A DNA stretch of 64,000 nucleotides from Methanobacteriota archaeon (GTDB lineage: Archaea; Halobacteriota; Bog-38; Methanoflorentales; Methanoflorentaceae). The position numbers and the translations under genes were made by a program. The DNA lies in assembly GCA_963719035.1 (NCBI GenBank), contig CAVRAO010000002.1:608001-672000 (forward strand), given 5' to 3'. Numbering within the stretch: position 1 is the stretch's first letter; each line of letters begins with the position of its first letter. The notes under the pieces were generated by a model. That model was not told the origin of the DNA and ran no database searches. It saw only the letters and a program-made list of their open reading frames with translations. Below, in pieces: positions 1 to 64,000 of the stretch.

Positions 1-263
1 GCCTCGCGTGTGAATGATGAGGATCCACCGGCGACAGGAATCGCCGGAGCCAGTTCAGCATAGGAAAACGCTGTGCACGCATACCCGATAGCCGCTACCG
101 CGAGAGCAATTGGAGCGGTGCCCAATCCAAAAAAAAGCACTAATCCAAGCGCGATGTATATGTCAGCACCGACATCAGCATAGCCTATTGAAAATGAGCC
201 AAAGGCACCAAGGTCACGCTTGAGCGTCACCTCTTCTTCGACAATTACCTGGTCTGCACTCAG
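1..263 (-). CDS. APC-family amino acid permease, N-terminal part (runs off the window start)
   Basis: Manual minus-strand translation gives LSADQVIVEEEVTLKRDLGAFGSFSIGYADVGADIYIALG...SYAELAPAIPVAGGSSSF, with the LKR.LG and YAEL...P.AGG motifs of APC transporters. Not in the ORF track. Start codon uncertain (possible CTG at 263). Confidence 0.85.
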   Translation of the reverse strand, partial: MSADQVIVEEEVTLKRDLGAFGSFSIGYADVGADIYIALGLVLFFGLGTAPIALAVAAIGYACTAFSYAELAPAIPVAGGSSSFTRE

Positions 264-491
264 TTTGCGAACCCCCCTAGGTGCCGACGATGGCTTGGCT
301 TATTTTACTCGCCCCCTTATATTTAATCACTTTGATCCGTTATCGCGCTGTTTAGGCTTGAAAATGCTTGATAGGCCGCTGCTGCAAAATGCTATGCCCT
401 CTGCGCGTCGCAGGAGAGGATATCCGGAACAGGTTTATTTGTAATAACTGCAGATAAGACGACGACATTCAATTACGTGCTAGGTGATCGA

Positions 492-1094
492 ATGGAAACC
501 GCGAAGGAAATCTCCTTTCAAGAAGTCACTAAGTTCCACGGGCACATTTGCCCTGGGACAATCATAGGATACCGTGCCGCACAGATAGCAGTGCGAGAAT
601 TTTCGTCTAAAAAGGCAATCGATGAGGAGCTGATAGCCATCGTCGAAAATGACAGCTGCAGCGTCGACGCCATACAGGTTTTAACAGGCTGCACGTTCGG
701 GAAAGGCAATCTAATTTTTAAAGACTATGGAAAGCACGTGTATACGTTCATTAACAGGGGGACAGCAGACGCGCTGCGAATCTCTTTGAATAGTTCAGTT
801 AATCTCGAGGATTTGGATCCAACATGGAGTCAGCTGCGCAAAAAGGTGACTTCTGGTTCTGCCACTTCGCTTGAGCAGCAAGACTTCAGGAAGCGTGCAG
901 ACAAAATCGCCGAACAACTCATGAATATGCCTGAGGAGGATCTGTTTAACGTTACGCACATCGAAATCGCCAACGTTCCCAAAAAGGCACGCATATTTCA
1001 GTCAGTCGCGTGTCAGAAGTGCGGAGAGTCAGTTTCTGAGCATAGAGTACGACTGGAAAACGGAAAACTGGTGTGCATTCCGTGCTCCGAGTAG
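492..1094 (+). CDS. fmdE: FmdE-family protein with C-terminal zinc finger
   Basis: FHGHICPG, CSVDAIQVLTGCTFGKGNL, C-terminal CxxC...CxxC. ATG at 492 follows a GGTGA RBS. Confidence 0.9.
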   Translation: METAKEISFQEVTKFHGHICPGTIIGYRAAQIAVREFSSKKAIDEELIAIVENDSCSVDAIQVLTGCTFGKGNLIFKDYGKHVYTFINRGTADALRISLNSSVNLEDLDPTWSQLRKKVTSGSATSLEQQDFRKRADKIAEQLMNMPEEDLFNVTHIEIANVPKKARIFQSVACQKCGESVSEHRVRLENGKLVCIPCSE

Positions 1095-1144
1095 GACACG
1101 GGACGGCCTCTTTTAGGAGGTCAGCCCTATGCCAGACTTCAGCT

Positions 1145-1531
1145 TTATTTGGGCACTGAGCTCAGCTTGATGCCCAAGGCATCGGCGACACCCCTACCAT
1201 AGGCTTTGTCAGCCTTGAGGCAGTTGCCGATGCGCAGACCTTGACTTCTTCGGGGGCGTAGTCCAGCGCGCGGGCGGTATTTTCAAAGAGCACTTGCTGC
1301 TGCTCAGGGCTCATGAGGCGGAAGAGCAGACCGGGCTGGATATAATAATCCTCGTCATCCTCTCGGGCATTCCAGTGGTCGGCAGCGCCTTCCAGGCTGA
1401 GGGGCGGTTTCTTGAACTCAGGCTGCTCCTGCCACTCGCCGTTGCTGTTGGAGTCATAGGCCAGCGTGCTGCCGAAGTTACCGTCCACGCGGATGGTGCC
1501 GTCCCGGTGATAGCTGTGAACCGGGCAGCCT
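1145..1531 (-). pseudogene. katA: C-terminal fragment of a monofunctional heme catalase
   Basis: [20 protein letters not shown]...[32 protein letters not shown], then a frameshift into [20 protein letters not shown]. The N-terminal catalytic portion is missing. Confidence 0.85.
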
Positions 1532-1565
1532 GATAAGCTTCCTGCAATTTACTCTTCGCTTTGCG

Positions 1566-2093
1566 TTATTTGAGCAACACTACATTTCCCATCCCACGCC
1601 GCCTGCGCTCAATAAGACCCCTACTTTCGAGCCCGTAGAGCGCTCTACTAACGTTGGATTTCGGGAGACCGGTCTTTTCAACGAGCACACTCTGATTGAT
1701 GATTCCCTCGTCTATGATAGCTTTGTAGAGTATCTGCTCATCGTTTTTGAGCGTTTTTGCTACCTCTTCCCATCGCTGTCGTCGCTCTTCAACGATAACG
1801 TTCGCAGCGGAGTTAGTATCCACCGGACGTTCAACGTTGATTAGATCGTGCAAAAAAAGGTACGTGCCGCTCACGCTCATCATGATTAACGAAATAGAGA
1901 TCACCAAAATGTCGGAGTAAGTGAACAGCCCCGGAACCTGACTCATTATGACGGTATCCCCTTCAACAAGGATTTGCACAGGTGTCGGATTGAGAAATTT
2001 GAAAGCGAGCACCACGACTGAAGCGACAAAAATGACCGCTGCAAATAACGTCTTTCCGCTGATTCCCCCCTGCGGCATATATATAAACCTCAC
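1566..2093 (-). CDS. Membrane-anchored winged-HTH transcriptional regulator-like protein
   Basis: Two N-terminal hydrophobic helices and a C-terminal wHTH (INQSVLVEKTGLPKSNVSRALYGLESRGLIERRRRG). Confidence 0.8.
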   Translation of the reverse strand: MRFIYMPQGGISGKTLFAAVIFVASVVVLAFKFLNPTPVQILVEGDTVIMSQVPGLFTYSDILVISISLIMMSVSGTYLFLHDLINVERPVDTNSAANVIVEERRQRWEEVAKTLKNDEQILYKAIIDEGIINQSVLVEKTGLPKSNVSRALYGLESRGLIERRRRGMGNVVLLK

Positions 2094-2110
2094 GTGTCAG
2101 CTAGTATCAC

Positions 2111-2564
2111 TCAACCGTTGCACCCCGATCCATAACATGTAACCTGGTCTACCGAGATAACCTTTTCATTCGCTTCATCAATGTTGATCATGTAAAACTT
2201 GCCTTCGGTTTTCACGAACAGACCGGTCGTTTCGTTAGTGCGCTGACGGAGTTGGAGACGCTGTCAAAACGGCGATTGCCATAACGGTGTAGTTCTTTCC
2301 GGTAAGGAGTGAGCTTACGCGTTCATCTTTTTTTGCGATTTCAGTCAAATTATTTGCGCGCTGGTCAAATTGAGCCTGCTGTAGCGAAGTTTCATTTGAC
2401 AATTTCTGTGACGGTTTAACCACGCTGAAGTAATTATTGTTGCTTCCTGGCATCACCTTATATGCTCCAAGGACGATAATGCCAGCTCCCGCTATGACCC
2501 CTACAATGAGCAAAATGCTGAGCAATGCGAGTCGCCGCCGCAGTCTAGCATCCATCATCTTCAT
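2111..2564 (-). CDS. Hypothetical membrane-anchored or secreted protein, probably frameshifted
   Basis: N-terminal TM helix. The ORF stops at 2235, but a +1-shifted frame continues TNETTGLFVKTEGKFYMINIDEANEKVISVDQVTCYGSGCNG* to 2111. Confidence 0.55.
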
Positions 2565-2790
2565 CCTCAGTAAATGCGCTAAAAAAACTCGCTTTTCGGT
2601 TCAAAGAGTCCCTAGTTTGACGTTGGATATCTTGTGTGTGTATAGGTCTTATCCTCACCTTCTTGCACTTCATTTTTTCGGATAACTTACTACTTGTTTT
2701 TAACAATGCGGTTTCACTCTCAACCCAATCGCTTTTAGAGAACGTTTTCATGGCAAATCTGAACGATTTAAGAGTCGCTCTTGAACTGCT

Positions 2791-3540
2791 TCAACTGAAA
2801 TAATAAGGCAACGCATCATCTATCCTCTTGACGCCAACAACTGTTACGTTATAACCCTCTTTTTGGAGCTGAGCCTGCAAGTTAACGCCCCCAACAACGT
2901 TTATGGCCAGTGGAGAAGTAGTGCTTACTATAGTCTGACCGCTAGGAACAATGATTATTCGAGCACCGGCTCGTGCTGCCGCCTGTGCTTTTGGATATAC
3001 GCCGCTAACACTAATTACCGTTCCATTGCTACCAATTGCTCCGGTTCCGTACACAGAAGAATTAGTTTGCTGTTTAGTGAGGGCCGAATAAGTCGCTATC
3101 GCCATAGGAAGTCCGGCGCTCGGTCCATCGACCTCAGTTACTCCTTGAGGTACTTTAACGACGAATTCAAAGTCTCGCTGATCCTTATTAATCTGAGTCC
3201 TTTCTGCTGCAACTTCTACTGCATCTCTCGCCGTCGCTTGAAAATCTCCACCCGTCAGAGGCGCTGTTTCCACAAAGACGTGGCCAGTTCCAAGTTGCGT
3301 ATAAACAATAACATTAGATACAGTGCCCTTATAGACGCCGCTGTCATCATCGGATACGGCGAGCATATGCGCGGTGCCATAACTTGTGACGCTAGAGTTT
3401 ATTCCCAAAGGAGATTGGGAGGGGTTGAGTTGAGTGAGAAGTGGAACGTTAACCGTACATCCTACTGTCAAGACTGGCAAGAGCAGCAACAGAACGCACA
3501 AGATCGGTATTACGCGATGCGGTTTCATAGTCAAAGCCAA
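2791..3540 (-). CDS. Secreted/lipoprotein S16 (Lon protease domain only) serine protease
   Basis: DGPSAG catalytic Ser, GVYPKAQAA Lys of the dyad, lipobox-like VGC after the signal peptide, no AAA domain. Confidence 0.85.
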   Translation of the reverse strand: MALTMKPHRVIPILCVLLLLLPVLTVGCTVNVPLLTQLNPSQSPLGINSSVTSYGTAHMLAVSDDDSGVYKGTVSNVIVYTQLGTGHVFVETAPLTGGDFQATARDAVEVAAERTQINKDQRDFEFVVKVPQGVTEVDGPSAGLPMAIATYSALTKQQTNSSVYGTGAIGSNGTVISVSGVYPKAQAAARAGARIIIVPSGQTIVSTTSPLAINVVGGVNLQAQLQKEGYNVTVVGVKRIDDALPYYFS

Positions 3541-4223
3541 CCTAACCTCTCATAGCAATCTCGTGTGTTTTTATAATAACCTTTGCTGTTAGAGGGGCAT
3601 AACACGTGCCAAAAAACCCGCAGCGAGATGTAACGCAATTCTTCATTTAATCGAGCACGGCAATCTTCATTGCTGAGTTTCGATCCGATGCGGCAGCTAG
3701 ACCTCCTTGTACGGAGTCCCATTTTTTTCATCACTGTGCTTAGCCACACGTTATCCATCCGTGCCCTATTCAAGAAAAGGAAAAGGAGATGCGGCGGGAG
3801 CCTCCTAATAAGCTCAAGGGGGGATATAGCATTGAAGATTCCCGCCAAGTCGTTTCTCTATTAAGTACCGCTTGTTCAGTTGTACTTAGGAAGTTGCTGG
3901 TACTGCAACCCCAACATCACAATTGACAATCTACCTTATCTTTGATACGTGTGAAACTAGTTTCCAACTCGAAGAAAAAACCTATTCACTTTGTCGTATG
4001 CAGTTTTGTGGCTCCAACGTTTCTTGAAAGAGCAAAAAAAGTGGCGACTGTCGATAAAACTCCTCTCCAGTCGCCGAGCGAGAAAAACAAAAAGTGTGCG
4101 TAACAGCGTGCCACGTATTTTCGCAAATACCAGCTGCAGAGCCACGAAGATGAGCTCGTCACACCAGCTTTAGCTATTTGAGGTCATTGTCACATTCGTG
4201 CAGCCGTAGCAAAAGCTGATGAT

Positions 4224-4421
4224 TCACGTAGGGTGCGCTGGTTCAAGATCAAAGACGTCGTATACCCACAAAGTACGCTTTTGCCAGTCCTTACATAGCG
4301 CACTTTTCGATACACGATACTTTGCGGAAAGCTTTTCGAGGATGTCAGACATGTTCAGTTGAGCGACATACAAACGGTACATCTCTCGCCTCCTCGAATA
4401 CAATTCTTCTTTTTTCGTCAT
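4224..4421 (-). CDS. Small hypothetical HTH-like protein, possibly a truncated remnant
   Basis: 65 aa, basic and helical (LSAKYRVSKSALCKDW), ATG preceded by AAGGTT. No family recognised. Confidence 0.4.
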   Translation of the reverse strand: MTKKEELYSRRREMYRLYVAQLNMSDILEKLSAKYRVSKSALCKDWQKRTLWVYDVFDLEPAHPT

Positions 4422-4532
4422 GATTAACCTTAGTAGAGAGTCCTACATTTATCTGGAAAAGATTTAAACTTTTTCTGGAAACGAAGGTCATGAAGCGTGC
4501 GGATCAACTTTAAAGTGGATTTGATTGGGGGG

Positions 4533-5201
4533 CTACCACATCCAACCCTTCTCCATCCAATAGTCGTATTGATGGCTCCATGCCTCTTTATTTGCTTTCA
4601 CTAGTTCCCTGAAAAACTCACCTCTCTCGGCAATCGAGCTTTCCTGATCAGCGTAGTGACGCTTTCTCTCTATTGCGTCCGCAAGAGTCTGCCCGAGGTT
4701 GCGCGCTTCGGTAATCGCTGCATCAAGCGCGGCAGGGTTGCTGCCAACGGCAACGCCGACCTCGCTCACCGTCACTGCTCCCAAATCGTTCAGGAAATAA
4801 TTCATATAGCTAAGCACTTCGCTGATACCCGAACCCCCTGCCGTGGTCACAGCGCAACCATATTTCCCCACGAGCATTTGGCAATGGATTGCGTCAGCCA
4901 GGCGGTCAATCAGCGTCTTGAGTTGTGCGGTGACGCCATTAATGTACACCGGTGAGCCGAGAACGATCCCGTCGGCGCGCATCATTTTTTCCCACAATTC
5001 AGTGAGATCATACTCCTGAATGCACTCGCCTTCAGCGTAACAAACCGGACACCCTATACAATATTATATGTCCAATGCACCGATATCAACAAGTTCAGTT
5101 TCTGCGCCGCGCTCCTTCGCGCCGTCGAGGACAGCATTTACAAGTTTAAGCGTCCGAATGTTTTTCCCACGGGGACTGCTATTTATTCCAAGTGTTTTCA
5201 T
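4533..5201 (-). pseudogene. Iron-sulfur flavoprotein / multimeric flavodoxin (Isf/WrbA family) with an in-frame TAA
   Basis: Starts MKTLGINSSPRGKN at 5201. Reads LDI*YCIGCPVCYAEGEC (TAA at 5064-5066), then ADGIVLGSPVY...QLKTLIDR. Confidence 0.85.
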
Positions 5202-5305
5202 CTTTGCACCTCGATTACGTACAATATAGAGGTCATGTCATAATTAAGGTTTCAGACTTGCAGCAAACATACCTTTATCGTGTTTCTGTGAAAGACCAAG
5301 TTTGC

Positions 5306-5882
5306 GTGGTTGACTTCGATTCGTTTTATGAGGGCGCGCCACCGAGGGACATAGGTCGCCCTCAAAAAGAGTTCGTGCAGCTGGAAGAAGCGGGGGAAAT
5401 TGTAGGCTCCGTGCTTGATGTCGGATGTGGGACTGGAGAGAACGCGCTGTTTCTTGCGAGTCAAGGACATACCGTTTGGGGAGTAGATTTTAGCCCCATC
5501 GCGATCAAGAACGCACAGAGCAAAGCGGAGCGACGCAAGTTAAACGTAAACTTTCTCCTATGGGACGCATTGGATCTGCATAATCTTGGGAAAGCGTTAA
5601 TTCTATCATCGACTCGGGATTTTTCCACGTGTTGAGCGACAAAGAGCGCCCCCGTTTTATCACGAATCTTGCGGCCGTTCTCAATCCGGAGGGAACTTAT
5701 TTCATGCTTGTTTCAGCGATTTGGAACCCGGGACATACTGTCCTCGACGGGTTACGCTGGCCGAAATAAGGGGCTCATTTGAGCGTCCGCAGCACATTAA
5801 TTACATCAAGTCAGCGCAGAAGGCGGGCCGAAACCACCCCAACGGCATGCGCGCGTGGCTCTCGTCAATTTCGAAGGCGTAG
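5306..5882 (+). pseudogene. Class I SAM-dependent methyltransferase, frameshifted
   Basis: PPRDIGRPQ, VLDVGCGTGENA, GVDFS. Continues in other frames as IDSGFFHVLSDKER and SDLEPG..PRRVT, so at least two frameshifts. Confidence 0.8.
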
Positions 5883-6041
5883 TGGGGCGTGCGATTACAA
5901 GCGCCAGGACCCACCTGCCGTTAGATGTATTTACTCACTGCCTCCTACAGGCTTTAGCGCACATGAATTCTAAATTTCAAGTGTGGTAGACATATACGCA
6001 CAGAAACCAACTGCACCACCAATTGCCGTAGGAGGGCAATC

Positions 6042-6779
6042 ATGCACAGGAAAATCGCTAACGCGATAAAGTTGCGCGATGATCCGGTCGGTATTCTGCT
6101 TACCGATCACAAACCCGAAGGGGTTTTAGAGTTCACAAAAGAAAGCAAAGAGAGGAACCGCTGCGTCATGCCGTTGTTCGTGGCGGCCATGAACGGCCGC
6201 ACCGCCGTGCTCGAAAAAGAAACTGTCCTCTGTCCCGGTGAACAGGTAGGGCTGCGTTTCGCCCCATATCAGCTCGGCTATATCGACTACTTCCTTTCAA
6301 CCGGAAAGGCAGGTCAGTTTGAAGGCGAATACCGAAAGAAAACCCCTGAATTGGTGCGGGAGTTCATCAAAAACCCCCCCTCGATCAAGTTACCGACGCG
6401 CTACGTCGTTATGAAACCGCTCGCTGAGGTCACCGATGACGAAACTGATGAATTGGCGATCATCGTCTTCGTCGCGAACGCTGATCAGCTCTCGGCCCTC
6501 GCGACCCTAGCAAACTTCGATCGACCCACCAACGACAACGTTTCGACGTTGTTTGGCTCTGGATGCGGAAGCCTCGTGATGCAGGTACTGGAGCAGGCGC
6601 GCTCCGAACGGCCGAAGGCCGTCATCGGCCTCACTGACATTAGTGCACGTAAGTACTTCGACAAGAACGTGCTGTCATTCAGCGTGCCCTTCAAGCGGTT
6701 TCTCGCGATGGAGGCAAACGTCGACCAGAGCTTTCTTACCAAAGGGAGGGACTGGCCAAAAATCGTAGAACGGCTCTGA
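6042..6779 (+). CDS. DUF169-family protein
   Basis: Cys motifs (CVM, LCPG, FGSGC), ANADQLSAL and IGLTDISAR. GGAGG RBS. Confidence 0.8.
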   Translation: MHRKIANAIKLRDDPVGILLTDHKPEGVLEFTKESKERNRCVMPLFVAAMNGRTAVLEKETVLCPGEQVGLRFAPYQLGYIDYFLSTGKAGQFEGEYRKKTPELVREFIKNPPSIKLPTRYVVMKPLAEVTDDETDELAIIVFVANADQLSALATLANFDRPTNDNVSTLFGSGCGSLVMQVLEQARSERPKAVIGLTDISARKYFDKNVLSFSVPFKRFLAMEANVDQSFLTKGRDWPKIVERL

Positions 6780-6983
6780 TAGCCTAGGCAATCGTTAAAA
6801 AGCTTCAGTCGGGCTACAATTTCTTCGTTATTTGCAGCCCGACAGGATAGCGCCAGCGGATAAAAAAGATGTGAGCGACACTTATCCCATTCAACTCGGT
6901 TCAGAGCGCAGACGAACATGTTCTGTGGACGCACATCCACCCTGGCTAACTACAGCACGCTCCAGAGCCACGAGGCCTCAATT

Positions 6984-7343
6984 TTATTGAACGACAATCG
7001 TCCCCTTCATGTAGGTGTGGATGCTGCAGTGGTAGGGAAACGTTCCGGTCGCGTTGAACTGATACGCGTAGGTGCCACCCGTGCCAAACAGTGGTGATGA
7101 GAATACCTGGCTGTCTGAAGTAATCTGATGCTCGACTGAATTCTCGTTTCTCCACGTCACAGTCGCCCCTTTTTGAATCGTGAGCGTGGAAGGGCTAAAA
7201 GCATAATCTTTGATCCCGACCGTATTTTGACTCGCAGGGTTGGTAACCGGACCTGGACTCGGATTCGAGGTCGAGGTACAGCCAGCGATCAGCACGTTTA
7301 CGACCACTACATCAGCTAACACAAATAGAATACGTTTCTTCAC
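6984..7343 (-). CDS. Cupredoxin (plastocyanin/azurin-family) lipoprotein
   Basis: Lipobox IAGC and type-1 Cu ligands H...YHCSIHTYM. GTG at 7343 follows GGAGG. Confidence 0.88.
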   Translation of the reverse strand: MKKRILFVLADVVVVNVLIAGCTSTSNPSPGPVTNPASQNTVGIKDYAFSPSTLTIQKGATVTWRNENSVEHQITSDSQVFSSPLFGTGGTYAYQFNATGTFPYHCSIHTYMKGTIVVQ

Positions 7344-7485
7344 TTTTTTGCCTCCATATCGCACGCAAGCAGTTTGCGTATCTACCATCGCTTGTAATTG
7401 TTCGCTTGCTTATTCAGTCTTGTCCACGGAGTTCATCAGTAAATTGGGTTTCTGGTTGTGGAAAGGTATTTAACCAAAATCATGC

Positions 7486-8160
7486 ATGTCGGAAAAGATG
7501 CCTCTTCACGAGTCGCTTCTGCGTGCGTCGGTTGCATCAGCATACCTCGGCAGGTTTGACTACGACGTCACCCACTTCATTAGAGCGCTTAATAGCGGCG
7601 GCCCCGTTGACTCCCTCTTCTCATGGATCACATTCACCGGAACCATCATCTTTATGGTGCTCATCAGCACCTCTCTCTATCTCGCAGGTGCCCGCAAGGA
7701 AGCACTCGTTTTCACGATCGTCCTGATTATCACAACTGCGATAACGTTCGGGCTCAAGTATGTCATCGCGCGTCCGCGTCCGAGTGATTTGGGTGTAGTG
7801 CCCCAAAACCTGCCAGCGTTTCCAAGCGGTCACACGGCGAATGCGTTTGCGTTTGCCACGACGATTTCATCCTATCATCGAAAGTTCAACGTCGTGATGT
7901 TCTCGTGGGCATTGCTTGTCGCCTTAAGCAGAGTCTACCTTGGGCTACACTACGTTACCGACCTCATTGGTGGAGCGCTTGTCGGCATTACAGTAAGCGT
8001 CATCGTCACTCACGTTGCGAAACGCTTCGATGAAGAAGTAACGAGCATCGCCAACACGCCACCTGCACCGACAACTTGGCGAGAAGGATTTAAGCTGCCG
8101 GTCGTATTCGTCACACAGCTAGTTCAGGTGGGTTACGCTTTAGTTAAGAGGCGTACGTAG
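7486..8160 (+). CDS. PAP2-family membrane phosphatase
   Basis: K...ARPRP, FPSGH and SRVYLGLHY motifs. Confidence 0.92.
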   Translation: MSEKMPLHESLLRASVASAYLGRFDYDVTHFIRALNSGGPVDSLFSWITFTGTIIFMVLISTSLYLAGARKEALVFTIVLIITTAITFGLKYVIARPRPSDLGVVPQNLPAFPSGHTANAFAFATTISSYHRKFNVVMFSWALLVALSRVYLGLHYVTDLIGGALVGITVSVIVTHVAKRFDEEVTSIANTPPAPTTWREGFKLPVVFVTQLVQVGYALVKRRT

Positions 8161-8484
8161 CAAGATTTTACCCGACGTTCGACTTAGCGACGATATCTAT
8201 TTATGTGCGCCCCTGTATGGGGGGTGGTGCATGTTGCTAACGCAGGCCGTAATGGCCCTGAGCATTATCACCATCGGCACACAGTGTCGAGGCAGCGAGG
8301 TGTGATTTATCCAGAAGGAGTCCGGCACGTCGACGCTGCCCCTAGAACAGCGGTAGTGCTATATCTTTTAAGGTAGCGCTTTAAAATCGAAGAGCCCCGT
8401 CGAGAGGTTAAAGAACTATGTCCTGCAGAATCTAAGTATCAAGAGCAACCTGTATTATGAATATACTGGAGACAAGGCAACTAT

Positions 8485-9177
8485 ATGATTGACTTTTTCC
8501 TCAATTTCGACCAATACCTCCCGGGACTTGTCGAGGTTTACGGCTTCTGGATATATCTAATACTTTTTGTCATCATTTTCTGTGAAACTGGCTTCGTCTT
8601 CATGCCGTTCCTCCCTGGAGATTCGCTCCTTTTTGTGGCCGGCACGCTCGTGGGATCCACCGTTCTGAAGATTGAGCTTCTCTTCGTCTCTCTTTCTGTT
8701 GCAGCAATCCTCGGAGACACGGCAAATTACTGGATCGGCCATACTGCAGGGAAGAAGGTGCTGACTATAAAGTACTTCGTGGTAAAACACGAGCACCTTG
8801 AAAAAACAGAGAAGTATTTTCAGAAATACGGGGGGCTGACCATTGTCATTGCCCGTTTCATCCCATTCATCCGGACATTCGCACCATTCCTTGCAGGCAT
8901 AGGGAAGATGAGATACCGCTGGTTCCTGATGTACAACGTCGTGGGTGGAATTTTGTGGGTCTTGACTTTCCTCCTTGCAGGATATTTCTTTGGCAATATT
9001 CCAATCGTCAAGGATAATTTCCAGCTCGTGGTTCTGGCAATTATCGGCCTTTCCCTCTTTGTAGTCTTCTCGATGATCGTGGGGGCAATCCGCTCGCGCA
9101 GACCCCGCCCGGTCCCGACCGCCGATAATCGGAAGGCAATCAAAGCACTGGATGATCTGGAGTTTAAGGAGAAGTGA
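8485..9177 (+). CDS. dedA: DedA/VTT-family membrane protein
   Basis: ETG...PFLPGDSLLF, GDTANYWIG, ARFIPFIRTFAPFLAG. Confidence 0.93.
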   Translation: MIDFFLNFDQYLPGLVEVYGFWIYLILFVIIFCETGFVFMPFLPGDSLLFVAGTLVGSTVLKIELLFVSLSVAAILGDTANYWIGHTAGKKVLTIKYFVVKHEHLEKTEKYFQKYGGLTIVIARFIPFIRTFAPFLAGIGKMRYRWFLMYNVVGGILWVLTFLLAGYFFGNIPIVKDNFQLVVLAIIGLSLFVVFSMIVGAIRSRRPRPVPTADNRKAIKALDDLEFKEK

Positions 9178-9183
9178 GGAAAC

Positions 9184-9367
9184 ACTTTTTTAGCATCATT
9201 CCCATGGTGCCTGTTTAGCATACATAGGCGCCCTCTTAGGCCCCCATTGGACGGACATCCAAGGCTTATTCATTTATCTTGACATTGCAGTTATTGTGGG
9301 TATCGTCGTCCTCGTTGCGTACCTTATTTATCACCGAGAGCGAATTGTGTCACACATACGCTCGTAG
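9184..9367 (+). pseudogene. C-terminal remnant of a second DedA-family gene
   Basis: TFLASFPWCL, then a frameshift into LAYIGALLGPHWTDIQGLFIYLDIAVIVGIVVLVAYLIYHRERIVSHIRS*, matching the DedA W..LAY.G..LG..W tail. Confidence 0.6.
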
Positions 9368-9551
9368 GAGGAGTCTTCTCGGTAAGTTATCTATGGCAAG
9401 GTTCTCGAGGGCGTTCTTAATTCCTTTGAGGCAAAAGTACCTTTAGGTGAGCGTTCGAAGCGCGCGAGTGCAGCAGCCTGGCATCATCTGCGGGGGTATC
9501 TTTTTACGCGCTCAAACAACGACTGGGTAAAGGCGAGATGGCAAGGCGGAG

Positions 9552-12119
9552 CTACTCACGAGGGTGCTCTCCCTTTTCATAACGCTTTATAATCACTTTT
9601 GAGGCTTCGAATAGCACGAGGCTGCTCAGTCCGACCGCTACGCTCGCAATTGTCGCCGCGACTGAGAGTGGGGCAAAAAGAAATACCCCTTGCAAAGCCG
9701 GTATGTAGAGCGCCCCTGCAAGGAATACAACTGCTCCACCCGACACATACCACAACGCCCGGTTCGATCGTCGCACAGAGTCAACTAATGTGTCTGTCCA
9801 CGATCGGATACTGAGTATGAGACATAAGTTTGCAATAACGAGCGTTGTGAAAGCCATCGTACGCGCTTGATTTTCATCGCGCCCATAAGCGGTTGCACCA
9901 ATATAGACGAGCATTACGATCATTAGGATACCTATACCCTGGAACAGATTCACGCTCAGTTGCCTCCGCGTAAAAAGAGGCTCGTGCGGATTGCGGGGGG
10001 CACGGCGCATCACGTTGGGATCCGCGGGCTCCGCTTCAAACACGACTGATGATACGGGATCAATAATAAGCTCTAGAAATGCGATATGGATCGGCAAGAG
10101 GATGAGAGGCCAATGGAGGAGCACTGGAAGGAGTGTCACACCTGCAATAGGGACGTGAATCGCGAGGATGTACCCCATCGCCTTCTTAATATTGTCATAA
10201 ATCCGCCGCCCGAGCCTTACTGCGTGCACGATTGATGAGAAGTCATCGTCCAGTAACACCAGTGACGACGCCTCACGGGCAACGTCAGTGCCTCTTTTTC
10301 CCATGGCCACGCCTATGTCTGCTGCTTTCATTGCAGGAGCGTCATTCACGCCATCACCCGTCATGGCAACGACTTCGCCGTTGGCCTTCAGCGCTTTCAC
10401 TAAGCGAAGCTTCTGCTCAGGAACAGTTCGAGCGAAGATGCACGCGGTTTTGATACGCTCTTGAAGAGTGCGATCGTCGATTTTTTCGAGCTCTGGCCCT
10501 GTGATAATCTCATCGCGCGCAGCGAGTCCGATATATTCTGCGACGCTACGCGCGGTCCCAGGATAGTCACCAGTTATCATGATCACCCGTATTCCTGCAT
10601 CGTAGCATTCCTGAACTGCTTGCTGGACCGTGGGCCGCACGGGGTCAATGAGACCGATCAATCCGAGGAACTCAAATGCAAAGTCGTGCTGTTCCATTGG
10701 GAGCTTCTCCGACCGGAATTGCGCCTCTGCCACGGCCAACACGCGCAGTCCTTCGTTCGCGAGCGCAGAAATGTGCCGCGCAAGGTCGCGCTCTTGCGCA
10801 TCAGAAAAATGGCACAGATCCGCTATCGCTTCGGGTGCGCCCTTCGCGGCGATGATGTAGTCCCCCCCGCTGGGAGATTGCCATACTCGTGATAGTGCCA
10901 GCAAGCGCTCTGACAGAGGGTACTCTCGTTCAAGCATCCAATCGGCGTGGAGGTGCTCAGTCGCAGCTAAGAAATGCTCGCCTAACACCTTAAACGCCTT
11001 TTCCATCGGATCGAACGGGTCTATCTGACTTGCTAAGATGCTGAACTCGACGATCTGGTGGAACGATTCAGAGAGTTCCTGTCCCGAATCAAAGTCGACG
11101 TCGTAAAGCTGACCGTTAGCAAAAAGGGTTTTCACCGTCATGCGATTGAGCGTAAGGGTGCCCGTCTTGTCAGTGCAGAGAACAGTCGCAGCCCCAATAG
11201 TCTCGACCGCGCTTGCGTTGCGGGTGAGCACCTGCTGCTGAGAGATACGCCAAGCCCCAAGCACCAGAAACACGGTGAGAACAACAGGGAATTCCTCAGG
11301 CAGCATTGCCATTGCTAACGCAATGCCGGCGAGAAGCCCATCAAGCCAGTTGCCTCGCGTTGCTCCGTAGATAAACACGACAATGAGGAATAATAAGAGC
11401 CCAACGAGTGCAATATTGCGAACAAGTCGTTCTGTTTGAACCTGAAGCCCCGTCTTTTCGCTGTCAAGCGAGCGAATGGCCGTGCCAATCTTTCCTATCT
11501 CAGTCCCAGCCCCTATAGCGCGCATCTCTGCCACGCCGTTTCCACGAACGACGAGTGTGCTTGAATACACAAACGGCGTTCCTTCGCCGCCAGCACGCTC
11601 CATTTCCGACCTTTCGCCGCCCGCCTTTTTTCGCACCGGCACCGATTCGCCGGTCAACAGCGACTCGTCGATCGACAGATTGATACTCGAAAGCAGGATG
11701 CCGTCTGCTGGGACGCGATCGCCTTCGTAAAGGACGACGAGATCTCCGCGCACTACTTCGCGACCGGCAATCCGCCGTGCCTCCCCCTCGCGAATTACAA
11801 GGGCGCGCGGGCTTGAGAGATCGCGAAGCGCTTCTAACGTGCGTTCTGTCCGCCGCTCCTGGTAGAAGGTAATTCCCATAATCACGAAGACGAAGCTTAA
11901 CAAAATGAGCGCCTCTTGACGGTCGCCGACCAGCAGGTAGACGGCGCCCCCACCTAGAAGGAGCAGAAACATAGGCTCGCGAATGACCCCAAGCACAATC
12001 GCTAAGATACCGCGCGGCTTTTCGGACGGAAGCTCGTTGTAGCCTTCCTCCCCGAGTCGTCTCTCCGCTTCTTTTTGCGAAAGTCCTGATAGTTCGCCTA
12101 AATCTACGTCAGGAGTCAT
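9552..12119 (-). CDS. Cation-transporting P-type ATPase (P2A-like)
   Basis: LTGES, PEEFP, DKTGTLT, KGAPE, MITGD and TGDGVNDAPA motifs. Confidence 0.95.
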   Translation of the reverse strand: MTPDVDLGELSGLSQKEAERRLGEEGYNELPSEKPRGILAIVLGVIREPMFLLLLGGGAVYLLVGDRQEALILLSFVFVIMGITFYQERRTERTLEALRDLSSPRALVIREGEARRIAGREVVRGDLVVLYEGDRVPADGILLSSINLSIDESLLTGESVPVRKKAGGERSEMERAGGEGTPFVYSSTLVVRGNGVAEMRAIGAGTEIGKIGTAIRSLDSEKTGLQVQTERLVRNIALVGLLLFLIVVFIYGATRGNWLDGLLAGIALAMAMLPEEFPVVLTVFLVLGAWRISQQQVLTRNASAVETIGAATVLCTDKTGTLTLNRMTVKTLFANGQLYDVDFDSGQELSESFHQIVEFSILASQIDPFDPMEKAFKVLGEHFLAATEHLHADWMLEREYPLSERLLALSRVWQSPSGGDYIIAAKGAPEAIADLCHFSDAQERDLARHISALANEGLRVLAVAEAQFRSEKLPMEQHDFAFEFLGLIGLIDPVRPTVQQAVQECYDAGIRVIMITGDYPGTARSVAEYIGLAARDEIITGPELEKIDDRTLQERIKTACIFARTVPEQKLRLVKALKANGEVVAMTGDGVNDAPAMKAADIGVAMGKRGTDVAREASSLVLLDDDFSSIVHAVRLGRRIYDNIKKAMGYILAIHVPIAGVTLLPVLLHWPLILLPIHIAFLELIIDPVSSVVFEAEPADPNVMRRAPRNPHEPLFTRRQLSVNLFQGIGILMIVMLVYIGATAYGRDENQARTMAFTTLVIANLCLILSIRSWTDTLVDSVRRSNRALWYVSGGAVVFLAGALYIPALQGVFLFAPLSVAATIASVAVGLSSLVLFEASKVIIKRYEKGEHPRE

Positions 12120-12244
12120 TCTTACCTGTGTACGCGCGTCATCTCTTATATGAGTATTTTTGAGAGCGTGCGCATAATGCCTGTTTATAAGATGGAAGTG
12201 TCCACCCTGCAGAGAGCCTTGCTCCGACTGGCATAACTATATAT

Positions 12245-12280
12245 GATTAGTAAGATTAGTAGGATTAGTAAGATTTAGAA
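12245..12280 (+). repeat. 9-bp tandem repeat (GATTAGTAR x3 plus a degenerate 4th copy), putative operator
   Basis: gattagtaa gattagtag gattagtaa gatttagaa lies directly after a TATATA box and upstream of the AbrB gene. Confidence 0.75.
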
Positions 12281-12313
12281 GGTTTGCGCATGCACGCGCT
12301 GAGGGGCTAGATC

Positions 12314-12595
12314 GTGACAGGTCATGGGCTTGAAAGAATGAAGTATTACGGGGACACCGTCATCGGCGAGCGAGGCCAAGTTGTAATCCCCGCTGAACTG
12401 CGGAAGAAGTTCGGTATCGAAACGGGAGACCGCTTTCTCGTCATGGGGGGCGAACAGATGGGTGCGTGGGGACTTCTTTTAGTGAAATCAGACGTGCTGT
12501 CACAAGTCGTCCAAGACATCTTCGGGGGGAAACTCGAAGAAGTGCTCGGGCGGGAAGGACGTGCAGAAATTCCTCGTGAACCACCAACCGAATGA
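12314..12595 (+). CDS. AbrB/MazE/SpoVT-family transcriptional regulator
   Basis: IGERGQVVIPAELRKKFGIETGD swapped-hairpin motif. Confidence 0.9.
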   Translation: MTGHGLERMKYYGDTVIGERGQVVIPAELRKKFGIETGDRFLVMGGEQMGAWGLLLVKSDVLSQVVQDIFGGKLEEVLGREGRAEIPREPPTE

Positions 12596-12760
12596 TGATC
12601 AAGAAGACGGCGAAATGTATAAACATCCCAACCGTCGAGGTTGGTGATTTTAACGGATGTTCTTTGCGACAGAGAGTTTTTTCCGATCTTTGTTTAAGAA
12701 ACATCTAAATATAGACGTAGCTATGTTATATCTTTAGATATATCAATAGGTCGTAGTGAT

Positions 12761-13783
12761 ATGGACGACGTAGCAATCAAAGCAACAAACCTCGTTAAAA
12801 AATTCGGCGACTTCGTCGCCGTCGATCATCTCTCCTTTGAGGTAAACAAAGGCGAGATATTTGGCTTTTTAGGACCAAACGGCGCGGGCAAGACGACGAC
12901 GATTCGGATGCTCTGCACGCTGAGTAGCCCGACTGAAGGATCGGCAACCGTTGCCGGCTTTGACATTGCTCATCAGGGTAACAAGGTCCGCGAGCACATC
13001 GGGCTTGTATCCGAAAAAATGATCATGTATGATCGGCTCACAGCGCATGAGAACCTGCGCTTGTTCGGCGAGCTCTACGATATCCCACAAGACGCCCTGA
13101 GTGAACGCATCGATGAGCTGCTCCAGGTCGTTAATATGGAAAAGTGGGCAGACCATCAGATCGGCACGTTTTCGACCGGGATGAAGCAGCGCATCAATGT
13201 GATCCGCGCTCTTCTCAACGAGCCGGAGATCCTTTTCTTAGATGAACCAACGCTCGGTCTTGATCCTCAATCCACGAACGAGATCCGCGACTTTGCGCGC
13301 AGCGTCAACGATGATGCTGGAACAACGATCATTTTAACAACGCACGCCATGGCCGAAGCGGACATGCTGTGCGACCGGATCAGTATTGTCGATTACGGGA
13401 AGATCGTCGCACTCGATACGCCGTCAAATCTGAAAAAAGTAATCACCGGTGCCGATACGAACGTCATTGAACTCGACGTTCCAAACATTACGCCAACGCT
13501 TGTCTCGGACATCCAGTCGATGTCGTGCACGCAAACGGTCACGGTAGAAGACGAGACGCACATCAGGGTTCACGCGTTGGGCGATGAGGCGTGCGATAAC
13601 GTCATTGATACCGTGCGATCAGGCGCAGGACAGATTCGTTCCATTCATAACGTTGAGCCGACATTGGAAGACGTGTTCCTCTATCTCACGGGCCACGAGG
13701 TAAGGGAGCAGGTCGCCGACAAGGCAACCATAAAGACGCCACGTTCTGGGCACGGGCCGAGAGTGCGATCGAGGATACGGTAG
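12761..13783 (+). CDS. ABC exporter ATP-binding subunit (DrrA-like)
   Basis: GPNGAGKTT, FSTGMKQR, LFLDEPT, C-terminal PTLEDVFL. Confidence 0.95.
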   Translation: MDDVAIKATNLVKKFGDFVAVDHLSFEVNKGEIFGFLGPNGAGKTTTIRMLCTLSSPTEGSATVAGFDIAHQGNKVREHIGLVSEKMIMYDRLTAHENLRLFGELYDIPQDALSERIDELLQVVNMEKWADHQIGTFSTGMKQRINVIRALLNEPEILFLDEPTLGLDPQSTNEIRDFARSVNDDAGTTIILTTHAMAEADMLCDRISIVDYGKIVALDTPSNLKKVITGADTNVIELDVPNITPTLVSDIQSMSCTQTVTVEDETHIRVHALGDEACDNVIDTVRSGAGQIRSIHNVEPTLEDVFLYLTGHEVREQVADKATIKTPRSGHGPRVRSRIR

Positions 13784-13793
13784 GTGAAGTAGC

Positions 13794-14984
13794 ATGGGAG
13801 TGAGAAGTGGCATTCGTCACGCTCTGTGGATTGCGTGGAAAGACTTGTTAGACATCAGCAGAAACCGCATGGGTCTTATGATGCTCATCCTTATGCCGCT
13901 CTTTATGATGGGCATGGTCGGCTTCATTTTCCCCTCAAACAGCGGCATATCTCACGTTCCAGTCGCGCTCGCGAACCTTGACGCAGCGCAGGGCAACACG
14001 TCCCTCAGCACAAAATTCGTCGCACAGCTCGAGGCTTTGAACAACGAGACCGGCATGATGGATCTCTCAACGGTCGGCAGCGCTGCCGACGTCAAGTCGA
14101 ACATTCAAAACGGGCAGCAGAGCGCGGGCATCATCATCGGGAATAATTTCACGTCAAACCTCAAAACCGGTAAACAAGCAGAGGTCACTATCGTCACCGA
14201 TCAGTCGAGCCCTCAGACAGCATCTCTCGTCCAATCGGTGCTCACAAAGGTCATTGAACAAATGGGCACACAGACAGCCACGTATGGCTTGAACCAGACC
14301 TATAAAACACCGCTGAACTATTCGTTAGCCCAGATAGTTCCATACAACGTCCAGACGACGGGTATCGTTCCCGGACAAACCAACTATTTCCAGTTCGTTG
14401 CGCCCGGCATAATGGCGATGGTCGTCATGATGTCGATTATGACCGGACTTCCGCACGCCATCTCCTACGAGCGAGAGATCGGCACCCTCGATGGAATGCT
14501 CGCGGCGCCGGTGCATCGAATGTCGATCCTCGGTGGCAAGGTCATCGCCCAGACAACACGTGGTATGCTTCAGGGGATAATGATCCTTGTACTTTCGATA
14601 GTCCTCTTTGGCGTGGTCGTACAAGGCAGCATTGCGCTCGTTCTGGGACTTCTGCTGCTGAGCGTTTTCAGCCTTGTCGGCTTGGGCATTCTCATCACCT
14701 CATTTGCGAGTACGGAAGAGACCGCCACGATGATCATGATGACGCTCACGTTTCCCATGATGTTCCTTAGCGGTGTGTTTTTCCCGCTGCAGCAGATGCC
14801 ACAGTTTATGCAAGTCATCGCACAGTTCCTTCCACTCACCTATGCCGTCAGCGCACTGCGACGCGTAGTGGTGCTTGGCGCGGGCGTTCCTGCGATATCG
14901 ACGGACATCATTATACTCTTCGGTTTCGGGATCGTACTGCTATCCGTGGCGCTCTTCTCGTTCGAGCGGGCGATGAAGCGATAA
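13794..14984 (+). CDS. ABC-2 type permease
   Basis: N-terminal TM, extracellular domain, ERE.GTL, FLSGVFFP and LPLTY. Confidence 0.93.
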   Translation: MGVRSGIRHALWIAWKDLLDISRNRMGLMMLILMPLFMMGMVGFIFPSNSGISHVPVALANLDAAQGNTSLSTKFVAQLEALNNETGMMDLSTVGSAADVKSNIQNGQQSAGIIIGNNFTSNLKTGKQAEVTIVTDQSSPQTASLVQSVLTKVIEQMGTQTATYGLNQTYKTPLNYSLAQIVPYNVQTTGIVPGQTNYFQFVAPGIMAMVVMMSIMTGLPHAISYEREIGTLDGMLAAPVHRMSILGGKVIAQTTRGMLQGIMILVLSIVLFGVVVQGSIALVLGLLLLSVFSLVGLGILITSFASTEETATMIMMTLTFPMMFLSGVFFPLQQMPQFMQVIAQFLPLTYAVSALRRVVVLGAGVPAISTDIIILFGFGIVLLSVALFSFERAMKR

Positions 14985-15135
14985 TAGATTGGGGCAAGGA
15001 TTAGCTCATCGCGCGCGCCGGCTCTCGAATACTCGAGGATATCCCCCGTACGACTTCGTACTGAGGTGTGACAAAAAAAGTGGTCACGCGAGCTTAAACA
15101 CACCCCGCACACTGTGTCTGCTAGGAGGGGAAAAA

Positions 15136-15294
15136 ATGGCAGCAGAAAGTGCGGCGTTCTATTTTGGGCGTCTTGTTGTGGCGTTGAAAGAAAGTCCGAC
15201 CCCCGAGTGCAGAGAGCGTAGTGAGCGCCTGACGTGCGCTGTTAACGAAGTGCTCCACTCGCGCGACTCCGTGCACTGCGGTTGCAGCGTCTGA
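15136..15294 (+). CDS. Small hypothetical protein
   Basis: 52-aa ORF after a GGAGGGG RBS. No family recognised. Confidence 0.3.
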   Translation: MAAESAAFYFGRLVVALKESPTPECRERSERLTCAVNEVLHSRDSVHCGCSV

Positions 15295-15642
15295 AATATT
15301 TCGTGCGCTGCGAACACGTTGCATCATGCTCCATTGGACATATTAGGCGCTTCCATTATAGCGTACGACAAAATAATCAGGCAGTTTGATCCTCGTTATA
15401 TTCACTTAACGTTAACAATAACTCGTGGTGTGTTGATAGCGAAATAGAAGATGTTAACTTCGTATCGCAAACAAATCTTTCGAAGTTCTTGGAAGTACCC
15501 CACGAAGAAACTCACGAGTATGATGTCGTTCGCTTGAACTATGCCGACGCTACAAAACCACAACCAGAAAAACTCGAGTCGCGCGTGAACGATAAAGTTG
15601 ACAAGAAGTCAACGACGTGACTTATCTTTTCAACCTTCAGCG

Positions 15643-16323
15643 CTAACGTGTCCGGCGTATCACTGCAAATATCGCTGCAAGAGCCCCAAGCGCTCCAAGA
15701 GCAAAAACAGCCTCGAACCCAGGAAGCGGATTGCTACTTGTGGCTCCGGAATTGACTCCAGCGACGGTTGTCGCAGAAGGGCTCACCTGAGCGGTCGCAG
15801 TTGAGGTAGCAGCTGACGTCGTGCTCGGCACAGGAGTTGGTGAGGGGGTTGCAGCCGTGCTTGTGACGTCTGCCGCGACTCTTGTCACCGTCACCGCGTC
15901 AACAGCCTGAGCACCTGCAGGGAGTTTGGCAATTCCCGTTCGCTGCGCTGCGTAATTGCTGAGAGTGCTGCTGGCACTTGGATTGGCGACGACTGCGTGA
16001 ATTTGGAAGACTTTACCGACGCCGAATATGTTGCCTACTGAGAGACGAGTTGACCACGTCGCATCACTACGCACTGTGACCGAGGGAGCTTTTGGATAAT
16101 ACGTGCCCATCGTAGGATCATATGGCACTATCCAAAGCGTATACCCCTTTGAGAGCTGTGCCTTGCCGCTCACAGGTTGGGTAGGTCCGGCCTTGCCGTT
16201 CTTAGAAGGCGAGTTAATCTTCACCACACCTCCTTGCGGGCTTGCGGCACTCGCCACTGTGCATATGGAGGTTAACAAGAGGGCAGTGATAAGTAATAGA
16301 ATGGCCCATTTTTTCGCGCTCAT
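15643..16323 (-). CDS. PGF-CTERM surface protein
   Basis: Signal peptide, beta-rich domain, Ser/Thr/Pro linker, LPGF + TM helix + RRTR tail (archaeosortase A substrate signature). Confidence 0.88.
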   Translation of the reverse strand: MSAKKWAILLLITALLLTSICTVASAASPQGGVVKINSPSKNGKAGPTQPVSGKAQLSKGYTLWIVPYDPTMGTYYPKAPSVTVRSDATWSTRLSVGNIFGVGKVFQIHAVVANPSASSTLSNYAAQRTGIAKLPAGAQAVDAVTVTRVAADVTSTAATPSPTPVPSTTSAATSTATAQVSPSATTVAGVNSGATSSNPLPGFEAVFALGALGALAAIFAVIRRTR

Positions 16324-16378
16324 ATTGGTTCCTCCCAGAAGCTAGCTGCTGACTACCACATAAATCTTTTTAAATGGT

Positions 16379-16427
16379 TCTGAACTAACTACAGTGGATT
16401 CTGAACCGCTTTAAGTGCCCTCTGAAC
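16379..16427. promoter_or_regulatory. Three TCTGAAC heptamers at exact 21-bp spacing
   Basis: TCTGAAC at 16379, 16400 and 16421, beside the AT-rich TATA-like box of the PGF-CTERM gene. Confidence 0.55.
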
Positions 16428-16654
16428 GGCCTTTGGGATTAATGTCCTAAGCAAGTGCACCTCGCAGTTAATTATAAAAGGCATCGTTGTGACTAGTAGC
16501 TGGAGATTGAGCTATGGAGTGGCTCTAAAAAATAAGAGGCGCCTCCAGTTTAAATCGACGAAATATCCTGGTAATTAGGGCGGCTTTTTGGCACGCCGTG
16601 GTCGCGGCGGGTATCATCCGGCTGGAGGAGGCCGCAATTCAGTAACGTTCATAC

Positions 16655-18064
16655 ATGATCACAGAAAGAACCGACGTTGTCATAGGGCTCGAGGTACATG
16701 TCCAACTGACCACGCAATCGAAGCTGTTTTGCGGATGTTCAACGCGCTATCAAGACTCAGAGCCAAATACCCACACGTGCCCGATTTGCCTCGGCATTCC
16801 AGGCAGTTTACCAGTCATCAATGAAATGGCAGTTGTTTACGCTGAACGGGTTGCGAAGGCGCTCAACTGCTCGGTCCAGCGGACGCAGTTCTACAGGAAG
16901 AACTACTACTATCCCGACTTGCCGAAAGGCTTCCAAATCAGCCAGTATGACTTTCCGCTCGGCATAAATGGCCACATGATGGTAGATAGCGAAGGACAGG
17001 AACGAAAGATCCGAATCAGGCGAGTGCACATAGAAGAGGATCCAGGGAAGCTCACTTACCGCGGGACCATTGAAAAGGCCCAATACTCGCTCATCGACTA
17101 TAATCGATCAGGCGTGCCGCTACTCGAGGTGGTCACCGAGCCCGACCTTCGGACCCCTAAGGAAGCGCGGCGCTTTATCAATAAGCTGCGCAACATCCTC
17201 GAGTATCTCGACGTCTTCGACGGCAATCTCGAAGGATCGCTTAGGGTCGATGCAAACGTCTCAATCTCAGGTGGGAAACGCGCTGAAGTCAAGAATATCT
17301 CGTCCTACAAGGGCGTCGAAAAAGCGCTCCTCTTTGAAATAACCCGCCAGAGAAACTTGCTTCGAAGAGGTATCCACATCACACAAGAGACGCGGCACTT
17401 CGACGAGGCGCGCGGCATCACGATCTCGCTCCGTTCGAAGGAGCAAGAGCACGACTATCGGTACTTCCCCGAACCTGATCTCGCCCAAGTCGACCCCGAA
17501 CCGCTAGTGAAACAATTCCCGCAACAAACAGAAATAGAACTCCCTGACACAAAACGTGGCCGATTTGTTGAGCAGTACGGCATCTCAGACTACCTTGCAA
17601 AAGTGCTCACCGCCTCTAAGCCGCTTGCTGACTACTACGAAACGGTCGCCGCACGTATCGACCCGTCGGTAGCTGCAAGCTGGGTTGTAGACGTCCTTCA
17701 GGGCGAGCTGAACTACCGCGGGCTTGACCTTCAAGCGTTTAGCCCCGACTTCTTGATTGACATCATCGTTAACGTGACCGACCGACGTATTACCGAAAAG
17801 GCAGCAGTCGAGGTTATACGAACTGTTCTCGACCGTGGTGGCACCCCTTGCGAGATCATCGACGAGCAAGCGCTCCACGCCGTCCCAAGCGAACAGATCA
17901 CCACAGCTGTTAAGCAAGCGATCGAGGAGAACCCGCAGGCCGTGGCGGATTATCGCAGCGGCAAGAAAGGCGCGCTCAACTTTCTCGTCGGTCAGGTTAT
18001 GAAAAAGACACGGGGACGGGCTGATCCTACGCTGACCAACCGTCTCATCCAGGAGCAGCTGTGA
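16655..18064 (+). CDS. gatB: Asp/Glu-tRNA amidotransferase subunit B
   Basis: [41 protein letters not shown]. Confidence 0.97.
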
Positions 18065-20070
18065 CACATCTAGTCGTCACCGAAAAAGACCTCGCAGCGA
18101 AGCGTATCGCCGACATTCTCTCAGGCGGGGCGGCATCGCCAACGAAGGTTGCAAGCGCCAACGCATATCGTTTCAATAGTACTGTCGTCCTCGGCCTTAG
18201 AGGCCACATTGTGAAGCTTGACTTCCCTGATGAGTACCGAGACTGGAAGGTCAACCTTCACGACTTGGTGCGGGCAGACATTGTCACCGTTCCAACCCAC
18301 AAAACGATCGTGGCAGGCCTCAAACGGGCCGCCAAGGACGCCGATCGAGTCACTATCGCAACAGATTTTGACACGGAAGGTGAACTTATCGGCTTAGAGG
18401 CGTGCACGATCATCAAGTCTGTAAAAGACGTCGAGGTTGACCGCGTGCGATTTAGCGCGATGACGCCGATCGAGGTCAAACGCGCGTTTCGCTCGCCTAC
18501 GAAAATCGACCTAAACCTCGCCCGCTCGGGAGAGGCACGACAAGCTGTGGACCTTATCTGGGGCGCCGCGCTTACGCGCTTCATATCTACGGCTGCCAAG
18601 CGACTCGGGAACCACTTCTTATCTGCAGGACGGGTACAGAGTCCGACGCTGGCGCTGATCGTCGATCGCGAGCGCACGATCGCACAATTCGTGCCTGAGC
18701 CCTACTGGGAGGTGTTTATTGACGTTAGCACCGACACCGAAACGTTTCACGCAAAACATCAAACCGACCGATTTCGAGACGAAGCAAGCGCATTAGCTGC
18801 GGGTCAAAACATCGGTGACACGGCTACCGTCGTAACGTTTGCAAAAGCAGAGCGGGTGGATGCGCCGCCAAAACCCTTCAATACAACGGAATTTATCGCA
18901 GCGGCAAGCGCACTCGGCATTTCAGCCAGCCGCGCCATGGACACTGCCGAGCGCCTATACACGGCAGGGTTGATAAGCTATCCTCGTACAGACAACACGG
19001 TGTATCCGAATGAGCTCGATCTCCGCCTCACCGTTAATATGTTCAAGAGCGGCCCGTTCGCTGAGAACGCCAAGTTGCTGCTCCAAAAAGAACGGTTGGT
19101 CGCCACACGAGGAAAAAAGCAAACGACCGATCATCCGCCGATCCATCCAACGATGCGCGCCAGCAAATCCGATCTCGAGCCACGTAGCTGGAAGATCTAC
19201 GAACTCGTCGTTCGACGGTTCTTTGCGACGCTCTCTGATCCGGCCCGTTGGTGCACGAAAAAGGTCACGCTGGAGTCTGGTGGGGAGCTATTCAGAGCGA
19301 CGGGGCTCGAACTGTCATACCCAGGCTGGCGCTTTCACTATCCGTACGCCCAGACGCAAGAGCGACATCTGCCCGACCTTCGCAAGGGCGCGGTCCTCAC
19401 CGTCGCGAACAAACAGATTGTCGAAAAGGAGACGCAGCCACCCCAGCGATGGGGGCAAGGCCAGCTTATCAAGAAGATGGAAGAACTTGGGCTGGGAACG
19501 AAAAGCACGCGGCACGAGATAATAACGAAACTTGCTCAGCGAGGGTATATCGACGTCAGCCCCCTACGTCCGACTGGTATCGCGTGTAGCGTCACCGAAT
19601 CGCTCGAACGCTATGCGCCGACTATCACGAAACCTGAGATGACACGCCTGCTCGAAGAGGAGATGGAGAAGGTCACAGCAGGCGCACTTTCAAAGGAGTT
19701 CGTCGTGATCAACTCGAGGGACATTCTTGACAAGGTCTTGGACACACTCGATGAACAATACCAAGAGATCAGCGCGTCGCTGCAAACGGGCCTGCGCGGC
19801 GACGCGACCGTCGGAACGTGTCCTCAGTGCAGCTCTGACCTTATCGTGCGCCGCTCGAAACGCGGCGGACGGTTCGTAGGGTGTTCCGGATATCCAAACT
19901 GCACCTTCGGACTCCCACTGCCCAAATCGGGTAGACTGCGCGTCACCGCCCGCAAGTGCAAGCAGCACGACATGCGACTAATCAAAGTGCAGACCGGAAA
20001 GCGATTGTGGGACCTTGGATGCCCACAATGCAACTACAGCAGCTGGATAGAAAAGAACAAAAACAAGTGA
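18061..20070 (+). CDS. topA: DNA topoisomerase I (type IA) with C-terminal zinc ribbons
   Basis: [29 protein letters not shown] (catalytic Tyr), GLGTKSTR. Confidence 0.96.
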
Positions 20071-20106
20071 AACTTGGCAAATGTGCGACGCATGACTGAA
20101 AAACGC

Positions 20107-20851
20107 TCAGTGCTGTATTGCACTGACGAAGCTTGCGATTTTGTTTTCGATGTCTGTGTCCTCTTCGATAACCGTACCGGTTACGATAACATCCGCCCCG
20201 GCCTTTGCGAGCAACGCGGCCTGTTTATCCGTCCGTATCCCGCCGCCGACGATGAGCATCGTATCATCTATAGCTGCTTTTGCCGTTTTGACCATTGCTG
20301 GGGGCACCGTGTCTGAGACTCCAGAACCCGCTTCAAGGTAGATCCATCGCATGCCCATGTATTTTCCGGCGAGCGCGTATGCGGCAGCAATCTCAGGTTT
20401 GTTGCGTGGAATGAGCCGTGCGTCACCTATCCAGCCAACAGTGCCGCCCGGTTCGACGATTATATACGCCACCGGAAGCGGCTCCACTCCGTAGCTTTTG
20501 ATAAAAACGGCGCCGAGGGCTTGGTTTGTGCTCAGATACGCTACATTTCTCGAGTTCAACAGACATAAGAAGAAGATCGCGTCGGCGGTGAGGCAGACGC
20601 TGCCAGAATCCGACGGGAAGATGATCGTGGGGACGTTCGTGCTGCCCTTAATTTCCTGCACCGTGCACTCGAGACCACGGCCGCCGACGCCGACTGAGCC
20701 CCCGACAAGAATCGCGGTCGTGCCCCCTGCATGTCGCGCCCCGAGCAATGTGCGCGGCTTGCTCTGGTGACTGGGAGTCAGGATCGATAAGCGTTAGATG
20801 TATCGTTCCTTCTCGAGCGATCGCCTCTTGAAGCTGCTGTTCAATCGTCAC
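20107..20851 (-). CDS. pcrB: Geranylgeranylglyceryl phosphate synthase, split by a +1 frameshift near 20735
   Basis: HLTLIDPD in ORF 20648-20851. ILVGGS, YLEAGSG, VGGGIR and ADVIVTGT in ORF 20107-20748. The 745-bp span equals 248 codons + 1. Confidence 0.9.
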
Positions 20852-21094
20852 CCGGCTAACCCCTTCGTTCCTTGGACTTGACTCTTAAGTTTTTATAACC
20901 GCACTTCCTACACCGCGTCGCCTTTGGAGGGTTGCGCGCGTTACATCGCATGCAGATTTTGATATTTAGTAGCTTTTTTTCAGCTTCTGGAAAACGTGCC
21001 ATTAGATATACCTCTCACGTCGGTAGCAACATACGTCTAACACCATTTAATCTTTCTGTTCGCGATAATCGCAAGAACGGTGATAAGAGGCCGT

Positions 21095-21598
21095 TCAGCC
21101 TCGCTCGTAGGCTCGTTCGCACGCAAGAAGGTCGGCGACGGTACTCGCTTGAGCGTACTCGTTGAGGGGGGCGGCGTTTAAGGCTAGAAACGTTGGGCCC
21201 CATTTAAACTTACCTAGCAGCTCCATTGCGCGTGGTGCCTGTCCGAGAATATAGAGCGCGGCCCCCAGGGCCTCTACCGTTGTGAGTTCGTACGGCCGCC
21301 CATAGTTGATAGGATTTGCCGCTATGAGGTAAGGGAGTCGCCGTCTACAACGGGCGCGAAGCGATTGGAAGACGTGCTCACGCTGTTTCCAAGAACAGTC
21401 AATAGCGACCAGCGTGTTCACCACATCCGCGCGACATAACGGGGTGCGTGGTGATGGATCGAGTAGCACTGTCTTCGCTCGTGTCAAAGGGCGTCGCGTC
21501 GAACAAAGATCAACTAAATGAAATTTGGCTAGCTTTTTCGCTGTGCACTTTTTTGGATTGCACTGCCCTGCGTGATAAACAAACAAACGCGTGTTCAT
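21095..21598 (-). CDS. tsr3: 16S rRNA aminocarboxypropyltransferase Tsr3 (DUF367)
   Basis: QCNPKKCTAKKL, DCSW, LPYLIAANPINYG, FKWGPTF. Confidence 0.93.
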   Translation of the reverse strand: MNTRLFVYHAGQCNPKKCTAKKLAKFHLVDLCSTRRPLTRAKTVLLDPSPRTPLCRADVVNTLVAIDCSWKQREHVFQSLRARCRRRLPYLIAANPINYGRPYELTTVEALGAALYILGQAPRAMELLGKFKWGPTFLALNAAPLNEYAQASTVADLLACERAYERG

Positions 21599-21608
21599 TT
21601 TAGCAAGA

Positions 21609-21977
21609 TTAATCTTGCGTCAAGATGAGAGTATCAAACTTGAACACACGCGAGAAGCCACACTCATCGCACACAACGTTCATCTTAATCTCATCGAGGC
21701 GAACGCTGTGCACAGCCTGCTCCCTACAGTGCACGCAGGCACTGTGCTTCTTGAAGCCCCACGTACCATATTTCAGGCTAATAGGGGGCATAGGCGGTGT
21801 ATCCGTTCCGTAAATCACGCTTCGCATTACGTAATGACGCTGAGCGCCACATGTCGAGCATGTGACGCACCCCGTGTCGTCCTCAATCCTCAAAACTTGC
21901 TTAGCTTTCGTCTGGCAGTGAAAACAAACGACGTCTTTTTCAAACCGCCATTCCATAGGTTTAGTTGTTACACGCAT
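21609..21977 (-). CDS. Hypothetical protein with two zinc-ribbon repeats
   Basis: Four CxxC pairs in two internally similar halves (W.F.K...C.HC ... V.C..CG..R). Confidence 0.7.
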   Translation of the reverse strand: MRVTTKPMEWRFEKDVVCFHCQTKAKQVLRIEDDTGCVTCSTCGAQRHYVMRSVIYGTDTPPMPPISLKYGTWGFKKHSACVHCREQAVHSVRLDEIKMNVVCDECGFSRVFKFDTLILTQD

Positions 21978-22131
21978 AGGCCCACCTGCGCTTATGTGTA
22001 TGCGGCCTAATATATCTTTTATTCGCGCTCAATTATATAAGAATATTTAAAAAAAATATATGTCCAAAAAGCCCTCAACACGAGCTCTTTGGACGGTTAC
22101 GGATGTTTTTTGACGGGGACGTGACACCGAA

Positions 22132-22434
22132 TTACAGCGTGCAAGATGATGCTACCTTATCGGCTGCGTCGCCTGCTGTGTTAATAGGAAACTCATCAGC
22201 CTTCATCTTGGAAATATACTCGTGAAGATCGATCTTCTGGCCTTTCATCGAACACTGCATAAACCGGCCCTTTGGAAACACGGTCATCAGCTGCTCGCGA
22301 CTCGTTATCGGAAACGGTACCTGGGCCTTCTTAAGCTCAAACACGATTTCTGCCTTGAAATTTTGAATTTCAGAGAGCGCAGGATCGATACCATAGTCTT
22401 CAAATACCGGATTCTTAGTGGGTTGTTCCGCCAT
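22132..22434 (-). CDS. MTH865-family protein
   Basis: FPITSREQLMTVFPKG...C...DEFPINTAGDAAD pattern. Confidence 0.7.
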   Translation of the reverse strand: MAEQPTKNPVFEDYGIDPALSEIQNFKAEIVFELKKAQVPFPITSREQLMTVFPKGRFMQCSMKGQKIDLHEYISKMKADEFPINTAGDAADKVASSCTL

Positions 22435-22657
22435 TATTATCGCCTCAACATAAAAGATACACTTTATCGATGTCTATACATCAACCGTTATAAGGTCACA
22501 CGATACCTACTTAATAGTTTTGGCAAAAAAAGCAGCTCAGCCCGAGATTCAACCTCTGTTCCGAAATTTTCTAAGTACAATCTGTAGTCTAGAGGCGTGA
22601 ATACGCTCTAAGGCGCTGGCGTGCATCGGGTCTTATTACCCCACCTTTCGTATCCAG

Positions 22658-23080
22658 TCAGTCAAATTCGCTGTAGATCTGTTCCATCAAACTCGGCAGG
22701 CCGTTCAAGACGTCGCCGTACGAGATGATGCCAAGGATCTCTTGCCCGTTGAAAACGGCAAGGTGACTCACCCCAGCTTTTCGAAACATCTTGGCAGCGT
22801 ACAGTATGGGCATTCCTGGGGACACAATAAAGAGCGGCTTGTTAGCTACCTCACCTACCGACACTTTACCTATGTCGACCTCATCGGCAAACAAATCAAC
22901 GACGTCCGTCTCAGTGATTATGCCGAACGGCTCGTCTTTTTCAAGCGGCGATACTATGAACGCGTCCATTCCTCTTTGAACCATGCGCTTTGCGGCATCG
23001 AGAAGAGTGGTGCTAGGATCAACGGTTGCCACTTCATTCGTCATCACGTCCCTGACTTTAAGTCGCTTCACACTACTCAC
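22658..23080 (-). CDS. CBS-domain pair protein
   Basis: KVRDVMT, GIITETD, GIISYGD. GTG at 23080 preferred over the longer ORF-track start. Confidence 0.88.
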   Translation of the reverse strand: MSSVKRLKVRDVMTNEVATVDPSTTLLDAAKRMVQRGMDAFIVSPLEKDEPFGIITETDVVDLFADEVDIGKVSVGEVANKPLFIVSPGMPILYAAKMFRKAGVSHLAVFNGQEILGIISYGDVLNGLPSLMEQIYSEFD

Positions 23081-23488
23081 CGGTGTGTTGTTACGCAAAC
23101 TCTGTACATAAAAGCTCGGGTGTGAGTTAGCGGCACATACGATGGAACCAAAAGTGTGTTTATCTCGTCTCAAACGACCAACGAACTGTGTGAGGGTAGC
23201 AATATTCCTCCATAAAATATATCGTGTTGCGAGTCAATTTAACATAATTAATCATCTAAGTAGTGTAACATCTTGGTGACACAACGTGGATAACGATGTT
23301 ATGCAGTTAGTCAATAAACTCAAGACTGGGGCAGTCGATAGGTGTAGAGAGCGCGTTTTGCGCGCGGCTGAAAAAACGAAATACGGCGAACAAAAGCAGA
23401 ACGTGGTAAAACGTCCGCCACCAGGCGGAATAGCAGCACACTTAAAAGAGCGCCGCGGGCTTTAGTACAAAACCGTCGGAAGTAGAGA

Positions 23489-23812
23489 ATGCCTGGAGAA
23501 GAACCTTCTGTTTTACAGCAAATAAGGAAAAAAGAGGTCGAATTAAGCGTCAGAGCAGATCAGGCCAGAAGAGATGGTGAACAGATCGTCGCAGATGCTA
23601 AAAGAGAGGCCGCCGACATTTTGAAAAATGCGGAAGTTGACGGAAGAAGCACCGCAGAAAGGTGGCATAAAGAACAGTTAGCGAGCGTCCTTGAAGAAGT
23701 CGACAAACTACACAGATCCGGTGAGGATGAGGTAAAAACTGCAAGACTGAAAGGAGAACAAAATTTGCCGAAGGCTATCGACAAAATTGTAAACGTCGTG
23801 ATTTCAGGTTAG
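23489..23812 (+). CDS. atpH: A/V-type ATPase subunit H (G), operon 1
   Basis: 107-aa coiled coil, first gene of the operon, directly before atpI. Confidence 0.8.
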   Translation: MPGEEPSVLQQIRKKEVELSVRADQARRDGEQIVADAKREAADILKNAEVDGRSTAERWHKEQLASVLEEVDKLHRSGEDEVKTARLKGEQNLPKAIDKIVNVVISG

Positions 23813-23818
23813 ATCCCT

Positions 23819-25739
23819 ATGCTTCAGAAGATGGCCAAAATCCAAGTCATTGGACCAAAACATGACTTACATAGCGCAGTTGACTTTCTATACAACTTAG
23901 GATCGGTTCATTTAGAGGACGCGACAAAGACGATCTCTCCGGGCGATACAATGTTGCGGCGCTCACAGCAAGGGCCAAGAGCTGACGTCGCGAGCGTATT
24001 AATCAGGGTTAACGGCATGTACAATTTGCTGCCCGAACAGCCTGTGAACGAACAGGTGAAGGCTCAGATCTATAGCGACCTTCGGTGGAAAAATGACGAA
24101 GAACTTGTAGAGGAGGCAAGTCGCGTCATAGGCGAGCTTGAGGCAACGACGAAAGAGCTTGCAACGCGAAAAGGCGACATTGAATTTACCCTCACCAATT
24201 TGAATCATTATGAACAAGTTATTGAGAAACTGCAGCCCTTAGAAAGTCAAATCCCAATCTTAGAGGGGTTTGAGGTCACTGTAATTCTTATAAGCAGACA
24301 GTATAAGGACGTCTTGGACATTATCCGGTCAGCACTCGTTGAGATTACGCACAACCAGTTTGAGCTCATGTCCGCGGACATCGACGATGCCACAACGGCT
24401 GCGGTGACCGTGTTCAACAAGAACTATTCCGACCAAGTGCATTCCTTTATTTGGTCTCAAAACGTCAATGAAGTCCGGCTACCATCTGAATTCTTAGGTA
24501 AGCCGTTCGACGAGGTCCTGACGTTAGTAGAGCAACAAAGAAAGCAGCTTACGACCGAGATGGGTACCATAAATGACGATTTGACAGAACTGTCGAAGCA
24601 ATGGCATCCAGAACTTGCGGTGCTCAAAGAAGTGCTTGAGGACCGAAACGAAGAGCTTAGTGTTTTCTCTAAATTTGGTGAGACTGATTATACTTTTGTC
24701 ATAACGGGTTGGGTGCCGAAAAAGCAACTTAAGAAGACACGAGATGCTTTGAAAGAGGCGTTTGAAGGAAAAGTCATTGTGAACGACCTCACAGTAACCC
24801 GAGAGGAACAAGATACCGCGCCCTCGTTCTACGATAATCCGCGACTTGTCAAGCCCTTTGAGTTTCTGAGCGGGTTGATGAGCGCGCCACGATACGGGGA
24901 GATTGATCCAACGCCACTACTCGCAGTGGTTTTCCCATTTTTCTTCGGTCTCATGGTCGGCGATATCGGCTACGGCTTATGCATATTAGCTATAGCGCTG
25001 GTCGTCAAGAAGTTATATAGCCGAAATAACGCCCTTACAGCAACTTGCGAACATAATGATCATCTGCTCATTCCCCACCATTTTCTTTGGCTATCTTTAT
25101 GGTGAGTTTTTTGGAAATTTCGGGCAAATGATGGGCTGGATAGAGCCAGTCACCATAAATGGGATGACACTCGATAGAATTGAGATCATAGTGCCGATGC
25201 TCATCTTCACCATTGCCATTGGAGTTTTTCACATATTGTTTGGTCTCAGCTTAGGCCTGGTAAACGCCGTAACGAGAAAGAATAAAAAACACACCTGTGA
25301 AAAAGTCGGCATGATACTTGCGATAACTAGCCTAATAGTCATCATTCTCGCCGTTATTGAAGTTATTCCCGCTATACTCGTCACGCCAGGCATAGTTATG
25401 CTTATAGTCGGACTTCCGTTGATTATGTATGGTGGCGGGATAGTAGCAGCTGTCGACCTTATGAGTTCAGTTGGGAACATCCTATCGTACGCGCGGCTGA
25501 TGGCGATCGGTATGGCCTCCGTCGTCTTAGCGCTCGTCGCAAATACAATGGGAAGCTCAATGGGAATTTTGGCGGTGGGAATTTTGATCGCAGCGGTGCT
25601 ACATATAGTAAACATCATTTTGTGCATGTTTAGCCCCTTCATACACTCGTTTAGATTACATATTGTAGAGTTTTACGGCAAATTTTATGAGGGTGGGGGG
25701 AGACAGTACGATCCATTTAAACGCAGGGCGGCAAAATGA
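23819..25739 (+). CDS. atpI: A/V-type ATPase subunit I (a), operon 1, split by a +1 frameshift near 25020
   Basis: GWVP, EIDPT, FFFGLMVGDIGYG in the first ORF. YGEFFG, NILSYARL, RLHIVEF in the second. The 1921-bp span equals 640 codons + 1. Confidence 0.92.
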
Positions 25740-25963
25740 GAGTCCACGCGTAGTTGGTAGAGCCGGAAATGCTTGTGCTGATTTGATAAGAAAGGCCTCA
25801 AAAATTTCTCATGATGATACCTCTTGCGATTAAGAAAACATCTGAACGCCAACGGATGAAAATCGTAATTGTTATGACTATATATCGCTGAGATGACAAA
25901 ACGTGAGTCATTACGGTGTCTAAAACAAGAGCTGTAAAAGCAACCTAAGGAGTTGATAAGAAA

Positions 25964-26182
25964 ATGGTAGAACCGATGATACCGATTGGTGCTGCAATAG
26001 CGTTTGGGCTAGGTGCAATCGGAACCGGGATCGCACAGTCGAAAATTGGCGCAGCGGGAGCAGGAGTGATTGCAGAAAAACCAGAGCTATTCGGTTTAGC
26101 GCTCGTTTTTTTAGCGCTTCCAGAAACGTTAGTCATTTTAGGTTTTGTCGTCGCAGCGATTATGCTTTTCGTTCTAGTCTAA
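25964..26182 (+). CDS. atpK: A/V-type ATPase proteolipid subunit K (c), operon 1
   Basis: Single hairpin GIAQSKIGAAG...LPETLVILG with the conserved Glu. Confidence 0.93.
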   Translation: MVEPMIPIGAAIAFGLGAIGTGIAQSKIGAAGAGVIAEKPELFGLALVFLALPETLVILGFVVAAIMLFVLV

Positions 26183-26325
26183 CATATGAACGTTGGGAAC
26201 TTCAAGTGCTCGCGCGGGATATACTCGTCTGACAACCATATTTCCAAACAGTCTCAAACCATTGTTGCAGGCGCTAATCCCTCTCTTCTAAAAACGTTGC
26301 TGAATAAAGAAAAAGCAGAAAAAAG

Positions 26326-26931
26326 GTGCTGATGCAAATGATGTCAGAGCAGTTGACTGACTTGCTGGGGGCGATGGAGGAGAGCACTGAGGAACGAATT
26401 AGCGGGATTATTAAGCAAGCTCATCAAGACGCCGAAGAAATAAAAAGAACTGCTGAAGAAAAGGCAGAGATGATCAAAAAGTCGTACCTCGACGGAGCAG
26501 AGAAATCCTTCGAGTCAGAACAGAACAAACTGATTTACAACGCCAAGTCCGAGATTAAAATGGACGTGATCAAAGCAAAGGATGGGATGATACAAAGCGC
26601 GTTTGTCGAAGCCAAAAAAAATCTAGACGATCTTAGGGATCGCGAAAGCTACAAAGGACGTTTTAAGAGCATGATCCAAGAAGCGATGCACGAACTAGGC
26701 GGGGAGAAGGCGCGGCTTCATATCGACATGAGGGATGAAAACCTCTGCAAGCAAATCTTAGATGAGCTGAATGAGAATTCAGAGATCGTCGTCGATTTAA
26801 CGTCTGCAGGAGGGTTAAACGTCAGCACCAGAGACGAAAAAGTTGTTGTATTCAATACAATTGAGTCGAGACTCGACAGAGCTAAAGAATTCCTAGGACG
26901 ACAGATTTTTGCCACTCTTTACGGTGATTAG
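26326..26931 (+). CDS. atpE: A/V-type ATPase subunit E, operon 1
   Basis: Coiled coil plus AGG...FNTIESRL. Operon position. Confidence 0.9.
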   Translation: MLMQMMSEQLTDLLGAMEESTEERISGIIKQAHQDAEEIKRTAEEKAEMIKKSYLDGAEKSFESEQNKLIYNAKSEIKMDVIKAKDGMIQSAFVEAKKNLDDLRDRESYKGRFKSMIQEAMHELGGEKARLHIDMRDENLCKQILDELNENSEIVVDLTSAGGLNVSTRDEKVVVFNTIESRLDRAKEFLGRQIFATLYGD

Positions 26932-26932
26932 A

Positions 26933-27982
26933 GTGGAGTACGATTACGCGAATGCGCGAATCAGGGCTATGAAAAGTCGCCTGCTTGATCGGAAAGAACT
27001 CGAGGAGCTAGCCGGCAAGTTGGACATTGAGTCTGTGATCAACCAATTGGAGGAAACGCCGTATCGGGGGGACATAGAGGACGCTAGTGTACAACATACA
27101 GGTATAGCTTGTGTCGAAGATGCGCTTCGACGGAGTTTAAGTAATACCTTTCGATTAATTCTGAGTTTTGTAAAGGGAGAAGACGCACAGACCCTTATGC
27201 AGATATTCCTCAACAAGTGGGATATCCAAAATATAAAAACGATCTTGAGGGGAAAAAACATCAACGAGCCGGCAAACGAGATATTAGAGAGTTTAGCACC
27301 GGCAGGCGCACTTGACGACGCGACGCTCGTTGCGCTAACCAAGCAACCAGACGTTAAGGCCGTAATCGATTTACTTGCAACCTGGGGGATCGAGTATTCA
27401 CGCCCCCTAACGCAGCATTTTGCGGAATACAGCGAAAGAAAAGATCTCGTTGTTTTAGAGTATGCGTTAGATAAGTTTTATTACGACAACGCTTTGGGCG
27501 TCGTGGCGGGTGAATCGTACGACGCAGGGATCATTCGCGGAATGCTTACGACAGAAATAGACGTAATAAACATAAAGAGTGTTTTGCGGATCATAAGAGA
27601 CAAAGTCGAAACGGAAGATGTCCAATACTACTTCATTCGCGGTGGAAAAGAGTTAGGTATCAACAAGCTGTCGGCCTTAAGCGCAACGCGAACGATTGAC
27701 GGAGTTATTAAACAATTAACCGGCACTTCGTATGATTTTCTCGCTATTGTTCCCGACGAGTACGTCAAAATGGAGAAGATCTCGGCATTTGAAAAAGAGC
27801 TCGACACGTTTCTCTTGCACAAAGCTCTGGGCCTGTTCACTGGAGATCCGTTAAGCATCGCCTTGGCCATCGGCTATCTGTGGGCTAAGGTAAACGAGAT
27901 CGCAAATATCCGGATAATAGCCTTATGCAAGACAGAGTATGTGCCAGAACGGGAATTGATGGAGGAAATAGTGTTTGTATAA
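26933..27982 (+). CDS. atpC: A/V-type ATPase subunit C (d), operon 1
   Basis: YANARIRAMKSRLL, WDIQNIKTILRGK, EIANIRII. Confidence 0.92.
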   Translation: MEYDYANARIRAMKSRLLDRKELEELAGKLDIESVINQLEETPYRGDIEDASVQHTGIACVEDALRRSLSNTFRLILSFVKGEDAQTLMQIFLNKWDIQNIKTILRGKNINEPANEILESLAPAGALDDATLVALTKQPDVKAVIDLLATWGIEYSRPLTQHFAEYSERKDLVVLEYALDKFYYDNALGVVAGESYDAGIIRGMLTTEIDVINIKSVLRIIRDKVETEDVQYYFIRGGKELGINKLSALSATRTIDGVIKQLTGTSYDFLAIVPDEYVKMEKISAFEKELDTFLLHKALGLFTGDPLSIALAIGYLWAKVNEIANIRIIALCKTEYVPERELMEEIVFV

Positions 27983-28295
27983 ATTTGTAGTCATTACCGA
28001 TCCTGAAACTGCACCGGGATTTCGACTCGCTGGAGTGGAGGTGCTCGAGGCTTCCACCGTGGAAGAGGCGAAGAGCCTAATTCCGCCCTTGTTATACAAG
28101 GATGATACCGGCATTGTCGCGGTGAACGAGGATTTTATGGCTTCACTCGATGAAAAACTCATTGAGAAAATCGAAAAGACGCACAGGCCGATAATTATTC
28201 CCATACCGTCGAGAACGCGACAAATTGATCGCACCGACTACATAGAAAGGATGTTGCGCAGGGCGATTGGCTACAATATCGTTGTAAGGAGATAG
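27975..28295 (+). CDS. atpF: A/V-type ATPase subunit F, operon 1
   Basis: VITDPETAPGFRLAG...RRAIGY. Confidence 0.92.
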   Translation: MYKFVVITDPETAPGFRLAGVEVLEASTVEEAKSLIPPLLYKDDTGIVAVNEDFMASLDEKLIEKIEKTHRPIIIPIPSRTRQIDRTDYIERMLRRAIGYNIVVRR

Positions 28296-28298
28296 GAT

Positions 28299-30038
28299 AT
28301 GCTACAGGGATTCATCTCACGGATTTCGGGTCCGGTCGTTTACGCTCACGAAATGCGCGGGTCAAGATTGTATGATGTCGTGCGAGTCGGCCACGAGCAG
28401 CTCAACGGCGAGATAATACGACTGGACGCAGATGAGGCCGTCATCCAAGTCTACGAAGATACGTCAGGACTGCAGGTCGGAGAGGAAGTCGTAAATACCG
28501 AGAGCCCGCTGAGCGTCGAATTGGGTCCTGGCATAATATCGTCAATCTATGATGGCATTCAGAGACCCCTCCCAATCTTGATGGAAAAAAGTGGAGATTT
28601 CATTTCGCGGGGCATAACAGCGCCCGGGCTTGACCGAGATCGAAAGTGGGAGTTCACCCCCTCCGTGAAGCAAGGCGATACAGTGGTAGCAGGAGATGTT
28701 GTAGGAACGGTGCACGAGTACCATATTGAACACAAGATCATGGTTCCTCCAAATGTATCAGGTACGGTAACTAAAATAGCAGGAGGAGACTTCACGGTAG
28801 AGGATACCGTGTGCGTCTTGGATCACAAGACCAACGTTACAATGACGCAGAAATGGCCAGTGCGAGTTGGCAGGCCGTACGCAAAAAAGCTTGATGCCAC
28901 GTCGCCGCTGCTTACTGGACAGCGCGTTTTTGATAGCATATTTCCGGTGACAAAAGGCGGCACTGCCATGATTCCCGGTGGATTTGGCACCGGAAAGACC
29001 GTCTCAGAACAAACGCTCGCGAAGTGGGCTGATACACAGATTGTGGTGTATATCGGCTGTGGAGAGCGAGGTAATGAGATGACTGACGTGCTGACCGAAT
29101 TCCCTGCGTTGGTTGACCCTCGTACGAAGCGACCATTGATCCAAAGGACCATCATGATAGCAAACACCTCGAACATGCCAGTTGCGGCTAGGGAAGCCTC
29201 TATTTACACAGGGATCACCATGGCTGAATACTACCGGGATATGGGGTACGACGTCGCTTTGATGGCAGACTCGACGTCGCGATGGGGAGAAGCGCTCCGA
29301 GAGGTTTCGGGGAGACTGGAAGAGATGCCTGGAGAAGAGGGCTATCCGGCCTATCTGGCAACACGATTGGCGGCCTTTTACGAGCGTGCCGGCAAGGTTA
29401 TTTGTCTGGGTGCAGACGGGCGCACTGGATCAATCACAGTCGTTGGCGCGGTTTCGCCGCCCGGCGGCGATTTCTCAGAGCCGATAACGCAAAATACGCT
29501 ACGCATAGCTGGAGCATTCTGGGCTCTAGACACGAGCTTAGCGTACAGAAGACATTTTCCTGCAGTCAACTGGATAAACAGCTACTCGCTGTATCTAGAC
29601 GACGTCCAGGCGTCTTTTGTTGACAGCATCGCGCACGATTGGAGAGAGCTACGCGACAAGACCATGTTTCTCTTGCAAAAGGAGGTCGAATTGCAGGAGA
29701 TCGTTCAGCTAGTAGGTCCCGATGCGTTGCCAGACACTGAAAAGGCGATCTTAGAAGTAACGAGAATGATACGTGAGGACTTCTTGCAGCAAAGCGCGTT
29801 TGACGAGATTGACTCTTTTTGCCCTCTTGAAAAGCAGTACTGGATGTTGAAAGCAATCCTCGCCTTCCACGATGCAATGACCGAGGCGTTAGGGAAGGGG
29901 ATCTCGCTGCAACAGGTACTGGACTTACCGGTAAAAACAGCTATTGCGCGCATGAAGGAACAGGAAGAGCTCGACACCATAAAGGGCCTTATGGACGTAA
30001 TAGACGACAGTGTGGGGTCTCTGGAGGCAGCAACGTGA
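28299..30038 (+). CDS. atpA: A/V-type ATPase catalytic subunit A, operon 1
   Basis: Walker [39 protein letters not shown]. Confidence 0.97.
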
Positions 30039-31432
30039 CGTCCCACAGTTTACTCACGAAAGAGTATAGGACAATTAGCTACGTTTCTGGGCCGCTAATA
30101 TTCACCGAGAACGTGAAGGGCGTTTCTTTCGGAGAAACTGCCAAGATTACCCTTCCCAATGGAGAAGAGCGGACCGGTCAAGTTTTGGACGTTTCTCAGG
30201 AGCTCGCTGTCGTACAAGTGTTCGAAGGTACGAGTGGGATTGACGATCTACAAACACGCGTCAGGTTTACAGGGGAGCCGCCAAAAGTAAACGTCTCACT
30301 TGACATGCTTGGCCGGATCTTCGACGGCGTCGGCAATCCCCGAGACGGTGGACCACCAATCGTTTCAGAAGAGAGCGTGGATATCGCAGGAACGCCAATA
30401 AATCCGTACGCCAGAGACAAACCGGCCGACTTCATCCAAACTGGCATGTCGGCTATCGATGGCTTGAACACGCTCGTTCGGGGGCAGAAACTCCCCATAT
30501 TCTCGGGCTCCGGTTTGCCAGCAAACCGACTCGCAGCTCAGATAGCCAGACAGGCTAAAGTGTTGGGCGAGGGCGAGAACTTCGCCGTCATTTTTGCGGC
30601 GATGGGAATTACGTACAAAGATGCGTCATTCTTTATGAGGGATTTTGAGCGTACTGGTGCACTGGAGCGCGTCGTATTCTTCATGAATTTGGCAGATGAC
30701 CCTACTATTGAGCGTGTTGCCACGCCAAGATGTGCTTTGTCTGTTGCAGAGTACCTCGCCTACACGCATGACTTGCACGTGCTCGTTATCCTCACCGACA
30801 TGACGAATTATTGCGAAGCGTTGAGAGAGATTTCCACGGCGCGCGAGGAGGTGCCGGGCCGCCGCGGCTACCCGGGATATATGTACACGGACCTTGCGTC
30901 TATCTACGAACGAGCCGGACGGATCAAAGGAAAAAGAGGGTCCATCACGCAAATCCCGATTCTAACCATGCCCGACGACGATATTACGCATCCTGTGCCC
31001 GACTTGACTGGCTATATTACTGAAGGACAGATCGTGTTGAGCCGAGACCTGTACCGAAGAGGAGTAGACCCCCCAATTGACGCGCTTCCCTGTCTGTCTC
31101 GACTGATGAACTTGGGGATCGGACCAGAAAAAACCAGAGAAGATCATCGTAATGTGGCGGACCAGCTCTACGCATCGTACGCTTACGGGAGGGACTTGAG
31201 ACGATTGGTTGCGATTGTAGGCGAAGAGGCGCTGACTGAACTCGATAAGAAGTATCTACAGTTTGCAGATGAGTTTGAGCGACGATTCATATCGCAAGGA
31301 GATGAAGATAGAGGCATTGAAACGACGTTCGGAATAGGCTGGGATATCCTCTCGATGCTCCCCGAGGAGGAGCTAAAAAGGATAAAGCTAGATTATATTC
31401 AAAAATATCATCCAGTTCACAAGGAGAGCTGA
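30035..31432 (+). CDS. atpB: A/V-type ATPase subunit B, operon 1
   Basis: [39 protein letters not shown]. Confidence 0.97.
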
Positions 31433-31433
31433 C

Positions 31434-32105
31434 GTGGAACAAGTTCACCCCACTCGAATGGAGCTGATCAAAAAAAATGCCCAGATAAAACTGGCTGAGC
31501 AAGGACGGGATCTCCTACGCGAAAAAATGGACGCCCTTATTCAAGAATTTTTTCAGATTATGGTATCAGTCTCCAAATCGCGAGAAGAACTGGACATCGC
31601 AGCCGTCGCTGCTCAACGCTCTTTGTGCGTCGCTGAAGCAGTTGACGATCTTGTAGCCCTAAAATCCGCTTCTTTTGCCACGAAACGAGCCCTAACGCTT
31701 GACATTCGGGGAAAAAATATAATGGGGGTTCCCGTTCCACTCGTTGAGCGAAAAACCGTCTCAAAAAGTGTCCTCGAACGGGGGTACAGTATGATAGGAA
31801 CGAGCGGGCGAATCGACGAAGCGGCCGAGAGGTACGAGACGGAATTGGATCTGATCATCGGACTAGCAGAAACTGAAACATCGTTGCGACGGCTCGGCGA
31901 CGAAATTCAGATGAACAGAAGGCGAGTTAATGCCCTCGAACAAGTGCTCATACCTGAGTTAAAACGCCAAGCCAAATATATCAAGATAGCCATCGAAGAG
32001 AGGGAGAGAGAGGATCTATTTCGGTTAAAAAAAGTCAAAAAGCTCCTCGAACGACGGAAAGCTGCAAAGAAAAAACTGTCAACCGCTTCTATTGGCGCAG
32101 TGTAA
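31434..32105 (+). CDS. atpD: A/V-type ATPase subunit D, operon 1
   Basis: PTRMEL, NIMGVPVP, RRVNALE. Confidence 0.95.
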   Translation: MEQVHPTRMELIKKNAQIKLAEQGRDLLREKMDALIQEFFQIMVSVSKSREELDIAAVAAQRSLCVAEAVDDLVALKSASFATKRALTLDIRGKNIMGVPVPLVERKTVSKSVLERGYSMIGTSGRIDEAAERYETELDLIIGLAETETSLRRLGDEIQMNRRRVNALEQVLIPELKRQAKYIKIAIEEREREDLFRLKKVKKLLERRKAAKKKLSTASIGAV

Positions 32106-32176
32106 GCTCTGCAACCTAACCCGCGATGACTAGTCAAAAACGACGGATTGCTCCTTCTAAGGGCCAGTCTAACCGG

Positions 32177-32506
32177 TTATCCCTTAGTTATCATAGCAGC
32201 ACAAACTTCATCAACCGCTATTTTCTCTGGTTTTTCCTTCCTACTCACTTGATGTGCGATGTCTATGATTGCCTGTAAATCTTTCATGGTCAGCTTTGAA
32301 AAAGAGATACTGTCCCATTCGCTCCGTTTGATGCACACCCACACCTCACCAAGGATTTGCTTGAGCACGTCGATGTCTGCTGAAGTGAATGACTTCCACT
32401 CTGCCGGCATTGTTCGCCGAATTTTTTCGAGCGCAACTTCTACGGCTTTTTCCCTGTGGATTTGAAACAGCCGTCTTCCAACTTCCTCGTCTCTGGCTTC
32501 AGGCAT
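32177..32506 (-). CDS. Hypothetical protein between the two ATPase operons
   Basis: 109-aa helical ORF with ATG start and plausible composition. No family recognised. Confidence 0.65.
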   Translation of the reverse strand: MPEARDEEVGRRLFQIHREKAVEVALEKIRRTMPAEWKSFTSADIDVLKQILGEVWVCIKRSEWDSISFSKLTMKDLQAIIDIAHQVSRKEKPEKIAVDEVCAAMITKG

Positions 32507-32723
32507 AAAACTACCCCAATCCTATTCTCGTTACGTTTAGATATCTTTTTTGGAAATAAATTCACTATATCTGACTATTAAACCTTACAAATGCTGCGAT
32601 TTCGCTAAGAGTGGGTCATCACTTTTTTTCAGGCCACTGTGAACAGTCTCGCCCATACGGCCGGGCAATAAGCGCTGTGAGCCGTAAGCCTTTTGAGTAT
32701 TGGTTCGCCAAATAAGACTTTTG

Positions 32724-33365
32724 TCAAGCAGATTCTGATGACGCTGCTTTTAGCTTGATCTTCTTTAACCGGAAGATGTTTTCGCGTTCCATTTCCTCGA
32801 GCCTGAAGACAATGAACGCTTCTGCCTCTTTTAAGTCTGGAATAACGCGAAACTCTAGAGCGTTCACGCGACGCTTAATCCGCTCAATCTCCATCAGCAA
32901 CCGCTTAACCGCAGTCTCAACTTCGGCGGCTCGTATCACTTTATCCAAAAGCTCCTCATAAGCTGCTGCCGCCTCGTCAATGGCGGATGATGTCCCGATT
33001 ATCCCGTACCCTCGCTCATCAATGCTTTGACTGATGGCAGTGGATTCTATTTCTGGAACGACGACGCCCATCAGACTTCTGCTCGTTAGAGTGACCTCAG
33101 GCTTATGCTTTAGAGCAAACGCAGCAGAATAGACTTCGATGACGCCTTCGACCATTTTTGCAACGTCGATCTTCTCTTTCGCGATCTTATACGTGTTCGC
33201 CAGATCCATACTCGCATCTTTGGCCTTTTCAAGAACGTCAAAGAATTCCAGAATGAGCCCGTCCCGCTTCATCTTCAGTAGGTTATACCCAGATTCCGAC
33301 AAAGTGATCTTCTTTTTAATCTCGAGGAGTTCCGACCGAGTTGGTTTTACGTCCCTTAAGGCCAT
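32724..33365 (-). CDS. atpD: A-type ATP synthase subunit D, operon 2
   Basis: VKPTRSEL, LLKMKRDGL, KRRVNALEF. Confidence 0.95.
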   Translation of the reverse strand: MALRDVKPTRSELLEIKKKITLSESGYNLLKMKRDGLILEFFDVLEKAKDASMDLANTYKIAKEKIDVAKMVEGVIEVYSAAFALKHKPEVTLTSRSLMGVVVPEIESTAISQSIDERGYGIIGTSSAIDEAAAAYEELLDKVIRAAEVETAVKRLLMEIERIKRRVNALEFRVIPDLKEAEAFIVFRLEEMERENIFRLKKIKLKAASSESA

Positions 33366-33438
33366 GTGTTCTCCGTTTCGAATGTGCTATGGAGCTACGC
33401 GTACTCTAAATTTGCTATTAGGATGCGATACACCCCGG

Positions 33439-34845
33439 TTAAGAAGCTGCCGGCACTGGCTCCTCTGTTTGTTTCGCAACGTGCGCCGGGTGATATTTCT
33501 CAATGAGCTTCCTGTCAATTCGAGTCAATTGTGCCTCAGGGAGCGCCGCAAGCAAATTCCAACCGAGCTGGAGGGTGTCCTCAATGCCCCGATCTTCCTC
33601 GTAGCCTTGGCGCACGAATCTATCTTCAAAGGCATCTGCAAACTCGAGGAACGTTTTATCGCGGTCTGAGAGCGACTCCTTCCCAACAATTGCAACAAGT
33701 CCTCGTAGATCCTTACCTTCGGCATATACTGCATAAAGCTGATCCGAAACAGCCTTGTGATCTTCTCGCGTTTTTCCCGGCCCTATGCCCGAGTTCATAA
33801 GGCGTGAGAGTGAGGGAAGGACGTTAACAGGCGGATAAATGCCCCGACGATGCAACTCCCGCGAGATCACAAACTGCCCTTCCGTTATGTAGCCAGTAAG
33901 GTCAGGGATTGGATGGGTGATATCGTCGCCAGGCATGGTTAAGATCGGGATTTGTGTAATCGAGCCGATCTTCCCTCGGATCCTCCCCGCCCGTTCATAA
34001 ATTGACGCAAGATCGGTATACATATATCCAGGATAGCCGCGGCGGCCCGGCACCTCCTCGCGCGCGGCACCGATCTGCCGCAGCGCTTCGCAATAGTTCG
34101 TCATGTCGGTGAGGATAACGAGCACGTGCATGTTGTGCTCAAAAGCAAGATACTCAGCCGTTGTGAGCGCAAGCTTTGGGGTGATTAACCGTTCAATGGC
34201 CGGGTCGTCTGCTAAGTTTAAGAATACAACGGCCCGTTCGAGTGCGCCTGTTCTCTCAAAGTCATTCATAAAGTGTTGCGCTTCTTCAGCAGTAATCCCC
34301 ATAGCAACGAAAATGACCGCAAAGGCTTCTTCTGCGCCCAATACCTTAGCCTGCCGAGCGATTTGCAGGGCCAAATCATTATGCGGAAGGCCTGATCCGG
34401 AAAAGATGGGCAGTTTTTGACCTCTAACGAGGGTATTCATACCGTCTATCGTGGAAACGCCGGTTTGGATGAACTCAGACGGATTATCTCGAGCGTATGG
34501 GTTAATGGCTGCGCCTGTGATGTCGAGTCGCTTTTCAGGCACGATTTCTGGCCCACCGTCAAGCGGTTGACCTGATCCTGAAAGTATTCGGCCGAGTATT
34601 TCCTTTGATACGGGCATTTTGATGACTTCACCGGTAAACCGTATCCGCGAGTGGGTATCAATCCCCGCAGTTGTTTCGAACACTTGAATTGCCACCAACT
34701 TTTCGGACGTATCAAGAACCTGACCTCTTTTAACCGTTCCGTCGTCTAGAATGACGTTGACAAGCTCCATATACCCAACCGGCTCTGTTTTCTCAACGAA
34801 AACGAGGGGCCCCGCAATGGACGTTATTGTTCGATATTCTTTCAT
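33439..34845 (-). CDS. atpB: A-type ATP synthase subunit B, operon 2
   Basis: [41 protein letters not shown]. Confidence 0.97.
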
Positions 34846-34856
34846 TTTTTCCTCCC

Positions 34857-36584
34857 CTATGCCAGTTCCGCACGCATGGCCGTTTCAATCGCTTCCAGCT
34901 TTGCCCCGTATTCTTCTTCAAATTTTATCTGTGCCAGTTCTGCTTTTGCAGGGACGTTGACGATCTCATCGACTAATCTTCCCATGTTAAGAGCTTTTCT
35001 CGCGAGGTCGTCATAAACCATAATAGCTGCCAGCATATCGTGTTGCTTTTGAAGCGGACAGTAGGTATCAACCGCATGATAGGCGTTCTGCTGCAAAAAG
35101 TACTCTCGAATCATCCGCGCAACCTCAAGTGTTAATTGCTCATCATCGGGGAGGGCATCGGATCCCACAAGTTGTACGACTTCCTGCAACTCGCTTTCTT
35201 TCTGAAGAATTGCCATCGCTCGCATTCTCAGCTCTTCCCAGTCCCCCGCCACGTGACTGACAAACCAGTCTGTAAGGTTTTTCGTGTAGAGGCTGTAAGA
35301 GTCCAACCAATTGATGGAGGGGAAATGTCGCCGTTGTGAGAGCTTGCTATCAAGAGCCCAAAAGACCTTTGCTATCCTGAGTGTGTTTTGGGTCACGGGC
35401 TCTGAGAAATCGCCTCCGGGGGGGCTAACCGCCCCGATAACGGTGATTGATCCTTCGTCACCGCCGAGCGTCTTAACGCGCCCAGCCCGCTCATAAAATT
35501 CTGAAAGCCGCGCAGCAAGATAAGCAGGATATCCCTCTTCGCCGGGCATTTCTTCTAGACGAGAAGAGATCTCACGCATCGCTTCGGCCCAACGTGACGT
35601 TGAGTCCGCCATAAGCGAGACGTCATATCCCATGTCGCGGAAATACTCGGCTATAGTCACACCTGTGTAAACGGACGCTTCACGCGCTGCAACTGGCATG
35701 TTGGACGTATTCGCTACAAGCACCGTTCGATCCATAAGTGGCGCATTTGTTTGGGGGTCTTCGAGCTCTGGAAATTCTGTAAGCACGTCTGCCATCTCGT
35801 TACCTCGCTCTCCACAGCCGATATACACTACTATCTGTGTATCTGACCATTTCGCGAGTTGTTGCTGAGCAACCGTCTTTCCAGAACCAAACGGCCCAGG
35901 GATAGCTGCGGTTCCACCTTTTGCTACAGGGAACAGGGCGTCGAGAATGCGTTGCCCAGTAATAAGCGGGATATCAGGCATCAGCTTCTCAACAGAGGGT
36001 CGTGACACGCGGACAGGCCATTCCTGCATCAGCTTAAGTTCTGTTCCGTCATCAAGTGTGCAGATTACATCATCCACTGTGTGTTCGCCTGACTCGATGC
36101 TTGTTATCGTTCCCCTCTTGCCAGGCGGAACCATAATCTTGTGTTTTAGGTTGGCGGTCTCTTGCACGTACCCGATAGCTTGCCCTCCTCGAACTTCCTC
36201 GCCCTTTTTCGCCTCAGGCACGAAATTCCACTTCTTCGCGTGATCGAGTCCCGCAGCAGCAACCCCCCTCTCGATGAAGTCGCCCAGCTGAGCGTTCAAA
36301 ACCGGAAGTGGTCGTTGGATGCCATCATAAATTGAACTTAACAGACCAGGCCCGAGCTCAACCGACAGAGGGAGGCCCGTGTTTTCAACGGGTTCCCCAG
36401 GCCTTAGGCCTGACGTGTCTTCATAAACTTGAATGATGAATTTATCGCGGTCGATCTCAATTACCTCCCCCAGCAAGCCCTCATTACCGACCTTCACAAG
36501 GTCATACATTTTTGCTTCAATCCCAATGGCGGTAACGACGGGTCCTGCAACCCTATAAATCCTCCCCTTTTGTTCTACTTCCAC
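34857..36584 (-). CDS. atpA: A-type ATP synthase subunit A, operon 2
   Basis: [27 protein letters not shown]. Confidence 0.97.
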
Positions 36585-36886
36585 AAGTCAACACCTACAG
36601 ATCGCTTAATCTTCTCTCTTAGATGAGTACGTTCATCTGCCGCTCCACCAATCGAGATGACGGTCGGCTCGACCGAATCGTCCAAAGCTATGCGCAAGGG
36701 CGCCGACAGCTTTTCAACGTCGTCGCTGTTCATGATCAAAATCCCGATATCCTCTTCTTTTAAAAGCTCCTTAAGTGTCGGCTCTAAGTCAGCGTCGGTG
36801 GTGATAAACGTTTTTCGCACGCCAGCCAACAAAAAGCCAGTCACAAAATCGGCACTGCCAACAACTGCAACTTCCACGCGAATCAC
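36575..36886 (-). CDS. atpF: A-type ATP synthase subunit F, operon 2
   Basis: [30 protein letters not shown]. Confidence 0.93.
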
Positions 36887-36916
36887 CGCAAAGTTTTATG
36901 TCCAGAATCGTGTTTG

Positions 36917-37978
36917 CTAAAGAATCAAATGGTCTTTAATGATGGCTTCCGGAAGTCCTGCCTCTTTTCCTCGAGCGATGGCCTGGATGTTTGTGACTTC
37001 CGTGTCCTTGCTTAACATATACCCAAGCATCGGGAGCACCGTTAGCGGATGAAACGTTGAGGTTTTCCAAACATGCTCGTTCAAGAATTTATCTAACCGC
37101 AGTTCGATCTTGCTCAGCGATTCCACTCGGTCAGTGATGATGTCGGAGATGGCGCCCCAATACGGGTATTTATTAAGTAGTGTGACAAATTCCTCGAAGG
37201 GCGCGCTTACCAATTTTTCAATGTCTTGATCGGTGAGGTAGAGACCATTAGGTATGATATATTCGAGTGCTCTTGTGCCAGAAATGCCTGCATTTCTCAA
37301 CCTGAACATAGTTTTCAAGTTGGCAACGTCGATCTCCATCTGAACAACGCGCAAATAAAGCGAGGAGCCCGTTATCCGTGAGACAATTTCAACCATCCTC
37401 ACGTAATAAAACTTGTCGAGCGCATCTTCCAGCTTCATCAAAGACTCGGAATAGTCGATGTCTTTAATGATCTCATAGTACACCGTTCCCTTAAGGGCCG
37501 CGATGACCTCGTCAACATGTGGTTTCCTTGCGAGACTCTGCAAAAAATCGAGGGAGAGCTCACCGCTAGGGACGAGCACCCTTAGTACCTCCTCTTCTGA
37601 GGCGCCGTAAAGTTTTCCTCTTAATATGGTTTTGATTTCTCGTATGTCCCAGCGTCTCAGATATTCCACTATTAATTCGTGAGGTTCGCCCATCGTCATC
37701 TCAGTGAGCTTAACGAATGTTCGAGCCAAATTGAGATGAGTGGCAAACTCGATCAGGTCGACACCCGAGTGTTGACGTGCGAGCTCATCGACTTCAGCCT
37801 TGTACTCTGACTCCTCAATAAAGCGCGCTAATTCAGGAAGCGCCATCACGAGCATTTTTGTGTAGGTCTCCGGCGGAAAGAGCTTGACCTTCATTGCATG
37901 CACTCGTGCAGAGCTGTATGCGTATCTCGCTTTGCGCGATGACCCTGAGTATCTGCGCTTTTTTGTCGGCGCTTTCAT
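36917..37978 (-). CDS. atpC: A-type ATP synthase subunit C, operon 2
   Basis: YAY..ARVHAMK, WDIREIKTILRGK, EVTNIQAIARGK. Confidence 0.93.
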   Translation of the reverse strand: MKAPTKKRRYSGSSRKARYAYSSARVHAMKVKLFPPETYTKMLVMALPELARFIEESEYKAEVDELARQHSGVDLIEFATHLNLARTFVKLTEMTMGEPHELIVEYLRRWDIREIKTILRGKLYGASEEEVLRVLVPSGELSLDFLQSLARKPHVDEVIAALKGTVYYEIIKDIDYSESLMKLEDALDKFYYVRMVEIVSRITGSSLYLRVVQMEIDVANLKTMFRLRNAGISGTRALEYIIPNGLYLTDQDIEKLVSAPFEEFVTLLNKYPYWGAISDIITDRVESLSKIELRLDKFLNEHVWKTSTFHPLTVLPMLGYMLSKDTEVTNIQAIARGKEAGLPEAIIKDHLIL

Positions 37979-37984
37979 TCGTCC

Positions 37985-38533
37985 TCACACGCTTAAAATC
38001 TGCAAGAGCTGTTTCAAAGACCTGTCTCGCACGTTCTTGAGAATCGAATCAAATGTCAGGTCGCGTAATACCGTACCATCCTCGTTTTCTAATATTACCC
38101 CGCCCGAACACGGAATTGTACCACCGTATTCCAAGCTGCTAATTCGCTTGACCAAAGACTCGTCGTTTTCGTTCGAAAAAACCCGGGTAGAGTCTGTCTG
38201 CGATTCCAGAAGCTTTTTGATAATTTCCTCTCGTTCTGATTCGGGAAGTGTAGCTAGCTTCTCGATCGCTTCGTCGTATACTCGATCAAGCAAGTCCTTC
38301 TTTGCATTCAGAAGAGCTCGCTTAACCTCGAGATTCGCACTTGAGATCTCTCTGTTTTTCCGACGTTCAATTTGCTCGGTCGTCTGCTCACGTTTTTCTT
38401 CACGGATCTGACGTGCCGTTTTTTCGGCGCCCGCGATTATCGCGTTCGCCTCATCAATCCCTTCTTGTCTGATGCGATTCGCTTCCTCCTCCCCTCGCGT
38501 TAGAACGTCTTTAACGACGACTTCCAAGCCCAT
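37985..38533 (-). CDS. atpE: A-type ATP synthase subunit E, operon 2
   Basis: MGLEVVV, GGVILENEDG..RDLTFD. Confidence 0.92.
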   Translation of the reverse strand: MGLEVVVKDVLTRGEEEANRIRQEGIDEANAIIAGAEKTARQIREEKREQTTEQIERRKNREISSANLEVKRALLNAKKDLLDRVYDEAIEKLATLPESEREEIIKKLLESQTDSTRVFSNENDESLVKRISSLEYGGTIPCSGGVILENEDGTVLRDLTFDSILKNVRDRSLKQLLQILSV

Positions 38534-38539
38534 ACGTCC

Positions 38540-38782
38540 TCAACCTAAGGAAGGTAGGGTTACAAACAGCAATATCAAGGCCACAACAAGCCCGAAGATG
38601 ACGATAGACTCCGGAATGACGGTCATAACCAGACCCCTCCCAAAGAAGCCCTCATCTTCCGCCATTACTCCTATGGCTGCTGATCCGATAACTTGCTCGC
38701 CCAAGGCGGCTGCGATTCCCGTTGCGCTGACCGCTATCGCTGCGGATAGTGCGACCAGCCCTGCTCCTATTGGATCTACCAT
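38540..38782 (-). CDS. atpK: A-type ATP synthase proteolipid subunit K (c), operon 2
   Basis: MVDPIGAG...GEQVIGSAAIGVMAE...VIPESIVIFGLVVAL. ATG at 38782 follows GGAGG. Confidence 0.93.
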   Translation of the reverse strand: MVDPIGAGLVALSAAIAVSATGIAAALGEQVIGSAAIGVMAEDEGFFGRGLVMTVIPESIVIFGLVVALILLFVTLPSLG

Positions 38783-38783
38783 T

Positions 38784-40694
38784 TTATTTTTCCTCCGTAT
38801 ACTTTCTCTCAAAACCGAATGGTTTGTACTTAACACCGCCTCCACGATAGAATTTCGTGAAGAATTCAACATAATGTAATCTCAACGCCTGCAATCCCGA
38901 ATCCAAAATTCCCAACGCCGTATTGATTCCGTGACCGGCAATCAGCAAGACTACACCAAAAATGACAAAAATGCCTCCTTTCGAAAAAAATAGCGCGTCA
39001 GATAGCTTGTTTACAGCAAGGGCGATACCTGTAGAAGATACACCTATAGAGAGCAATCGCGAGTACGATAGCACGTTAGATAGAAGCGTCGGGAGCTCAG
39101 TAAGACCGATCATGCCCTCACCCATTATCAAGAAGATAAAGCCAACAACCGCGACGACCAGCCCTGCGCCCAATCCTAAAGAGAGTTGAATACCGGTGCC
39201 AGATGAAAGCGCCGGCAAGATGAGTGCGACGACTACGGCCCCACCCCAGAGCATGAAAATCCAGCTCACCTTTGCAAAGACTGCATGCTTCAACCCATGT
39301 TGTTTGTATTCATTAACAAATCCCAGAACGTACCCAAGCGTTAGCATCAGTAAGCCGATGATAAAGGTTGCGATTAGCAGATTTAACACGTTTTCCAAAC
39401 GCGGAACCCCATAATACTCAATGGATGTAAGTAACCCCTTGTGCCCAAAAGCTTCGACCCCAAAGAACTCGTTGAAAATGAGCCCGAAAATAACTGAGAA
39501 AACGCCCGCGTAAACGCCAATTATTGCTAGATCGCGCATTCCCTGAGATTTGACTCGTCGACTTACTAAGAGACCGAGAGCAATTACAATCCAGCCGTAA
39601 CCGACGTCGCCCAACATTAAGCCGAAGAGAGCCGGGTACATAAACGTCATTAACTTCGTTGGATCGATCTCGTTATACCTAGGTATAGAGAAAGCCCTTA
39701 TGAGAACCTCAAGCGGACGTGAAGGCAGAGGATTTTTGAGCGCTACGGGGACTTTTTCTACATCAGCAACTTCAGAACTGTCAGCAGCGACGATAATGTG
39801 GCCGTTTGTTGCGCCGTCCAGATCGCTTTGGATCAATCCGAGATCCTTCGTTGGGATCCACCCTTCCACAATGAACGCATTTTTGGTGGTGGCGAACCGT
39901 AGCGGGGCTTCTGCCTTTTGCGTTTCTATTGAAAGGTATTCATCTGAGGCGAGTATATACTCGATGTGCTTCTGGCGGAGGTCGGCCAGATCCCCCTCGC
40001 TCTTTTGCTTTTCAGATTGAAGATCGGTGAGCTGAGCATCCAGATCGACGATTATATCCTTTGGAATGCCCTCACCTTTAGGGAGTGGGAGGGCTGCATA
40101 GCCCTGCTCCTGTAAGCGTTTAAGAACGTCATCCTCGAATTCCCGAGGAATAAAAAGAGAGATCGCGTGTCCCCGCCCATATAGGGCGGTTTCTAGCTCA
40201 TAGTCATTAGCAATGTCGCTGATGAGTGGTGACCCTTTTAACGTCCCGACGAACACCGCGAGCGATTGGTACCCTGTATATAGTTCTAAGGGTAGGTCGA
40301 AACTCTTGAGAGGCTCAAGCAACCGCTTTTTGTCCTTGATGTCTTTAATCTTGGATTCTATTTCGCTGAGTCTTTCCGTCACTTGTGTGACTTCAACGTC
40401 AAGTTGCTCAGTTTTCGCATCGATCGTATCGATTATGGCCCCTTCCGGGTACTTGTTGGGAATGTCTTCTTTGCCTTTAATGCTGAGATAACTAGCTAGA
40501 GAACGTAGAGAGACTGCACGCTCTGAAAGCTTGGTGATACTCTCGTGCGGCTTGCCGATTTTGAAATCTTCATCTTCATCAACGAAGTCAGCAATGTGAA
40601 CGACATCATGCTTGTGCATCACATCAATAGCGATGTTTATATAGTCTTTAGATCCTGCAATGATGACTCTCGTCATCGGTTGCGGCTCAAACAT
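38784..40694 (-). CDS. atpI: A-type ATP synthase subunit I (a), operon 2
   Basis: EGWIP, YNEIDPT, FGLMLGDVGYG, LSYSRL, LRLHYVEFFTKF. Confidence 0.95.
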   Translation of the reverse strand: MFEPQPMTRVIIAGSKDYINIAIDVMHKHDVVHIADFVDEDEDFKIGKPHESITKLSERAVSLRSLASYLSIKGKEDIPNKYPEGAIIDTIDAKTEQLDVEVTQVTERLSEIESKIKDIKDKKRLLEPLKSFDLPLELYTGYQSLAVFVGTLKGSPLISDIANDYELETALYGRGHAISLFIPREFEDDVLKRLQEQGYAALPLPKGEGIPKDIIVDLDAQLTDLQSEKQKSEGDLADLRQKHIEYILASDEYLSIETQKAEAPLRFATTKNAFIVEGWIPTKDLGLIQSDLDGATNGHIIVAADSSEVADVEKVPVALKNPLPSRPLEVLIRAFSIPRYNEIDPTKLMTFMYPALFGLMLGDVGYGWIVIALGLLVSRRVKSQGMRDLAIIGVYAGVFSVIFGLIFNEFFGVEAFGHKGLLTSIEYYGVPRLENVLNLLIATFIIGLLMLTLGYVLGFVNEYKQHGLKHAVFAKVSWIFMLWGGAVVVALILPALSSGTGIQLSLGLGAGLVVAVVGFIFLIMGEGMIGLTELPTLLSNVLSYSRLLSIGVSSTGIALAVNKLSDALFFSKGGIFVIFGVVLLIAGHGINTALGILDSGLQALRLHYVEFFTKFYRGGGVKYKPFGFERKYTEEK

Positions 40695-41010
40695 GATATG
40701 TCCTCTTAAACTCCTCAACTAAATAAGAGAGCGCTTCAGCGTGCTTTTTCTCTGCGCGCTCTTTGACGCTTAAAATATCTGCCTGTCCTGCGTCGTGGAT
40801 TTCTTGCTTAGCCTTACTTATTTCTGCGTTGGCGCTCGCATTTAAATCGTCTGCTATCCTGCTCGCTTCTTGCTGTGCGGCATCGATAATTTCAAACGAT
40901 TTCTTTTTTGCATCCTCAATAGTGGCCTCTTTTTGGGTCTGCGCTTCGTCGATCATACGCTGGGCTTCTGCTTCAGCAGCCTTAATCTCAGACAATATCT
41001 CTGACTTCAT
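40687..41010 (-). CDS. atpH: A-type ATP synthase subunit H, operon 2
   Basis: MKSEILSEIKAAE coiled coil, first gene of the operon. Confidence 0.88.
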   Translation of the reverse strand: MKSEILSEIKAAEAEAQRMIDEAQTQKEATIEDAKKKSFEIIDAAQQEASRIADDLNASANAEISKAKQEIHDAGQADILSVKERAEKKHAEALSYLVEEFKRTYHV

Positions 41011-41131
41011 GTGACCAAACCCATGCCGGTATAATAAAAAGGGATGTATTTAAGCTTTAGGAAAAGTTGAGCCACACCCTAAGCAACTTATAAGCTTAAA
41101 TTGACAAACCATCCCATCAGCACGTTCAGTT

Positions 41132-41914
41132 TTACGCCTTCAAATAATCCGCGGCATATATATCTTTGTTTAGCAGCACGTCGCACGTTTTTATCGTGTC
41201 TATTAAGTCTCTGTCCTCTGTGTTTATTATTGCTGATGAAAGACCGGCGCCAATAAGCATGGCTAAAAACGTTCTTTCTATAAGCCGCGGTTTCTTGGTG
41301 TCGTGCGAGATGTTGCTGAGGCCAACGGTCGTCTTTAGCACGGACGCGGGACTGGTAAGCAGTCCAATTCGCCGCACCGCTTCAACGACTGCCGGTGCCT
41401 GATCTTGCGCTGTGCTCACCGGTAGGCACACTGGATCAACGTACAGCTTCTCGACGCCGATCCCATGCTCGCAGGCGCTTCCGACGATTATCGCCGCCCG
41501 TTCTACTCGCTTGTCTACGTCGCCAAGGATGAATTTCTCGTCCATCGTCATGCAAATAATCTCTGAATCGTATTCTGCAGCAAGTGGAAAAAGCGTCGTC
41601 ATCTTCTCCTGTTCAGCGGAGATCGAATTGATCATAGATCTTCCTTTAACCTCGCTAATGCCTGCTTTCATCACATCGAGTTTCGGAGTATCGACCGAAA
41701 GCGTAACATCGACCACATCTTGCACTGTCGTCACTAGCCATTTCATTAGCTCAACTGCGTCGCTTTTGCCAAGCCCAACGTTAAGGTCAATGATTTGTGC
41801 CCCCACGTCGACTTGGCGAATTGCTAGATCCTGAACGGCTTTTGTGTCTCGTCTATCGATGATGGCCCCCACAGTTTTTGAGTAGCCGTTGATGTTGCCA
41901 CCAATAATTATCAT
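41132..41914 (-). CDS. acsE: Methyl-pterin:corrinoid/FeS protein methyltransferase AcsE
   Basis: MIIIGGNING, IIDLNVG, LSVDT, MINS, LYVDP, GLSNIS pterin-binding TIM barrel. Probable start is ATG 41914; the ORF-track extension is antisense to acsV. Confidence 0.9.
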   Translation of the reverse strand: MIIIGGNINGYSKTVGAIIDRRDTKAVQDLAIRQVDVGAQIIDLNVGLGKSDAVELMKWLVTTVQDVVDVTLSVDTPKLDVMKAGISEVKGRSMINSISAEQEKMTTLFPLAAEYDSEIICMTMDEKFILGDVDKRVERAAIIVGSACEHGIGVEKLYVDPVCLPVSTAQDQAPAVVEAVRRIGLLTSPASVLKTTVGLSNISHDTKKPRLIERTFLAMLIGAGLSSAIINTEDRDLIDTIKTCDVLLNKDIYAADYLKA

Positions 41915-42071
41915 GGGTATCCCTGCTGCTCCAGCGCAAGTGATTAAATGTGTGTTACACATTAACGCTTTCGGATGAGCGCGTACGAAGCTAGCCTTCT
42001 CGCAACCTATATATAAAAACATAGTATATAACGACACGTCTTTTGAACATATGTGAGGCTTTTGGGGCAAT

Positions 42072-43943
42072 TTGAAGAAAGAATTCAAGGTTGTTTTTAA
42101 ACCTGATAACAAAACCGTCAAGGTTGAAAGCGGAACTACCGTACTTGATGCAGCCACGAGCTCTGACATCTATATCGACAGCATCTGCGGAGGGCGGGGC
42201 AAATGCGGTAAGTGCAAGGTCCTCATCGACGGAAACGTCCAGAGCGACGAAACTGACCTCCTAACTGCTGAAGAAAAAGCGCACGGCTATTTTTTAGCAT
42301 GTTTAGCGCGAGTCACTGGCAATTTAAAAGTGACCGTACCGAAAGAAAGCAGAGTGGAGTCACATCAAATACTGATGAAAAGCGTGATCGCGCCCTTGCC
42401 AGCGATTGCTCCGCCGGTGCTGAAGGTACCGCTTTCCCTCACTCCCCCGTCATTGGCCGATTACGTGAGCGACCTCGACAGAGTGACGCACGCGCTGCGC
42501 AATCACGATATGGGGCACGTCACGATCGGACTGCCGACCTTAAAGAAGTTAAGCAAGGTACTCCGAGACAACCAGTGGAACGTCAACGTGACGCTGATGG
42601 ATCTCTGGGACAGAAAAGAGATTATCGACATCGGCCCGCCCTCAGACAACGATCTAATCGGGATCGCGGTGGACATAGGCACTACGACGATCGTCGTCGA
42701 GTTAGTGGATTTGACCTCTGGCAAGGTGATTGACGCGCGATCCGACTATAACAAGCAAGTCGTTTACGGCGAGGATGTCCTTTCACGAGTGATGTACACA
42801 GAGGAGCACGAAGATGGCCTCCAGAAGCTAACGAGCACAATTAGATACGGTATCAACGACCTCATACGAGAGCTCGTCATCGAAAATAACATGCGATACG
42901 AAAAGATTTGCCGCGCAGTCCTTTCAGGTAATACCGTTATGATGCACCTTTTTTATGGGTTGGATCCCAAGTACATACGCCACGAGCCGTATATCCCAGT
43001 GATGTCCTTCGTTCCCCAGATGAAGGCAGTTAAGCTCGGGCTGAGCGTCAACCCAAACGCGTATATCTATGCGCTTCCGTGCCGAAGCAGCTACGTCGGT
43101 GGCGACGTCACAGCTGATGTCATTGCGTCAGGAATGAACGACAATAAGGACGTGTCACTGCTAATCGACGTCGGCACCAACGGCGAGGTCGTGCTAGGAA
43201 ATAATTCTTTCCTCGTGTCGTGCTCTTGTTCAGCGGGTCCGGCCTTTGAAGGCGGGGAAGTGGAGTTCGGCGTACGCGCGATGAACGGCGCAATTGAGCG
43301 CGTGTGGATCAACAACGGCCTAGTAGAGTACTCGACCATTGGCAACGCAAAGGCAAAGGGCATTTGTGGATCCGGCCTTATCGAACTCATCGCAGAGCTT
43401 TTCAGTAACGGCGTAATTGACCGAACGGGGAAAATTCAGCTGGACAATAACAGCGTCAGGACTGAGATCGGAAGCAACGGCAACCAGTTCGTTGTGGCTT
43501 TCAAAGAAGATACAGCCATCGATAAAAACATAGTGATGACCGATGTAGATATTCAGAATATATTACGAACGAAGGCCGCTGTCTACGCGAGCTGTAGCGT
43601 GCTGCTCAAAACGTTTAGCTACCAATTTAGTGACCTTAGCAACGTCTTCATCGCGGGGAGTTTCGGCAACTACCTCGACGTGAAGAAAGCAATAACGATT
43701 GGATTGCTGCCTGATCTTTCGCTTGATAAGTTTAAGTTTATCGGCAATGGGGCCCTTGGCGGGGCACGAATGGTTTTACTGTCACGAGATCTGCAAGACA
43801 AAGCGGCAGAAATTGTTGAAAATATGACACACATCGAGTTGAGCGTCAGCAGCATGTTCTTTAAAGAGTTTACCTCATCATTGTTCATTCCTCACACGGA
43901 ACTTGATCAGTTTCCCCACGTTTCCAAACGAGGTTATACTTAA
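42072..43943 (+). CDS. acsV: Corrinoid reductive activator (RACo/AcsV; [2Fe-2S] + ASKHA ATPase)
   Basis: CGGRGKCGKC...LAC, DIGTTT, YGEDVLSR, DVGTNGE, AGPAFEG, GICGSG. Confidence 0.92.
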   Translation: MKKEFKVVFKPDNKTVKVESGTTVLDAATSSDIYIDSICGGRGKCGKCKVLIDGNVQSDETDLLTAEEKAHGYFLACLARVTGNLKVTVPKESRVESHQILMKSVIAPLPAIAPPVLKVPLSLTPPSLADYVSDLDRVTHALRNHDMGHVTIGLPTLKKLSKVLRDNQWNVNVTLMDLWDRKEIIDIGPPSDNDLIGIAVDIGTTTIVVELVDLTSGKVIDARSDYNKQVVYGEDVLSRVMYTEEHEDGLQKLTSTIRYGINDLIRELVIENNMRYEKICRAVLSGNTVMMHLFYGLDPKYIRHEPYIPVMSFVPQMKAVKLGLSVNPNAYIYALPCRSSYVGGDVTADVIASGMNDNKDVSLLIDVGTNGEVVLGNNSFLVSCSCSAGPAFEGGEVEFGVRAMNGAIERVWINNGLVEYSTIGNAKAKGICGSGLIELIAELFSNGVIDRTGKIQLDNNSVRTEIGSNGNQFVVAFKEDTAIDKNIVMTDVDIQNILRTKAAVYASCSVLLKTFSYQFSDLSNVFIAGSFGNYLDVKKAITIGLLPDLSLDKFKFIGNGALGGARMVLLSRDLQDKAAEIVENMTHIELSVSSMFFKEFTSSLFIPHTELDQFPHVSKRGYT

Positions 43944-44111
43944 AGGCTCAAGTGCAGTCAGGTTATTATTTACCCTGTTTCTAGCAGTAATCCTGTAGAC
44001 GGAAGACTTGTGAGAGTGCGTTTCTGCTTCTGAGCTGTAACGAGGGCGTGCAATTTTAAGTAGCATAGCAGAGTAATTTTAGGTAGTGGAGCGTACAGTA
44101 CGGAAAACAGC

Positions 44112-44858
44112 ATGCAAACCATTGCTATAACAGGTAAAGGCGGAACGGGCAAGACGACTTTTGCCTCTCTCCTTGTAAAACATCTTAGCGCCGATAACAA
44201 AGCCATTTTGGCAGTTGATGCAGATCCCAACTCAAACTTAGACATGCGACTGGGACTTCGCGTACAGCAGACGATTGGCGACTTGCGAGAGGATCTACTC
44301 AAAGAGTCGTTTCCTGCTGGAATTGCCAAAAATGAGCTTATCGAGTACCAAATACGACTAGCCCTCGTTGAAGGGGATACGTTCGACCTTATCGCCATGG
44401 GACGGCCCGAAGGACCCGGATGCTACTGCTATATCAACAACGTGTTGCGGGATGTCCTGGACAAACTCTCCGTCAATTACGACTACGTCGTCATTGACAA
44501 CGAAGCGGGTATGGAACACCTTTCTAGACGGACAACGAGAAACGTTGACGTATTGTTCATTATCAGCGACGTCACTGCGCTAGGTATCACCACCGCGAGT
44601 CGGATCAAAAGGCTTTCCGAGGATCTCAATCTCGTCGTAGGAAAAACTTTTTTGGTGCTGAATGAAGTGAAAAACAACGTGCCCGATAGCATCAGAAGTC
44701 AGATCCAGCAACAACAACTAGAGCTCATCGGGACCATTCCGACAGATGCCTTAATTGAAGAGTATGCGTTGGAAGGAAAGTCTTTTTTTGAGTTGCCGAA
44801 TAATTCGGCTGCGCTTAAAGCAGTTCGCGAAATCGCAGAGCGCTCTATAGCACCTTAA
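44112..44858 (+). CDS. cooC: CODH/ACS nickel-insertion ATPase CooC/AcsF
   Basis: GKGGTGKTT, VDADPN, GPGCYC, IDNEAGMEHLSR. Confidence 0.93.
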   Translation: MQTIAITGKGGTGKTTFASLLVKHLSADNKAILAVDADPNSNLDMRLGLRVQQTIGDLREDLLKESFPAGIAKNELIEYQIRLALVEGDTFDLIAMGRPEGPGCYCYINNVLRDVLDKLSVNYDYVVIDNEAGMEHLSRRTTRNVDVLFIISDVTALGITTASRIKRLSEDLNLVVGKTFLVLNEVKNNVPDSIRSQIQQQQLELIGTIPTDALIEEYALEGKSFFELPNNSAALKAVREIAERSIAP

Positions 44859-44867
44859 GTAAGTTCG

Positions 44868-46202
44868 CTATCCATTGGCCAGCTCCTTCAAATATTTCGG
44901 AAGAGCCGATGAGTCCTTTACACCAACGATTACTTCCCAGCCCGTGAGCTCCTCTAATTTCATTTTCAGCATCGCGATCATGCCGGGAATTATAAGCTTT
45001 CGGTGATCGACCTTATCTGCAATCTTGTACTCCGTTAGGGTCTGTGCGATTTTCTCTGGTGTAAACTTATCAGCGGCGAATGCCGTCATCACTGATAATC
45101 CTTCGGTATCTACCACGAGAAGGTGTGCAGGAACCTTGCTCGCCTCAATATCACTTGCCACGGTAAAATATGTTAAGGAAAAGTTAGACGTGACGATAAC
45201 CGGCGAGTTACGACTTGGTTTTCCTATTTCATAGAGGCCTGGGTTGACCTGTATGAGCGCTTGGGGATCTGTAAATATGTTGGTTCTTAATGTGGTCAGT
45301 GGGTATAGCCGCGCGGGATCGAGGTCACTGAAAAGTATTAACGAGGCATATTTCAGCGTTCCTATCGCCGCTCTAATCGCTTGAGTTTCAACATCCGCGC
45401 CGTTATCCAAGTTTATCATAACAGGGAAACCTAGCGGCCGGAAAAGCTTCTTGACGCTCAGTCGACGCAAGATGGTCAACCATTCCAGTGTCTGGCGTAA
45501 GGGCTTAGCACCGAGGTTTAAATCTAAAACGATATCCTCTAAGCCCTCGCTTTTTGCTACTTCCGACAGTGACACGAGCTCATCGATGTCATCTGCATAA
45601 AGCGCGAGTGGGCACGCGTACTGCTTTGCAAGCTTTGCCATTGATGCACAGTTGTTAGTACTGCCCGCGTAGATTAACGGTTTAGCCTTCGATACAACCT
45701 TGAGTCCCGCTTCAACGACTTCAGGATTATCGCTCATCAAAACTAGCGGTAATCCACTGTTGTCGTTCACGAGCGTCACCGCATCAGAGAAACGCTGCGC
45801 GCCCCCTTTCGCTTTGACCCCGATCAAGTCAACTCCTGAGACAATGCCAATGCGCTCGTATTTCATCGCGTCAAGCTTCTTGGCCCTTTCAACAACGCTG
45901 TGGTCGTCGAGGTCGTCTTCGATTATGAGCGCATATGCCGTCTGGTTGAAGAACGTCTTTTCGTGTCTGAAAAGCTCTGTTTCACCTCCGATCTCTAAAT
46001 CGCCGACTTTCACGGTGCGCATAGGCGGCGAAGCGGAGCTCTCTAGTTGTTGGACCACATCAGGTGCCACATATGGACACTTCGTGAGTTCTGCCTGTTT
46101 GTTAGCCAACATCATAGCAAACGCTAAGCATGTAGGTACCCCGCATTCGCCACAATTCTTTTTGGGCAACAGTTTGAATATATCAAGAGCTGTCATCGGC
46201 AT
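44868..46202 (-). CDS. acsC: Corrinoid/FeS protein large subunit (gamma)
   Basis: LPKKNCGECGVPTCLAFA...CP, GGETELFRHEK, NFSLTYF, DTEGLSV. 444 aa. Confidence 0.95.
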   Translation of the reverse strand: MPMTALDIFKLLPKKNCGECGVPTCLAFAMMLANKQAELTKCPYVAPDVVQQLESSASPPMRTVKVGDLEIGGETELFRHEKTFFNQTAYALIIEDDLDDHSVVERAKKLDAMKYERIGIVSGVDLIGVKAKGGAQRFSDAVTLVNDNSGLPLVLMSDNPEVVEAGLKVVSKAKPLIYAGSTNNCASMAKLAKQYACPLALYADDIDELVSLSEVAKSEGLEDIVLDLNLGAKPLRQTLEWLTILRRLSVKKLFRPLGFPVMINLDNGADVETQAIRAAIGTLKYASLILFSDLDPARLYPLTTLRTNIFTDPQALIQVNPGLYEIGKPSRNSPVIVTSNFSLTYFTVASDIEASKVPAHLLVVDTEGLSVMTAFAADKFTPEKIAQTLTEYKIADKVDHRKLIIPGMIAMLKMKLEELTGWEVIVGVKDSSALPKYLKELANG

Positions 46203-46205
46203 GGT

Positions 46206-47153
46206 CTATCCCACCAATTCATCGACAACTCTTCTTATGATCGCTACAGACTTCGGGTGCCGGAGTATCAACGCGTTAGCACCTGCCATCAAAGCTGCAA
46301 GCGCAGTGCCGACTTCCCAAAAGACCGCCCTATCTCTCTCGTCACCGAGATTGGCATCTACGCGATATGCTTCCTTCGCGCTCCACGCAACACTAATATC
46401 AGCGATCATCGGAGATTGGAGCATTTTGTCTCCAACGAGGCCGGCGAGTTTAATTCGCTCCATCGCTGAATAAGCGTACTCCATCCCAAAGCCAACCCCT
46501 GCCATAAGCGGGTCACTGACGATATGGTCTGGCAGTACGCCAAACTCTGTGAGCATAATGTTGAGCTGCTTAGCGATATTCACGTCAATGTTAGAGAACG
46601 CGACGACCACGTGGTCGTTAGCAGTGGCAGCAACGGCTATGGACTTATAACCATCCTGTTCTGCACGCGCGAGCAAACACTGTTCTCCTTTCGCAGCTTC
46701 ACCGCAAAGCTCGAAAACGCGGGAGTCCTTCTCGTAATCGCCGCTTCCTTGAATGATCAGCGGAGCTTTCACCTGCTTAAGCACCGTTGATACGAGCGAT
46801 GCCGCATCCTCAGCGCTGATGTTTTCCTCTTCTGGATTCGTGCTCAGCAGCTTCAGGCAGACGAAGTCTGCGCCATATATCTTAACGCACGCGTCCGCCC
46901 ATGCGACGGGATCTCTTATGACATCGCCAACGTCATCGATAATGAGCTGAGGGTAGTCTTCACCAAGGTGATCGATCACCTCCATACCGATAGCAGGTCG
47001 CGAAACTGCGCCCTCGAACGCCAAAAACGGAAGGGTCGTCTCTCCGCCCAAAAGCAGTTTCCTGTCCCTTGTTCCCCCTTCGTCATCTGTTGCGCCAAAC
47101 GCGACCTCTTTTATCTTTCCGCTCCAACTCTCCTTCGGAATTGCCACCATCAC
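46206..47153 (-). CDS. acsD: Corrinoid/FeS protein small subunit (delta)
   Basis: GGETTLPFL.FEG, DVNIAKQLN, GMEYAYSAMERIKLAGL.GDKMLQSP. 315 aa. Confidence 0.95.
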   Translation of the reverse strand: MMVAIPKESWSGKIKEVAFGATDDEGGTRDRKLLLGGETTLPFLAFEGAVSRPAIGMEVIDHLGEDYPQLIIDDVGDVIRDPVAWADACVKIYGADFVCLKLLSTNPEEENISAEDAASLVSTVLKQVKAPLIIQGSGDYEKDSRVFELCGEAAKGEQCLLARAEQDGYKSIAVAATANDHVVVAFSNIDVNIAKQLNIMLTEFGVLPDHIVSDPLMAGVGFGMEYAYSAMERIKLAGLVGDKMLQSPMIADISVAWSAKEAYRVDANLGDERDRAVFWEVGTALAALMAGANALILRHPKSVAIIRRVVDELVG

Positions 47154-47183
47154 AGTTACCCCAAAAGTTACGCACGACCACGT

Positions 47184-50100
47184 TCAGAACATACCCATTG
47201 GAGGCATATGCAGCGCAGGGTGGTCGACCTTTGCCAAGTACTCCGCTAATTCATCCGCATCCGTCGTAATAGTTTCGTCAGCAATCTTGTCTACTAAGTC
47301 CGGCAAGTCGAGTTCCTGTGCTCGCTTCTTAAGGTCTTCTCGCATCGCTTCTTTGAGCTCTTTCGGCATCCAAACGACGCGCGCTAACCCTCCGTCCGCA
47401 CGGATAAATTTCTTACTCGTGATGAACTGCCTGCCGACGCCGATGAACCCGGGGGTTTGGTTACCTCCGCCTACAGAGCCCGCAAGCGTTGAGAACTTCA
47501 TACCGATAGGGGTCATACCTGTATATTCACGATTGACCACTATCACGCCCTGTAGGTCGCTGCTGATCGCAACGATGCACTCAAAGCATCCGCACGACGT
47601 CTGCGGATCCTCCATCATCGTGTATTGATTCATCCGATCGATGTGGCCATGGGTGAGCTCTTGGACCGTTTTATTTACATTTGACCACTGGCCCTTTTGC
47701 TCGTCAATCACAGCGCCCTTCTCAACCGGCTGATTTGGTCCGTTTGGATCGATGCTGAATCCCGCAGCCGCATCGAGCCAGTTTAGTGCGCCGCACAGCC
47801 CCAAGCGTTCAGGAGAGATAATACAGACATGACTCGGGGCGAAGCTCTGACATAGTGTACACGCGTAAAACGTATCAACGCTCTCGTCTGTTAGCCCTTC
47901 AATACGCCGATCCCGCTCTGCATACGATTCCATAGCCTCAGGCAGGTGTTTTTCCACCTCCTTTTCGTCAGTGATGATGGTGACTTGTATCCGGCTGATG
48001 ATACCGCCGAGCTCCTCCTTCATCTTATTATAAAGGATGTCACCGAAGTGCTTGAATCGTAACCCATTGGCCACACTATTCTTGCTCAGACGAACCCAAA
48101 GCAAGTTTCTCTGACCCGTATGCCACGCGCCCTCTGCGTAATTGATGAACTGGTGGATGCGTCGTTCGACGACGGGCTCAAACTCCTTTTTCATATGCTT
48201 TCCGTACACTTCAACAAGCATCCCAAGCGGTGACACACTGCCCTCTTCCATCTCATCGACATCCTTCCCGATGAGCGTGATCTCGCCGTCCTTAACCGCG
48301 TCTGCATCGCGGATCTTCACGAGCTCAAACACCTTTGTCTTGGTTGGACCGCCGCACTCGACGTAGGTCTGGGGCTTGCGCACCGTTTCTCCCTCGAAGG
48401 CAAGCCCGTAAGCGACCGGTAACGAGACCTCGCCGACCGTGACCTGCATGTCCCGCATCTCGATTGCGTGCGCGACGATCTGATTGTAATCCGTCTCCAC
48501 CTCGTACTTGCCCGGCACTTCCTCCACATCTTGATCGGTGATCGTCGGTGAGCCATTGAACAGCACCGCGAACTCAATAGCTGCCTTAATGTCGTCGATA
48601 GGACCTAGTTGGACGACGACGACTTTCGGACGCTTTGCAAGGTACTCAAAGAGCCCTGTTCGATCTCCCGGCTTGACGTTCCCGAACGTCAGCGCCGCGC
48701 GGATCGCAAAGCTCAGCCCGTGAATCGCTTGCGTGAATTCGCCCACGCAAAACAGCAGCCGGTCAAGTCCCTTATGCTCGCCTATCTCGATGCCTGCCTC
48801 GGCAATCTGCTGGATGGTGTCAAATGTGGGAATTACGAGCATGCCCTTACTCTGGCAGTCCCTGATGATCTTTGCTAGTAGTTTAGGGTCCTTCGCCTTT
48901 CCTACCAACACTAAGACCCCAGGTATGGTATCATCAACGAATGAGATGCCTAACCTCCGGAGCACTTCGTCGGCAATGAACCCGGTGTATGGGGTATCCG
49001 CATACGGGTCAGGATTGTCGATGTACTTGAGGGCCTCAACGATTTCTGCAGCGACCATAGTCGCTTCTCCTGAGGCCACAGCGTTGTCAAACGTGTACTC
49101 CTCTCTAATCTTGCCCCTCACTTCTCCAAGAAGTCGCGGCAACTGCGCGAGTTTCGTCACTCTTTCGCCTGTCCACGCGGTGATGCATGGAAGATAGTAC
49201 CCGGTGCTTGGGTATCCAATCTCCTTATCACGCCCGTGTTGACGTATCGCCTTATTGAGGAGCTGATCTGCGTATCCAGTCGCGATAATGGCCCCGTCGA
49301 TCGCTTTCTTGTAGAGGGTTTCATTTTGTATTGCAGGTTTGCTTACGTCCGGTGTGGTACCCTTGTCGATCGCTTTCTTGTAGAGGGTTTCATTTTGTAT
49401 TGCAGGTTTGCTTACGTCCGGTGTAGTACCATTCCAATACGTGACCCCGCCGTCGAGTTCGCTGTGCGCGTTCATCTTCCATCTGCGGTATTGAATGGTG
49501 TTCACTAACGTTTTCGCCGCGATCGAAGGATTAGGTTCAAATATGAAGTGCCCGCCATACACGTCCTTTGCAGTCGCCTGGGCCACCTCATCAGCAAGAG
49601 GGCTTCCCTTAATGAACGGGTAAACCCCGACATGCGTGGGCCACCCCGTTGCAACGCACCACGTTCCAATCGCCACTGCTTTTTCGCTCATCGCTTCTGG
49701 AGCGCTCGCGACGATGGGAAGGTCCTGTATATCGACATCCATTACCTGAGCAAGTTCGCTCACGAAATTTTCGACGCGCGAATTGTCCACACATGACCCC
49801 ATATGAAGCACAAGCGGCAAGGACTCGCCAATGGTCTTTTCGCCGACATCTTTGAGGAACGCCTTAAGCGACTCACCCGCGTGCTCCTCGACTGCTTCTG
49901 GCGCCAACAAACCGTGCTTCGCAAGCGATTGCGCCGCACAACCGGTTACAAGCGTTAGTATGTTATTTCTGACGAGCTCTTTGGCGATCGTCAAATGGCA
50001 AAGGTCGTGTTCAGCCTTAGCGGGATTGTTGCACCCAGCGATAAGGGCGATGCCCTGAACCTCTCCGCTGCGAATCTTATCAGCGAGATACTGGAGCGGT

Positions 50101-51386
50101 TCATTTTCGTTAAAGGTGCTTAACAACGATTTTATGTACTCGAGGCTAAATCCTGCGACGACCTTGCTCGAAATGTTAGGGATAGAGATTTTTGTGGGAT
50201 CCCTGTTCTTGTACGCTTCAATAGCAACGTTCACGATCTCTTTAGCACCTTCACGCGCCGCTGCTTCGTTGAATTCGATGTGCGTATCGCCAGGGATACG
50301 GGTAATCGGCATTGTCGATATCAGCTTCGTGTGGAAACACTGTGTCCAGAACCCAACCGATGGCGCAATGCATTGATAATCAATGACCATCGCGTCGATG
50401 ACGCCTGTCATTATTGCTAACTCTTGGCTCGCGAAATTGGTGACGATCGGGATCCCTCTTCGCATGAGCAGTTCGTTGGCAGTGCAACAAATACCGACGA
50501 TATTAATTCCCTTAGCTCCTGCGGCAATTGCACTGTCTTTTAGCTCATCGGCAGCGTCGCAAATCACTTCGCCAAGAATAGGATTATGTCCATGTACGCA
50601 GAGGTTGATGTGGTCCTCTTTCAGCGCGCCGAGATTGGCCTGGGACACTACCATTTGCGGAACGCCGAACAAGACGTCTGAAAGGTTAGAGCTGATGTTC
50701 TCTCCAGTCACGTCACCGAGCGAGCATTTGATGCCCCCGAAAATCAACGGTACGGGATCTGCATCACATCCCATATGGGTCCTGTGCATGACTTCGGTGA
50801 TACCCTTGTCAATGTTGGTCGCAATGACGTCATTTCGCTCCAAGAGTTCTAGCCTCTTTGCGGGGAGCATAATTTTGAGCCAGGTACAGGCTTCGTCCTC
50901 ATTCCTTGAGAAGTCCTCCAAAGCTGAATTCGCTACAGCCACGGCAAGCTCATTTACGTTCTTATTTTTCTCCAAACCGAGCTTTGCAGCAAGGGACCGT
51001 AATTTCGCCTCATCTTTAACGCGATAGTCGGGTGCCTTGCCTTCGCCGACGCCTTTTAGGGCATGCGCAAGATGCCTTCCGTGATCAGAGTGAGCAGCAC
51101 AGCCGCCTGCCATCATTCGGATCAGGTTTCGCGCTACAATAGTGTAATCTTTAGCCCCACAGATGCCTCTTTGCGGCTCTTTGCCAAAAGGATTGATCCG
51201 ACAAGGTCCCTGCAAGCAGATCCGACAGCATAGGCCTGACTCGCCAAATCCGCACTGCGGCTGCATCGAGTCTGCCCTGTCCCACATCGTCTTCATGTTA
51301 TTCTGCTCGGCAAGCGGCATCATCGCGAGTGCCGCAGGATCCACGGTCATCGATTTTGGATTCGTTTTGTTACGTCTCTTGTCCAT
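47184..51386 (-). CDS. acsA-acsB: Fused CooS/AcsA-type Ni-CO dehydrogenase + AcsB acetyl-CoA synthase (1400 aa)
   Basis: N-half has CGFG...CCRICLQGPC...ICG (D/B clusters) and C-cluster ligands HGHN, GICCT, DYQC, AGCN, TGC, GSCVD plus MSEKA. C-half has the GYP.TGYYLP N-domain, CTLCQSF..HVC...GLCG and TSCGCFE (A-cluster). One open frame. Confidence 0.93.
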   Translation of the reverse strand: MDKRRNKTNPKSMTVDPAALAMMPLAEQNNMKTMWDRADSMQPQCGFGESGLCCRICLQGPCRINPFGKEPQRGICGAKDYTIVARNLIRMMAGGCAAHSDHGRHLAHALKGVGEGKAPDYRVKDEAKLRSLAAKLGLEKNKNVNELAVAVANSALEDFSRNEDEACTWLKIMLPAKRLELLERNDVIATNIDKGITEVMHRTHMGCDADPVPLIFGGIKCSLGDVTGENISSNLSDVLFGVPQMVVSQANLGALKEDHINLCVHGHNPILGEVICDAADELKDSAIAAGAKGINIVGICCTANELLMRRGIPIVTNFASQELAIMTGVIDAMVIDYQCIAPSVGFWTQCFHTKLISTMPITRIPGDTHIEFNEAAAREGAKEIVNVAIEAYKNRDPTKISIPNISSKVVAGFSLEYIKSLLSTFNENEPLQYLADKIRSGEVQGIALIAGCNNPAKAEHDLCHLTIAKELVRNNILTLVTGCAAQSLAKHGLLAPEAVEEHAGESLKAFLKDVGEKTIGESLPLVLHMGSCVDNSRVENFVSELAQVMDVDIQDLPIVASAPEAMSEKAVAIGTWCVATGWPTHVGVYPFIKGSPLADEVAQATAKDVYGGHFIFEPNPSIAAKTLVNTIQYRRWKMNAHSELDGGVTYWNGTTPDVSKPAIQNETLYKKAIDKGTTPDVSKPAIQNETLYKKAIDGAIIATGYADQLLNKAIRQHGRDKEIGYPSTGYYLPCITAWTGERVTKLAQLPRLLGEVRGKIREEYTFDNAVASGEATMVAAEIVEALKYIDNPDPYADTPYTGFIADEVLRRLGISFVDDTIPGVLVLVGKAKDPKLLAKIIRDCQSKGMLVIPTFDTIQQIAEAGIEIGEHKGLDRLLFCVGEFTQAIHGLSFAIRAALTFGNVKPGDRTGLFEYLAKRPKVVVVQLGPIDDIKAAIEFAVLFNGSPTITDQDVEEVPGKYEVETDYNQIVAHAIEMRDMQVTVGEVSLPVAYGLAFEGETVRKPQTYVECGGPTKTKVFELVKIRDADAVKDGEITLIGKDVDEMEEGSVSPLGMLVEVYGKHMKKEFEPVVERRIHQFINYAEGAWHTGQRNLLWVRLSKNSVANGLRFKHFGDILYNKMKEELGGIISRIQVTIITDEKEVEKHLPEAMESYAERDRRIEGLTDESVDTFYACTLCQSFAPSHVCIISPERLGLCGALNWLDAAAGFSIDPNGPNQPVEKGAVIDEQKGQWSNVNKTVQELTHGHIDRMNQYTMMEDPQTSCGCFECIVAISSDLQGVIVVNREYTGMTPIGMKFSTLAGSVGGGNQTPGFIGVGRQFITSKKFIRADGGLARVVWMPKELKEAMREDLKKRAQELDLPDLVDKIADETITTDADELAEYLAKVDHPALHMPPMGMF
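49296..49430. repeat. In-frame tandem duplication (two 66-bp copies, period 69 bp, 1 mismatch) at the CODH-ACS junction
   Basis: Copies at 49296-49361 and 49365-49430 both encode GTTPDVSKPAIQNETLYKKAID. Confidence 0.95.
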
Positions 51387-51798
51387 ATATCAGTGCACCA
51401 CACTTACACGCAAGCACGCACGATAGCTCCGCCGCACCACCGCAGAGGTCGCATTTTATCGCTTCGCTCTCACGCACCTGAATCGCCCCAAAAGGACAAA
51501 CGTCAACACATTCACCGCATCCTGTGCAACGTTCATCATCAATCGTCACTACTCCATCATCACTTTTTGTAATCGCTCTCGGTTCACAAACTTCAATACA
51601 CTTCGGTCGCTTACAGTGAAGACACCTCGTCAGGTGCAATTTACCGTCTTTAACTCCGATTTTTAGCCTCGAGAGAGGGCGAGGAGACTCGCTCATTGAA
51701 CTGTTGATGTCCCCTGACGTGCTATGTCTTAGCGCGCATGCAAGCTCGCATGACTTGCATGCCATACAATTCTTCGGAATATACCTAGCTATTAGCAT
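51370..51798 (-). CDS. cooF: CooF-like 4x[4Fe-4S] ferredoxin, copy A
   Basis: CMACKSCELAC, CLHCKRPKCIEVC, CTGCGECVDVCPFG, KCDLC...C...C. Overlaps the start of the fused CODH/ACS. Confidence 0.9.
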   Translation of the reverse strand: MLIARYIPKNCMACKSCELACALRHSTSGDINSSMSESPRPLSRLKIGVKDGKLHLTRCLHCKRPKCIEVCEPRAITKSDDGVVTIDDERCTGCGECVDVCPFGAIQVRESEAIKCDLCGGAAELSCVLACKCGALIYGQET

Positions 51799-52040
51799 AG
51801 CAGCCAAATCTAACGCAGATTGTGTCACGACCCTCGCCGCAGTTGTGTTTCCGTCGCTATATCTGTAAGCCTGCTTGGTTGAAAACGCGAACAAAACAAA
51901 TTTTCACTCAACAAGACTTCATAAAAACGCCTTGTAAAGTGAAAGAATAGGCGAAATATTTGTCGCATTCTCAGATCCGTGAAATAACGCAATATTAAGC
52001 AGCAAGCAAAGATCAAATGTTTGTACTATTTTATATGGTG

Positions 52041-52112
52041 CGAGTCATATATATGTATGGTCTTGCCAAGACGACGGAAAGTTTTTATAGTGAACTTTGG
52101 CAAGTGGGTAAG
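52041..52112. promoter_or_regulatory. Duplicated promoter block, copy A
   Basis: cgagtcatatatatg..GTCTTGCCAAGAC..gacggaaagtttttatag is homologous to 54650-54723. It contains TATA-like boxes and an inverted repeat. Confidence 0.7.
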
Positions 52113-52119
52113 ATTTTTC

Positions 52120-52240
52120 ATGCCGAACTCGCTGCGGCCACTGCAAGCTCATTTACACTCTTTTCGTTTGCAAAACGAGCTTTTCAGCGCAGGCACGTGA
52201 CATTCTCATCGTCTTTTACTATATAGTCAGGATTTGCCAA
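52120..52240 (-). pseudogene. Degenerate internal fragment of a second cooS copy
   Basis: Reads PDYIVKDDE...EKSVNELAVAAASSA, against PDYRVKDEA...NKNVNELAVAVANSA at about 50920-51040. Confidence 0.75.
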
Positions 52241-52301
52241 AGACGCACTGCGGTTGTCTTGCCGACCGTCGACAAGCGTAAGTGAATTTCATTTTTCCCG
52301 C

Positions 52302-53906
52302 TCACTGTCGTTCCCACCGCTCTTGCAGTATCCGCTCTGCCTCTTCCCGGTGTGCATCCATTACATATGGGAGCTCAGAAACCTTTGCTGCGTCTTTGGT
52401 AAGCGCCATCAAGTCTCTTCGAGAGAGAGCTCCTATGTTAAACTTCCTGCTTCCTGCCATCAGTTGCTGCAACCCAGTCTTGAACTTTTGGCAATAGGTA
52501 TAGAGCCCGATTGCGCCTAGCGGTATTGCATCAGTTTCGTGACCAAACCGTTCCTTTATCTCGTCGTAGGAGACGAATATCTCTTTCGGCGTGACTCCGT
52601 ATGTTGACACAGTCCTAGGCAAGTTCGCTTCTTCGATCCACTTCCCGATATTCTTTCCTACCATGCCGGGGATCATTAAAGCGCGGCCCATGCATACAGC
52701 CTTTACAAAGGGAGCGCCCATCGCAATTGCCTTGTATACGCCATCTTCTGTAGAGAATCCCCCTGCCATCGCGATATCGGGAACCCGCATTCCCATATCA
52801 CAGAGGGTTCTGCAAAATTGGTACGTCAATGCTTCGAGATAGAATGTCGGGATGCCCCATTCATTCATCATCGGCCACGGGCTCATCCCTGTGCCCCCTG
52901 GAGCGCCATCGATTGTAATGAGGTCAAGCTTCGCTTCTGCCCCATAGCGGAGTGCCATAGCGAGTTCCATCGACGAATATGCGCCTGTTTTAAGCGTGAT
53001 ACGTTTAAATCCAATGTCGCGCAGGCGGTCTACTTCTTCAAAAAAGGCGGCACGAGATACGAACCCAACGCGAGAATGTCGCTCGAATTGCCTAATTCCA
53101 CCGTCCTGGTATGCCCTTTCCACTGCCGGAAGAGTTGGGTCGGGCAGCACGATATACCCGCGGTCCTTAAGCTGTCGTGCCCGCTCAATGGTTTTGACTT
53201 GTATCTCGCCTCCGATGCACTTCGCTCCCTGACCCCATTTGAGTTCGATCGTTTCCAAATTGTGCTTTGAAGCTAGATACTCCGCAACCCCAAGCCGCGT
53301 ATCCTCTACGTTAATTTGGACGAGCAGCTCTCCGTATCCGTCGTGATATCTTCTATAGGTATCTATTCGGTAATCCATATCCGGCGATTTCTTGACTTTA
53401 CCCTCACTATCAAGTTCAAGCCCGGGATCCACTCCACAGACGTTCTCTCCGCAGACGATAGTAATTCCTGCGAGCGCCGCGCCCGTCGCAAAGTGTTCCC
53501 AATTATGCTTCGCAATTGTGGTAGAGCCCAATGCACCGGTGAATATGGGTACCCGCATCTTAGTCTTTTTATTATACCCATACTCCGTTTCGGTATCCAC
53601 GTTTTCAAAAAGCGCGGTGTCGGGACCCGCCTCAACACCCTCTGGTAGTCCTTCGGCGCCCACGGCATACCCCTGAATGTTTAGGTGTGAATAATCTATC
53701 GGGTAGTTTTTGTCGGCGCCGGCGGTAACTTCTCCGAACCTGGCTTGGTAAAGCACTTCTCGGCCCCTAAAGGAGGACAACCAGATTTCACAGCCGCCTT
53801 TACAACCGTCAAGGCATTCTGTACATATCCCCGACATTGGGACAACATTCTGTGCGCGGTTGAAGGTGTGCGTTACTATATTAGCGTTCGGTCTTCTCAG
53901 GTTCAT
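52302..53906 (-). CDS. FMN-binding glutamate synthase family protein (stand-alone GltB domain 2-like)
   Basis: N-terminal Cys cluster (CTECLDGCKGGC), ELKWGQGAKCIGGE, LKTG, IDGAPGGTGMSP, AGG. Confidence 0.88.
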   Translation of the reverse strand: MNLRRPNANIVTHTFNRAQNVVPMSGICTECLDGCKGGCEIWLSSFRGREVLYQARFGEVTAGADKNYPIDYSHLNIQGYAVGAEGLPEGVEAGPDTALFENVDTETEYGYNKKTKMRVPIFTGALGSTTIAKHNWEHFATGAALAGITIVCGENVCGVDPGLELDSEGKVKKSPDMDYRIDTYRRYHDGYGELLVQINVEDTRLGVAEYLASKHNLETIELKWGQGAKCIGGEIQVKTIERARQLKDRGYIVLPDPTLPAVERAYQDGGIRQFERHSRVGFVSRAAFFEEVDRLRDIGFKRITLKTGAYSSMELAMALRYGAEAKLDLITIDGAPGGTGMSPWPMMNEWGIPTFYLEALTYQFCRTLCDMGMRVPDIAMAGGFSTEDGVYKAIAMGAPFVKAVCMGRALMIPGMVGKNIGKWIEEANLPRTVSTYGVTPKEIFVSYDEIKERFGHETDAIPLGAIGLYTYCQKFKTGLQQLMAGSRKFNIGALSRRDLMALTKDAAKVSELPYVMDAHREEAERILQERWERQ

Positions 53907-54016
53907 GCCGTAATCGCTTCCTTTTTTTTATTTATCCGTCGTTTACACCACGGAAGATCCGTCTTTTTCGAATTTTGTTAACTCGCGTTATAGCTTTCTG
54001 GTTCGCTCGGTTACAT

Positions 54017-54502
54017 CTATTGTCCATATATCAGTGCACCACACTTACATGCAAGCACACACGATAGCTCCGCCGCACCACCGCAGAGGTCGCATTTAAC
54101 GGCTTCATGGCCGCGCGCCTGTATCGCCCCAAAGGGGCACGCCTCCACACATTCAAGACATCCAATGCAGCTTTCGTCATCAATCGTCACTACACCGTCG
54201 CCATCTTTTGTAATCGCGCTTGCTTTGCAAACCTCTATACACTTCGGGTGCTTACAGTGAACGCACGTTATAAGATGCAATTTGCCATCGTTATGAACAA
54301 TCAAGAGCCTCGAGAAAGGGCGCGGGTGCTCGCAGATTGCTGTGTTAATATCACCTGACGCGCTATGTCGCAGCGCACAGGCAAGTTCGCACGACTTGCA
54401 CGCCATACAATTCTTAGGAATAAACCTTACGAGCGAATCTATGCAAGCATCACAGCCTTCGCCGCATTGAAATTGCTCTTCGTCCCAATCAAAGCAGTTC
54501 AT
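54017..54502 (-). CDS. cooF: CooF-like ferredoxin, copy B, with a Cys-rich N-terminal extension
   Basis: Close paralog of 51370-51798 (identical PKNCMACKSCELACALRHS and KCDLCGGAAELSCVLACKCGALIYGQ). Extra MNCFDWDEEQFQCGEGCDAC. GAGGTGA RBS. Confidence 0.88.
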   Translation of the reverse strand: MNCFDWDEEQFQCGEGCDACIDSLVRFIPKNCMACKSCELACALRHSASGDINTAICEHPRPFSRLLIVHNDGKLHLITCVHCKHPKCIEVCKASAITKDGDGVVTIDDESCIGCLECVEACPFGAIQARGHEAVKCDLCGGAAELSCVLACKCGALIYGQ

Positions 54503-54649
54503 GTATTTCACCTCATCGAGCAAAGAACGAAGGTTTGAACCCTCACCGGTATATTCCGCATTTTTTTAGAATTCAGCTTCAGCAAAATCCTTGGAAATAA
54601 CACGATATTGAACGATAGGTTAAGATCGAATACCTTTTTTTATTTGGAA

Positions 54650-54723
54650 CGAGTCATATATATATGTGGTCTTCGCAGGACGACAGAAAGTATTTATAGC
54701 GAGCATAGGCGAGTAGGTGTAAG
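54650..54723. promoter_or_regulatory. Duplicated promoter block, copy B (divergent cooF / SAMP)
   Basis: Homologous to 52041-52112. The gaaagtatttatag BRE/TATA-like element lies about 30 bp before the SAMP ATG. Confidence 0.7.
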
Positions 54724-54725
54724 CT

Positions 54726-54998
54726 ATGGGGCTTGTAAGCGTTCGTTTCTTCGCAAATTTACGCGAAATCGTAGGGCAACCGCAACTCAGTGTAGAGGCG
54801 AGCACCATACGTGAGTTGCTGACCGCGCTCCGATCAGAGCACCCTGCGCTGCAACCGTTACTCTGCGAAGACGGCGAGGTCCGCCCTTACATTACAATCC
54901 TCATCAATGGCACGAACATACGCGAAATGGAAGCGCTGGCGACGATTCTATCCGATGGCGATGAAGTCGCGATCTTTCCTCCTGTTTCAGGCGGTTAA
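54726..54998 (+). CDS. moaD: MoaD/ThiS-family ubiquitin-like small archaeal modifier protein (SAMP)
   Basis: VRFFANLRE, ILING, GDEVAIFPPVSGG C-terminus. Confidence 0.92.
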   Translation: MGLVSVRFFANLREIVGQPQLSVEASTIRELLTALRSEHPALQPLLCEDGEVRPYITILINGTNIREMEALATILSDGDEVAIFPPVSGG

Positions 54999-55028
54999 CT
55001 TGGACGATTGTCAATCACTGAGGTCAAC

Positions 55029-55345
55029 TTACCACTTCGTAAGCTGACTTAACGATCCTTCCATACCTCTATAATCCTCTAAAAGCTCGCGGCCGAAAGC
55101 TGTCAAATTGGCTCCTCCGCCTTCTTTGCCACCTCGCGTCCTTTCAACGAGAGGATGCCAAGTCGTTTTTCAACGATGGTTAAACGTTCCAGTGCGTAAC
55201 GATATGACATTCCCAGCTCGCGCGCTGCGGCGCTTGTAGAGCTAAGTCTCACGATTTCGACAAGAAGCCGCATCGTGCCAAGGCCGAAAACGTGCTCTCC
55301 ATTTTCGCCGACAAACCAAAGCTTGAATCGCGGTCTGATTCTCAC
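55029..55345 (-). CDS. modE: ModE N-terminal-like winged-HTH regulator, frameshifted near 55153
   Basis: FKLWF...FG.G..RLL, AAARELGMSYR. The shifted frame gives LVERTRGGKEGGGANLTAFGRELL. Confidence 0.75.
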
Positions 55346-55387
55346 GCTCGTAAGATAAAGAGCGCACATGCACACTAAACCATAACG

Positions 55388-55870
55388 ATGATATTCAAAA
55401 CACTAACTCAGTTCGAGGCGGCTTTGAACGTGTTTCTCAAAGCCATCGTGCCTATTGATGACACTGAGGGGGCACCCATACGAGAGGCTAGAGGGAGGGT
55501 GCTTGCCCGCCAGATCATTGCGGAACGAAACGAACCTAATTATCGGCGGGCAGCTACGGATGGTTACGCGGTCGTTGCCGACGATAGGTTAGGAGCAAGT
55601 TAGCTTTCACCCGTTGTTCTCAAAATCGGAGAAGACATAAAACACGGCGTTGCCTCTCGAGTTCTTACTGGTTCTAAAATACCAGACCAAGCTGACGCCG
55701 TTGTGATGGTTAAAGGTGTCGAACGTCTTGACGACGTCGCTGAGATTAAAGCGCAGGCGCATCCGTTCGAAAATGTAGGCCTCAAAGGAGAGGACGTAAA
55801 CCGCGGTGAGCATATTTTTGCTCCAGGCCATCGGCTACGACCGCGGATATAGGCCTGCTTGCTTCCCCCG
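55388..55870 (+). pseudogene. moeA: Truncated molybdopterin molybdotransferase MoeA (N-terminal part)
   Basis: ARGRVLA, DGYAV, in-frame TAG at 55601-55603, then TGSKIP..ADAVVM, NVG..GEDV..GE, a frameshift at RP.DIGLLAS and truncation. Confidence 0.85.
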
Positions 55871-55961
55871 AAGTCCAAGATGATTGGTCGCTACAGCGCA
55901 CTTTGTTTCAATCTCTTTTACTACAACTTTTTATTGTTAAACGTTAATTGAACGTTGCCAT

Positions 55962-56036
55962 GGGGTAGTAGGGTAGCTTGGTCCATCCTCGAGCGTTTGG
56001 GACGCTTGGACGGCAGTTCGAATCTGCCCTACCCCA
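55962..56036 (+). tRNA. tRNA-Pro (TGG)
   Basis: Acceptor GGGGTAG/CTACCCC, anticodon arm GAGCG-TTTGGGA-CGCTT, T-loop GTTCGAATC. Confidence 0.95.
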
Positions 56037-56080
56037 TAGATCTAAAGTGTTCACGATTCGACTCAAAACACACCATATAA

Positions 56081-56155
56081 GGACTCGTAGCCTAGTCAGG
56101 ATAGGGCACCGGCCTCCTAAGCCGGCGGTCGAGGGTTCAAATCCCTCCGGGTCCG
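56081..56155 (+). tRNA. tRNA-Arg (CCT)
   Basis: Acceptor GGACTCG/CGGGTCC, anticodon arm CCGGC-CTCCTAA-GCCGG, T-loop GTTCAAATC. Confidence 0.95.
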
Positions 56156-56243
56156 CTTTCGTCATACGTGCGACAACGTGTCAATCTAAACATTTATTCA
56201 GTGCACCTAGGCATAGCGGAGTTTATTGCGCCACGCGTTCTCC

Positions 56244-57848
56244 TTAAGGGCTCAGTTGCACACACGTTTTCACGCGGAACTCAAACGCCGCGACTGGATA
56301 AATTAATTTATGCTCAGTTAGTATATCCGGATCAATTTCCCCAAAAGTCCCAACGGCCTCTCCATTAACGATAATCTTGGCGCGTCTTCCCTCAATAAAC
56401 GAGGGATGATTGGCTTCAGAAACCTCAAAAGCGCAGCCTGTTTCGCGCATAACTGCACTCACTACCTTCTTCATTTCCGTAAAACTAGCGATACTGGACG
56501 CGATAACACCAGCACAAAGGCGACTTTCTTGGGCGACATTAGCGATGAGGTGGACGACATCGCCTACCTCGTATACCATTTGAGGATACTCTCTGTGCTG
56601 ATTAAGAGCCAACGTGTCTATTAAACCTGGCAGCAGACTCGTCCGCAAGCTGATATGCTCCTCAAGCAGGGGATTTTCTATAATAACTGCTTGACTGGGA
56701 TCTGGAGCCAACATAAGCGTGATCACCTCTAAGAATCCAAGGCCCTGCAAAACGTCCCTGAGAATAGCTGATTGCTGCTCCTCTTCTAGCCGGCCACCTA
56801 TCGTTCCAAGCTTCGGATATGAAGGTGGAACATTTTCGTAACCAAAACCTATCGCAACGTCCTCGATGATGTCCACCGGGTGCATGATATCAGTTCGGTA
56901 GCACGGAACGGATACCGTAAAACGGCCGGCGTCGACCGCTGCCTCCATACGCATCTTCTGAAGTGAAGCCAGGATCGCCTCCTCGGTGATATCAGCGCCG
57001 ATGCGCCGCACTATGTCGCCTTTTGTGACAACGATAATCGAATTGCCCATGTTCGGAGTGCTTAGTACTTGGTCGTGATCTGGATAAACGACTTCCACCG
57101 TCTCGACGCTCGCTCCTCGGTCAGATAGCGCTGAGACGAGTATGTGAAGGCAGTCTTGTATTGCTTTCATATCGAGGCCAGTTACGTCAATAAACAGATC
57201 AGTGGTTTTCTCGGTCACTCGAGTAAGCTCACCGTTTATGATTGGAGGAAATGAGAGGACATTGTCATTTGTGTCGAGGATGAGGGGATGACGCTCGCCA
57301 ACGATGTGTGCATATTCCTTTCCCTTTGGATGAACGCGAAGAATCTCGGCGGGGGTCATAACCTCGGAAAAATCGAGCGGCACGAAGGCAACCTCGCCGA
57401 GCGTGTATCTAAAAGGCGGACTAACGTGCGAAAGATCGTGAATGCCAATCGCTGCCTTTCGCCGATCCCGCCCGACACCCCAGTGCAAGTCCTCTTGCAA
57501 ATCGATCAGAGACTTGATCGTTCTTTCATCGTTCTTAACCCCTCGGACGACCGCGCACACTATGTAAGGACGAACTAAATTAACGGACGGGTCGACTTCT
57601 ACTTCTATGCCAGAAGGTCTAGCTGTGTAAGTGGGGAGGCCCGTCTCTATTCCAAGCATACCCCTCAGTGCTCGAGCTGCGCCCTCAACACTAAAAAGAT
57701 CGGGCCTATTTGGGAAAAACTCGACCTCTATCTCATCGTTGACGCACCCGACATCTGCACCCAAGCGTGGGAGCAGCTCAACAATCGTATGGACGTCTGC
57801 GCCCACCATTTCCTGAAGATCCTCACGATTCAGACTGACAACTGGCAC
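56244..57848 (-). CDS. pheT: Phenylalanyl-tRNA synthetase beta subunit (archaeal type)
   Basis: PNRPDL.SVEG, IDLQEDLH, SFPPIING, YRTDIMHPVDIIEDVAIGFG. Confidence 0.95.
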   Translation of the reverse strand: MPVVSLNREDLQEMVGADVHTIVELLPRLGADVGCVNDEIEVEFFPNRPDLFSVEGAARALRGMLGIETGLPTYTARPSGIEVEVDPSVNLVRPYIVCAVVRGVKNDERTIKSLIDLQEDLHWGVGRDRRKAAIGIHDLSHVSPPFRYTLGEVAFVPLDFSEVMTPAEILRVHPKGKEYAHIVGERHPLILDTNDNVLSFPPIINGELTRVTEKTTDLFIDVTGLDMKAIQDCLHILVSALSDRGASVETVEVVYPDHDQVLSTPNMGNSIIVVTKGDIVRRIGADITEEAILASLQKMRMEAAVDAGRFTVSVPCYRTDIMHPVDIIEDVAIGFGYENVPPSYPKLGTIGGRLEEEQQSAILRDVLQGLGFLEVITLMLAPDPSQAVIIENPLLEEHISLRTSLLPGLIDTLALNQHREYPQMVYEVGDVVHLIANVAQESRLCAGVIASSIASFTEMKKVVSAVMRETGCAFEVSEANHPSFIEGRRAKIIVNGEAVGTFGEIDPDILTEHKLIYPVAAFEFRVKTCVQLSP

Positions 57849-57857
57849 TAATTCACC

Positions 57858-59348
57858 TTAGCGTAATGCAAACGGGATGTTGCGCAACCACTCGACGTCA
57901 CTCATATAGAGCTTCCTGATATCAGTCAGTCCCATCTTGAGCATAGCAATCCTCTCAATACCGATGCTAAACCCCAGCACGCTTTTAAGTCCGAGCGGCT
58001 GCGTCACTTCGGGCCGAAAAACTCCCGCACCCACTAACTCAAGCCAGCTTCCATCCACGAAGATGTCACCCTCCAAGCTCGGTTCAGTGAATGGAAAATA
58101 GCCAGGCCTAAATCGAACACGGTGAAATCCGAGTCGCGCGAAGACCGTCTTTAGCACACCAATCAAATCAGCTAAGCTCAGGTCCTCACCGTGAATCGTC
58201 CCCTCACATTGATGAAACTGCGGAAGATGTGTTGCATCCATACTTTCTCGTCGGAACACGCGGTCTATGCCGAAAATCATTGCGGGGGGCTCTGGATGAT
58301 GGACTAAGAAGCGAAATGCAGATCCGGTCGTGTGGGTGCGCAAGACTGCTCGACGGGATCGTGCCAGGTCAAACTCGCCACCCCACCCTAAAGACCCTTC
58401 ACAGCCAGAAATATGAGCCGCCGCGACGCGTGCAGCCAACTCGGTCGGCAATTCAAGTGCAGCTGGTCGCGACAGGTAGAACGTGTCTTGTTCGTCGCGC
58501 GCGGGGTGATCTTGCGGTACGAACAAAACATCGAAGTTGTGGAATTCGCTTTCTACGATCGGACCCTTAAATTCGGTGAACCCCATCGATATGAAAATAT
58601 CGCGCATTTCATCAATAAGGCGCCGTAATGGGTGTGCTTTCCCTGGATAGAGCGTTAGAGTATCGGCATTGACGTCGTAAGGCTTCAATCGCCCCCGCCA
58701 CGCGCCAGAAATGATAAGTTCAGAAGTAAGATCTGCAATGTCACGGTCTGCTGCATATAGTGTTTCAAGTTGCGTCTCGGCACCTGCGCGAGTTAAGGTG
58801 ATCTCATGTGATGTGCTCTTATGTATCCGCACGATGTTGCGCTTTGCCAGTTCCTCAAGCGTGCGTTCTGCTTGTTGTTGTTTCACAGATACGTCGCTTA
58901 GCGTGAACCGCTTCATTACCTTAACGTCCTGAAGCACGCGTTCTTCAGGAAGCTCATCTGCCGGGCGTGGCGATAGGAAAGAATTGCCATTGACAGTCTC
59001 GATGACCGCCCAACCTCGCCGCTTTAGCCAGCCGATGGCGATTTGCACCGCGTGAAATATACCCTGGAGGTCGCTAAGGGGTGTGGGCCCGTTAATAAGC
59101 AAGTAGTCGTGAACCTGTCGCTCTGGAAGGCCTTTCTCTGCATACGTTAATCCCTCCTCAGTCAGCTCATATGACGTGCGCGTGTCTTCTTCCACGTGCA
59201 GTAGCCCTTTGGTTTGAAGTAGATACGCCGATTGGAGAACTGCCTCAGTTCTCAGAGCAGTGTCTTTTGCAAGGGCTTCTACTGAACCTCTTTTTATACG
59301 CTTAAGCGACCGCAAAAGCATCCGGTCATTTTTAGATAGCTGCACCAT
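57858..59348 (-). CDS. pheS: Phenylalanyl-tRNA synthetase alpha subunit (archaeal type)
   Basis: HP, PQDHPARDEQDTF, LRTHTT, FRRES.DATH, YFPFTEPS, GIERIAM. Confidence 0.95.
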   Translation of the reverse strand: MVQLSKNDRMLLRSLKRIKRGSVEALAKDTALRTEAVLQSAYLLQTKGLLHVEEDTRTSYELTEEGLTYAEKGLPERQVHDYLLINGPTPLSDLQGIFHAVQIAIGWLKRRGWAVIETVNGNSFLSPRPADELPEERVLQDVKVMKRFTLSDVSVKQQQAERTLEELAKRNIVRIHKSTSHEITLTRAGAETQLETLYAADRDIADLTSELIISGAWRGRLKPYDVNADTLTLYPGKAHPLRRLIDEMRDIFISMGFTEFKGPIVESEFHNFDVLFVPQDHPARDEQDTFYLSRPAALELPTELAARVAAAHISGCEGSLGWGGEFDLARSRRAVLRTHTTGSAFRFLVHHPEPPAMIFGIDRVFRRESMDATHLPQFHQCEGTIHGEDLSLADLIGVLKTVFARLGFHRVRFRPGYFPFTEPSLEGDIFVDGSWLELVGAGVFRPEVTQPLGLKSVLGFSIGIERIAMLKMGLTDIRKLYMSDVEWLRNIPFALR

Positions 59349-59568
59349 ACGAATCGATGACGTTAAGGACGGTAAAATACCGCCTATTCCTACTCACCTA
59401 CACATAGTTATTATTTATTGTTACCTATATACAGAGTCCTCGTGCACGCAGGAACGACCTCGTTATCACACACGCAGCCCTCGTTCACTAAGAATTCATC
59501 GTGTCCAGTTTTCGAACCGTCCAGAGACGCCTCAGACAACGTGCTGAATCGGCTGGGGAGTTGGTTTA

Positions 59569-60972
59569 GTGGAAGATACGTATAGAAGGACCCTTTTCTT
59601 GTTTAGACGGGATTTGCGCGTGCGCGACAATAGTGGACTCATCGAGGCGTCCGCAGCCTCCGAAACAGTGGTACCTGCCTTTATCTTTGATCCGAGACTG
59701 GCATCGCAAAATCCCTACTTCAGCTACAACGCATTCCAGTTTATGGTCGAGTCGCTGCGCGACCTCGCACGCCAAGTGGCAGCAGAACGTGGCTTCTTAT
59801 GCGTATTTCGTGGACGCCCAGAGGCAGTCGTGGAACGTCTCATCGCAGAGGAGGAAATAGAGGCAGTTTTCGTAAACAGAGACTACACGCCCTTTAGTCG
59901 AACGCGAGACGCTGAGATAGCCAAAGTGTGTGATGAACGCCATAATGCCTTTCACTGCATTTCTGATGTACTCCTGCATGAACCGGGCGATGTCCTTACA
60001 GACGGCGGCAAACCATACACTATTTTTTCTTATTTCTTAAGAAAAGCGCGTTCGATTCCTGTTAGGCCAGTCAACGCTGCGAGAGTGAACAATCTATCGA
60101 ATCTTAGCATTGCCTCGGAAAGTCGTGAGCGCTTTAACTGTGAGTTGCCTGATCAAAACGCGCTACGATCAGTGCGTGGCGGGCGCCCACAATCGCTCAA
60201 AACGCTTACCAACCTCCACAAGTTTGCAGAGTACGAGACTGAACGTGAATACCCCGCCAAACGCGGGACGACGAGGCTTTCGGCGCACAACAAGTTCGGC
60301 ACGTGTTCAATACGAGAAGTTTACCACTCTGTTGTGGACAAACTTGGTGCCGAACATCAGCTCATAGTTGAATTGTTCTGGCGTGATTTCTACTCTCACA
60401 TCGCGTTTTTCTTCCCCCACATCTTCCGTGGCTCATTCTATCCTAAGTACGACGCTTTAGTATGGGATGCCACCACACAGAAATTTGACGCGTGGCGTGC
60501 GGGACGAACGGGGTTTCCCATTGTCGACGCGGGGATGCGAGAGCTAAACGCTACCGGATTCATGCACAACCGCGTCCGCATGATCGTTGCATCGTTCCTA
60601 ATCAAAGATCTGCACATCGATTGGCGTCGGGGAGAGCGCTATTTTGCACAAAATCTTGTCGACTGTGACCGCGCCATTAACGACGGAAACTGGCAGTGGT
60701 GCGCCTCGACCGGATGCGATGCACAACCGTATTTTCGAATTTTCAATCCATGGCTTCAACAGCGCCGTTATGATCATGACTGTCGGTACATAAAAACGTG
60801 GATCCCTGAGTTGCGAGAAATCGCCCCAGCGCTTCTCCATTCTCCCAACAAGCTTAATGAGGTGGCAATTCCAGGCTATCCCGCACCTATCGTCGATCAT
60901 GCAATTGAAAGCAAGCGAGCGAAAAAAGCGTATCGCACAGTTGCAAAAGGTGCACAAGGAGTTCGGACGTGA
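59569..60972 (+). CDS. phrB: Deoxyribodipyrimidine photolyase (class I/III-like)
   Basis: FRRDLRVRDN, W..GRTGFPIVDAGMREL..TGFMHNRVRM, GNWQW, PYFRIFNP. Confidence 0.93.
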   Translation: MEDTYRRTLFLFRRDLRVRDNSGLIEASAASETVVPAFIFDPRLASQNPYFSYNAFQFMVESLRDLARQVAAERGFLCVFRGRPEAVVERLIAEEEIEAVFVNRDYTPFSRTRDAEIAKVCDERHNAFHCISDVLLHEPGDVLTDGGKPYTIFSYFLRKARSIPVRPVNAARVNNLSNLSIASESRERFNCELPDQNALRSVRGGRPQSLKTLTNLHKFAEYETEREYPAKRGTTRLSAHNKFGTCSIREVYHSVVDKLGAEHQLIVELFWRDFYSHIAFFFPHIFRGSFYPKYDALVWDATTQKFDAWRAGRTGFPIVDAGMRELNATGFMHNRVRMIVASFLIKDLHIDWRRGERYFAQNLVDCDRAINDGNWQWCASTGCDAQPYFRIFNPWLQQRRYDHDCRYIKTWIPELREIAPALLHSPNKLNEVAIPGYPAPIVDHAIESKRAKKAYRTVAKGAQGVRT

Positions 60973-61281
60973 GTAGACATCGCCTTGACTGGTATACTTT
61001 ATTCTGCAACCGGATACACTATAAACAGCGCTAAATTAAGTAGTACTCCTTCAAGTTTTCGAGGTCGGACTCGCGTTCAAATCTCGAGTCTACGGGTCAG
61101 CTAAAGCAAAAAACGATTGATAGGTGCGTGCCCGCGCTGACTTATATTAATTCGCTTATTGACAGCAGCTCTGTGTTAACGCAGAGCTTGGCGGAAATAT
61201 TGAGCCTAGTTCGATTAACGCCTCGACTTACAGTATATAGAATACATTTTCGAAAGCAGGATTGCTGATGCACAAAAGGAT

Positions 61282-61767
61282 CTATGCGTTCTTTAAAGCG
61301 ACTATTTCCTCCACCTTGTCAAGTTTCCATACGAGGCTCCGATTCTCGTTCACGATAGATTCCAAAGGCTCGGCCGGCGAATGGCCGAGCGCAGCGACAA
61401 CGTTGCTTGAGAGTCCTCGCGTCTTTATCATGTTAACGAACTGCTGTCGAACACGTCGACCTTCGGAACGAGCAGTGACTTCAACTAGCTTCCCCAACAA
61501 GGTCACGAATGTGTAAGACGATAAGTCTGGACTTATCCGTTCTATCTCAACGGCAACGTTTGGATTCTCGTTGAAGTAGTGGATCTTTTTTCCGTATTTT
61601 GTTGACAAAAAAAAGAGATTGTGCCCATCGAAAACATACAAAAAAGGTGCGACGTACGGATACGAATCGCCCTTGAAGGCGATCCGGCTCACGTAGTTCT
61701 CCTTTATCAGCCTGTCATACTCCTCTTTTTCCATACGGGGGATCTTCAAGATGTCCATTTCTGCCAC
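61282..61767 (-). CDS. Pyridoxamine 5'-phosphate oxidase-like (split-barrel flavin-binding) protein
   Basis: SRIAF...YPYVAPF.Y, F.STKYGKKI....NPNVAVEI pattern. Confidence 0.82.
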   Translation of the reverse strand: MAEMDILKIPRMEKEEYDRLIKENYVSRIAFKGDSYPYVAPFLYVFDGHNLFFLSTKYGKKIHYFNENPNVAVEIERISPDLSSYTFVTLLGKLVEVTARSEGRRVRQQFVNMIKTRGLSSNVVAALGHSPAEPLESIVNENRSLVWKLDKVEEIVALKNA

Positions 61768-61785
61768 CAGTTTGTCGGAGTGTGG

Positions 61786-62553
61786 TTATCTCAGCGTTCC
61801 GCCAAATACCTGCCACGCCAGCGCTGTTTTTGCGACGATGCTGAGAACGATGTACCCGTACTCCCCGTACAGGTAGTCCTTCCACCTGCCCACCTTCTTG
61901 TACTGCAGGAACATGTTGAGGGGGAACAACAGGAAGAAGAACGTTAAGGACCCAAGGATATAGTAGATGAACGCGGGAACCGTCGACCCTTGCGTCGCTC
62001 CGATGAAGTACATGAATATCACTACCCACGGAATCAGACCGGCAAATGATCCGAATATGAACGCTGTCCAGTTCGTTTTTTCGGTTTTCTGGTTGTGCAG
62101 CTCCATCATCAGCCCGAAAAGGTTCATCGTCGCGTTTATGGCGAATAATGGGATAAGTGCAGCTATGTCATAGACGCCGCTGAGCATGGCAATCGCTACG
62201 ATCATGACCGACGAACTTAACGCATAGTCGTACCAGCGGGCGTAGTTGATGTGATTCTTGAGGTTTTTGACGTACCAGCGGTTCAAGAATGGCGATGCCA
62301 TAAGGAGATGGTCAAACGTCGAAATCAGCAGGAACAATGCAACAAGTAAACCCACCCGAAGCTGGTAGATCGTATTCTCGACGGGCAAAAGAAGCTGCGT
62401 GGTCGTGTTGAAATCGAGGTAATAGGTGTTTATCGGCAGCTTAAAGGAATTACTTAAAAAGACTATAGCAATGGCTTGAATTAAAAGGAACAAGCCCGCA
62501 ATGACGTTGAATGTTCTCAAACGCTTAAACTTACCTTCCTCTTGGTTTTCCAT
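61786..62553 (-). CDS. heR: Heliorhodopsin
   Basis: 7 TM. N..RW.DY..SSS.M, MNLFG..ME, QY...G.W.DY..GE..YI.LS..AK (retinal Lys242). Confidence 0.93.
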   Translation of the reverse strand: MENQEEGKFKRLRTFNVIAGLFLLIQAIAIVFLSNSFKLPINTYYLDFNTTTQLLLPVENTIYQLRVGLLVALFLLISTFDHLLMASPFLNRWYVKNLKNHINYARWYDYALSSSVMIVAIAMLSGVYDIAALIPLFAINATMNLFGLMMELHNQKTEKTNWTAFIFGSFAGLIPWVVIFMYFIGATQGSTVPAFIYYILGSLTFFFLLFPLNMFLQYKKVGRWKDYLYGEYGYIVLSIVAKTALAWQVFGGTLR

Positions 62554-62672
62554 CGTTGCCTCCCAATTTTGAAAAGTTAGTTGGTATCTTCGCTTATAAA
62601 ACTATTTAGTTTGCATGCGGATTTCTGAAGCTGGGATAAACCGCTGCGCTAGCATGATACTAGCAACCAGAG

Positions 62673-63825
62673 CTAGCTTTGTTCGCTTTTATTTCGGTCG
62701 CTGCAGTCTCGGATAATGAACTCTTCTATCTGATCTCGTGCTCGCTCGCGTGCCGTCTGGTGGCGTTTCAGGAACTGTACAACCTTAGCAGCAAGCTCCT
62801 TTTTGCACTCGCCACAAACGCGTGCCCCCTGCAAACACTCCTGACGCATCTCAAGCGCCCTTCGATCGTCCTTTTCAAATAGGCAAAACGAGTACTGATA
62901 TACTGCACAAACCTCAGGTATTCCGCCAAGTTCTTTCTGTTCTTTCACGGTGGTTCTCCCGCCGGTAAATGCATTGGCTATCTTCTTCCGTGCCTCTTCG
63001 GGGGCGTCTGTTGTGAAAATGCTCGTTTCCGGAAGCGAAGCGGACATTTTGTCGAGGCCTAAAAGGCTTGGGAAGAAGCGGCTATGTACGAGCGCTGGCT
63101 TGTAGTAGCCCATTTTGGGCGCAACGTCACGAGTGATGCGAAAGTGCGGGTCCTGGTCGATCGCACAAGGAATCAGTACCCGGAACGTTTCGCCCTGCCA
63201 AAATCGTTGGCAAGAATGCAGGCGCCGATTGCATGCTGGTAAAAAAAACCATTCCAATGTTAGTGCTTGTATCGAATCCGAAAACCGCTCGAGCCGCCGA
63301 AAACGTCACGCGCTTCGCTACTTCTAGCGCGATTGGATAGAGGGTTCTTACATACTCGGTGTCGAGAAATATCCGCGTCTTTTTCGGATCGAAGCCGAGC
63401 GCGATAAGATCGAGGCAGTTGTCATATGAAAAACCACGCGTCGCGTATGCACTCAGCTCGTCCTTCTGAAGGAATTTTTCATCGTCGGTCATCTGGAAGT
63501 ATAATTCAGCCCCAAATGCGTCTTGCAAGTACTTCGTGAACATCCACGGCATCAGATGACCAAGATGGGTCTGCCCGGAAGGCCCTCTTCCGGTGTAGAG
63601 TACGAACTTCTCACCCGCTTCGTATTGATCCAATATCCAATTGAGGTCTCGATGTGAGAAGAAGACCTGCCGTCGCAACATCAACGGGATTGAACCGGTG
63701 AGTTTCTTAAATCGCGCTAAAACAACCTCGTCTATGGGCTGCGTTCCAAAAAGGGCTATCAGCTTGTTGTAGTCAACGTGACCTTCGACTTCCCACGGAG
63801 TTACGATAAACTCGTCGCTTGGCAT
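62673..63825 (-). CDS. trpS: Tryptophanyl-tRNA synthetase, split by a +1 frameshift near 63180
   Basis: VTPWEV, YTGRGPS..HLGH, TDDEKF in the first ORF. LIPCAIDQDPHF and KMSAS in the second. The 1153-bp span equals 384 codons + 1. Confidence 0.92.
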
Positions 63826-63966
63826 CCTAATCTGGCCCCTTCCCTCTATTTATTTCGGCTATTGATAGTCATCAGCGGTTATAAAGACACCGTATCTTAC
63901 GCGGAAGCTTTGCACTGGCGCTGCTTCTTCGCCCCATTTCGAAACCGGGCAATCAAAAGCAAGCTG

Positions 63967-64000
63967 TTATGGTTTTGCCCGTCCAATGTCAAGGTATTCG
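63967..64000 (-). CDS. C-terminal tail of an upstream gene, possibly tRNA-intron endonuclease
   Basis: Reads EYLDIGRAKP*, resembling euryarchaeal EndA C-termini, and endA often precedes trpS. Only 10 residues are visible. Confidence 0.35.
   Translation of the reverse strand, partial: EYLDIGRAKP

Follow-up and report, generated by a model that had tools for sequence, protein, structure and literature searches.

The closest described systems are the bacterial CODH/ACS (Moorella thermoacetica AcsA/B/C/D/E; Carboxydothermus hydrogenoformans ACS, CoFeSP, MeTr and RACo), the ACDS (CdhABCDE) of Methanosarcina and other methanogens, and the fused CooS-ACS proteins of uncultured Euryarchaeota/Thermoplasmatota, which are described in a 2019 paper (PMC6344411). 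A 2026 preprint (PMC13370988) lists AcsB in several archaeal groups, so that the view of AcsE, AcsV and a short AcsD as hallmarks of bacterial clusters, taken in the initial annotation, is outdated. Both archaeal AcsB and the CooS-ACS fusion have been noted in print before. No description of an AcsB-type set in an H4MPT-only methanogen seems to exist so far, and a bacterial-style fused set in a methanogen raises the question of how the methanogen's own C1 carrier feeds it.

The locus lies in a window of 64,000 nt from an archaeal genome (GCA_963719035.1), and all coordinates refer to this window. Its host, a methanogen, belongs to the Bog-38 / Ca. Methanoflorens lineage, which is widespread in peat bogs; the host genome is 91% complete and is a MAG in 13 contigs. 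Bog-38 is equated with Ca. Methanoflorens in PMC12296737 and 10.1101/2025.08.21.671631, and the latter calls the family obligate hydrogenotrophs. An archaeal host had been assumed before, and this was borne out by McrA, Mer and MtrH, which are encoded on the 816-kb contig that carries the cluster; Ftr is also present in the genome, in two copies. In the family set of 24 genomes, which includes the host genome and four single-contig genomes, McrA was found in 18, among them all five of high quality.

All genes named in the initial annotation are present, except that CooS and AcsB form a single ORF of 1400 aa instead of two ORFs, and that acsE starts at Met86 of its ORF. The CooS-type CODH and the three-domain AcsB share one frame at 47184-51386 (minus strand) without any stop. 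Residues 1-640 (49467..51386, minus strand) represent the CooS half, a Ni,Fe-CODH (PF03063, 518 bits; TIGR01702, 711 bits versus a cut-off of 478). Domains A1-A3 (PF18537, PF03598, PF19436) constitute the ACS half, approximately residues 686-1400 (47184..49331, minus strand), which scores 951 bits with NF040764 (cut-off 800). It contains the A-cluster motifs CTLCQSFAP at residue 1176 and SCGCFEC at residue 1264, and the A-cluster Cys residues are invariant across 15 fused homologues. Comparison with solved structures gave 680 bits for the CODH half with Moorella AcsA versus 45 bits with CdhA (9c0q_A), and 781 bits for the ACS half with Carboxydothermus ACS versus 376 bits with M. acetivorans CdhC (9c0s_E), the latter over the two C-terminal domains only. 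These values agree with the earlier assignment of the carbonyl branch to the bacterial structural type.

Between the two halves, which follow each other end to end, lies a short, hypervariable tether of about 28 residues; here it measures 51 residues because of a private duplication of 23 residues. This tandem duplication of 69 nt (2 x 23 aa, residues 653-698; 49293..49430, minus strand; TRF: period 69, 2.0 copies, 98% match) is located at the CooS/ACS joint, and the fused protein of the relatives, which lack it, has 1377 aa. A contig from an independent study omits exactly these 69 nt, and contigs from two other runs break at the repeat; the duplication alone is still open to an assembly explanation. 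The frame predicts a single translation product of about 155 kDa for CODH and ACS, although an internal start giving a separate ACS may exist. Separate CODH and ACS subunits, which typically form an alpha2-beta2 complex in AcsB-type clusters, were not found at this locus, and the single frame is conserved in relatives. An uninterrupted full-length match is present in 12 of the 23 other family genomes, including the four single-contig ones, and among the homologue clusters listed, 110 of 120 have at least 1300 aa and both CODH and ACS Pfam domains. When metagenome loci with both halves were considered, 15 of 32 showed one frame without stop, all of them at least 53% identical to the protein of the window. 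Outside Bog-38 we counted 12 uninterrupted fusions, every one at least 53% identical, while cooS and acsB are separate and adjacent in loci with 49% identity or less. In the tree, several rows scored as unfused are interspersed with fused ones; at least one such row seems to reflect a difference in gene calling (P0158 versus L042).

The fused gene is followed by acsD (46206..47153, minus strand; 315 aa), encoding the small subunit of the corrinoid Fe-S protein. Its best NCBIfam match is NF003376 (313 positions; 369 bits, cut-off 280), and the product, which matches Moorella 4djd_D with 279 bits, is of the short form and lacks the N-terminal extension seen in archaea. The large subunit is encoded by acsC (44868..46202, minus strand; 444 aa), with PF03599 and an FeS domain, 527 bits for PRK04165 (cut-off 306) and 389 bits to Carboxydothermus CoFeSP 2h9a_A. 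A cooC/acsF-like P-loop Ni-insertion ATPase of 248 aa (44112..44858, plus strand; CbiA/AAA_31 matches) is retained in the clusters of relatives and is single-copy in the genome, as determined by tblastn with the cluster's own query. On the same strand, acsV (42072..43943; 623 aa, TTG start) encodes RACo, which activates the corrinoid Fe-S protein by ATP-dependent reduction; Fer2, RACo_linker, Raco_middle and RACo_C_ter all exceed their cut-offs, and NF040756 stays below it (630 bits versus 800). A divergent spacer of 157 bp, as calculated from the gene starts (41915..42071), separates acsV from acsE and presumably contains the promoters for both. At the other end, a cooF-like 2x[4Fe-4S] ferredoxin gene (51370..51798, minus strand; generic Fer4 family matches only), whose start is probably Met33 of the ORF as listed, shares 17 nt with the start of cooS; in all Bog-38 loci it immediately precedes the fused gene.

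The cluster thus combines a CooS/AcsA-type CODH, a three-domain ACS with A-cluster Cys motifs, a CoFeSP with short AcsD, and AcsV/RACo. CdhA with extra Fe-S domains, CdhB (in the host genome), a two-domain CdhC and a long CdhD, the features of archaeal ACDS, were not found. As noted initially, cdhA and cdhB are absent from the window, and this extends to the 91%-complete genome: the best match for cdhA (TIGR00314) is the CooS half itself, with 34 bits versus a cut-off of 781, and cdhB (PF02552) gave no match there, while the controls M. jannaschii and M. acetivorans were positive in the same search. In the family, cdhA exceeded the cut-off in 0 of 24 genomes, including the four single-contig ones. 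The domain content supports the prediction that the carbonyl branch belongs structurally to the AcsB/AcsE/AcsV ("bacterial") type rather than to ACDS. As part of a joint explanation that also comprises the one-polypeptide enzyme, the mechanism and the history given below, and that we regard as likely on balance, the cluster of seven genes would be the only CODH/ACS system of this hydrogenotrophic Bog-38 methanogen.

Since the genome is a fragmented MAG with a duplicate contig (C5, 99.4% identical to part of C12) and with frameshifted genes elsewhere, chimeric assembly, bin contamination or a sequencing error merging two genes had to be considered. Both the cluster and the fused frame are found again in four single-contig genomes with mcrA, in 23 genome-collection loci and in metagenome contigs of up to 942 kb. 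Short-read contigs of three independent studies cross the left edge of the cluster at 41.1 kb, and one spans 54.07-55.72 kb; the continuity with the flanks, which had been proposed as a check, excludes a chimeric join. For cluster and fusion an artefact is already refuted, and we consider its residual probability negligible. The flanks are archaeal (archaeal-type PheT and PheS; A/V-ATPase subunit I), and no GC anomaly was seen at the cluster. The order cooF-cooS::acsB-acsD-acsC-(cooC, acsV)-acsE and the chromosomal site are identical in both genera of the family; every Bog-38 locus that is long enough has this gene order, and the site has pheST on one side and the A-ATPase operon on the other. 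Contigs assembled from the metatranscriptome of a related strain (90-95% identity) map to acsE, acsV, acsC-acsD-acsB and cooS, and none of them to 51.7-56 kb, the region that holds add-on genes.

These add-on genes are specific to a sub-lineage and lie upstream of the cluster (52302..54523, minus strand; Pfam). They comprise a gene for a 534-aa protein with a Glu_synthase-FMN domain (52302-53906, minus strand; Pfam) and a second cooF paralogue (54017-54523, minus strand) that is 77% identical to cooF. Only the closest relatives (L010, L017, L043) share the add-on; the other Bog-38 loci lack it. Next to it lies a decayed 5' end of cooS (52122..52271, minus strand; blastn 73% over 111 nt, tblastn E = 0.001), which, judging from these matches, is the remnant of a partial duplication. 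L010 and L017 have a better-preserved cooS remnant at the same place (residues 37-160, 85-88% identity).

The gene for the putative AcsE, the pterin-binding methyltransferase to the corrinoid protein, was listed as an ORF of 345 aa overlapping acsV. Homology begins at Met86 (MIIIGGNING...), and the gene therefore extends over 41132..41914 (minus strand) and encodes 260 aa. PF00809 matches with 81.8 bits, scores are below the cut-offs for PRK07535 (254 versus 259 bits) and NF040758 (154 versus 370 bits), and Carboxydothermus MeTr (2yci) aligns over the full length (E = 1.5e-59). D75, N96, D160 and N201, which we take to be the core pterin-site residues of MeTr, are conserved, and Gly6 and Glu213 are lineage-specific. 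The initial annotation had pointed to GGNING in place of GERING; this departure is real and is a signature of the lineage, as the Glu of the GE(R/K)xN motif is replaced by Gly in 32/32 Bog-38 sequences and is present in 61/61 aligned others. AcsE is 46-49% identical to its relatives from a folate context and is no more diverged than AcsC, AcsD and AcsV (44-53%). In MtrH, an H4MPT enzyme, a conserved Glu (26/28 sequences) is positioned opposite the Glu lost in Bog-38 AcsE according to a low-confidence global profile alignment, so that loss of this Glu is not a general mark of H4MPT use.

In the 91%-complete host genome, Fhs, MTHFR (metF) and FolD gave no match. The search for FolD covered the host genome; in none of the 24 family genomes was FTHFS or MTHFR found. 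There was accordingly no sign of a coupling to a methyl branch on tetrahydrofolate (Fhs, FolD, MetF), a feature of AcsB-type clusters. The H4MPT branch is present, and the genome survey supports the earlier suggestion of a hybrid pathway, with an H4MPT methyl branch and no folate C1 enzymes or cdhAB found. From this gene content, AcsE must probably take the methyl group from CH3-H4MPT.

We propose the following mechanism. The fused protein would dimerise via its CooS halves, like other Ni-CODHs. With electrons from CooF or ferredoxin the C-cluster would reduce CO2 to CO, which would travel inside the fused protein to the A-cluster. AcsE would move the methyl group from CH3-H4MPT, made by the methanogen's own Fwd-Ftr-Mch-Mtd-Mer route, to the cobalt of AcsCD; AcsCD would then methylate the A-cluster, and acetyl-CoA would be released for biosynthesis. 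AcsV would re-reduce oxidised cobalt, and CooC would load nickel. An anabolic role of CODH/ACS is known from other hydrogenotrophic methanogens, and it fits a single-copy enzyme located beside housekeeping genes in a genome with a full CO2-reduction route. The CODH/ACS reaction is generally known to be reversible, and cleavage of acetate is therefore possible, though not indicated here. Acetoclastic potential of Ca. Methanoflorens was deduced, in the peatland study PMC12296737, from cdhC/D/E and acs annotations and transcripts, and two otherwise near-invariant positions of AcsE are changed. A use in catabolism (acetate cleavage for methanogenesis, or CO oxidation), or a methyl donor of AcsE other than CH3-H4MPT, conflicts with the obligate hydrogenotrophy ascribed to the family (10.1101/2025.08.21.671631), and we regard it as unlikely.

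The anabolic system that we favour has its nearest relatives outside the family in fused clusters of the same order, from MAGs labelled Thermoplasmatota, Methanomassiliicoccales or Euryarchaeota (54-69% identity). Two of them (L042, L047) have exactly the Bog-38 gene order (fused gene, acsD, acsC, cooC(rev), acsV(rev), acsE), and in L042 the cluster has fhs, folD and an FDH-like gene beside it. In a quick ACS tree, where most homologues lack an organism name, the window falls into two clades, one of 26 rows (SH-aLRT 100) and one of 41 rows (SH-aLRT 97). The organism-labelled members of the latter are archaeal, and its sister is formed by Bacillota and Natranaerofaba. This analysis, suggested along with the initial annotation, placed archaeal instead of bacterial labels nearest to the window. 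An AU test did not reject a tree that sets Bog-38 apart from the remaining 33 archaeal-clade rows (p = 0.159; the choice of group followed inspection of the tree). Support for nesting in Thermoplasmatota, and so for the direction of transfer, therefore comes from the quick tree built without constraint, from the fusion and gene order that are shared, and from parsimony. The sister cluster includes a RefSeq record with the label "[Eubacterium]...".

The initial annotation had explained the cluster by interdomain transfer. Passage of the entire cluster from an acetogen-type bacterium directly into the Bog-38 ancestor would account for a structural type first described in bacteria and for best structure matches in Carboxydothermus and Moorella. 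The sister position of Bacillota and Natranaerofaba, the place left open by the AU test, and the "[Eubacterium]" label of one close homologue also agree with such a donor. However, rows with bacterial labels begin only at about 50-51% identity, below the 54-69% of the archaeal-labelled rows, and the rare fusion and exact gene order are common to archaeal-labelled loci, while distant loci (49% identity or less) are unfused. Direct transfer into this lineage is thus quite improbable, and because the nearest relatives are archaeal-labelled fused clusters with the same gene order, an interdomain transfer is at best remote.

Just as improbable, in our estimation, is vertical inheritance, by which an AcsB-type, perhaps fused, enzyme was ancestral in Archaea and was kept by Bog-38 when its relatives moved to ACDS. 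In PMC13370988, one possible root is placed between archaeal and bacterial AcsB, with an ancestor that bore a prismane. Elsewhere in the host phylum, however, the genomes sampled show CdhC-type (~45% identity, C-terminal domains only) and CdhA-type matches, so that many independent switches would be needed. An identity of 60-68% to sequences labelled as another phylum is high for so deep a split, and the relatives' clusters have a folate context that is absent from Bog-38.

An archaeon-to-archaeon transfer of the block, displacing ACDS, fits the data better than interdomain transfer. By this reading, a single acquisition of the block would have preceded the divergence of the family's two genera. 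The donor would have been an archaeon from the clade labelled Thermoplasmatota or Methanomassiliicoccales, where the same fused cluster works in a folate context, and the block would have replaced the ancestral CdhABCDE.

Compared with known systems, the Bog-38 cluster shares six protein families and their domain structures with bacterial CODH/ACS, but CODH and ACS are one polypeptide here and the host is a methanogenic archaeon. The folate branch that feeds bacterial MeTr was not found, only the H4MPT branch, and in Bog-38 AcsE the Glu of the GE(R/K)xN motif, invariant elsewhere, is missing. With ACDS it shares the overall chemistry, the presumed role in a hydrogenotrophic methanogen and the likely donor CH3-H4MPT; ACS domains A2-A3 and the CoFeSP subunits are homologous. 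In contrast to ACDS, Bog-38 has no CdhA or CdhB, its ACS has an A1 domain, its AcsD lacks the archaeal N-terminal extension, and a separate AcsV and a probable separate AcsE are present. The fused CooS-ACS proteins of Euryarchaeota/Thermoplasmatota resemble it in having a single frame (about 1360-1380 aa) and, in L042 and L047, the neighbours acsD, acsC, cooC, acsV and acsE. An extra stand-alone acsB paralogue is a further difference between the fused Thermoplasmatota-type system and Bog-38. Unlike the L042 locus, which lies beside fhs and folD, the Bog-38 cluster is found in a genome in which no folate C1 enzymes were detected. Its AcsE differs from that of the fused relatives by Gly6 and Glu213, and its host belongs to another phylum (label Halobacteriota) and forms methane by CO2 reduction.

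The CODH/ACS genes of the window form a cluster of seven genes at 41.1–51.9 kb. It comprises acsE (41132–41914, minus strand, 260 aa), acsV/RACo (42072–43943, plus strand, 623 aa), a gene for a CooC-like ATPase (44112–44858, plus strand, 248 aa), acsC (44868–46202, minus strand, 444 aa), acsD (46206–47153, minus strand, 315 aa), a gene for CooS fused to AcsB (47184–51386, minus strand, a single 1400-aa ORF), and a cooF-like ferredoxin gene (51370–51798, minus strand). The acsE ORF as listed has 345 aa and overlaps acsV by 98 nt; we took Met86 (MIIIGGNING...) as its start, since homology to all models and to the solved MeTr structures begins there. The initial annotation had counted CODH and ACS as two genes. 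In fact a single stop-free frame encodes both, and apart from this missed fusion the initial observation was sound. Within the fused protein, residues 15–638 match the CooS equivalog TIGR01702 with 711 bits (cut-off 478) and residues 696–1397 match the AcsB equivalog NF040764 with 951 bits (cut-off 800). The A1 domain (PF18537) is located at residues 708–789, and the A-cluster motifs CTLCQSFAP...C...C and SCGCFEC were found.

A word-indexed protein search with residues 500–900 as query (E ≤ 0.001) retrieved 156 proteins. Among the 120 matches listed, 110 have at least 1300 aa, all of them with a CODH domain and an ACS N-terminal domain. In the genomes of 41 relatives, matches were present in 17/17 members of the same genus and in five of the six members of the sister genus; the match to residues 1–1400 was uninterrupted in 12 of those genomes, four of which are single-contig. 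Both halves were found in 32 metagenome loci. Fifteen of these have one stop-free frame and all match the window protein at 53% identity or more, while the 18 split loci (eight with in-frame stops between the halves, ten with the halves in different frames) show at most 49% identity, with the exceptions of L050 and L058. As judged from these sequences, the fusion is the mark of one clade; in the more distant kin of this clade, cooS and acsB are neighbouring genes. In some fused or ACS homologues, namely P0090 (1894 aa), P0205 and the locus L046:13414-14927, the ACS half contains an intein that bears a homing-endonuclease domain (PF14528, PF14890).

CooS homology ends with YRRWKMN (residues 633–639), and ACS homology begins with LYKKAIDGAIIATGYA at residue 691. 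The joint of the window protein contains a 69-nt tandem duplication (49296–49430, two copies, 98% match), by which 23 residues are repeated. The close relatives have 1377 aa and a joint of about 28 residues that is hypervariable in the middle. A contig from an independent study covering 46900–51398 omits exactly the 69 nt, and contigs from two other runs end at 49325 and restart at 49401, which is typical of de Bruijn contigs at repeats. These observations suggest that the duplication is private and probably a genuine length variant in a tolerant tether. At the same spot the Bog-38 relative L009 (633–4883) has a 40-residue low-complexity TPDIT/TLDST repeat expansion, a second independent increase in length. 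The fusion itself is independent of the 69-nt duplication. For enzymologists, the protein provides a naturally occurring single-chain CODH/ACS whose short tether varies in length between strains.

The order cooF, fused gene, acsD, acsC, cooC (reverse), acsV (reverse), acsE is the same in all 12 Bog-38 loci that span cooF to acsE (in L015, acsC fell below the coverage filter). Within the genus of the window the cluster lies between pheS-pheT and the A-ATPase operon, and the same ATPase genes follow it in the sister genus. Its GC content (0.47–0.54) is unremarkable compared to the rest of the window (0.45–0.57). The initial annotation had considered a chimeric join with a coverage break near 41.1 kb or 55 kb. 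The 41.1-kb edge is bridged by short-read contigs of three studies and the stretch 54.07–55.72 kb by one contig, and no chimeric join was seen. Together with the constant order and site across Bog-38 loci and the single-contig relatives, these bridging contigs led us to reject chimera and contamination; the cluster is neither a chimera nor a recent island. Upstream of cooF, an insertion at 52122–54523 is common only to the closest relatives (L010, L017, L043). It contains a gene for a 534-aa glutamate-synthase FMN-domain protein, a second copy of cooF (77% identical) and a degraded 5′ remnant of cooS. Contig C8 (about 432.6–437.4 kb) carries a second gene resembling cooF, along with part of the 534-aa gene. 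Metatranscriptome contigs from a strain 90–95% identical map to acsE, acsV, acsC-acsD-acsB and cooS, and a single one crosses acsC-acsD-acsB; such contigs prove neither a transcript nor its ends. Their absence on 51.7–56 kb and across the joint has no bearing on transcription there.

The genome also harbors a stand-alone acsB paralogue without the CooS half (C12:65272-67395, locus L034; near-duplicate at C5:22813-24938), 91% identical over residues 691–1119 of the fused protein. It is disrupted by three frame changes, and relatives have intact 727-aa versions (P0122–P0125). These branch within the Bog-38 clade, which suggests that the ACS half was duplicated inside the lineage. We ruled out that the paralogue is part of another CODH/ACS set, as its neighbours encode an ABC transporter, a NosD-like protein, HEAT-repeat proteins and a permease. 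The whole of contig C5 (35969 nt) is 99.4% identical to C12:42447-78425 and is most simply explained as a strain variant or assembly duplicate retained in the bin, so apparent copy numbers in this genome are inflated. At L034:9789-10549 the gene for an ABC-2 membrane protein is broken up into two ORFs that overlap; considered alongside the nearby frameshifted acsB, this suggests assembly indel errors or local gene decay in this region of C12.

The window represents 608–672 kb of an 816-kb contig, and the cluster is flanked by genes for archaeal-type PheT and PheS and for A/V-ATPase subunit I. GTDB Bog-38 is equated with Ca. Methanoflorens, Methanoflorentaceae and Rice Cluster II, and is described in the consulted parts of these sources as the dominant and most abundant methanogen lineage of northern peatlands (10.1101/2025.08.21.671631; PMC12296737). 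McrA, Mer and MtrH are encoded on the contig of the window, and the genome has two Ftr copies. McrA was detected in 18 of the 24 family genomes and in 5/5 high-quality ones. In the window's own genome (91% complete) no CdhA scored over the cut-off, the best match (34 bits) being the CooS half, and none was over the cut-off in the 24 family genomes. The own genome likewise gave no CdhB, Fhs, MTHFR or FolD, and Fhs and MTHFR were found in 0/24 family genomes. Control genomes gave the expected outcome in each of these searches. The lineage thus has the H4MPT methyl branch, while neither folate C1 enzymes nor an ACDS-type CODH were found, and within the genomes searched the cluster is its only CODH/ACS.

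AcsC and AcsD belong to the short bacterial kind, and every Bog-38 locus keeps AcsE. Since no folate C1 enzyme was found alongside the retained AcsE, the simplest reading of the gene content is that its methyl group comes from CH3-H4MPT. D75, N96, D160 and N201 (window numbering) are conserved in AcsE; we take these to be the four pterin-site residues of the MeTr family, as in the MeTr/MtgA literature. The analogous residues of MtgA are named in the consulted part of PMC7154762. The departure from GERING to GGNING noticed in the initial annotation is real: with groups set by identity to the window and not by motif, 32/32 AcsE sequences of the Bog-38 clade have Gly where all 61 aligned others have the Glu of the GE(R/K)xN motif. 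At position 213 the Bog-38 clade has Glu throughout (32/32), and the others have Asn (50), Asp (10), Gly (1) or Ala (1). This pattern is a signature seen in alignments and constitutes no proof of cofactor use.

We considered unusually fast evolution of AcsE after the transfer, but did not see it: AcsE is 46–49% identical to its folate-context relatives, versus 44–53% for AcsC, AcsD and AcsV. MtrH, the H4MPT methyltransferase subunit, has Glu in its GGQPGE motif in 26 of 28 sequences. Profile comparison of AcsE with the 28 MtrH sequences gave a local alignment of the barrel core only (columns 32–181, 90.9% probability), and a forced global alignment of low confidence placed the conserved MtrH Glu opposite the AcsE Glu. 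Subject to that low confidence, Gly6 is unsupported as a general mark of H4MPT binding. The neighbour-like divergence of AcsE and the Glu of MtrH argue against a simple story of H4MPT adaptation, and it is just as possible that Glu6→Gly and Asn213→Glu compensate each other by moving a single carboxylate. We nevertheless hold it possible, if somewhat short of probable, that after transfer of a whole 'folate-type' carbonyl branch from one archaeal phylum to another this AcsE became the first known MeTr-family methyl-H4MPT:corrinoid Fe-S protein methyltransferase, in an H4MPT-only methanogen; the paired changes may be part of such a cofactor switch. If true, the methanogen that dominates northern peat fixes its carbon via a fused hybrid system unlike the textbook ACDS. 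The lineage is also a natural experiment on whether a MeTr-family enzyme can function with methanopterin in place of folate.

The ACS half scores 781 bits against Carboxydothermus ACS versus 376 bits against M. acetivorans CdhC, the latter over A2-A3 only, and the CooS half 680 bits against Moorella AcsA versus 45 bits against CdhA. The structure class is 'bacterial-type', but the nearest sequences carry archaeal labels, and the interdomain transfer proposed initially is too simple a reading. In the ACS-half search, the next matches after Bog-38 (54–69% identity) are labelled Thermoplasmata, Methanomassiliicoccales, Methanobacteriota or Euryarchaeota, with Ca. Methanomassiliicoccus among them, and bacterial labels (Bacillota, Natranaerofaba carboxydovora) begin at 50–51%. 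In a quick, unrooted ML tree of 102 ACS rows, most without organism name, the six Bog-38 rows form one clade (SH-aLRT 100) outside the 12-row clade of CdhC-type rows. Their sister (99) consists of a Thermoplasmata-labelled row and unnamed fused proteins; both lie inside a 26-row clade (100) and then a 41-row clade (97), to which the Bacillota/Natranaerofaba group is sister.

Outside Bog-38, the loci L042 and L047 have a fused gene 54–57% identical and exactly the Bog-38 gene order, and L042 adjoins fhs, folD, an FDH-like gene, an acetyl-CoA-synthetase-like gene and a carbonic anhydrase gene. Other sampled genomes of the host phylum have CdhC- and CdhA-type matches. Together with the archaeal-labelled relatives and the tree, this favors a single block transfer to the Bog-38 ancestor, with a folate-using member of that archaeal clade as donor, in which CdhABCDE would have been displaced. 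Nesting of Bog-38 among the rows labelled Thermoplasmatota was not proven statistically: in an AU test, its placement outside the other 33 rows of the clade, a group named post hoc, was not rejected (p = 0.159). In evolutionary terms, the block transfer would be a clean example of how an entire multi-subunit module can cross between archaeal phyla and take the place of its analogue. Gene-calling differences may account for some 'unfused' rows of the clade; P0158, for instance, stems from a contig equal in length to that of L042, which is fused. P0388, a 1376-aa CooS::AcsB fusion from the cluster of P0035 in the group nearest Bog-38, has the RefSeq organism label '[Eubacterium]...' and is either from a bacterial holder of the fused gene or from a mislabelled or contaminated assembly. 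A complete genome from another family of the same phylum (G025) encodes a 686-aa ACS (C1:1144328-1146277) with 45% identity to residues 720–1397; as the match reaches residue 720 it has an A1-like domain, and it may be of the 'prismane-CdhC' type of a 2026 preprint (PMC13370988).

CODH/ACS evolution and interdomain transfers are reportedly treated by Adam et al. 2018 (PNAS), perhaps including AcsB-type complexes in archaea. Archaeal AcsB is in print for Bathyarchaeota, Methanomicrobia, Methanomassiliicoccales, Thermoplasmatota and others in the consulted part of PMC13370988, which leaves both possible, an old bacterial import of the archaeal AcsB clade or none. Our literature search on the fusion found no main-text description and, as sole mention, a supplementary-table remark: Supplementary Table 1 of Inoue et al. 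2019 flags it for two 'Euryarchaeota archaeon RBG' proteins, and the accessible main text is silent on it (PMC6344411). The Ca. Methanoflorens enzyme was annotated as cdhC/D/E, from which acetoclastic potential was inferred (PMC12296737, in part). The portions of the Ca. Methanoflorens literature found do not mention the missing CdhA/CdhB, the fusion, AcsE or the cofactor mismatch; the bioRxiv supplements, outside the search, may hold more. The cluster belongs to a fused archaeal CODH/ACS type that is known but has scarcely been described, and its pairing with an H4MPT-only methanogen of high ecological weight appears to be new. Models of Bog-38 physiology and marker-gene surveys should allow for such an enzyme. 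Compared to the ordinary cdhC/D/E annotation, the Bog-38 enzyme does without CdhA and CdhB, is built on a CooS::AcsB fusion, and needs a separate AcsE.

Follow-up and report, generated by a model that had tools for sequence, protein, structure and literature searches.

Gene content of the locus

The window analysed here is a 64,000-nt stretch of contig CAVRAO010000002.1 from a peat-bog methanogen of class Bog-38 (Ca. Methanoflorens), phylum Halobacteriota. It contains a CODH/acetyl-CoA synthase (ACS) gene cluster in which one gene encodes both enzymes (Table 1). This gene runs without interruption from its ATG through 1400 codons to the stop. Its start is overlapped by 17 nt by the end of a gene for a CooF-like ferredoxin, which is presumably the electron partner of the fused enzyme. 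Homologues of the ferredoxin occupy the same place at the Bog-38 loci L016 and L040 (71–78%) and at the Thermoplasmata loci L020 and L024 (42–48%). On the other side of the fused gene lie genes for the two subunits of the corrinoid iron-sulfur protein, a small conserved ORF that has no Pfam or NCBIfam match, and genes for RACo and an AcsE-like methyltransferase. RACo scores 630 bits against NF040756, which is under the cut-off of 800, and its Pfam domains are clear. The AcsE-like protein falls just below the cut-off of NF005719 (254 bits against 259) and has an N-terminus that is longer by about 85 residues.

By its gene content, the cluster is a complete bacterial-style set comprising ferredoxin, fused acsAB, acsD, acsC, RACo, and the acsE-like gene. 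The order of the fused gene, AcsD, AcsC, inverted RACo, and AcsE is common to the Thermoplasmata loci L019 and L023. It differs from that of bacterial clusters in that AcsD precedes AcsC and RACo is inverted; among four bacterial loci compared, all Bacillota-type, AcsC lies ahead of AcsD in three and L045 has AcsD upstream.

Table 1 Features of the CODH/ACS locus (positions in the window)
Feature	Position	Strand	Basis or remark
CooF-like 4Fe-4S dicluster ferredoxin, 174 aa	51370..51894	-	Pfam Fer4_11, Fer4_7 and related; NCBIfam only weak Fe-S subunit matches
Fused CODH/ACS gene (AcsA::AcsB)	47184..51386	-	Domain profiles, structure alignments; single frame also in 14/24 class genomes
Ni-CODH (CooS/AcsA) domain with D-, B-, and C-cluster ligands, residues 11-644	49455..51356	-	TIGR01702 711 bits; 1mjg_A and 1su6_A alignments
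Inter-domain spacer, residues 645-698, including duplicated segment	49293..49454	-	AF2 pLDDT, conservation
69-nt in-frame tandem duplication, residues 653-675 and 676-698	49296..49430	-	TRF period 69, 2.0 copies, 98% match
Bacterial-length acetyl-CoA synthase (AcsB) part, residues 699-1400	47187..49292	-	NF040764; Pfam CODH_A_N, CdhC, ACS_CODH_B_C; 7zkj_B, 1oao_C
Corrinoid iron-sulfur protein small subunit (AcsD/CdhD-like), 315 aa	46206..47153	-	Pfam CdhD; NF003376 369 bits, cut-off 280
Corrinoid iron-sulfur protein large subunit (AcsC/CdhE-like), 444 aa, N-terminal Fe-S motif	44868..46202	-	Pfam CdhD and FeS; NF003195 526 bits, cut-off 306
Conserved small ORF, 142 aa, between acsC and RACo gene	43970..44398	-	Kept at 66-81% in same place in L016, L040
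RACo/AcsV, reductive activator of corrinoid protein, 623 aa	42072..43943	+	Pfam Fer2, RACo_linker, Raco_middle, RACo_C_ter
AcsE-like pterin-binding methyltransferase, 345 aa	41132..42169	-	Pfam Pterin_bind

Domain architecture and metal-cluster ligands

The original prediction held that CooS and AcsB are fused in one 1400-aa polypeptide, that the ACS part has full bacterial length with its N-terminal CODH-docking domain, and that all D-, B-, and C-cluster motifs and the A-cluster cysteines are present. The reading frame, Pfam, NCBIfam, and alignments to solved structures agree on this architecture. Pfam assigns Prismane to residues 52–620, CODH_A_N to 708–789, CdhC to 989–1144, and ACS_CODH_B_C to 1155–1397. 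Two NCBIfam profiles score above their cut-offs, the CooS profile TIGR01702 over residues 15–638 (711.1 bits, cut-off 478) and the bacterial ACS profile NF040764 over residues 696–1397 (951.5 bits, cut-off 800). Residues 11–644 align with 25–662 of the 674 residues of Moorella CODH (1mjg_A; E 5e-204). The ACS part, which is composed of an N-terminal CODH-docking domain, a middle domain, and an A-cluster domain, aligns with residues 12–728 of Moorella ACS (1oao_C) over residues 678–1397 and with residues 12–727 of C. hydrogenoformans ACS (7zkj_B; E 1.7e-233) over residues 683–1397. The docking domain corresponds to PF18537, and the 7zkj_B alignment begins as early as residue 12 of that chain.

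Every ligand position is accounted for. The D- and B-cluster cysteines C45, C53, C54, C57, C62, and C76, spaced C-x7-CC-x2-C-x4-C-x13-C, are invariant in 27 fused proteins and have matching cysteines in 1su6_A. The C-cluster ligands H267, C301, C339, C452, C483, and C532 are likewise invariant, as is the acid-base residue H99, while its counterpart K569 is at least 90% conserved. These eight residues align to positions 261, 295, 333, 446, 476, 526, 93, and 563 of 1su6_A, the ligand and acid-base positions of CODH-II. In the A-cluster, both the [4Fe-4S] cysteines C1176, C1179, C1188, and C1198 and the Ni-Ni site motif C1265-G1266-C1267 are invariant in the 27 proteins and are matched by the motifs of 7zkj_B. 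Judged from these sequence features, the product is a genuine CooS::AcsB single chain in which both enzymes are complete.

Compared with the bacterial AcsA2AcsB2 enzymes of Moorella thermoacetica (1MJG/1OAO) and Carboxydothermus hydrogenoformans (7ZKJ), both parts are full-length homologues with the same ligands and docking domain, and the genes for AcsC, AcsD, RACo, and an AcsE-like protein are likewise present. The difference is that one polypeptide replaces two, in a host that is an H4MPT-using methanogen. Without the duplication described below, the aligned ends are about 11 residues apart, a shorter junction than the free tails of the Moorella subunits (12 and 11 residues) would give together. 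With the archaeal five-subunit ACDS complex (CdhABCDE) the fused enzyme shares its chemistry and its setting in an H4MPT-using methanogen. CdhC is homologous to the A-cluster part (TIGR00316, 467 bits over residues 988–1392; 9c0s_E, E 3e-111). However, CdhC has about 460 residues and lacks the N-terminal domain, whereas the ACS part here has about 700 residues with PF18537. Moreover, the CODH part is of the CooS type and not CdhA (TIGR00314, 52.5 bits, cut-off 781.3), and the cluster contains a separate AcsE-like methyltransferase and RACo.

Distribution and origin of the fusion

Fourteen of the 24 species genomes of the class retain the single frame, 13 of them with stop-free matches over residues 1–1400 and the other, G010, with a 1375-aa frame. 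The remaining class matches are cut at contig ends or broken within the ACS part, none of them at the junction; no match was found in G011 (61% complete) or G005 (86% complete). A search for proteins with both CODH and ACS domains returned more than 100 clusters of 1300–1400 aa in public data, at least about 105 of them, among the 120 matches listed, carrying all four Pfam domains. Ten of 80 named loci are fused, and all ten are archaeal. The two enzymes had been described as normally separate subunits, and this agrees with the bacterial loci that hold both halves, where all 24 have two ORFs and none is fused. Whether such fusions were already catalogued had been left undecided; two fused CooS-AcsB proteins appear in Supplementary Table 1 of Inoue et al. 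2019. The fusion is real, is common to many other archaea, and is not a first sighting. We found no bench study of the fused enzyme in the literature.

Separate trees were built for each half (quick IQ-TREE runs, LG+G4, SH-aLRT support only; 68 rows for CODH and 102 for ACS, excluding seven near-identical or incomplete Bog-38 rows; most of the fused rows without a taxon name), and both halves fall inside a fused-protein clade. In the CODH tree, the fused forms constitute one clade (96) whose sister group is AcsA of Bacillota, the acetogen type. In the ACS tree, the fused forms and ACS-only Methanomassiliicoccales make up one clade (100). Both trees give the Bog-38 clade (100) one and the same Thermoplasmata subgroup as its sister (99 for CODH, 98 for ACS). 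The fused CooS-AcsB proteins of Thermoplasmatota (UBA10834 and Methanomassiliicoccales relatives) have the same four domains, a length of 1355–1390 aa, and the same gene order, with 51–70% identity per half; what sets the present protein apart is its methanogenic Halobacteriota host of class Bog-38 and a 23-residue linker duplication. In the ACS-only Methanomassiliicoccales (Methanomassiliicoccus, Methanomethylophilaceae), AcsB is nested in the fused ACS clade (support 89–99), and the AcsD and AcsC genes come next in order. Unlike in the fusion, the ORF lacks a CODH part, apparently through secondary loss of that half.

Across 401 genomes of the host phylum, matches spanning both halves are restricted to the host's family. 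In both halves and in gene order, the Bog-38 cluster is allied with the Thermoplasmatota fusions and not with the host's own phylum, and the cluster as a whole has a common origin with its fused counterparts in Thermoplasmatota. An ancestor of Bog-38 probably gained the cluster by lateral transfer, displacing the archaeal CdhABC; the transfer would have run in this direction. McrA (990 bits) is encoded on the same contig as the fusion. The host genome also has genes for Mer (457 bits) and for MtrH (351 bits), and FTHFS was not found in it. CdhA was not found in the host genome either, and it is above cut-off in none of the 24 class genomes. No further CODH/ACS was found in the host genome, whose 91% completeness leaves some room for a second.

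An expandable spacer between the two enzymes

In the AlphaFold2 (AF2) monomer model, pLDDT drops below 50 at residues 640–684, and the spacer stretch lacks sequence conservation among 27 fused proteins. A short linker had been predicted. A spacer between the halves is indeed present, but at 58 aa from anchor to anchor it is longer than the 24–35 aa found in 95 of the 96 proteins in which both anchors could be matched. It contains the in-frame tandem duplication of 69 nt, which repeats GTTPDVSKPAIQNETLYKKAID and makes the protein 23 residues longer than its relatives (1377–1379 aa). The second copy is the true start of the first ACS helix. The duplication is absent from the 11 other aligned full-length genes of the class and also from a near-identical strain, represented by a 4430-nt contig of run X10 that differs at 18 positions over 4.3 kb. 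In a sister species, G013, this site carries an expansion of another kind, a 40-residue pentapeptide repeat. From these comparisons, the spacer duplication in this strain is recent, and the spacer tolerates in-frame tandem expansion.

Alternative explanations

Bacterial acsA and acsB adjoin in the same order, where a single indel would be enough to make them look fused, and the window assembly holds two apparently split genes (TrpRS and one ATPase subunit I). A lost stop or an indel that merged neighbouring genes is nevertheless refuted in practice, and we give it a negligible chance. The uninterrupted frame recurs in the class genomes cited above, four of which are single-contig genomes, and in the protein clusters, which come from several sources; the X10 contig, from an independent run, spans the entire gene; and the junction contains no remnant stop, start, or intergenic spacer. 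An assembly error in place of a real allele is easier to entertain for the 69-nt duplication, which is confined to this genome among 12 aligned genes, is missing from the near-identical strain, and lies in an assembly with other possible indel errors. Even so, short-read unitigs of runs X1 and X5 (from two studies; X1 may be the source sample) end at 49325 and restart at 49401. Each break lies within the array at exactly 30 nt from the nearer edge, which is the pattern that a 31-mer graph should show over a true tandem repeat. Depth of X1 in the duplication bin is 25.6, compared with about 15.3 alongside, and the two copies show 3 mismatches in 69 bases, which pure collapse or expansion error would not give. 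An artefactual duplication is thus unlikely.

The chain might also be a precursor that is cleaved in the spacer, or ACS might additionally be made from an internal start, either of which would yield an ordinary α2β2 enzyme of separate subunits. The predicted disorder and the lack of conservation would make the spacer accessible to proteases, and Bog-38 sequences have an in-frame ATG (M638) just ahead of it. This reading is nonetheless quite improbable: M638 is not conserved, with L in its place in other fused proteins (RRWKL and RRWVL forms), the spacer is short with a narrow range of lengths and no conserved cleavage motif, and the fusion has lasted across two phyla, which argues that the covalent link is retained. 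CODH/ACS is reversible, and the enzyme may run mainly in reverse, with acetyl-CoA cleavage feeding acetoclastic methanogenesis, a role that has been proposed for Ca. Methanoflorens. In the excerpted text of PMC12296737, acs and cdhC/D/E are reported in 89.1% of 156 Ca. Methanoflorens MAGs, and these same genes, annotated cdhC/D/E, are read as a potential for acetate cleavage and not synthesis. That inference draws on gene presence and transcripts, and the excerpt does not mention that the genes are fused and of bacterial type. Furthermore, a preprint (10.1101/2025.08.21.671631) terms the family obligate hydrogenotrophs, and the CODH half has its nearest relatives in Bacillota AcsA of the acetogen type. 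The sequence itself is silent on the direction of the reaction. We consider mainly reverse operation doubtful, though worth keeping in view.

Proposed mechanism and implications

The reading that we favour, with a probability of roughly 85%, is that of a natural single-chain CODH/ACS in which a bacterial-type AcsA is joined through a short flexible spacer to a full-length AcsB; its cluster was probably gained laterally and is shared with Thermoplasmatota, and its spacer has undergone a recent duplication. Given an H4MPT-using methanogen as host, acetyl-CoA synthesis for carbon assimilation is the most likely role of the enzyme. By analogy with the solved α2β2 enzymes, two chains would pair through their CODH domains to form a dimer that presumably shares the D-cluster. 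The C-cluster would reduce CO2 to CO, which would travel inside the enzyme to the A-cluster in the tethered ACS part and be joined there with CoA and with a methyl group delivered by the corrinoid protein AcsC/AcsD and ultimately derived from methyl-H4MPT; both the synthetic direction and this methyl donor are presumptive. Fusion trivially fixes the stoichiometry of CODH and ACS at 1:1. It may also tether the CO tunnel and allow dimerisation to yield the whole complex. The AF2 monomer model of residues 1–1000 (mean pLDDT 69.9) has a pTM of 0.61, which is too low to place domain docking in cis. Among the RNA contig matches listed, none bridges the CODH-ACS junction.

What is new here is the methanogenic host of class Bog-38 without detected CdhA, the Thermoplasmatota kinship of the cluster, and the linker duplication. 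It is tempting to combine these observations into a broader proposal, which we advance tentatively and at somewhat less than even odds. Ca. Methanoflorens may have had its five-subunit ACDS wholly replaced by a laterally acquired, single-chain bacterial-type cluster shared with Thermoplasmatota. This cluster would draw its methyl groups from the archaeal H4MPT branch, and its tether would be so weakly constrained in length that tandem duplication expands it in living populations. If true, Ca. Methanoflorens, which ranks among the most abundant methanogens in northern peatlands, would harbor a natural hybrid whose carbonyl branch is bacterial and whose methyl branch is archaeal.

Domain organization of the fused protein

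The Wood-Ljungdahl pathway has CODH/ACS as its core enzyme. All forms named among our structure matches carry CODH and ACS on separate chains, whereas the protein encoded in the window is one chain. The original prediction of a single uninterrupted CooS-AcsB frame was confirmed by the ORF list, a translation that is stop-free across 1400 codons, Pfam and NCBIfam profiles, and structure alignments. The CODH half (residues 15–638) scores 711 bits against TIGR01702 (CooS; cut-off 478), and the ACS half (residues 696–1397) scores 951 bits against NF040764 (bacterial ACS; cut-off 800). Residues 11–644 align with residues 25–662 of 674 in Moorella CODH (1mjg_A; E 5e-204). Residues 678–1397 align with residues 12–728 of Moorella ACS (1oao_C), and residues 683–1397 with residues 12–727 of C. 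hydrogenoformans ACS (7zkj_B; E 1.7e-233). The NF040764 score and the CODH_A_N domain bear out the proposal that the ACS is of full bacterial length and includes the N-terminal domain.

The cluster ligands, likewise anticipated, are all in place in an alignment of 27 fused proteins. Invariant residues include C45, C53, C54, C57, C62, and C76 (D and B clusters); H267, C301, C339, C452, C483, and C532 together with H99 (C cluster); and C1176, C1179, C1188, C1198, and C1265-G-C1267 (A cluster). K569, listed with the C cluster, is at least 90% conserved and is the sole non-invariant position among these. Residues are assigned to clusters by CODH-II and ACS numbering, transferred through the structure alignments. 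The gene encodes a true single-chain CODH/ACS that belongs to an archaeal clade of such fusions.

Positions of the fused gene, its domains, and the neighboring genes
Feature	Position	Strand	Remarks
Fused CODH/ACS gene	47184–51386	minus	single frame, 1400 codons
Prismane	residues 52–620		Pfam, fused protein
CODH_A_N	residues 708–789		Pfam, fused protein
CdhC	residues 989–1144		Pfam, fused protein
ACS_CODH_B_C	residues 1155–1397		Pfam, fused protein
CooF-like ferredoxin	51370–51894	minus	17-nt overlap with start of fused gene
AcsD	46206–47153	minus	after fused gene
AcsC	44868–46202	minus	after AcsD
Conserved 142-aa ORF		minus	after AcsC
RACo	42072–43943	plus	beyond 142-aa ORF
AcsE-like pterin-binding methyltransferase	41132–42169		after RACo

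The neighborhood of the fused gene is a complete bacterial-style carbonyl-branch cluster. Upstream lie genes on the minus strand for a 534-aa glutamate-synthase-domain protein (52302–53906) and a second ferredoxin (54017–54523) paralogous to the CooF-like one; in two compared loci (L016 and L040), one upstream region matches both ferredoxins (69–78%). Upstream of ~51370, contigs from two sequencing runs (X5 and X10) no longer follow the window, a hint of strain variation in this region. Elsewhere, this methanogen genome contains a heliorhodopsin gene (61786–62553, minus; NF038020, 322.8 bits, cut-off 100) near a DNA photolyase (59569–60972). Two divergent A-type ATP synthase operons adjoin (23819–32105, plus; 32724–40718, minus), each encoding a separate set of subunits A, B, C, D, and I. 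Tryptophan-tRNA ligase (62673–63257 and 63127–63825, minus) and one A/V-type ATPase subunit I (23819–25105 and 25056–25739, plus) are each divided between two overlapping ORFs, one for either half of the profile; these splits are frameshifts or assembly indel errors.

The fusion is real and previously recorded

Assembly could in principle have joined two genes; we reject this explanation because the same frame recurs across genomes of the host class, in database relatives, and on a single 4430-nt contig from an independent run that spans the entire fused gene. Matches to the fused gene were found in 22 of 24 species genomes of the class (the two lacking a match are 61% and 86% complete). Thirteen span residues 1–1400 without a stop, and G010 contributes one 1375-aa frame. 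The remaining matches end at contig edges or break within the ACS part (G007, G014, and G015). The junction is never broken in these genomes, which disposes of a hidden stop and restart between the halves. A word-based protein search with the junction (residues 560–800) returned 123 matches; among the 120 listed, ~105 are 1300–1400 aa long with all four domains. Two fused relatives, P0109 (1894 aa) and P0117 (1896 aa), contain an intein within the chain (PF14890 Intein_splicing and PF14528 LAGLIDADG_3).

Whether such fusions were already catalogued had been left unanswered; they are. Inoue et al. 2019 (PMC6344411) mention in a single sentence a manual search for fused Ni-CODHs and list two fusion proteins in a supplementary table, and public annotation records such fusions as well. 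The fusion itself is therefore not new. Full-text searching gave no other paper that discusses a CooS-AcsB fusion, although older papers on Methanoflorens or CODH/ACS may do so; the accessible portions of PMC6146748, PMC9635834, PMC11176372, and PMC6147122 do not mention it, and the literature searched yielded no biochemical study of the fusion clade.

A polymorphic linker joins the two halves

The linker between the two halves carries a tandem duplication (TRF: 69-nt unit, 2.0 copies, 98% match, 49296–49430) that encodes GTTPDVSKPAIQNETLYKKAID twice, at residues 653–698. According to the structure alignment, the true start of the first ACS helix comes from the second copy. The spacer between the RRW and AxxGAIIAT motifs measures 24–35 residues in 95 of the 96 proteins with both anchors, a count that leaves out 25 proteins missed by these anchors; in the window protein it measures 58. 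The duplication is absent from 11 other full-length class genes that were aligned. At the same place, G013 carries another in-frame expansion of ~9 pentapeptide repeats (TTPDI, TTLDS) that adds 40 residues.

Sequencing runs indicate that the duplication is very probably a real and very recent strain polymorphism. One X10 contig matches at 99.6% identity over 4.3 kb and omits precisely the 69 nt. Contigs from X1 and X5, which belong to two studies, stop at 49325 and resume at 49401; both points lie 30 nt within the borders of the array, the behavior expected of a 31-mer graph at a true tandem repeat. Depth in X1 is 25.6 in the repeat bin and ~15.3 beside it. Contigs of a soil metatranscriptome (X16) match parts of both halves at ~96% identity, and none of those listed bridges 49286–49678; DNA carry-over is possible in this data set.

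A second, stand-alone AcsB copy occurs on two contigs (G000:C12:65272–67395, L015 ~6270–8420; G000:C5:22813–24938, L014) that are 99.85% identical over 13.5 kb and represent either a duplication or a redundant strain contig. This copy has its own ATG, an AT-rich upstream region, and unrelated neighbors (a HEAT-repeat protein and an ArsP permease). Its DNA is 84% identical to the ACS half of the fused gene, declining from 92% (5' end) to 77% (3' end), and is frameshifted into ORFs of 440, 135, and 87 aa. Because three indels (+2, -1, +1), none homopolymeric, are common to both contigs, the copy looks like a true pseudogene. Short relics occur in G003, G015, and G021. We considered recombination with this pseudogene as the origin of the linker duplication and dropped it; the similarity begins inside the repeat and nothing further supports a link.

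The fused gene is the only CODH/ACS found in the host

Named records, including isolate bog_38 and Halobacteriota archaeon isolate SPRUCE 210, carry the same gene with 86–92% identity. SPRUCE 210 is assigned to Ca. Methanoflorens crillii (PMC12296737), c__Bog-38 equals Methanoflorentales (PMC9635834), and family Bog-38 equals Ca. Methanoflorentaceae, also called Rice Cluster II (preprint 10.1101/2025.08.21.671631). We also weighed Thermoplasmatota as the host's phylum and rejected it, since these records and the survey of 401 genomes described below place the host elsewhere. The host genome encodes McrA (990 bits, same contig as the fused gene), Mer (457 bits), and MtrH (351 bits), and a search of it gave no FTHFS. 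Its one Prismane-family match is the fused gene, and a search for CdhA returned nothing beyond weak matches to the fused gene and ferredoxins. Across the 24 class genomes, of which five reach 90% completeness or more, no CdhA scored above cut-off. With H4MPT genes present and the fused gene the sole CODH/ACS found, this H4MPT-pathway methanogen depends, on the data at hand, on a CODH/ACS of the fused bacterial type. In Ca. Methanoflorens, Cdh appears to have been replaced by the fused cluster.

Evolutionary history of the two halves

In a 401-genome sample of the host's phylum, matches that extend across both halves are limited to the host's family; other families have a split CooS (42–48% identical) together with a long ACS (42–46%) or a short CdhC. 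Single-ORF fusions were found in 10 of 80 named loci (three Bog-38, seven Thermoplasmata or Methanomassiliicoccales), and another archaeal locus (L030) is fragmented. The fusion is absent from all 24 bacterial loci that contain both halves, in keeping with the premise that CODH and ACS are normally separate.

Separate trees of each half, which had been proposed as a check, were built quickly (IQ-TREE, LG+G4, SH-aLRT support alone); most rows carry no taxon name, and the alignments exclude every short match and 7 Bog-38 rows that were near-identical or incomplete. In the CODH tree (68 rows), the fused forms all fall into a single clade (96), with Bacillota AcsA as its sister group (100); within the fused clade, Bog-38 (100) pairs with a Thermoplasmata subgroup containing L020 and L024 (99). 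In the ACS tree (102 rows), Bog-38 (100) joins the same subgroup (98), and the fused forms make one clade (100) with ACS-only genes of methanogenic Methanomassiliicoccales. Within that clade, the ACS-only genes branch from among the fused forms (89), which suggests that they lost the CODH part later. The order fused gene, AcsD, AcsC, inverted RACo, AcsE is common to Bog-38 and Thermoplasmata loci; AcsC lies ahead of AcsD in three of four bacterial loci compared, all Bacillota-type, and AcsD is upstream in the fourth (L045). The congruent trees and common gene order argue that both halves evolved as one unit and that the cluster moved between two archaeal phyla. Transfer into Bog-38 would be the likelier direction because Bog-38 is nested.

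The ACS-only genes lie in loci of methanogenic Methanomassiliicoccales and Methanomethylophilaceae (L022, L027, L029, L031–L039, and L042). AcsB is followed by AcsD and AcsC in L022 and L035, the two checked for neighbors, and L027, L029, and L031 have a ~990-aa frame with ~300 residues ahead of the ACS part. L036 is recorded as Bacteroides salyersiae (CAVGUW010000013.1); its ACS gene groups tightly with Methanomethylophilaceae, and the contig is most likely mis-binned. Five other families of the host's phylum (L096–L100, from G178, G263, G025, G193, and G343) have separate ACS genes of ~680–700 aa that cover the N-terminal domain and are 42–46% identical to the window's ACS half; they form their own long-branched clade beside a few bacterial sequences, a long-branch join that may be false.

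Mechanism and implications

An AF2 model of residues 1–1000 (17 aligned sequences) has a mean pLDDT of 69.9 and a pTM of 0.61, too low to place the ACS N-domain on its own or the partner CODH. Confidence falls below 50 over residues 640–684, with a short isolated helix (666–675) in the extra copy; this fits a flexible tether. The sequence encodes two complete active sites together with the partner genes. By analogy with solved alpha2beta2 enzymes, two chains would pair through their CODH domains, CO would pass internally between active sites, and the AcsCD corrinoid protein would methylate the A cluster. The host's pathway set suggests that methyl-H4MPT would be the methyl source, perhaps via the AcsE-like protein, and that the main role would be carbon assimilation. 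PMC12296737 argues for acetate cleavage rather than synthesis in Ca. Methanoflorens on the grounds that genes annotated cdhC/D/E are present and transcribed; this reading seems less likely to us, although the sequence does not settle the direction.

To the recorded fusion our analysis adds that the host is a methanogen in which Cdh appears to have been replaced, that halves and cluster have congruent histories, and that the linker is polymorphic. A natural single chain would lend itself directly to structural studies of CO channelling and ACS domain motion, and would be a compact part for engineering carbon fixation. The fused gene is the sole CODH/ACS found in a methanogen lineage that, according to 10.1101/2025.08.21.671631 and PMC12296737, dominates methane production in northern peat. 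The published claim of acetate cleavage rests on exactly these genes and so concerns a fused, bacterial-type set, probably acquired laterally, which changes how that claim is to be tested.
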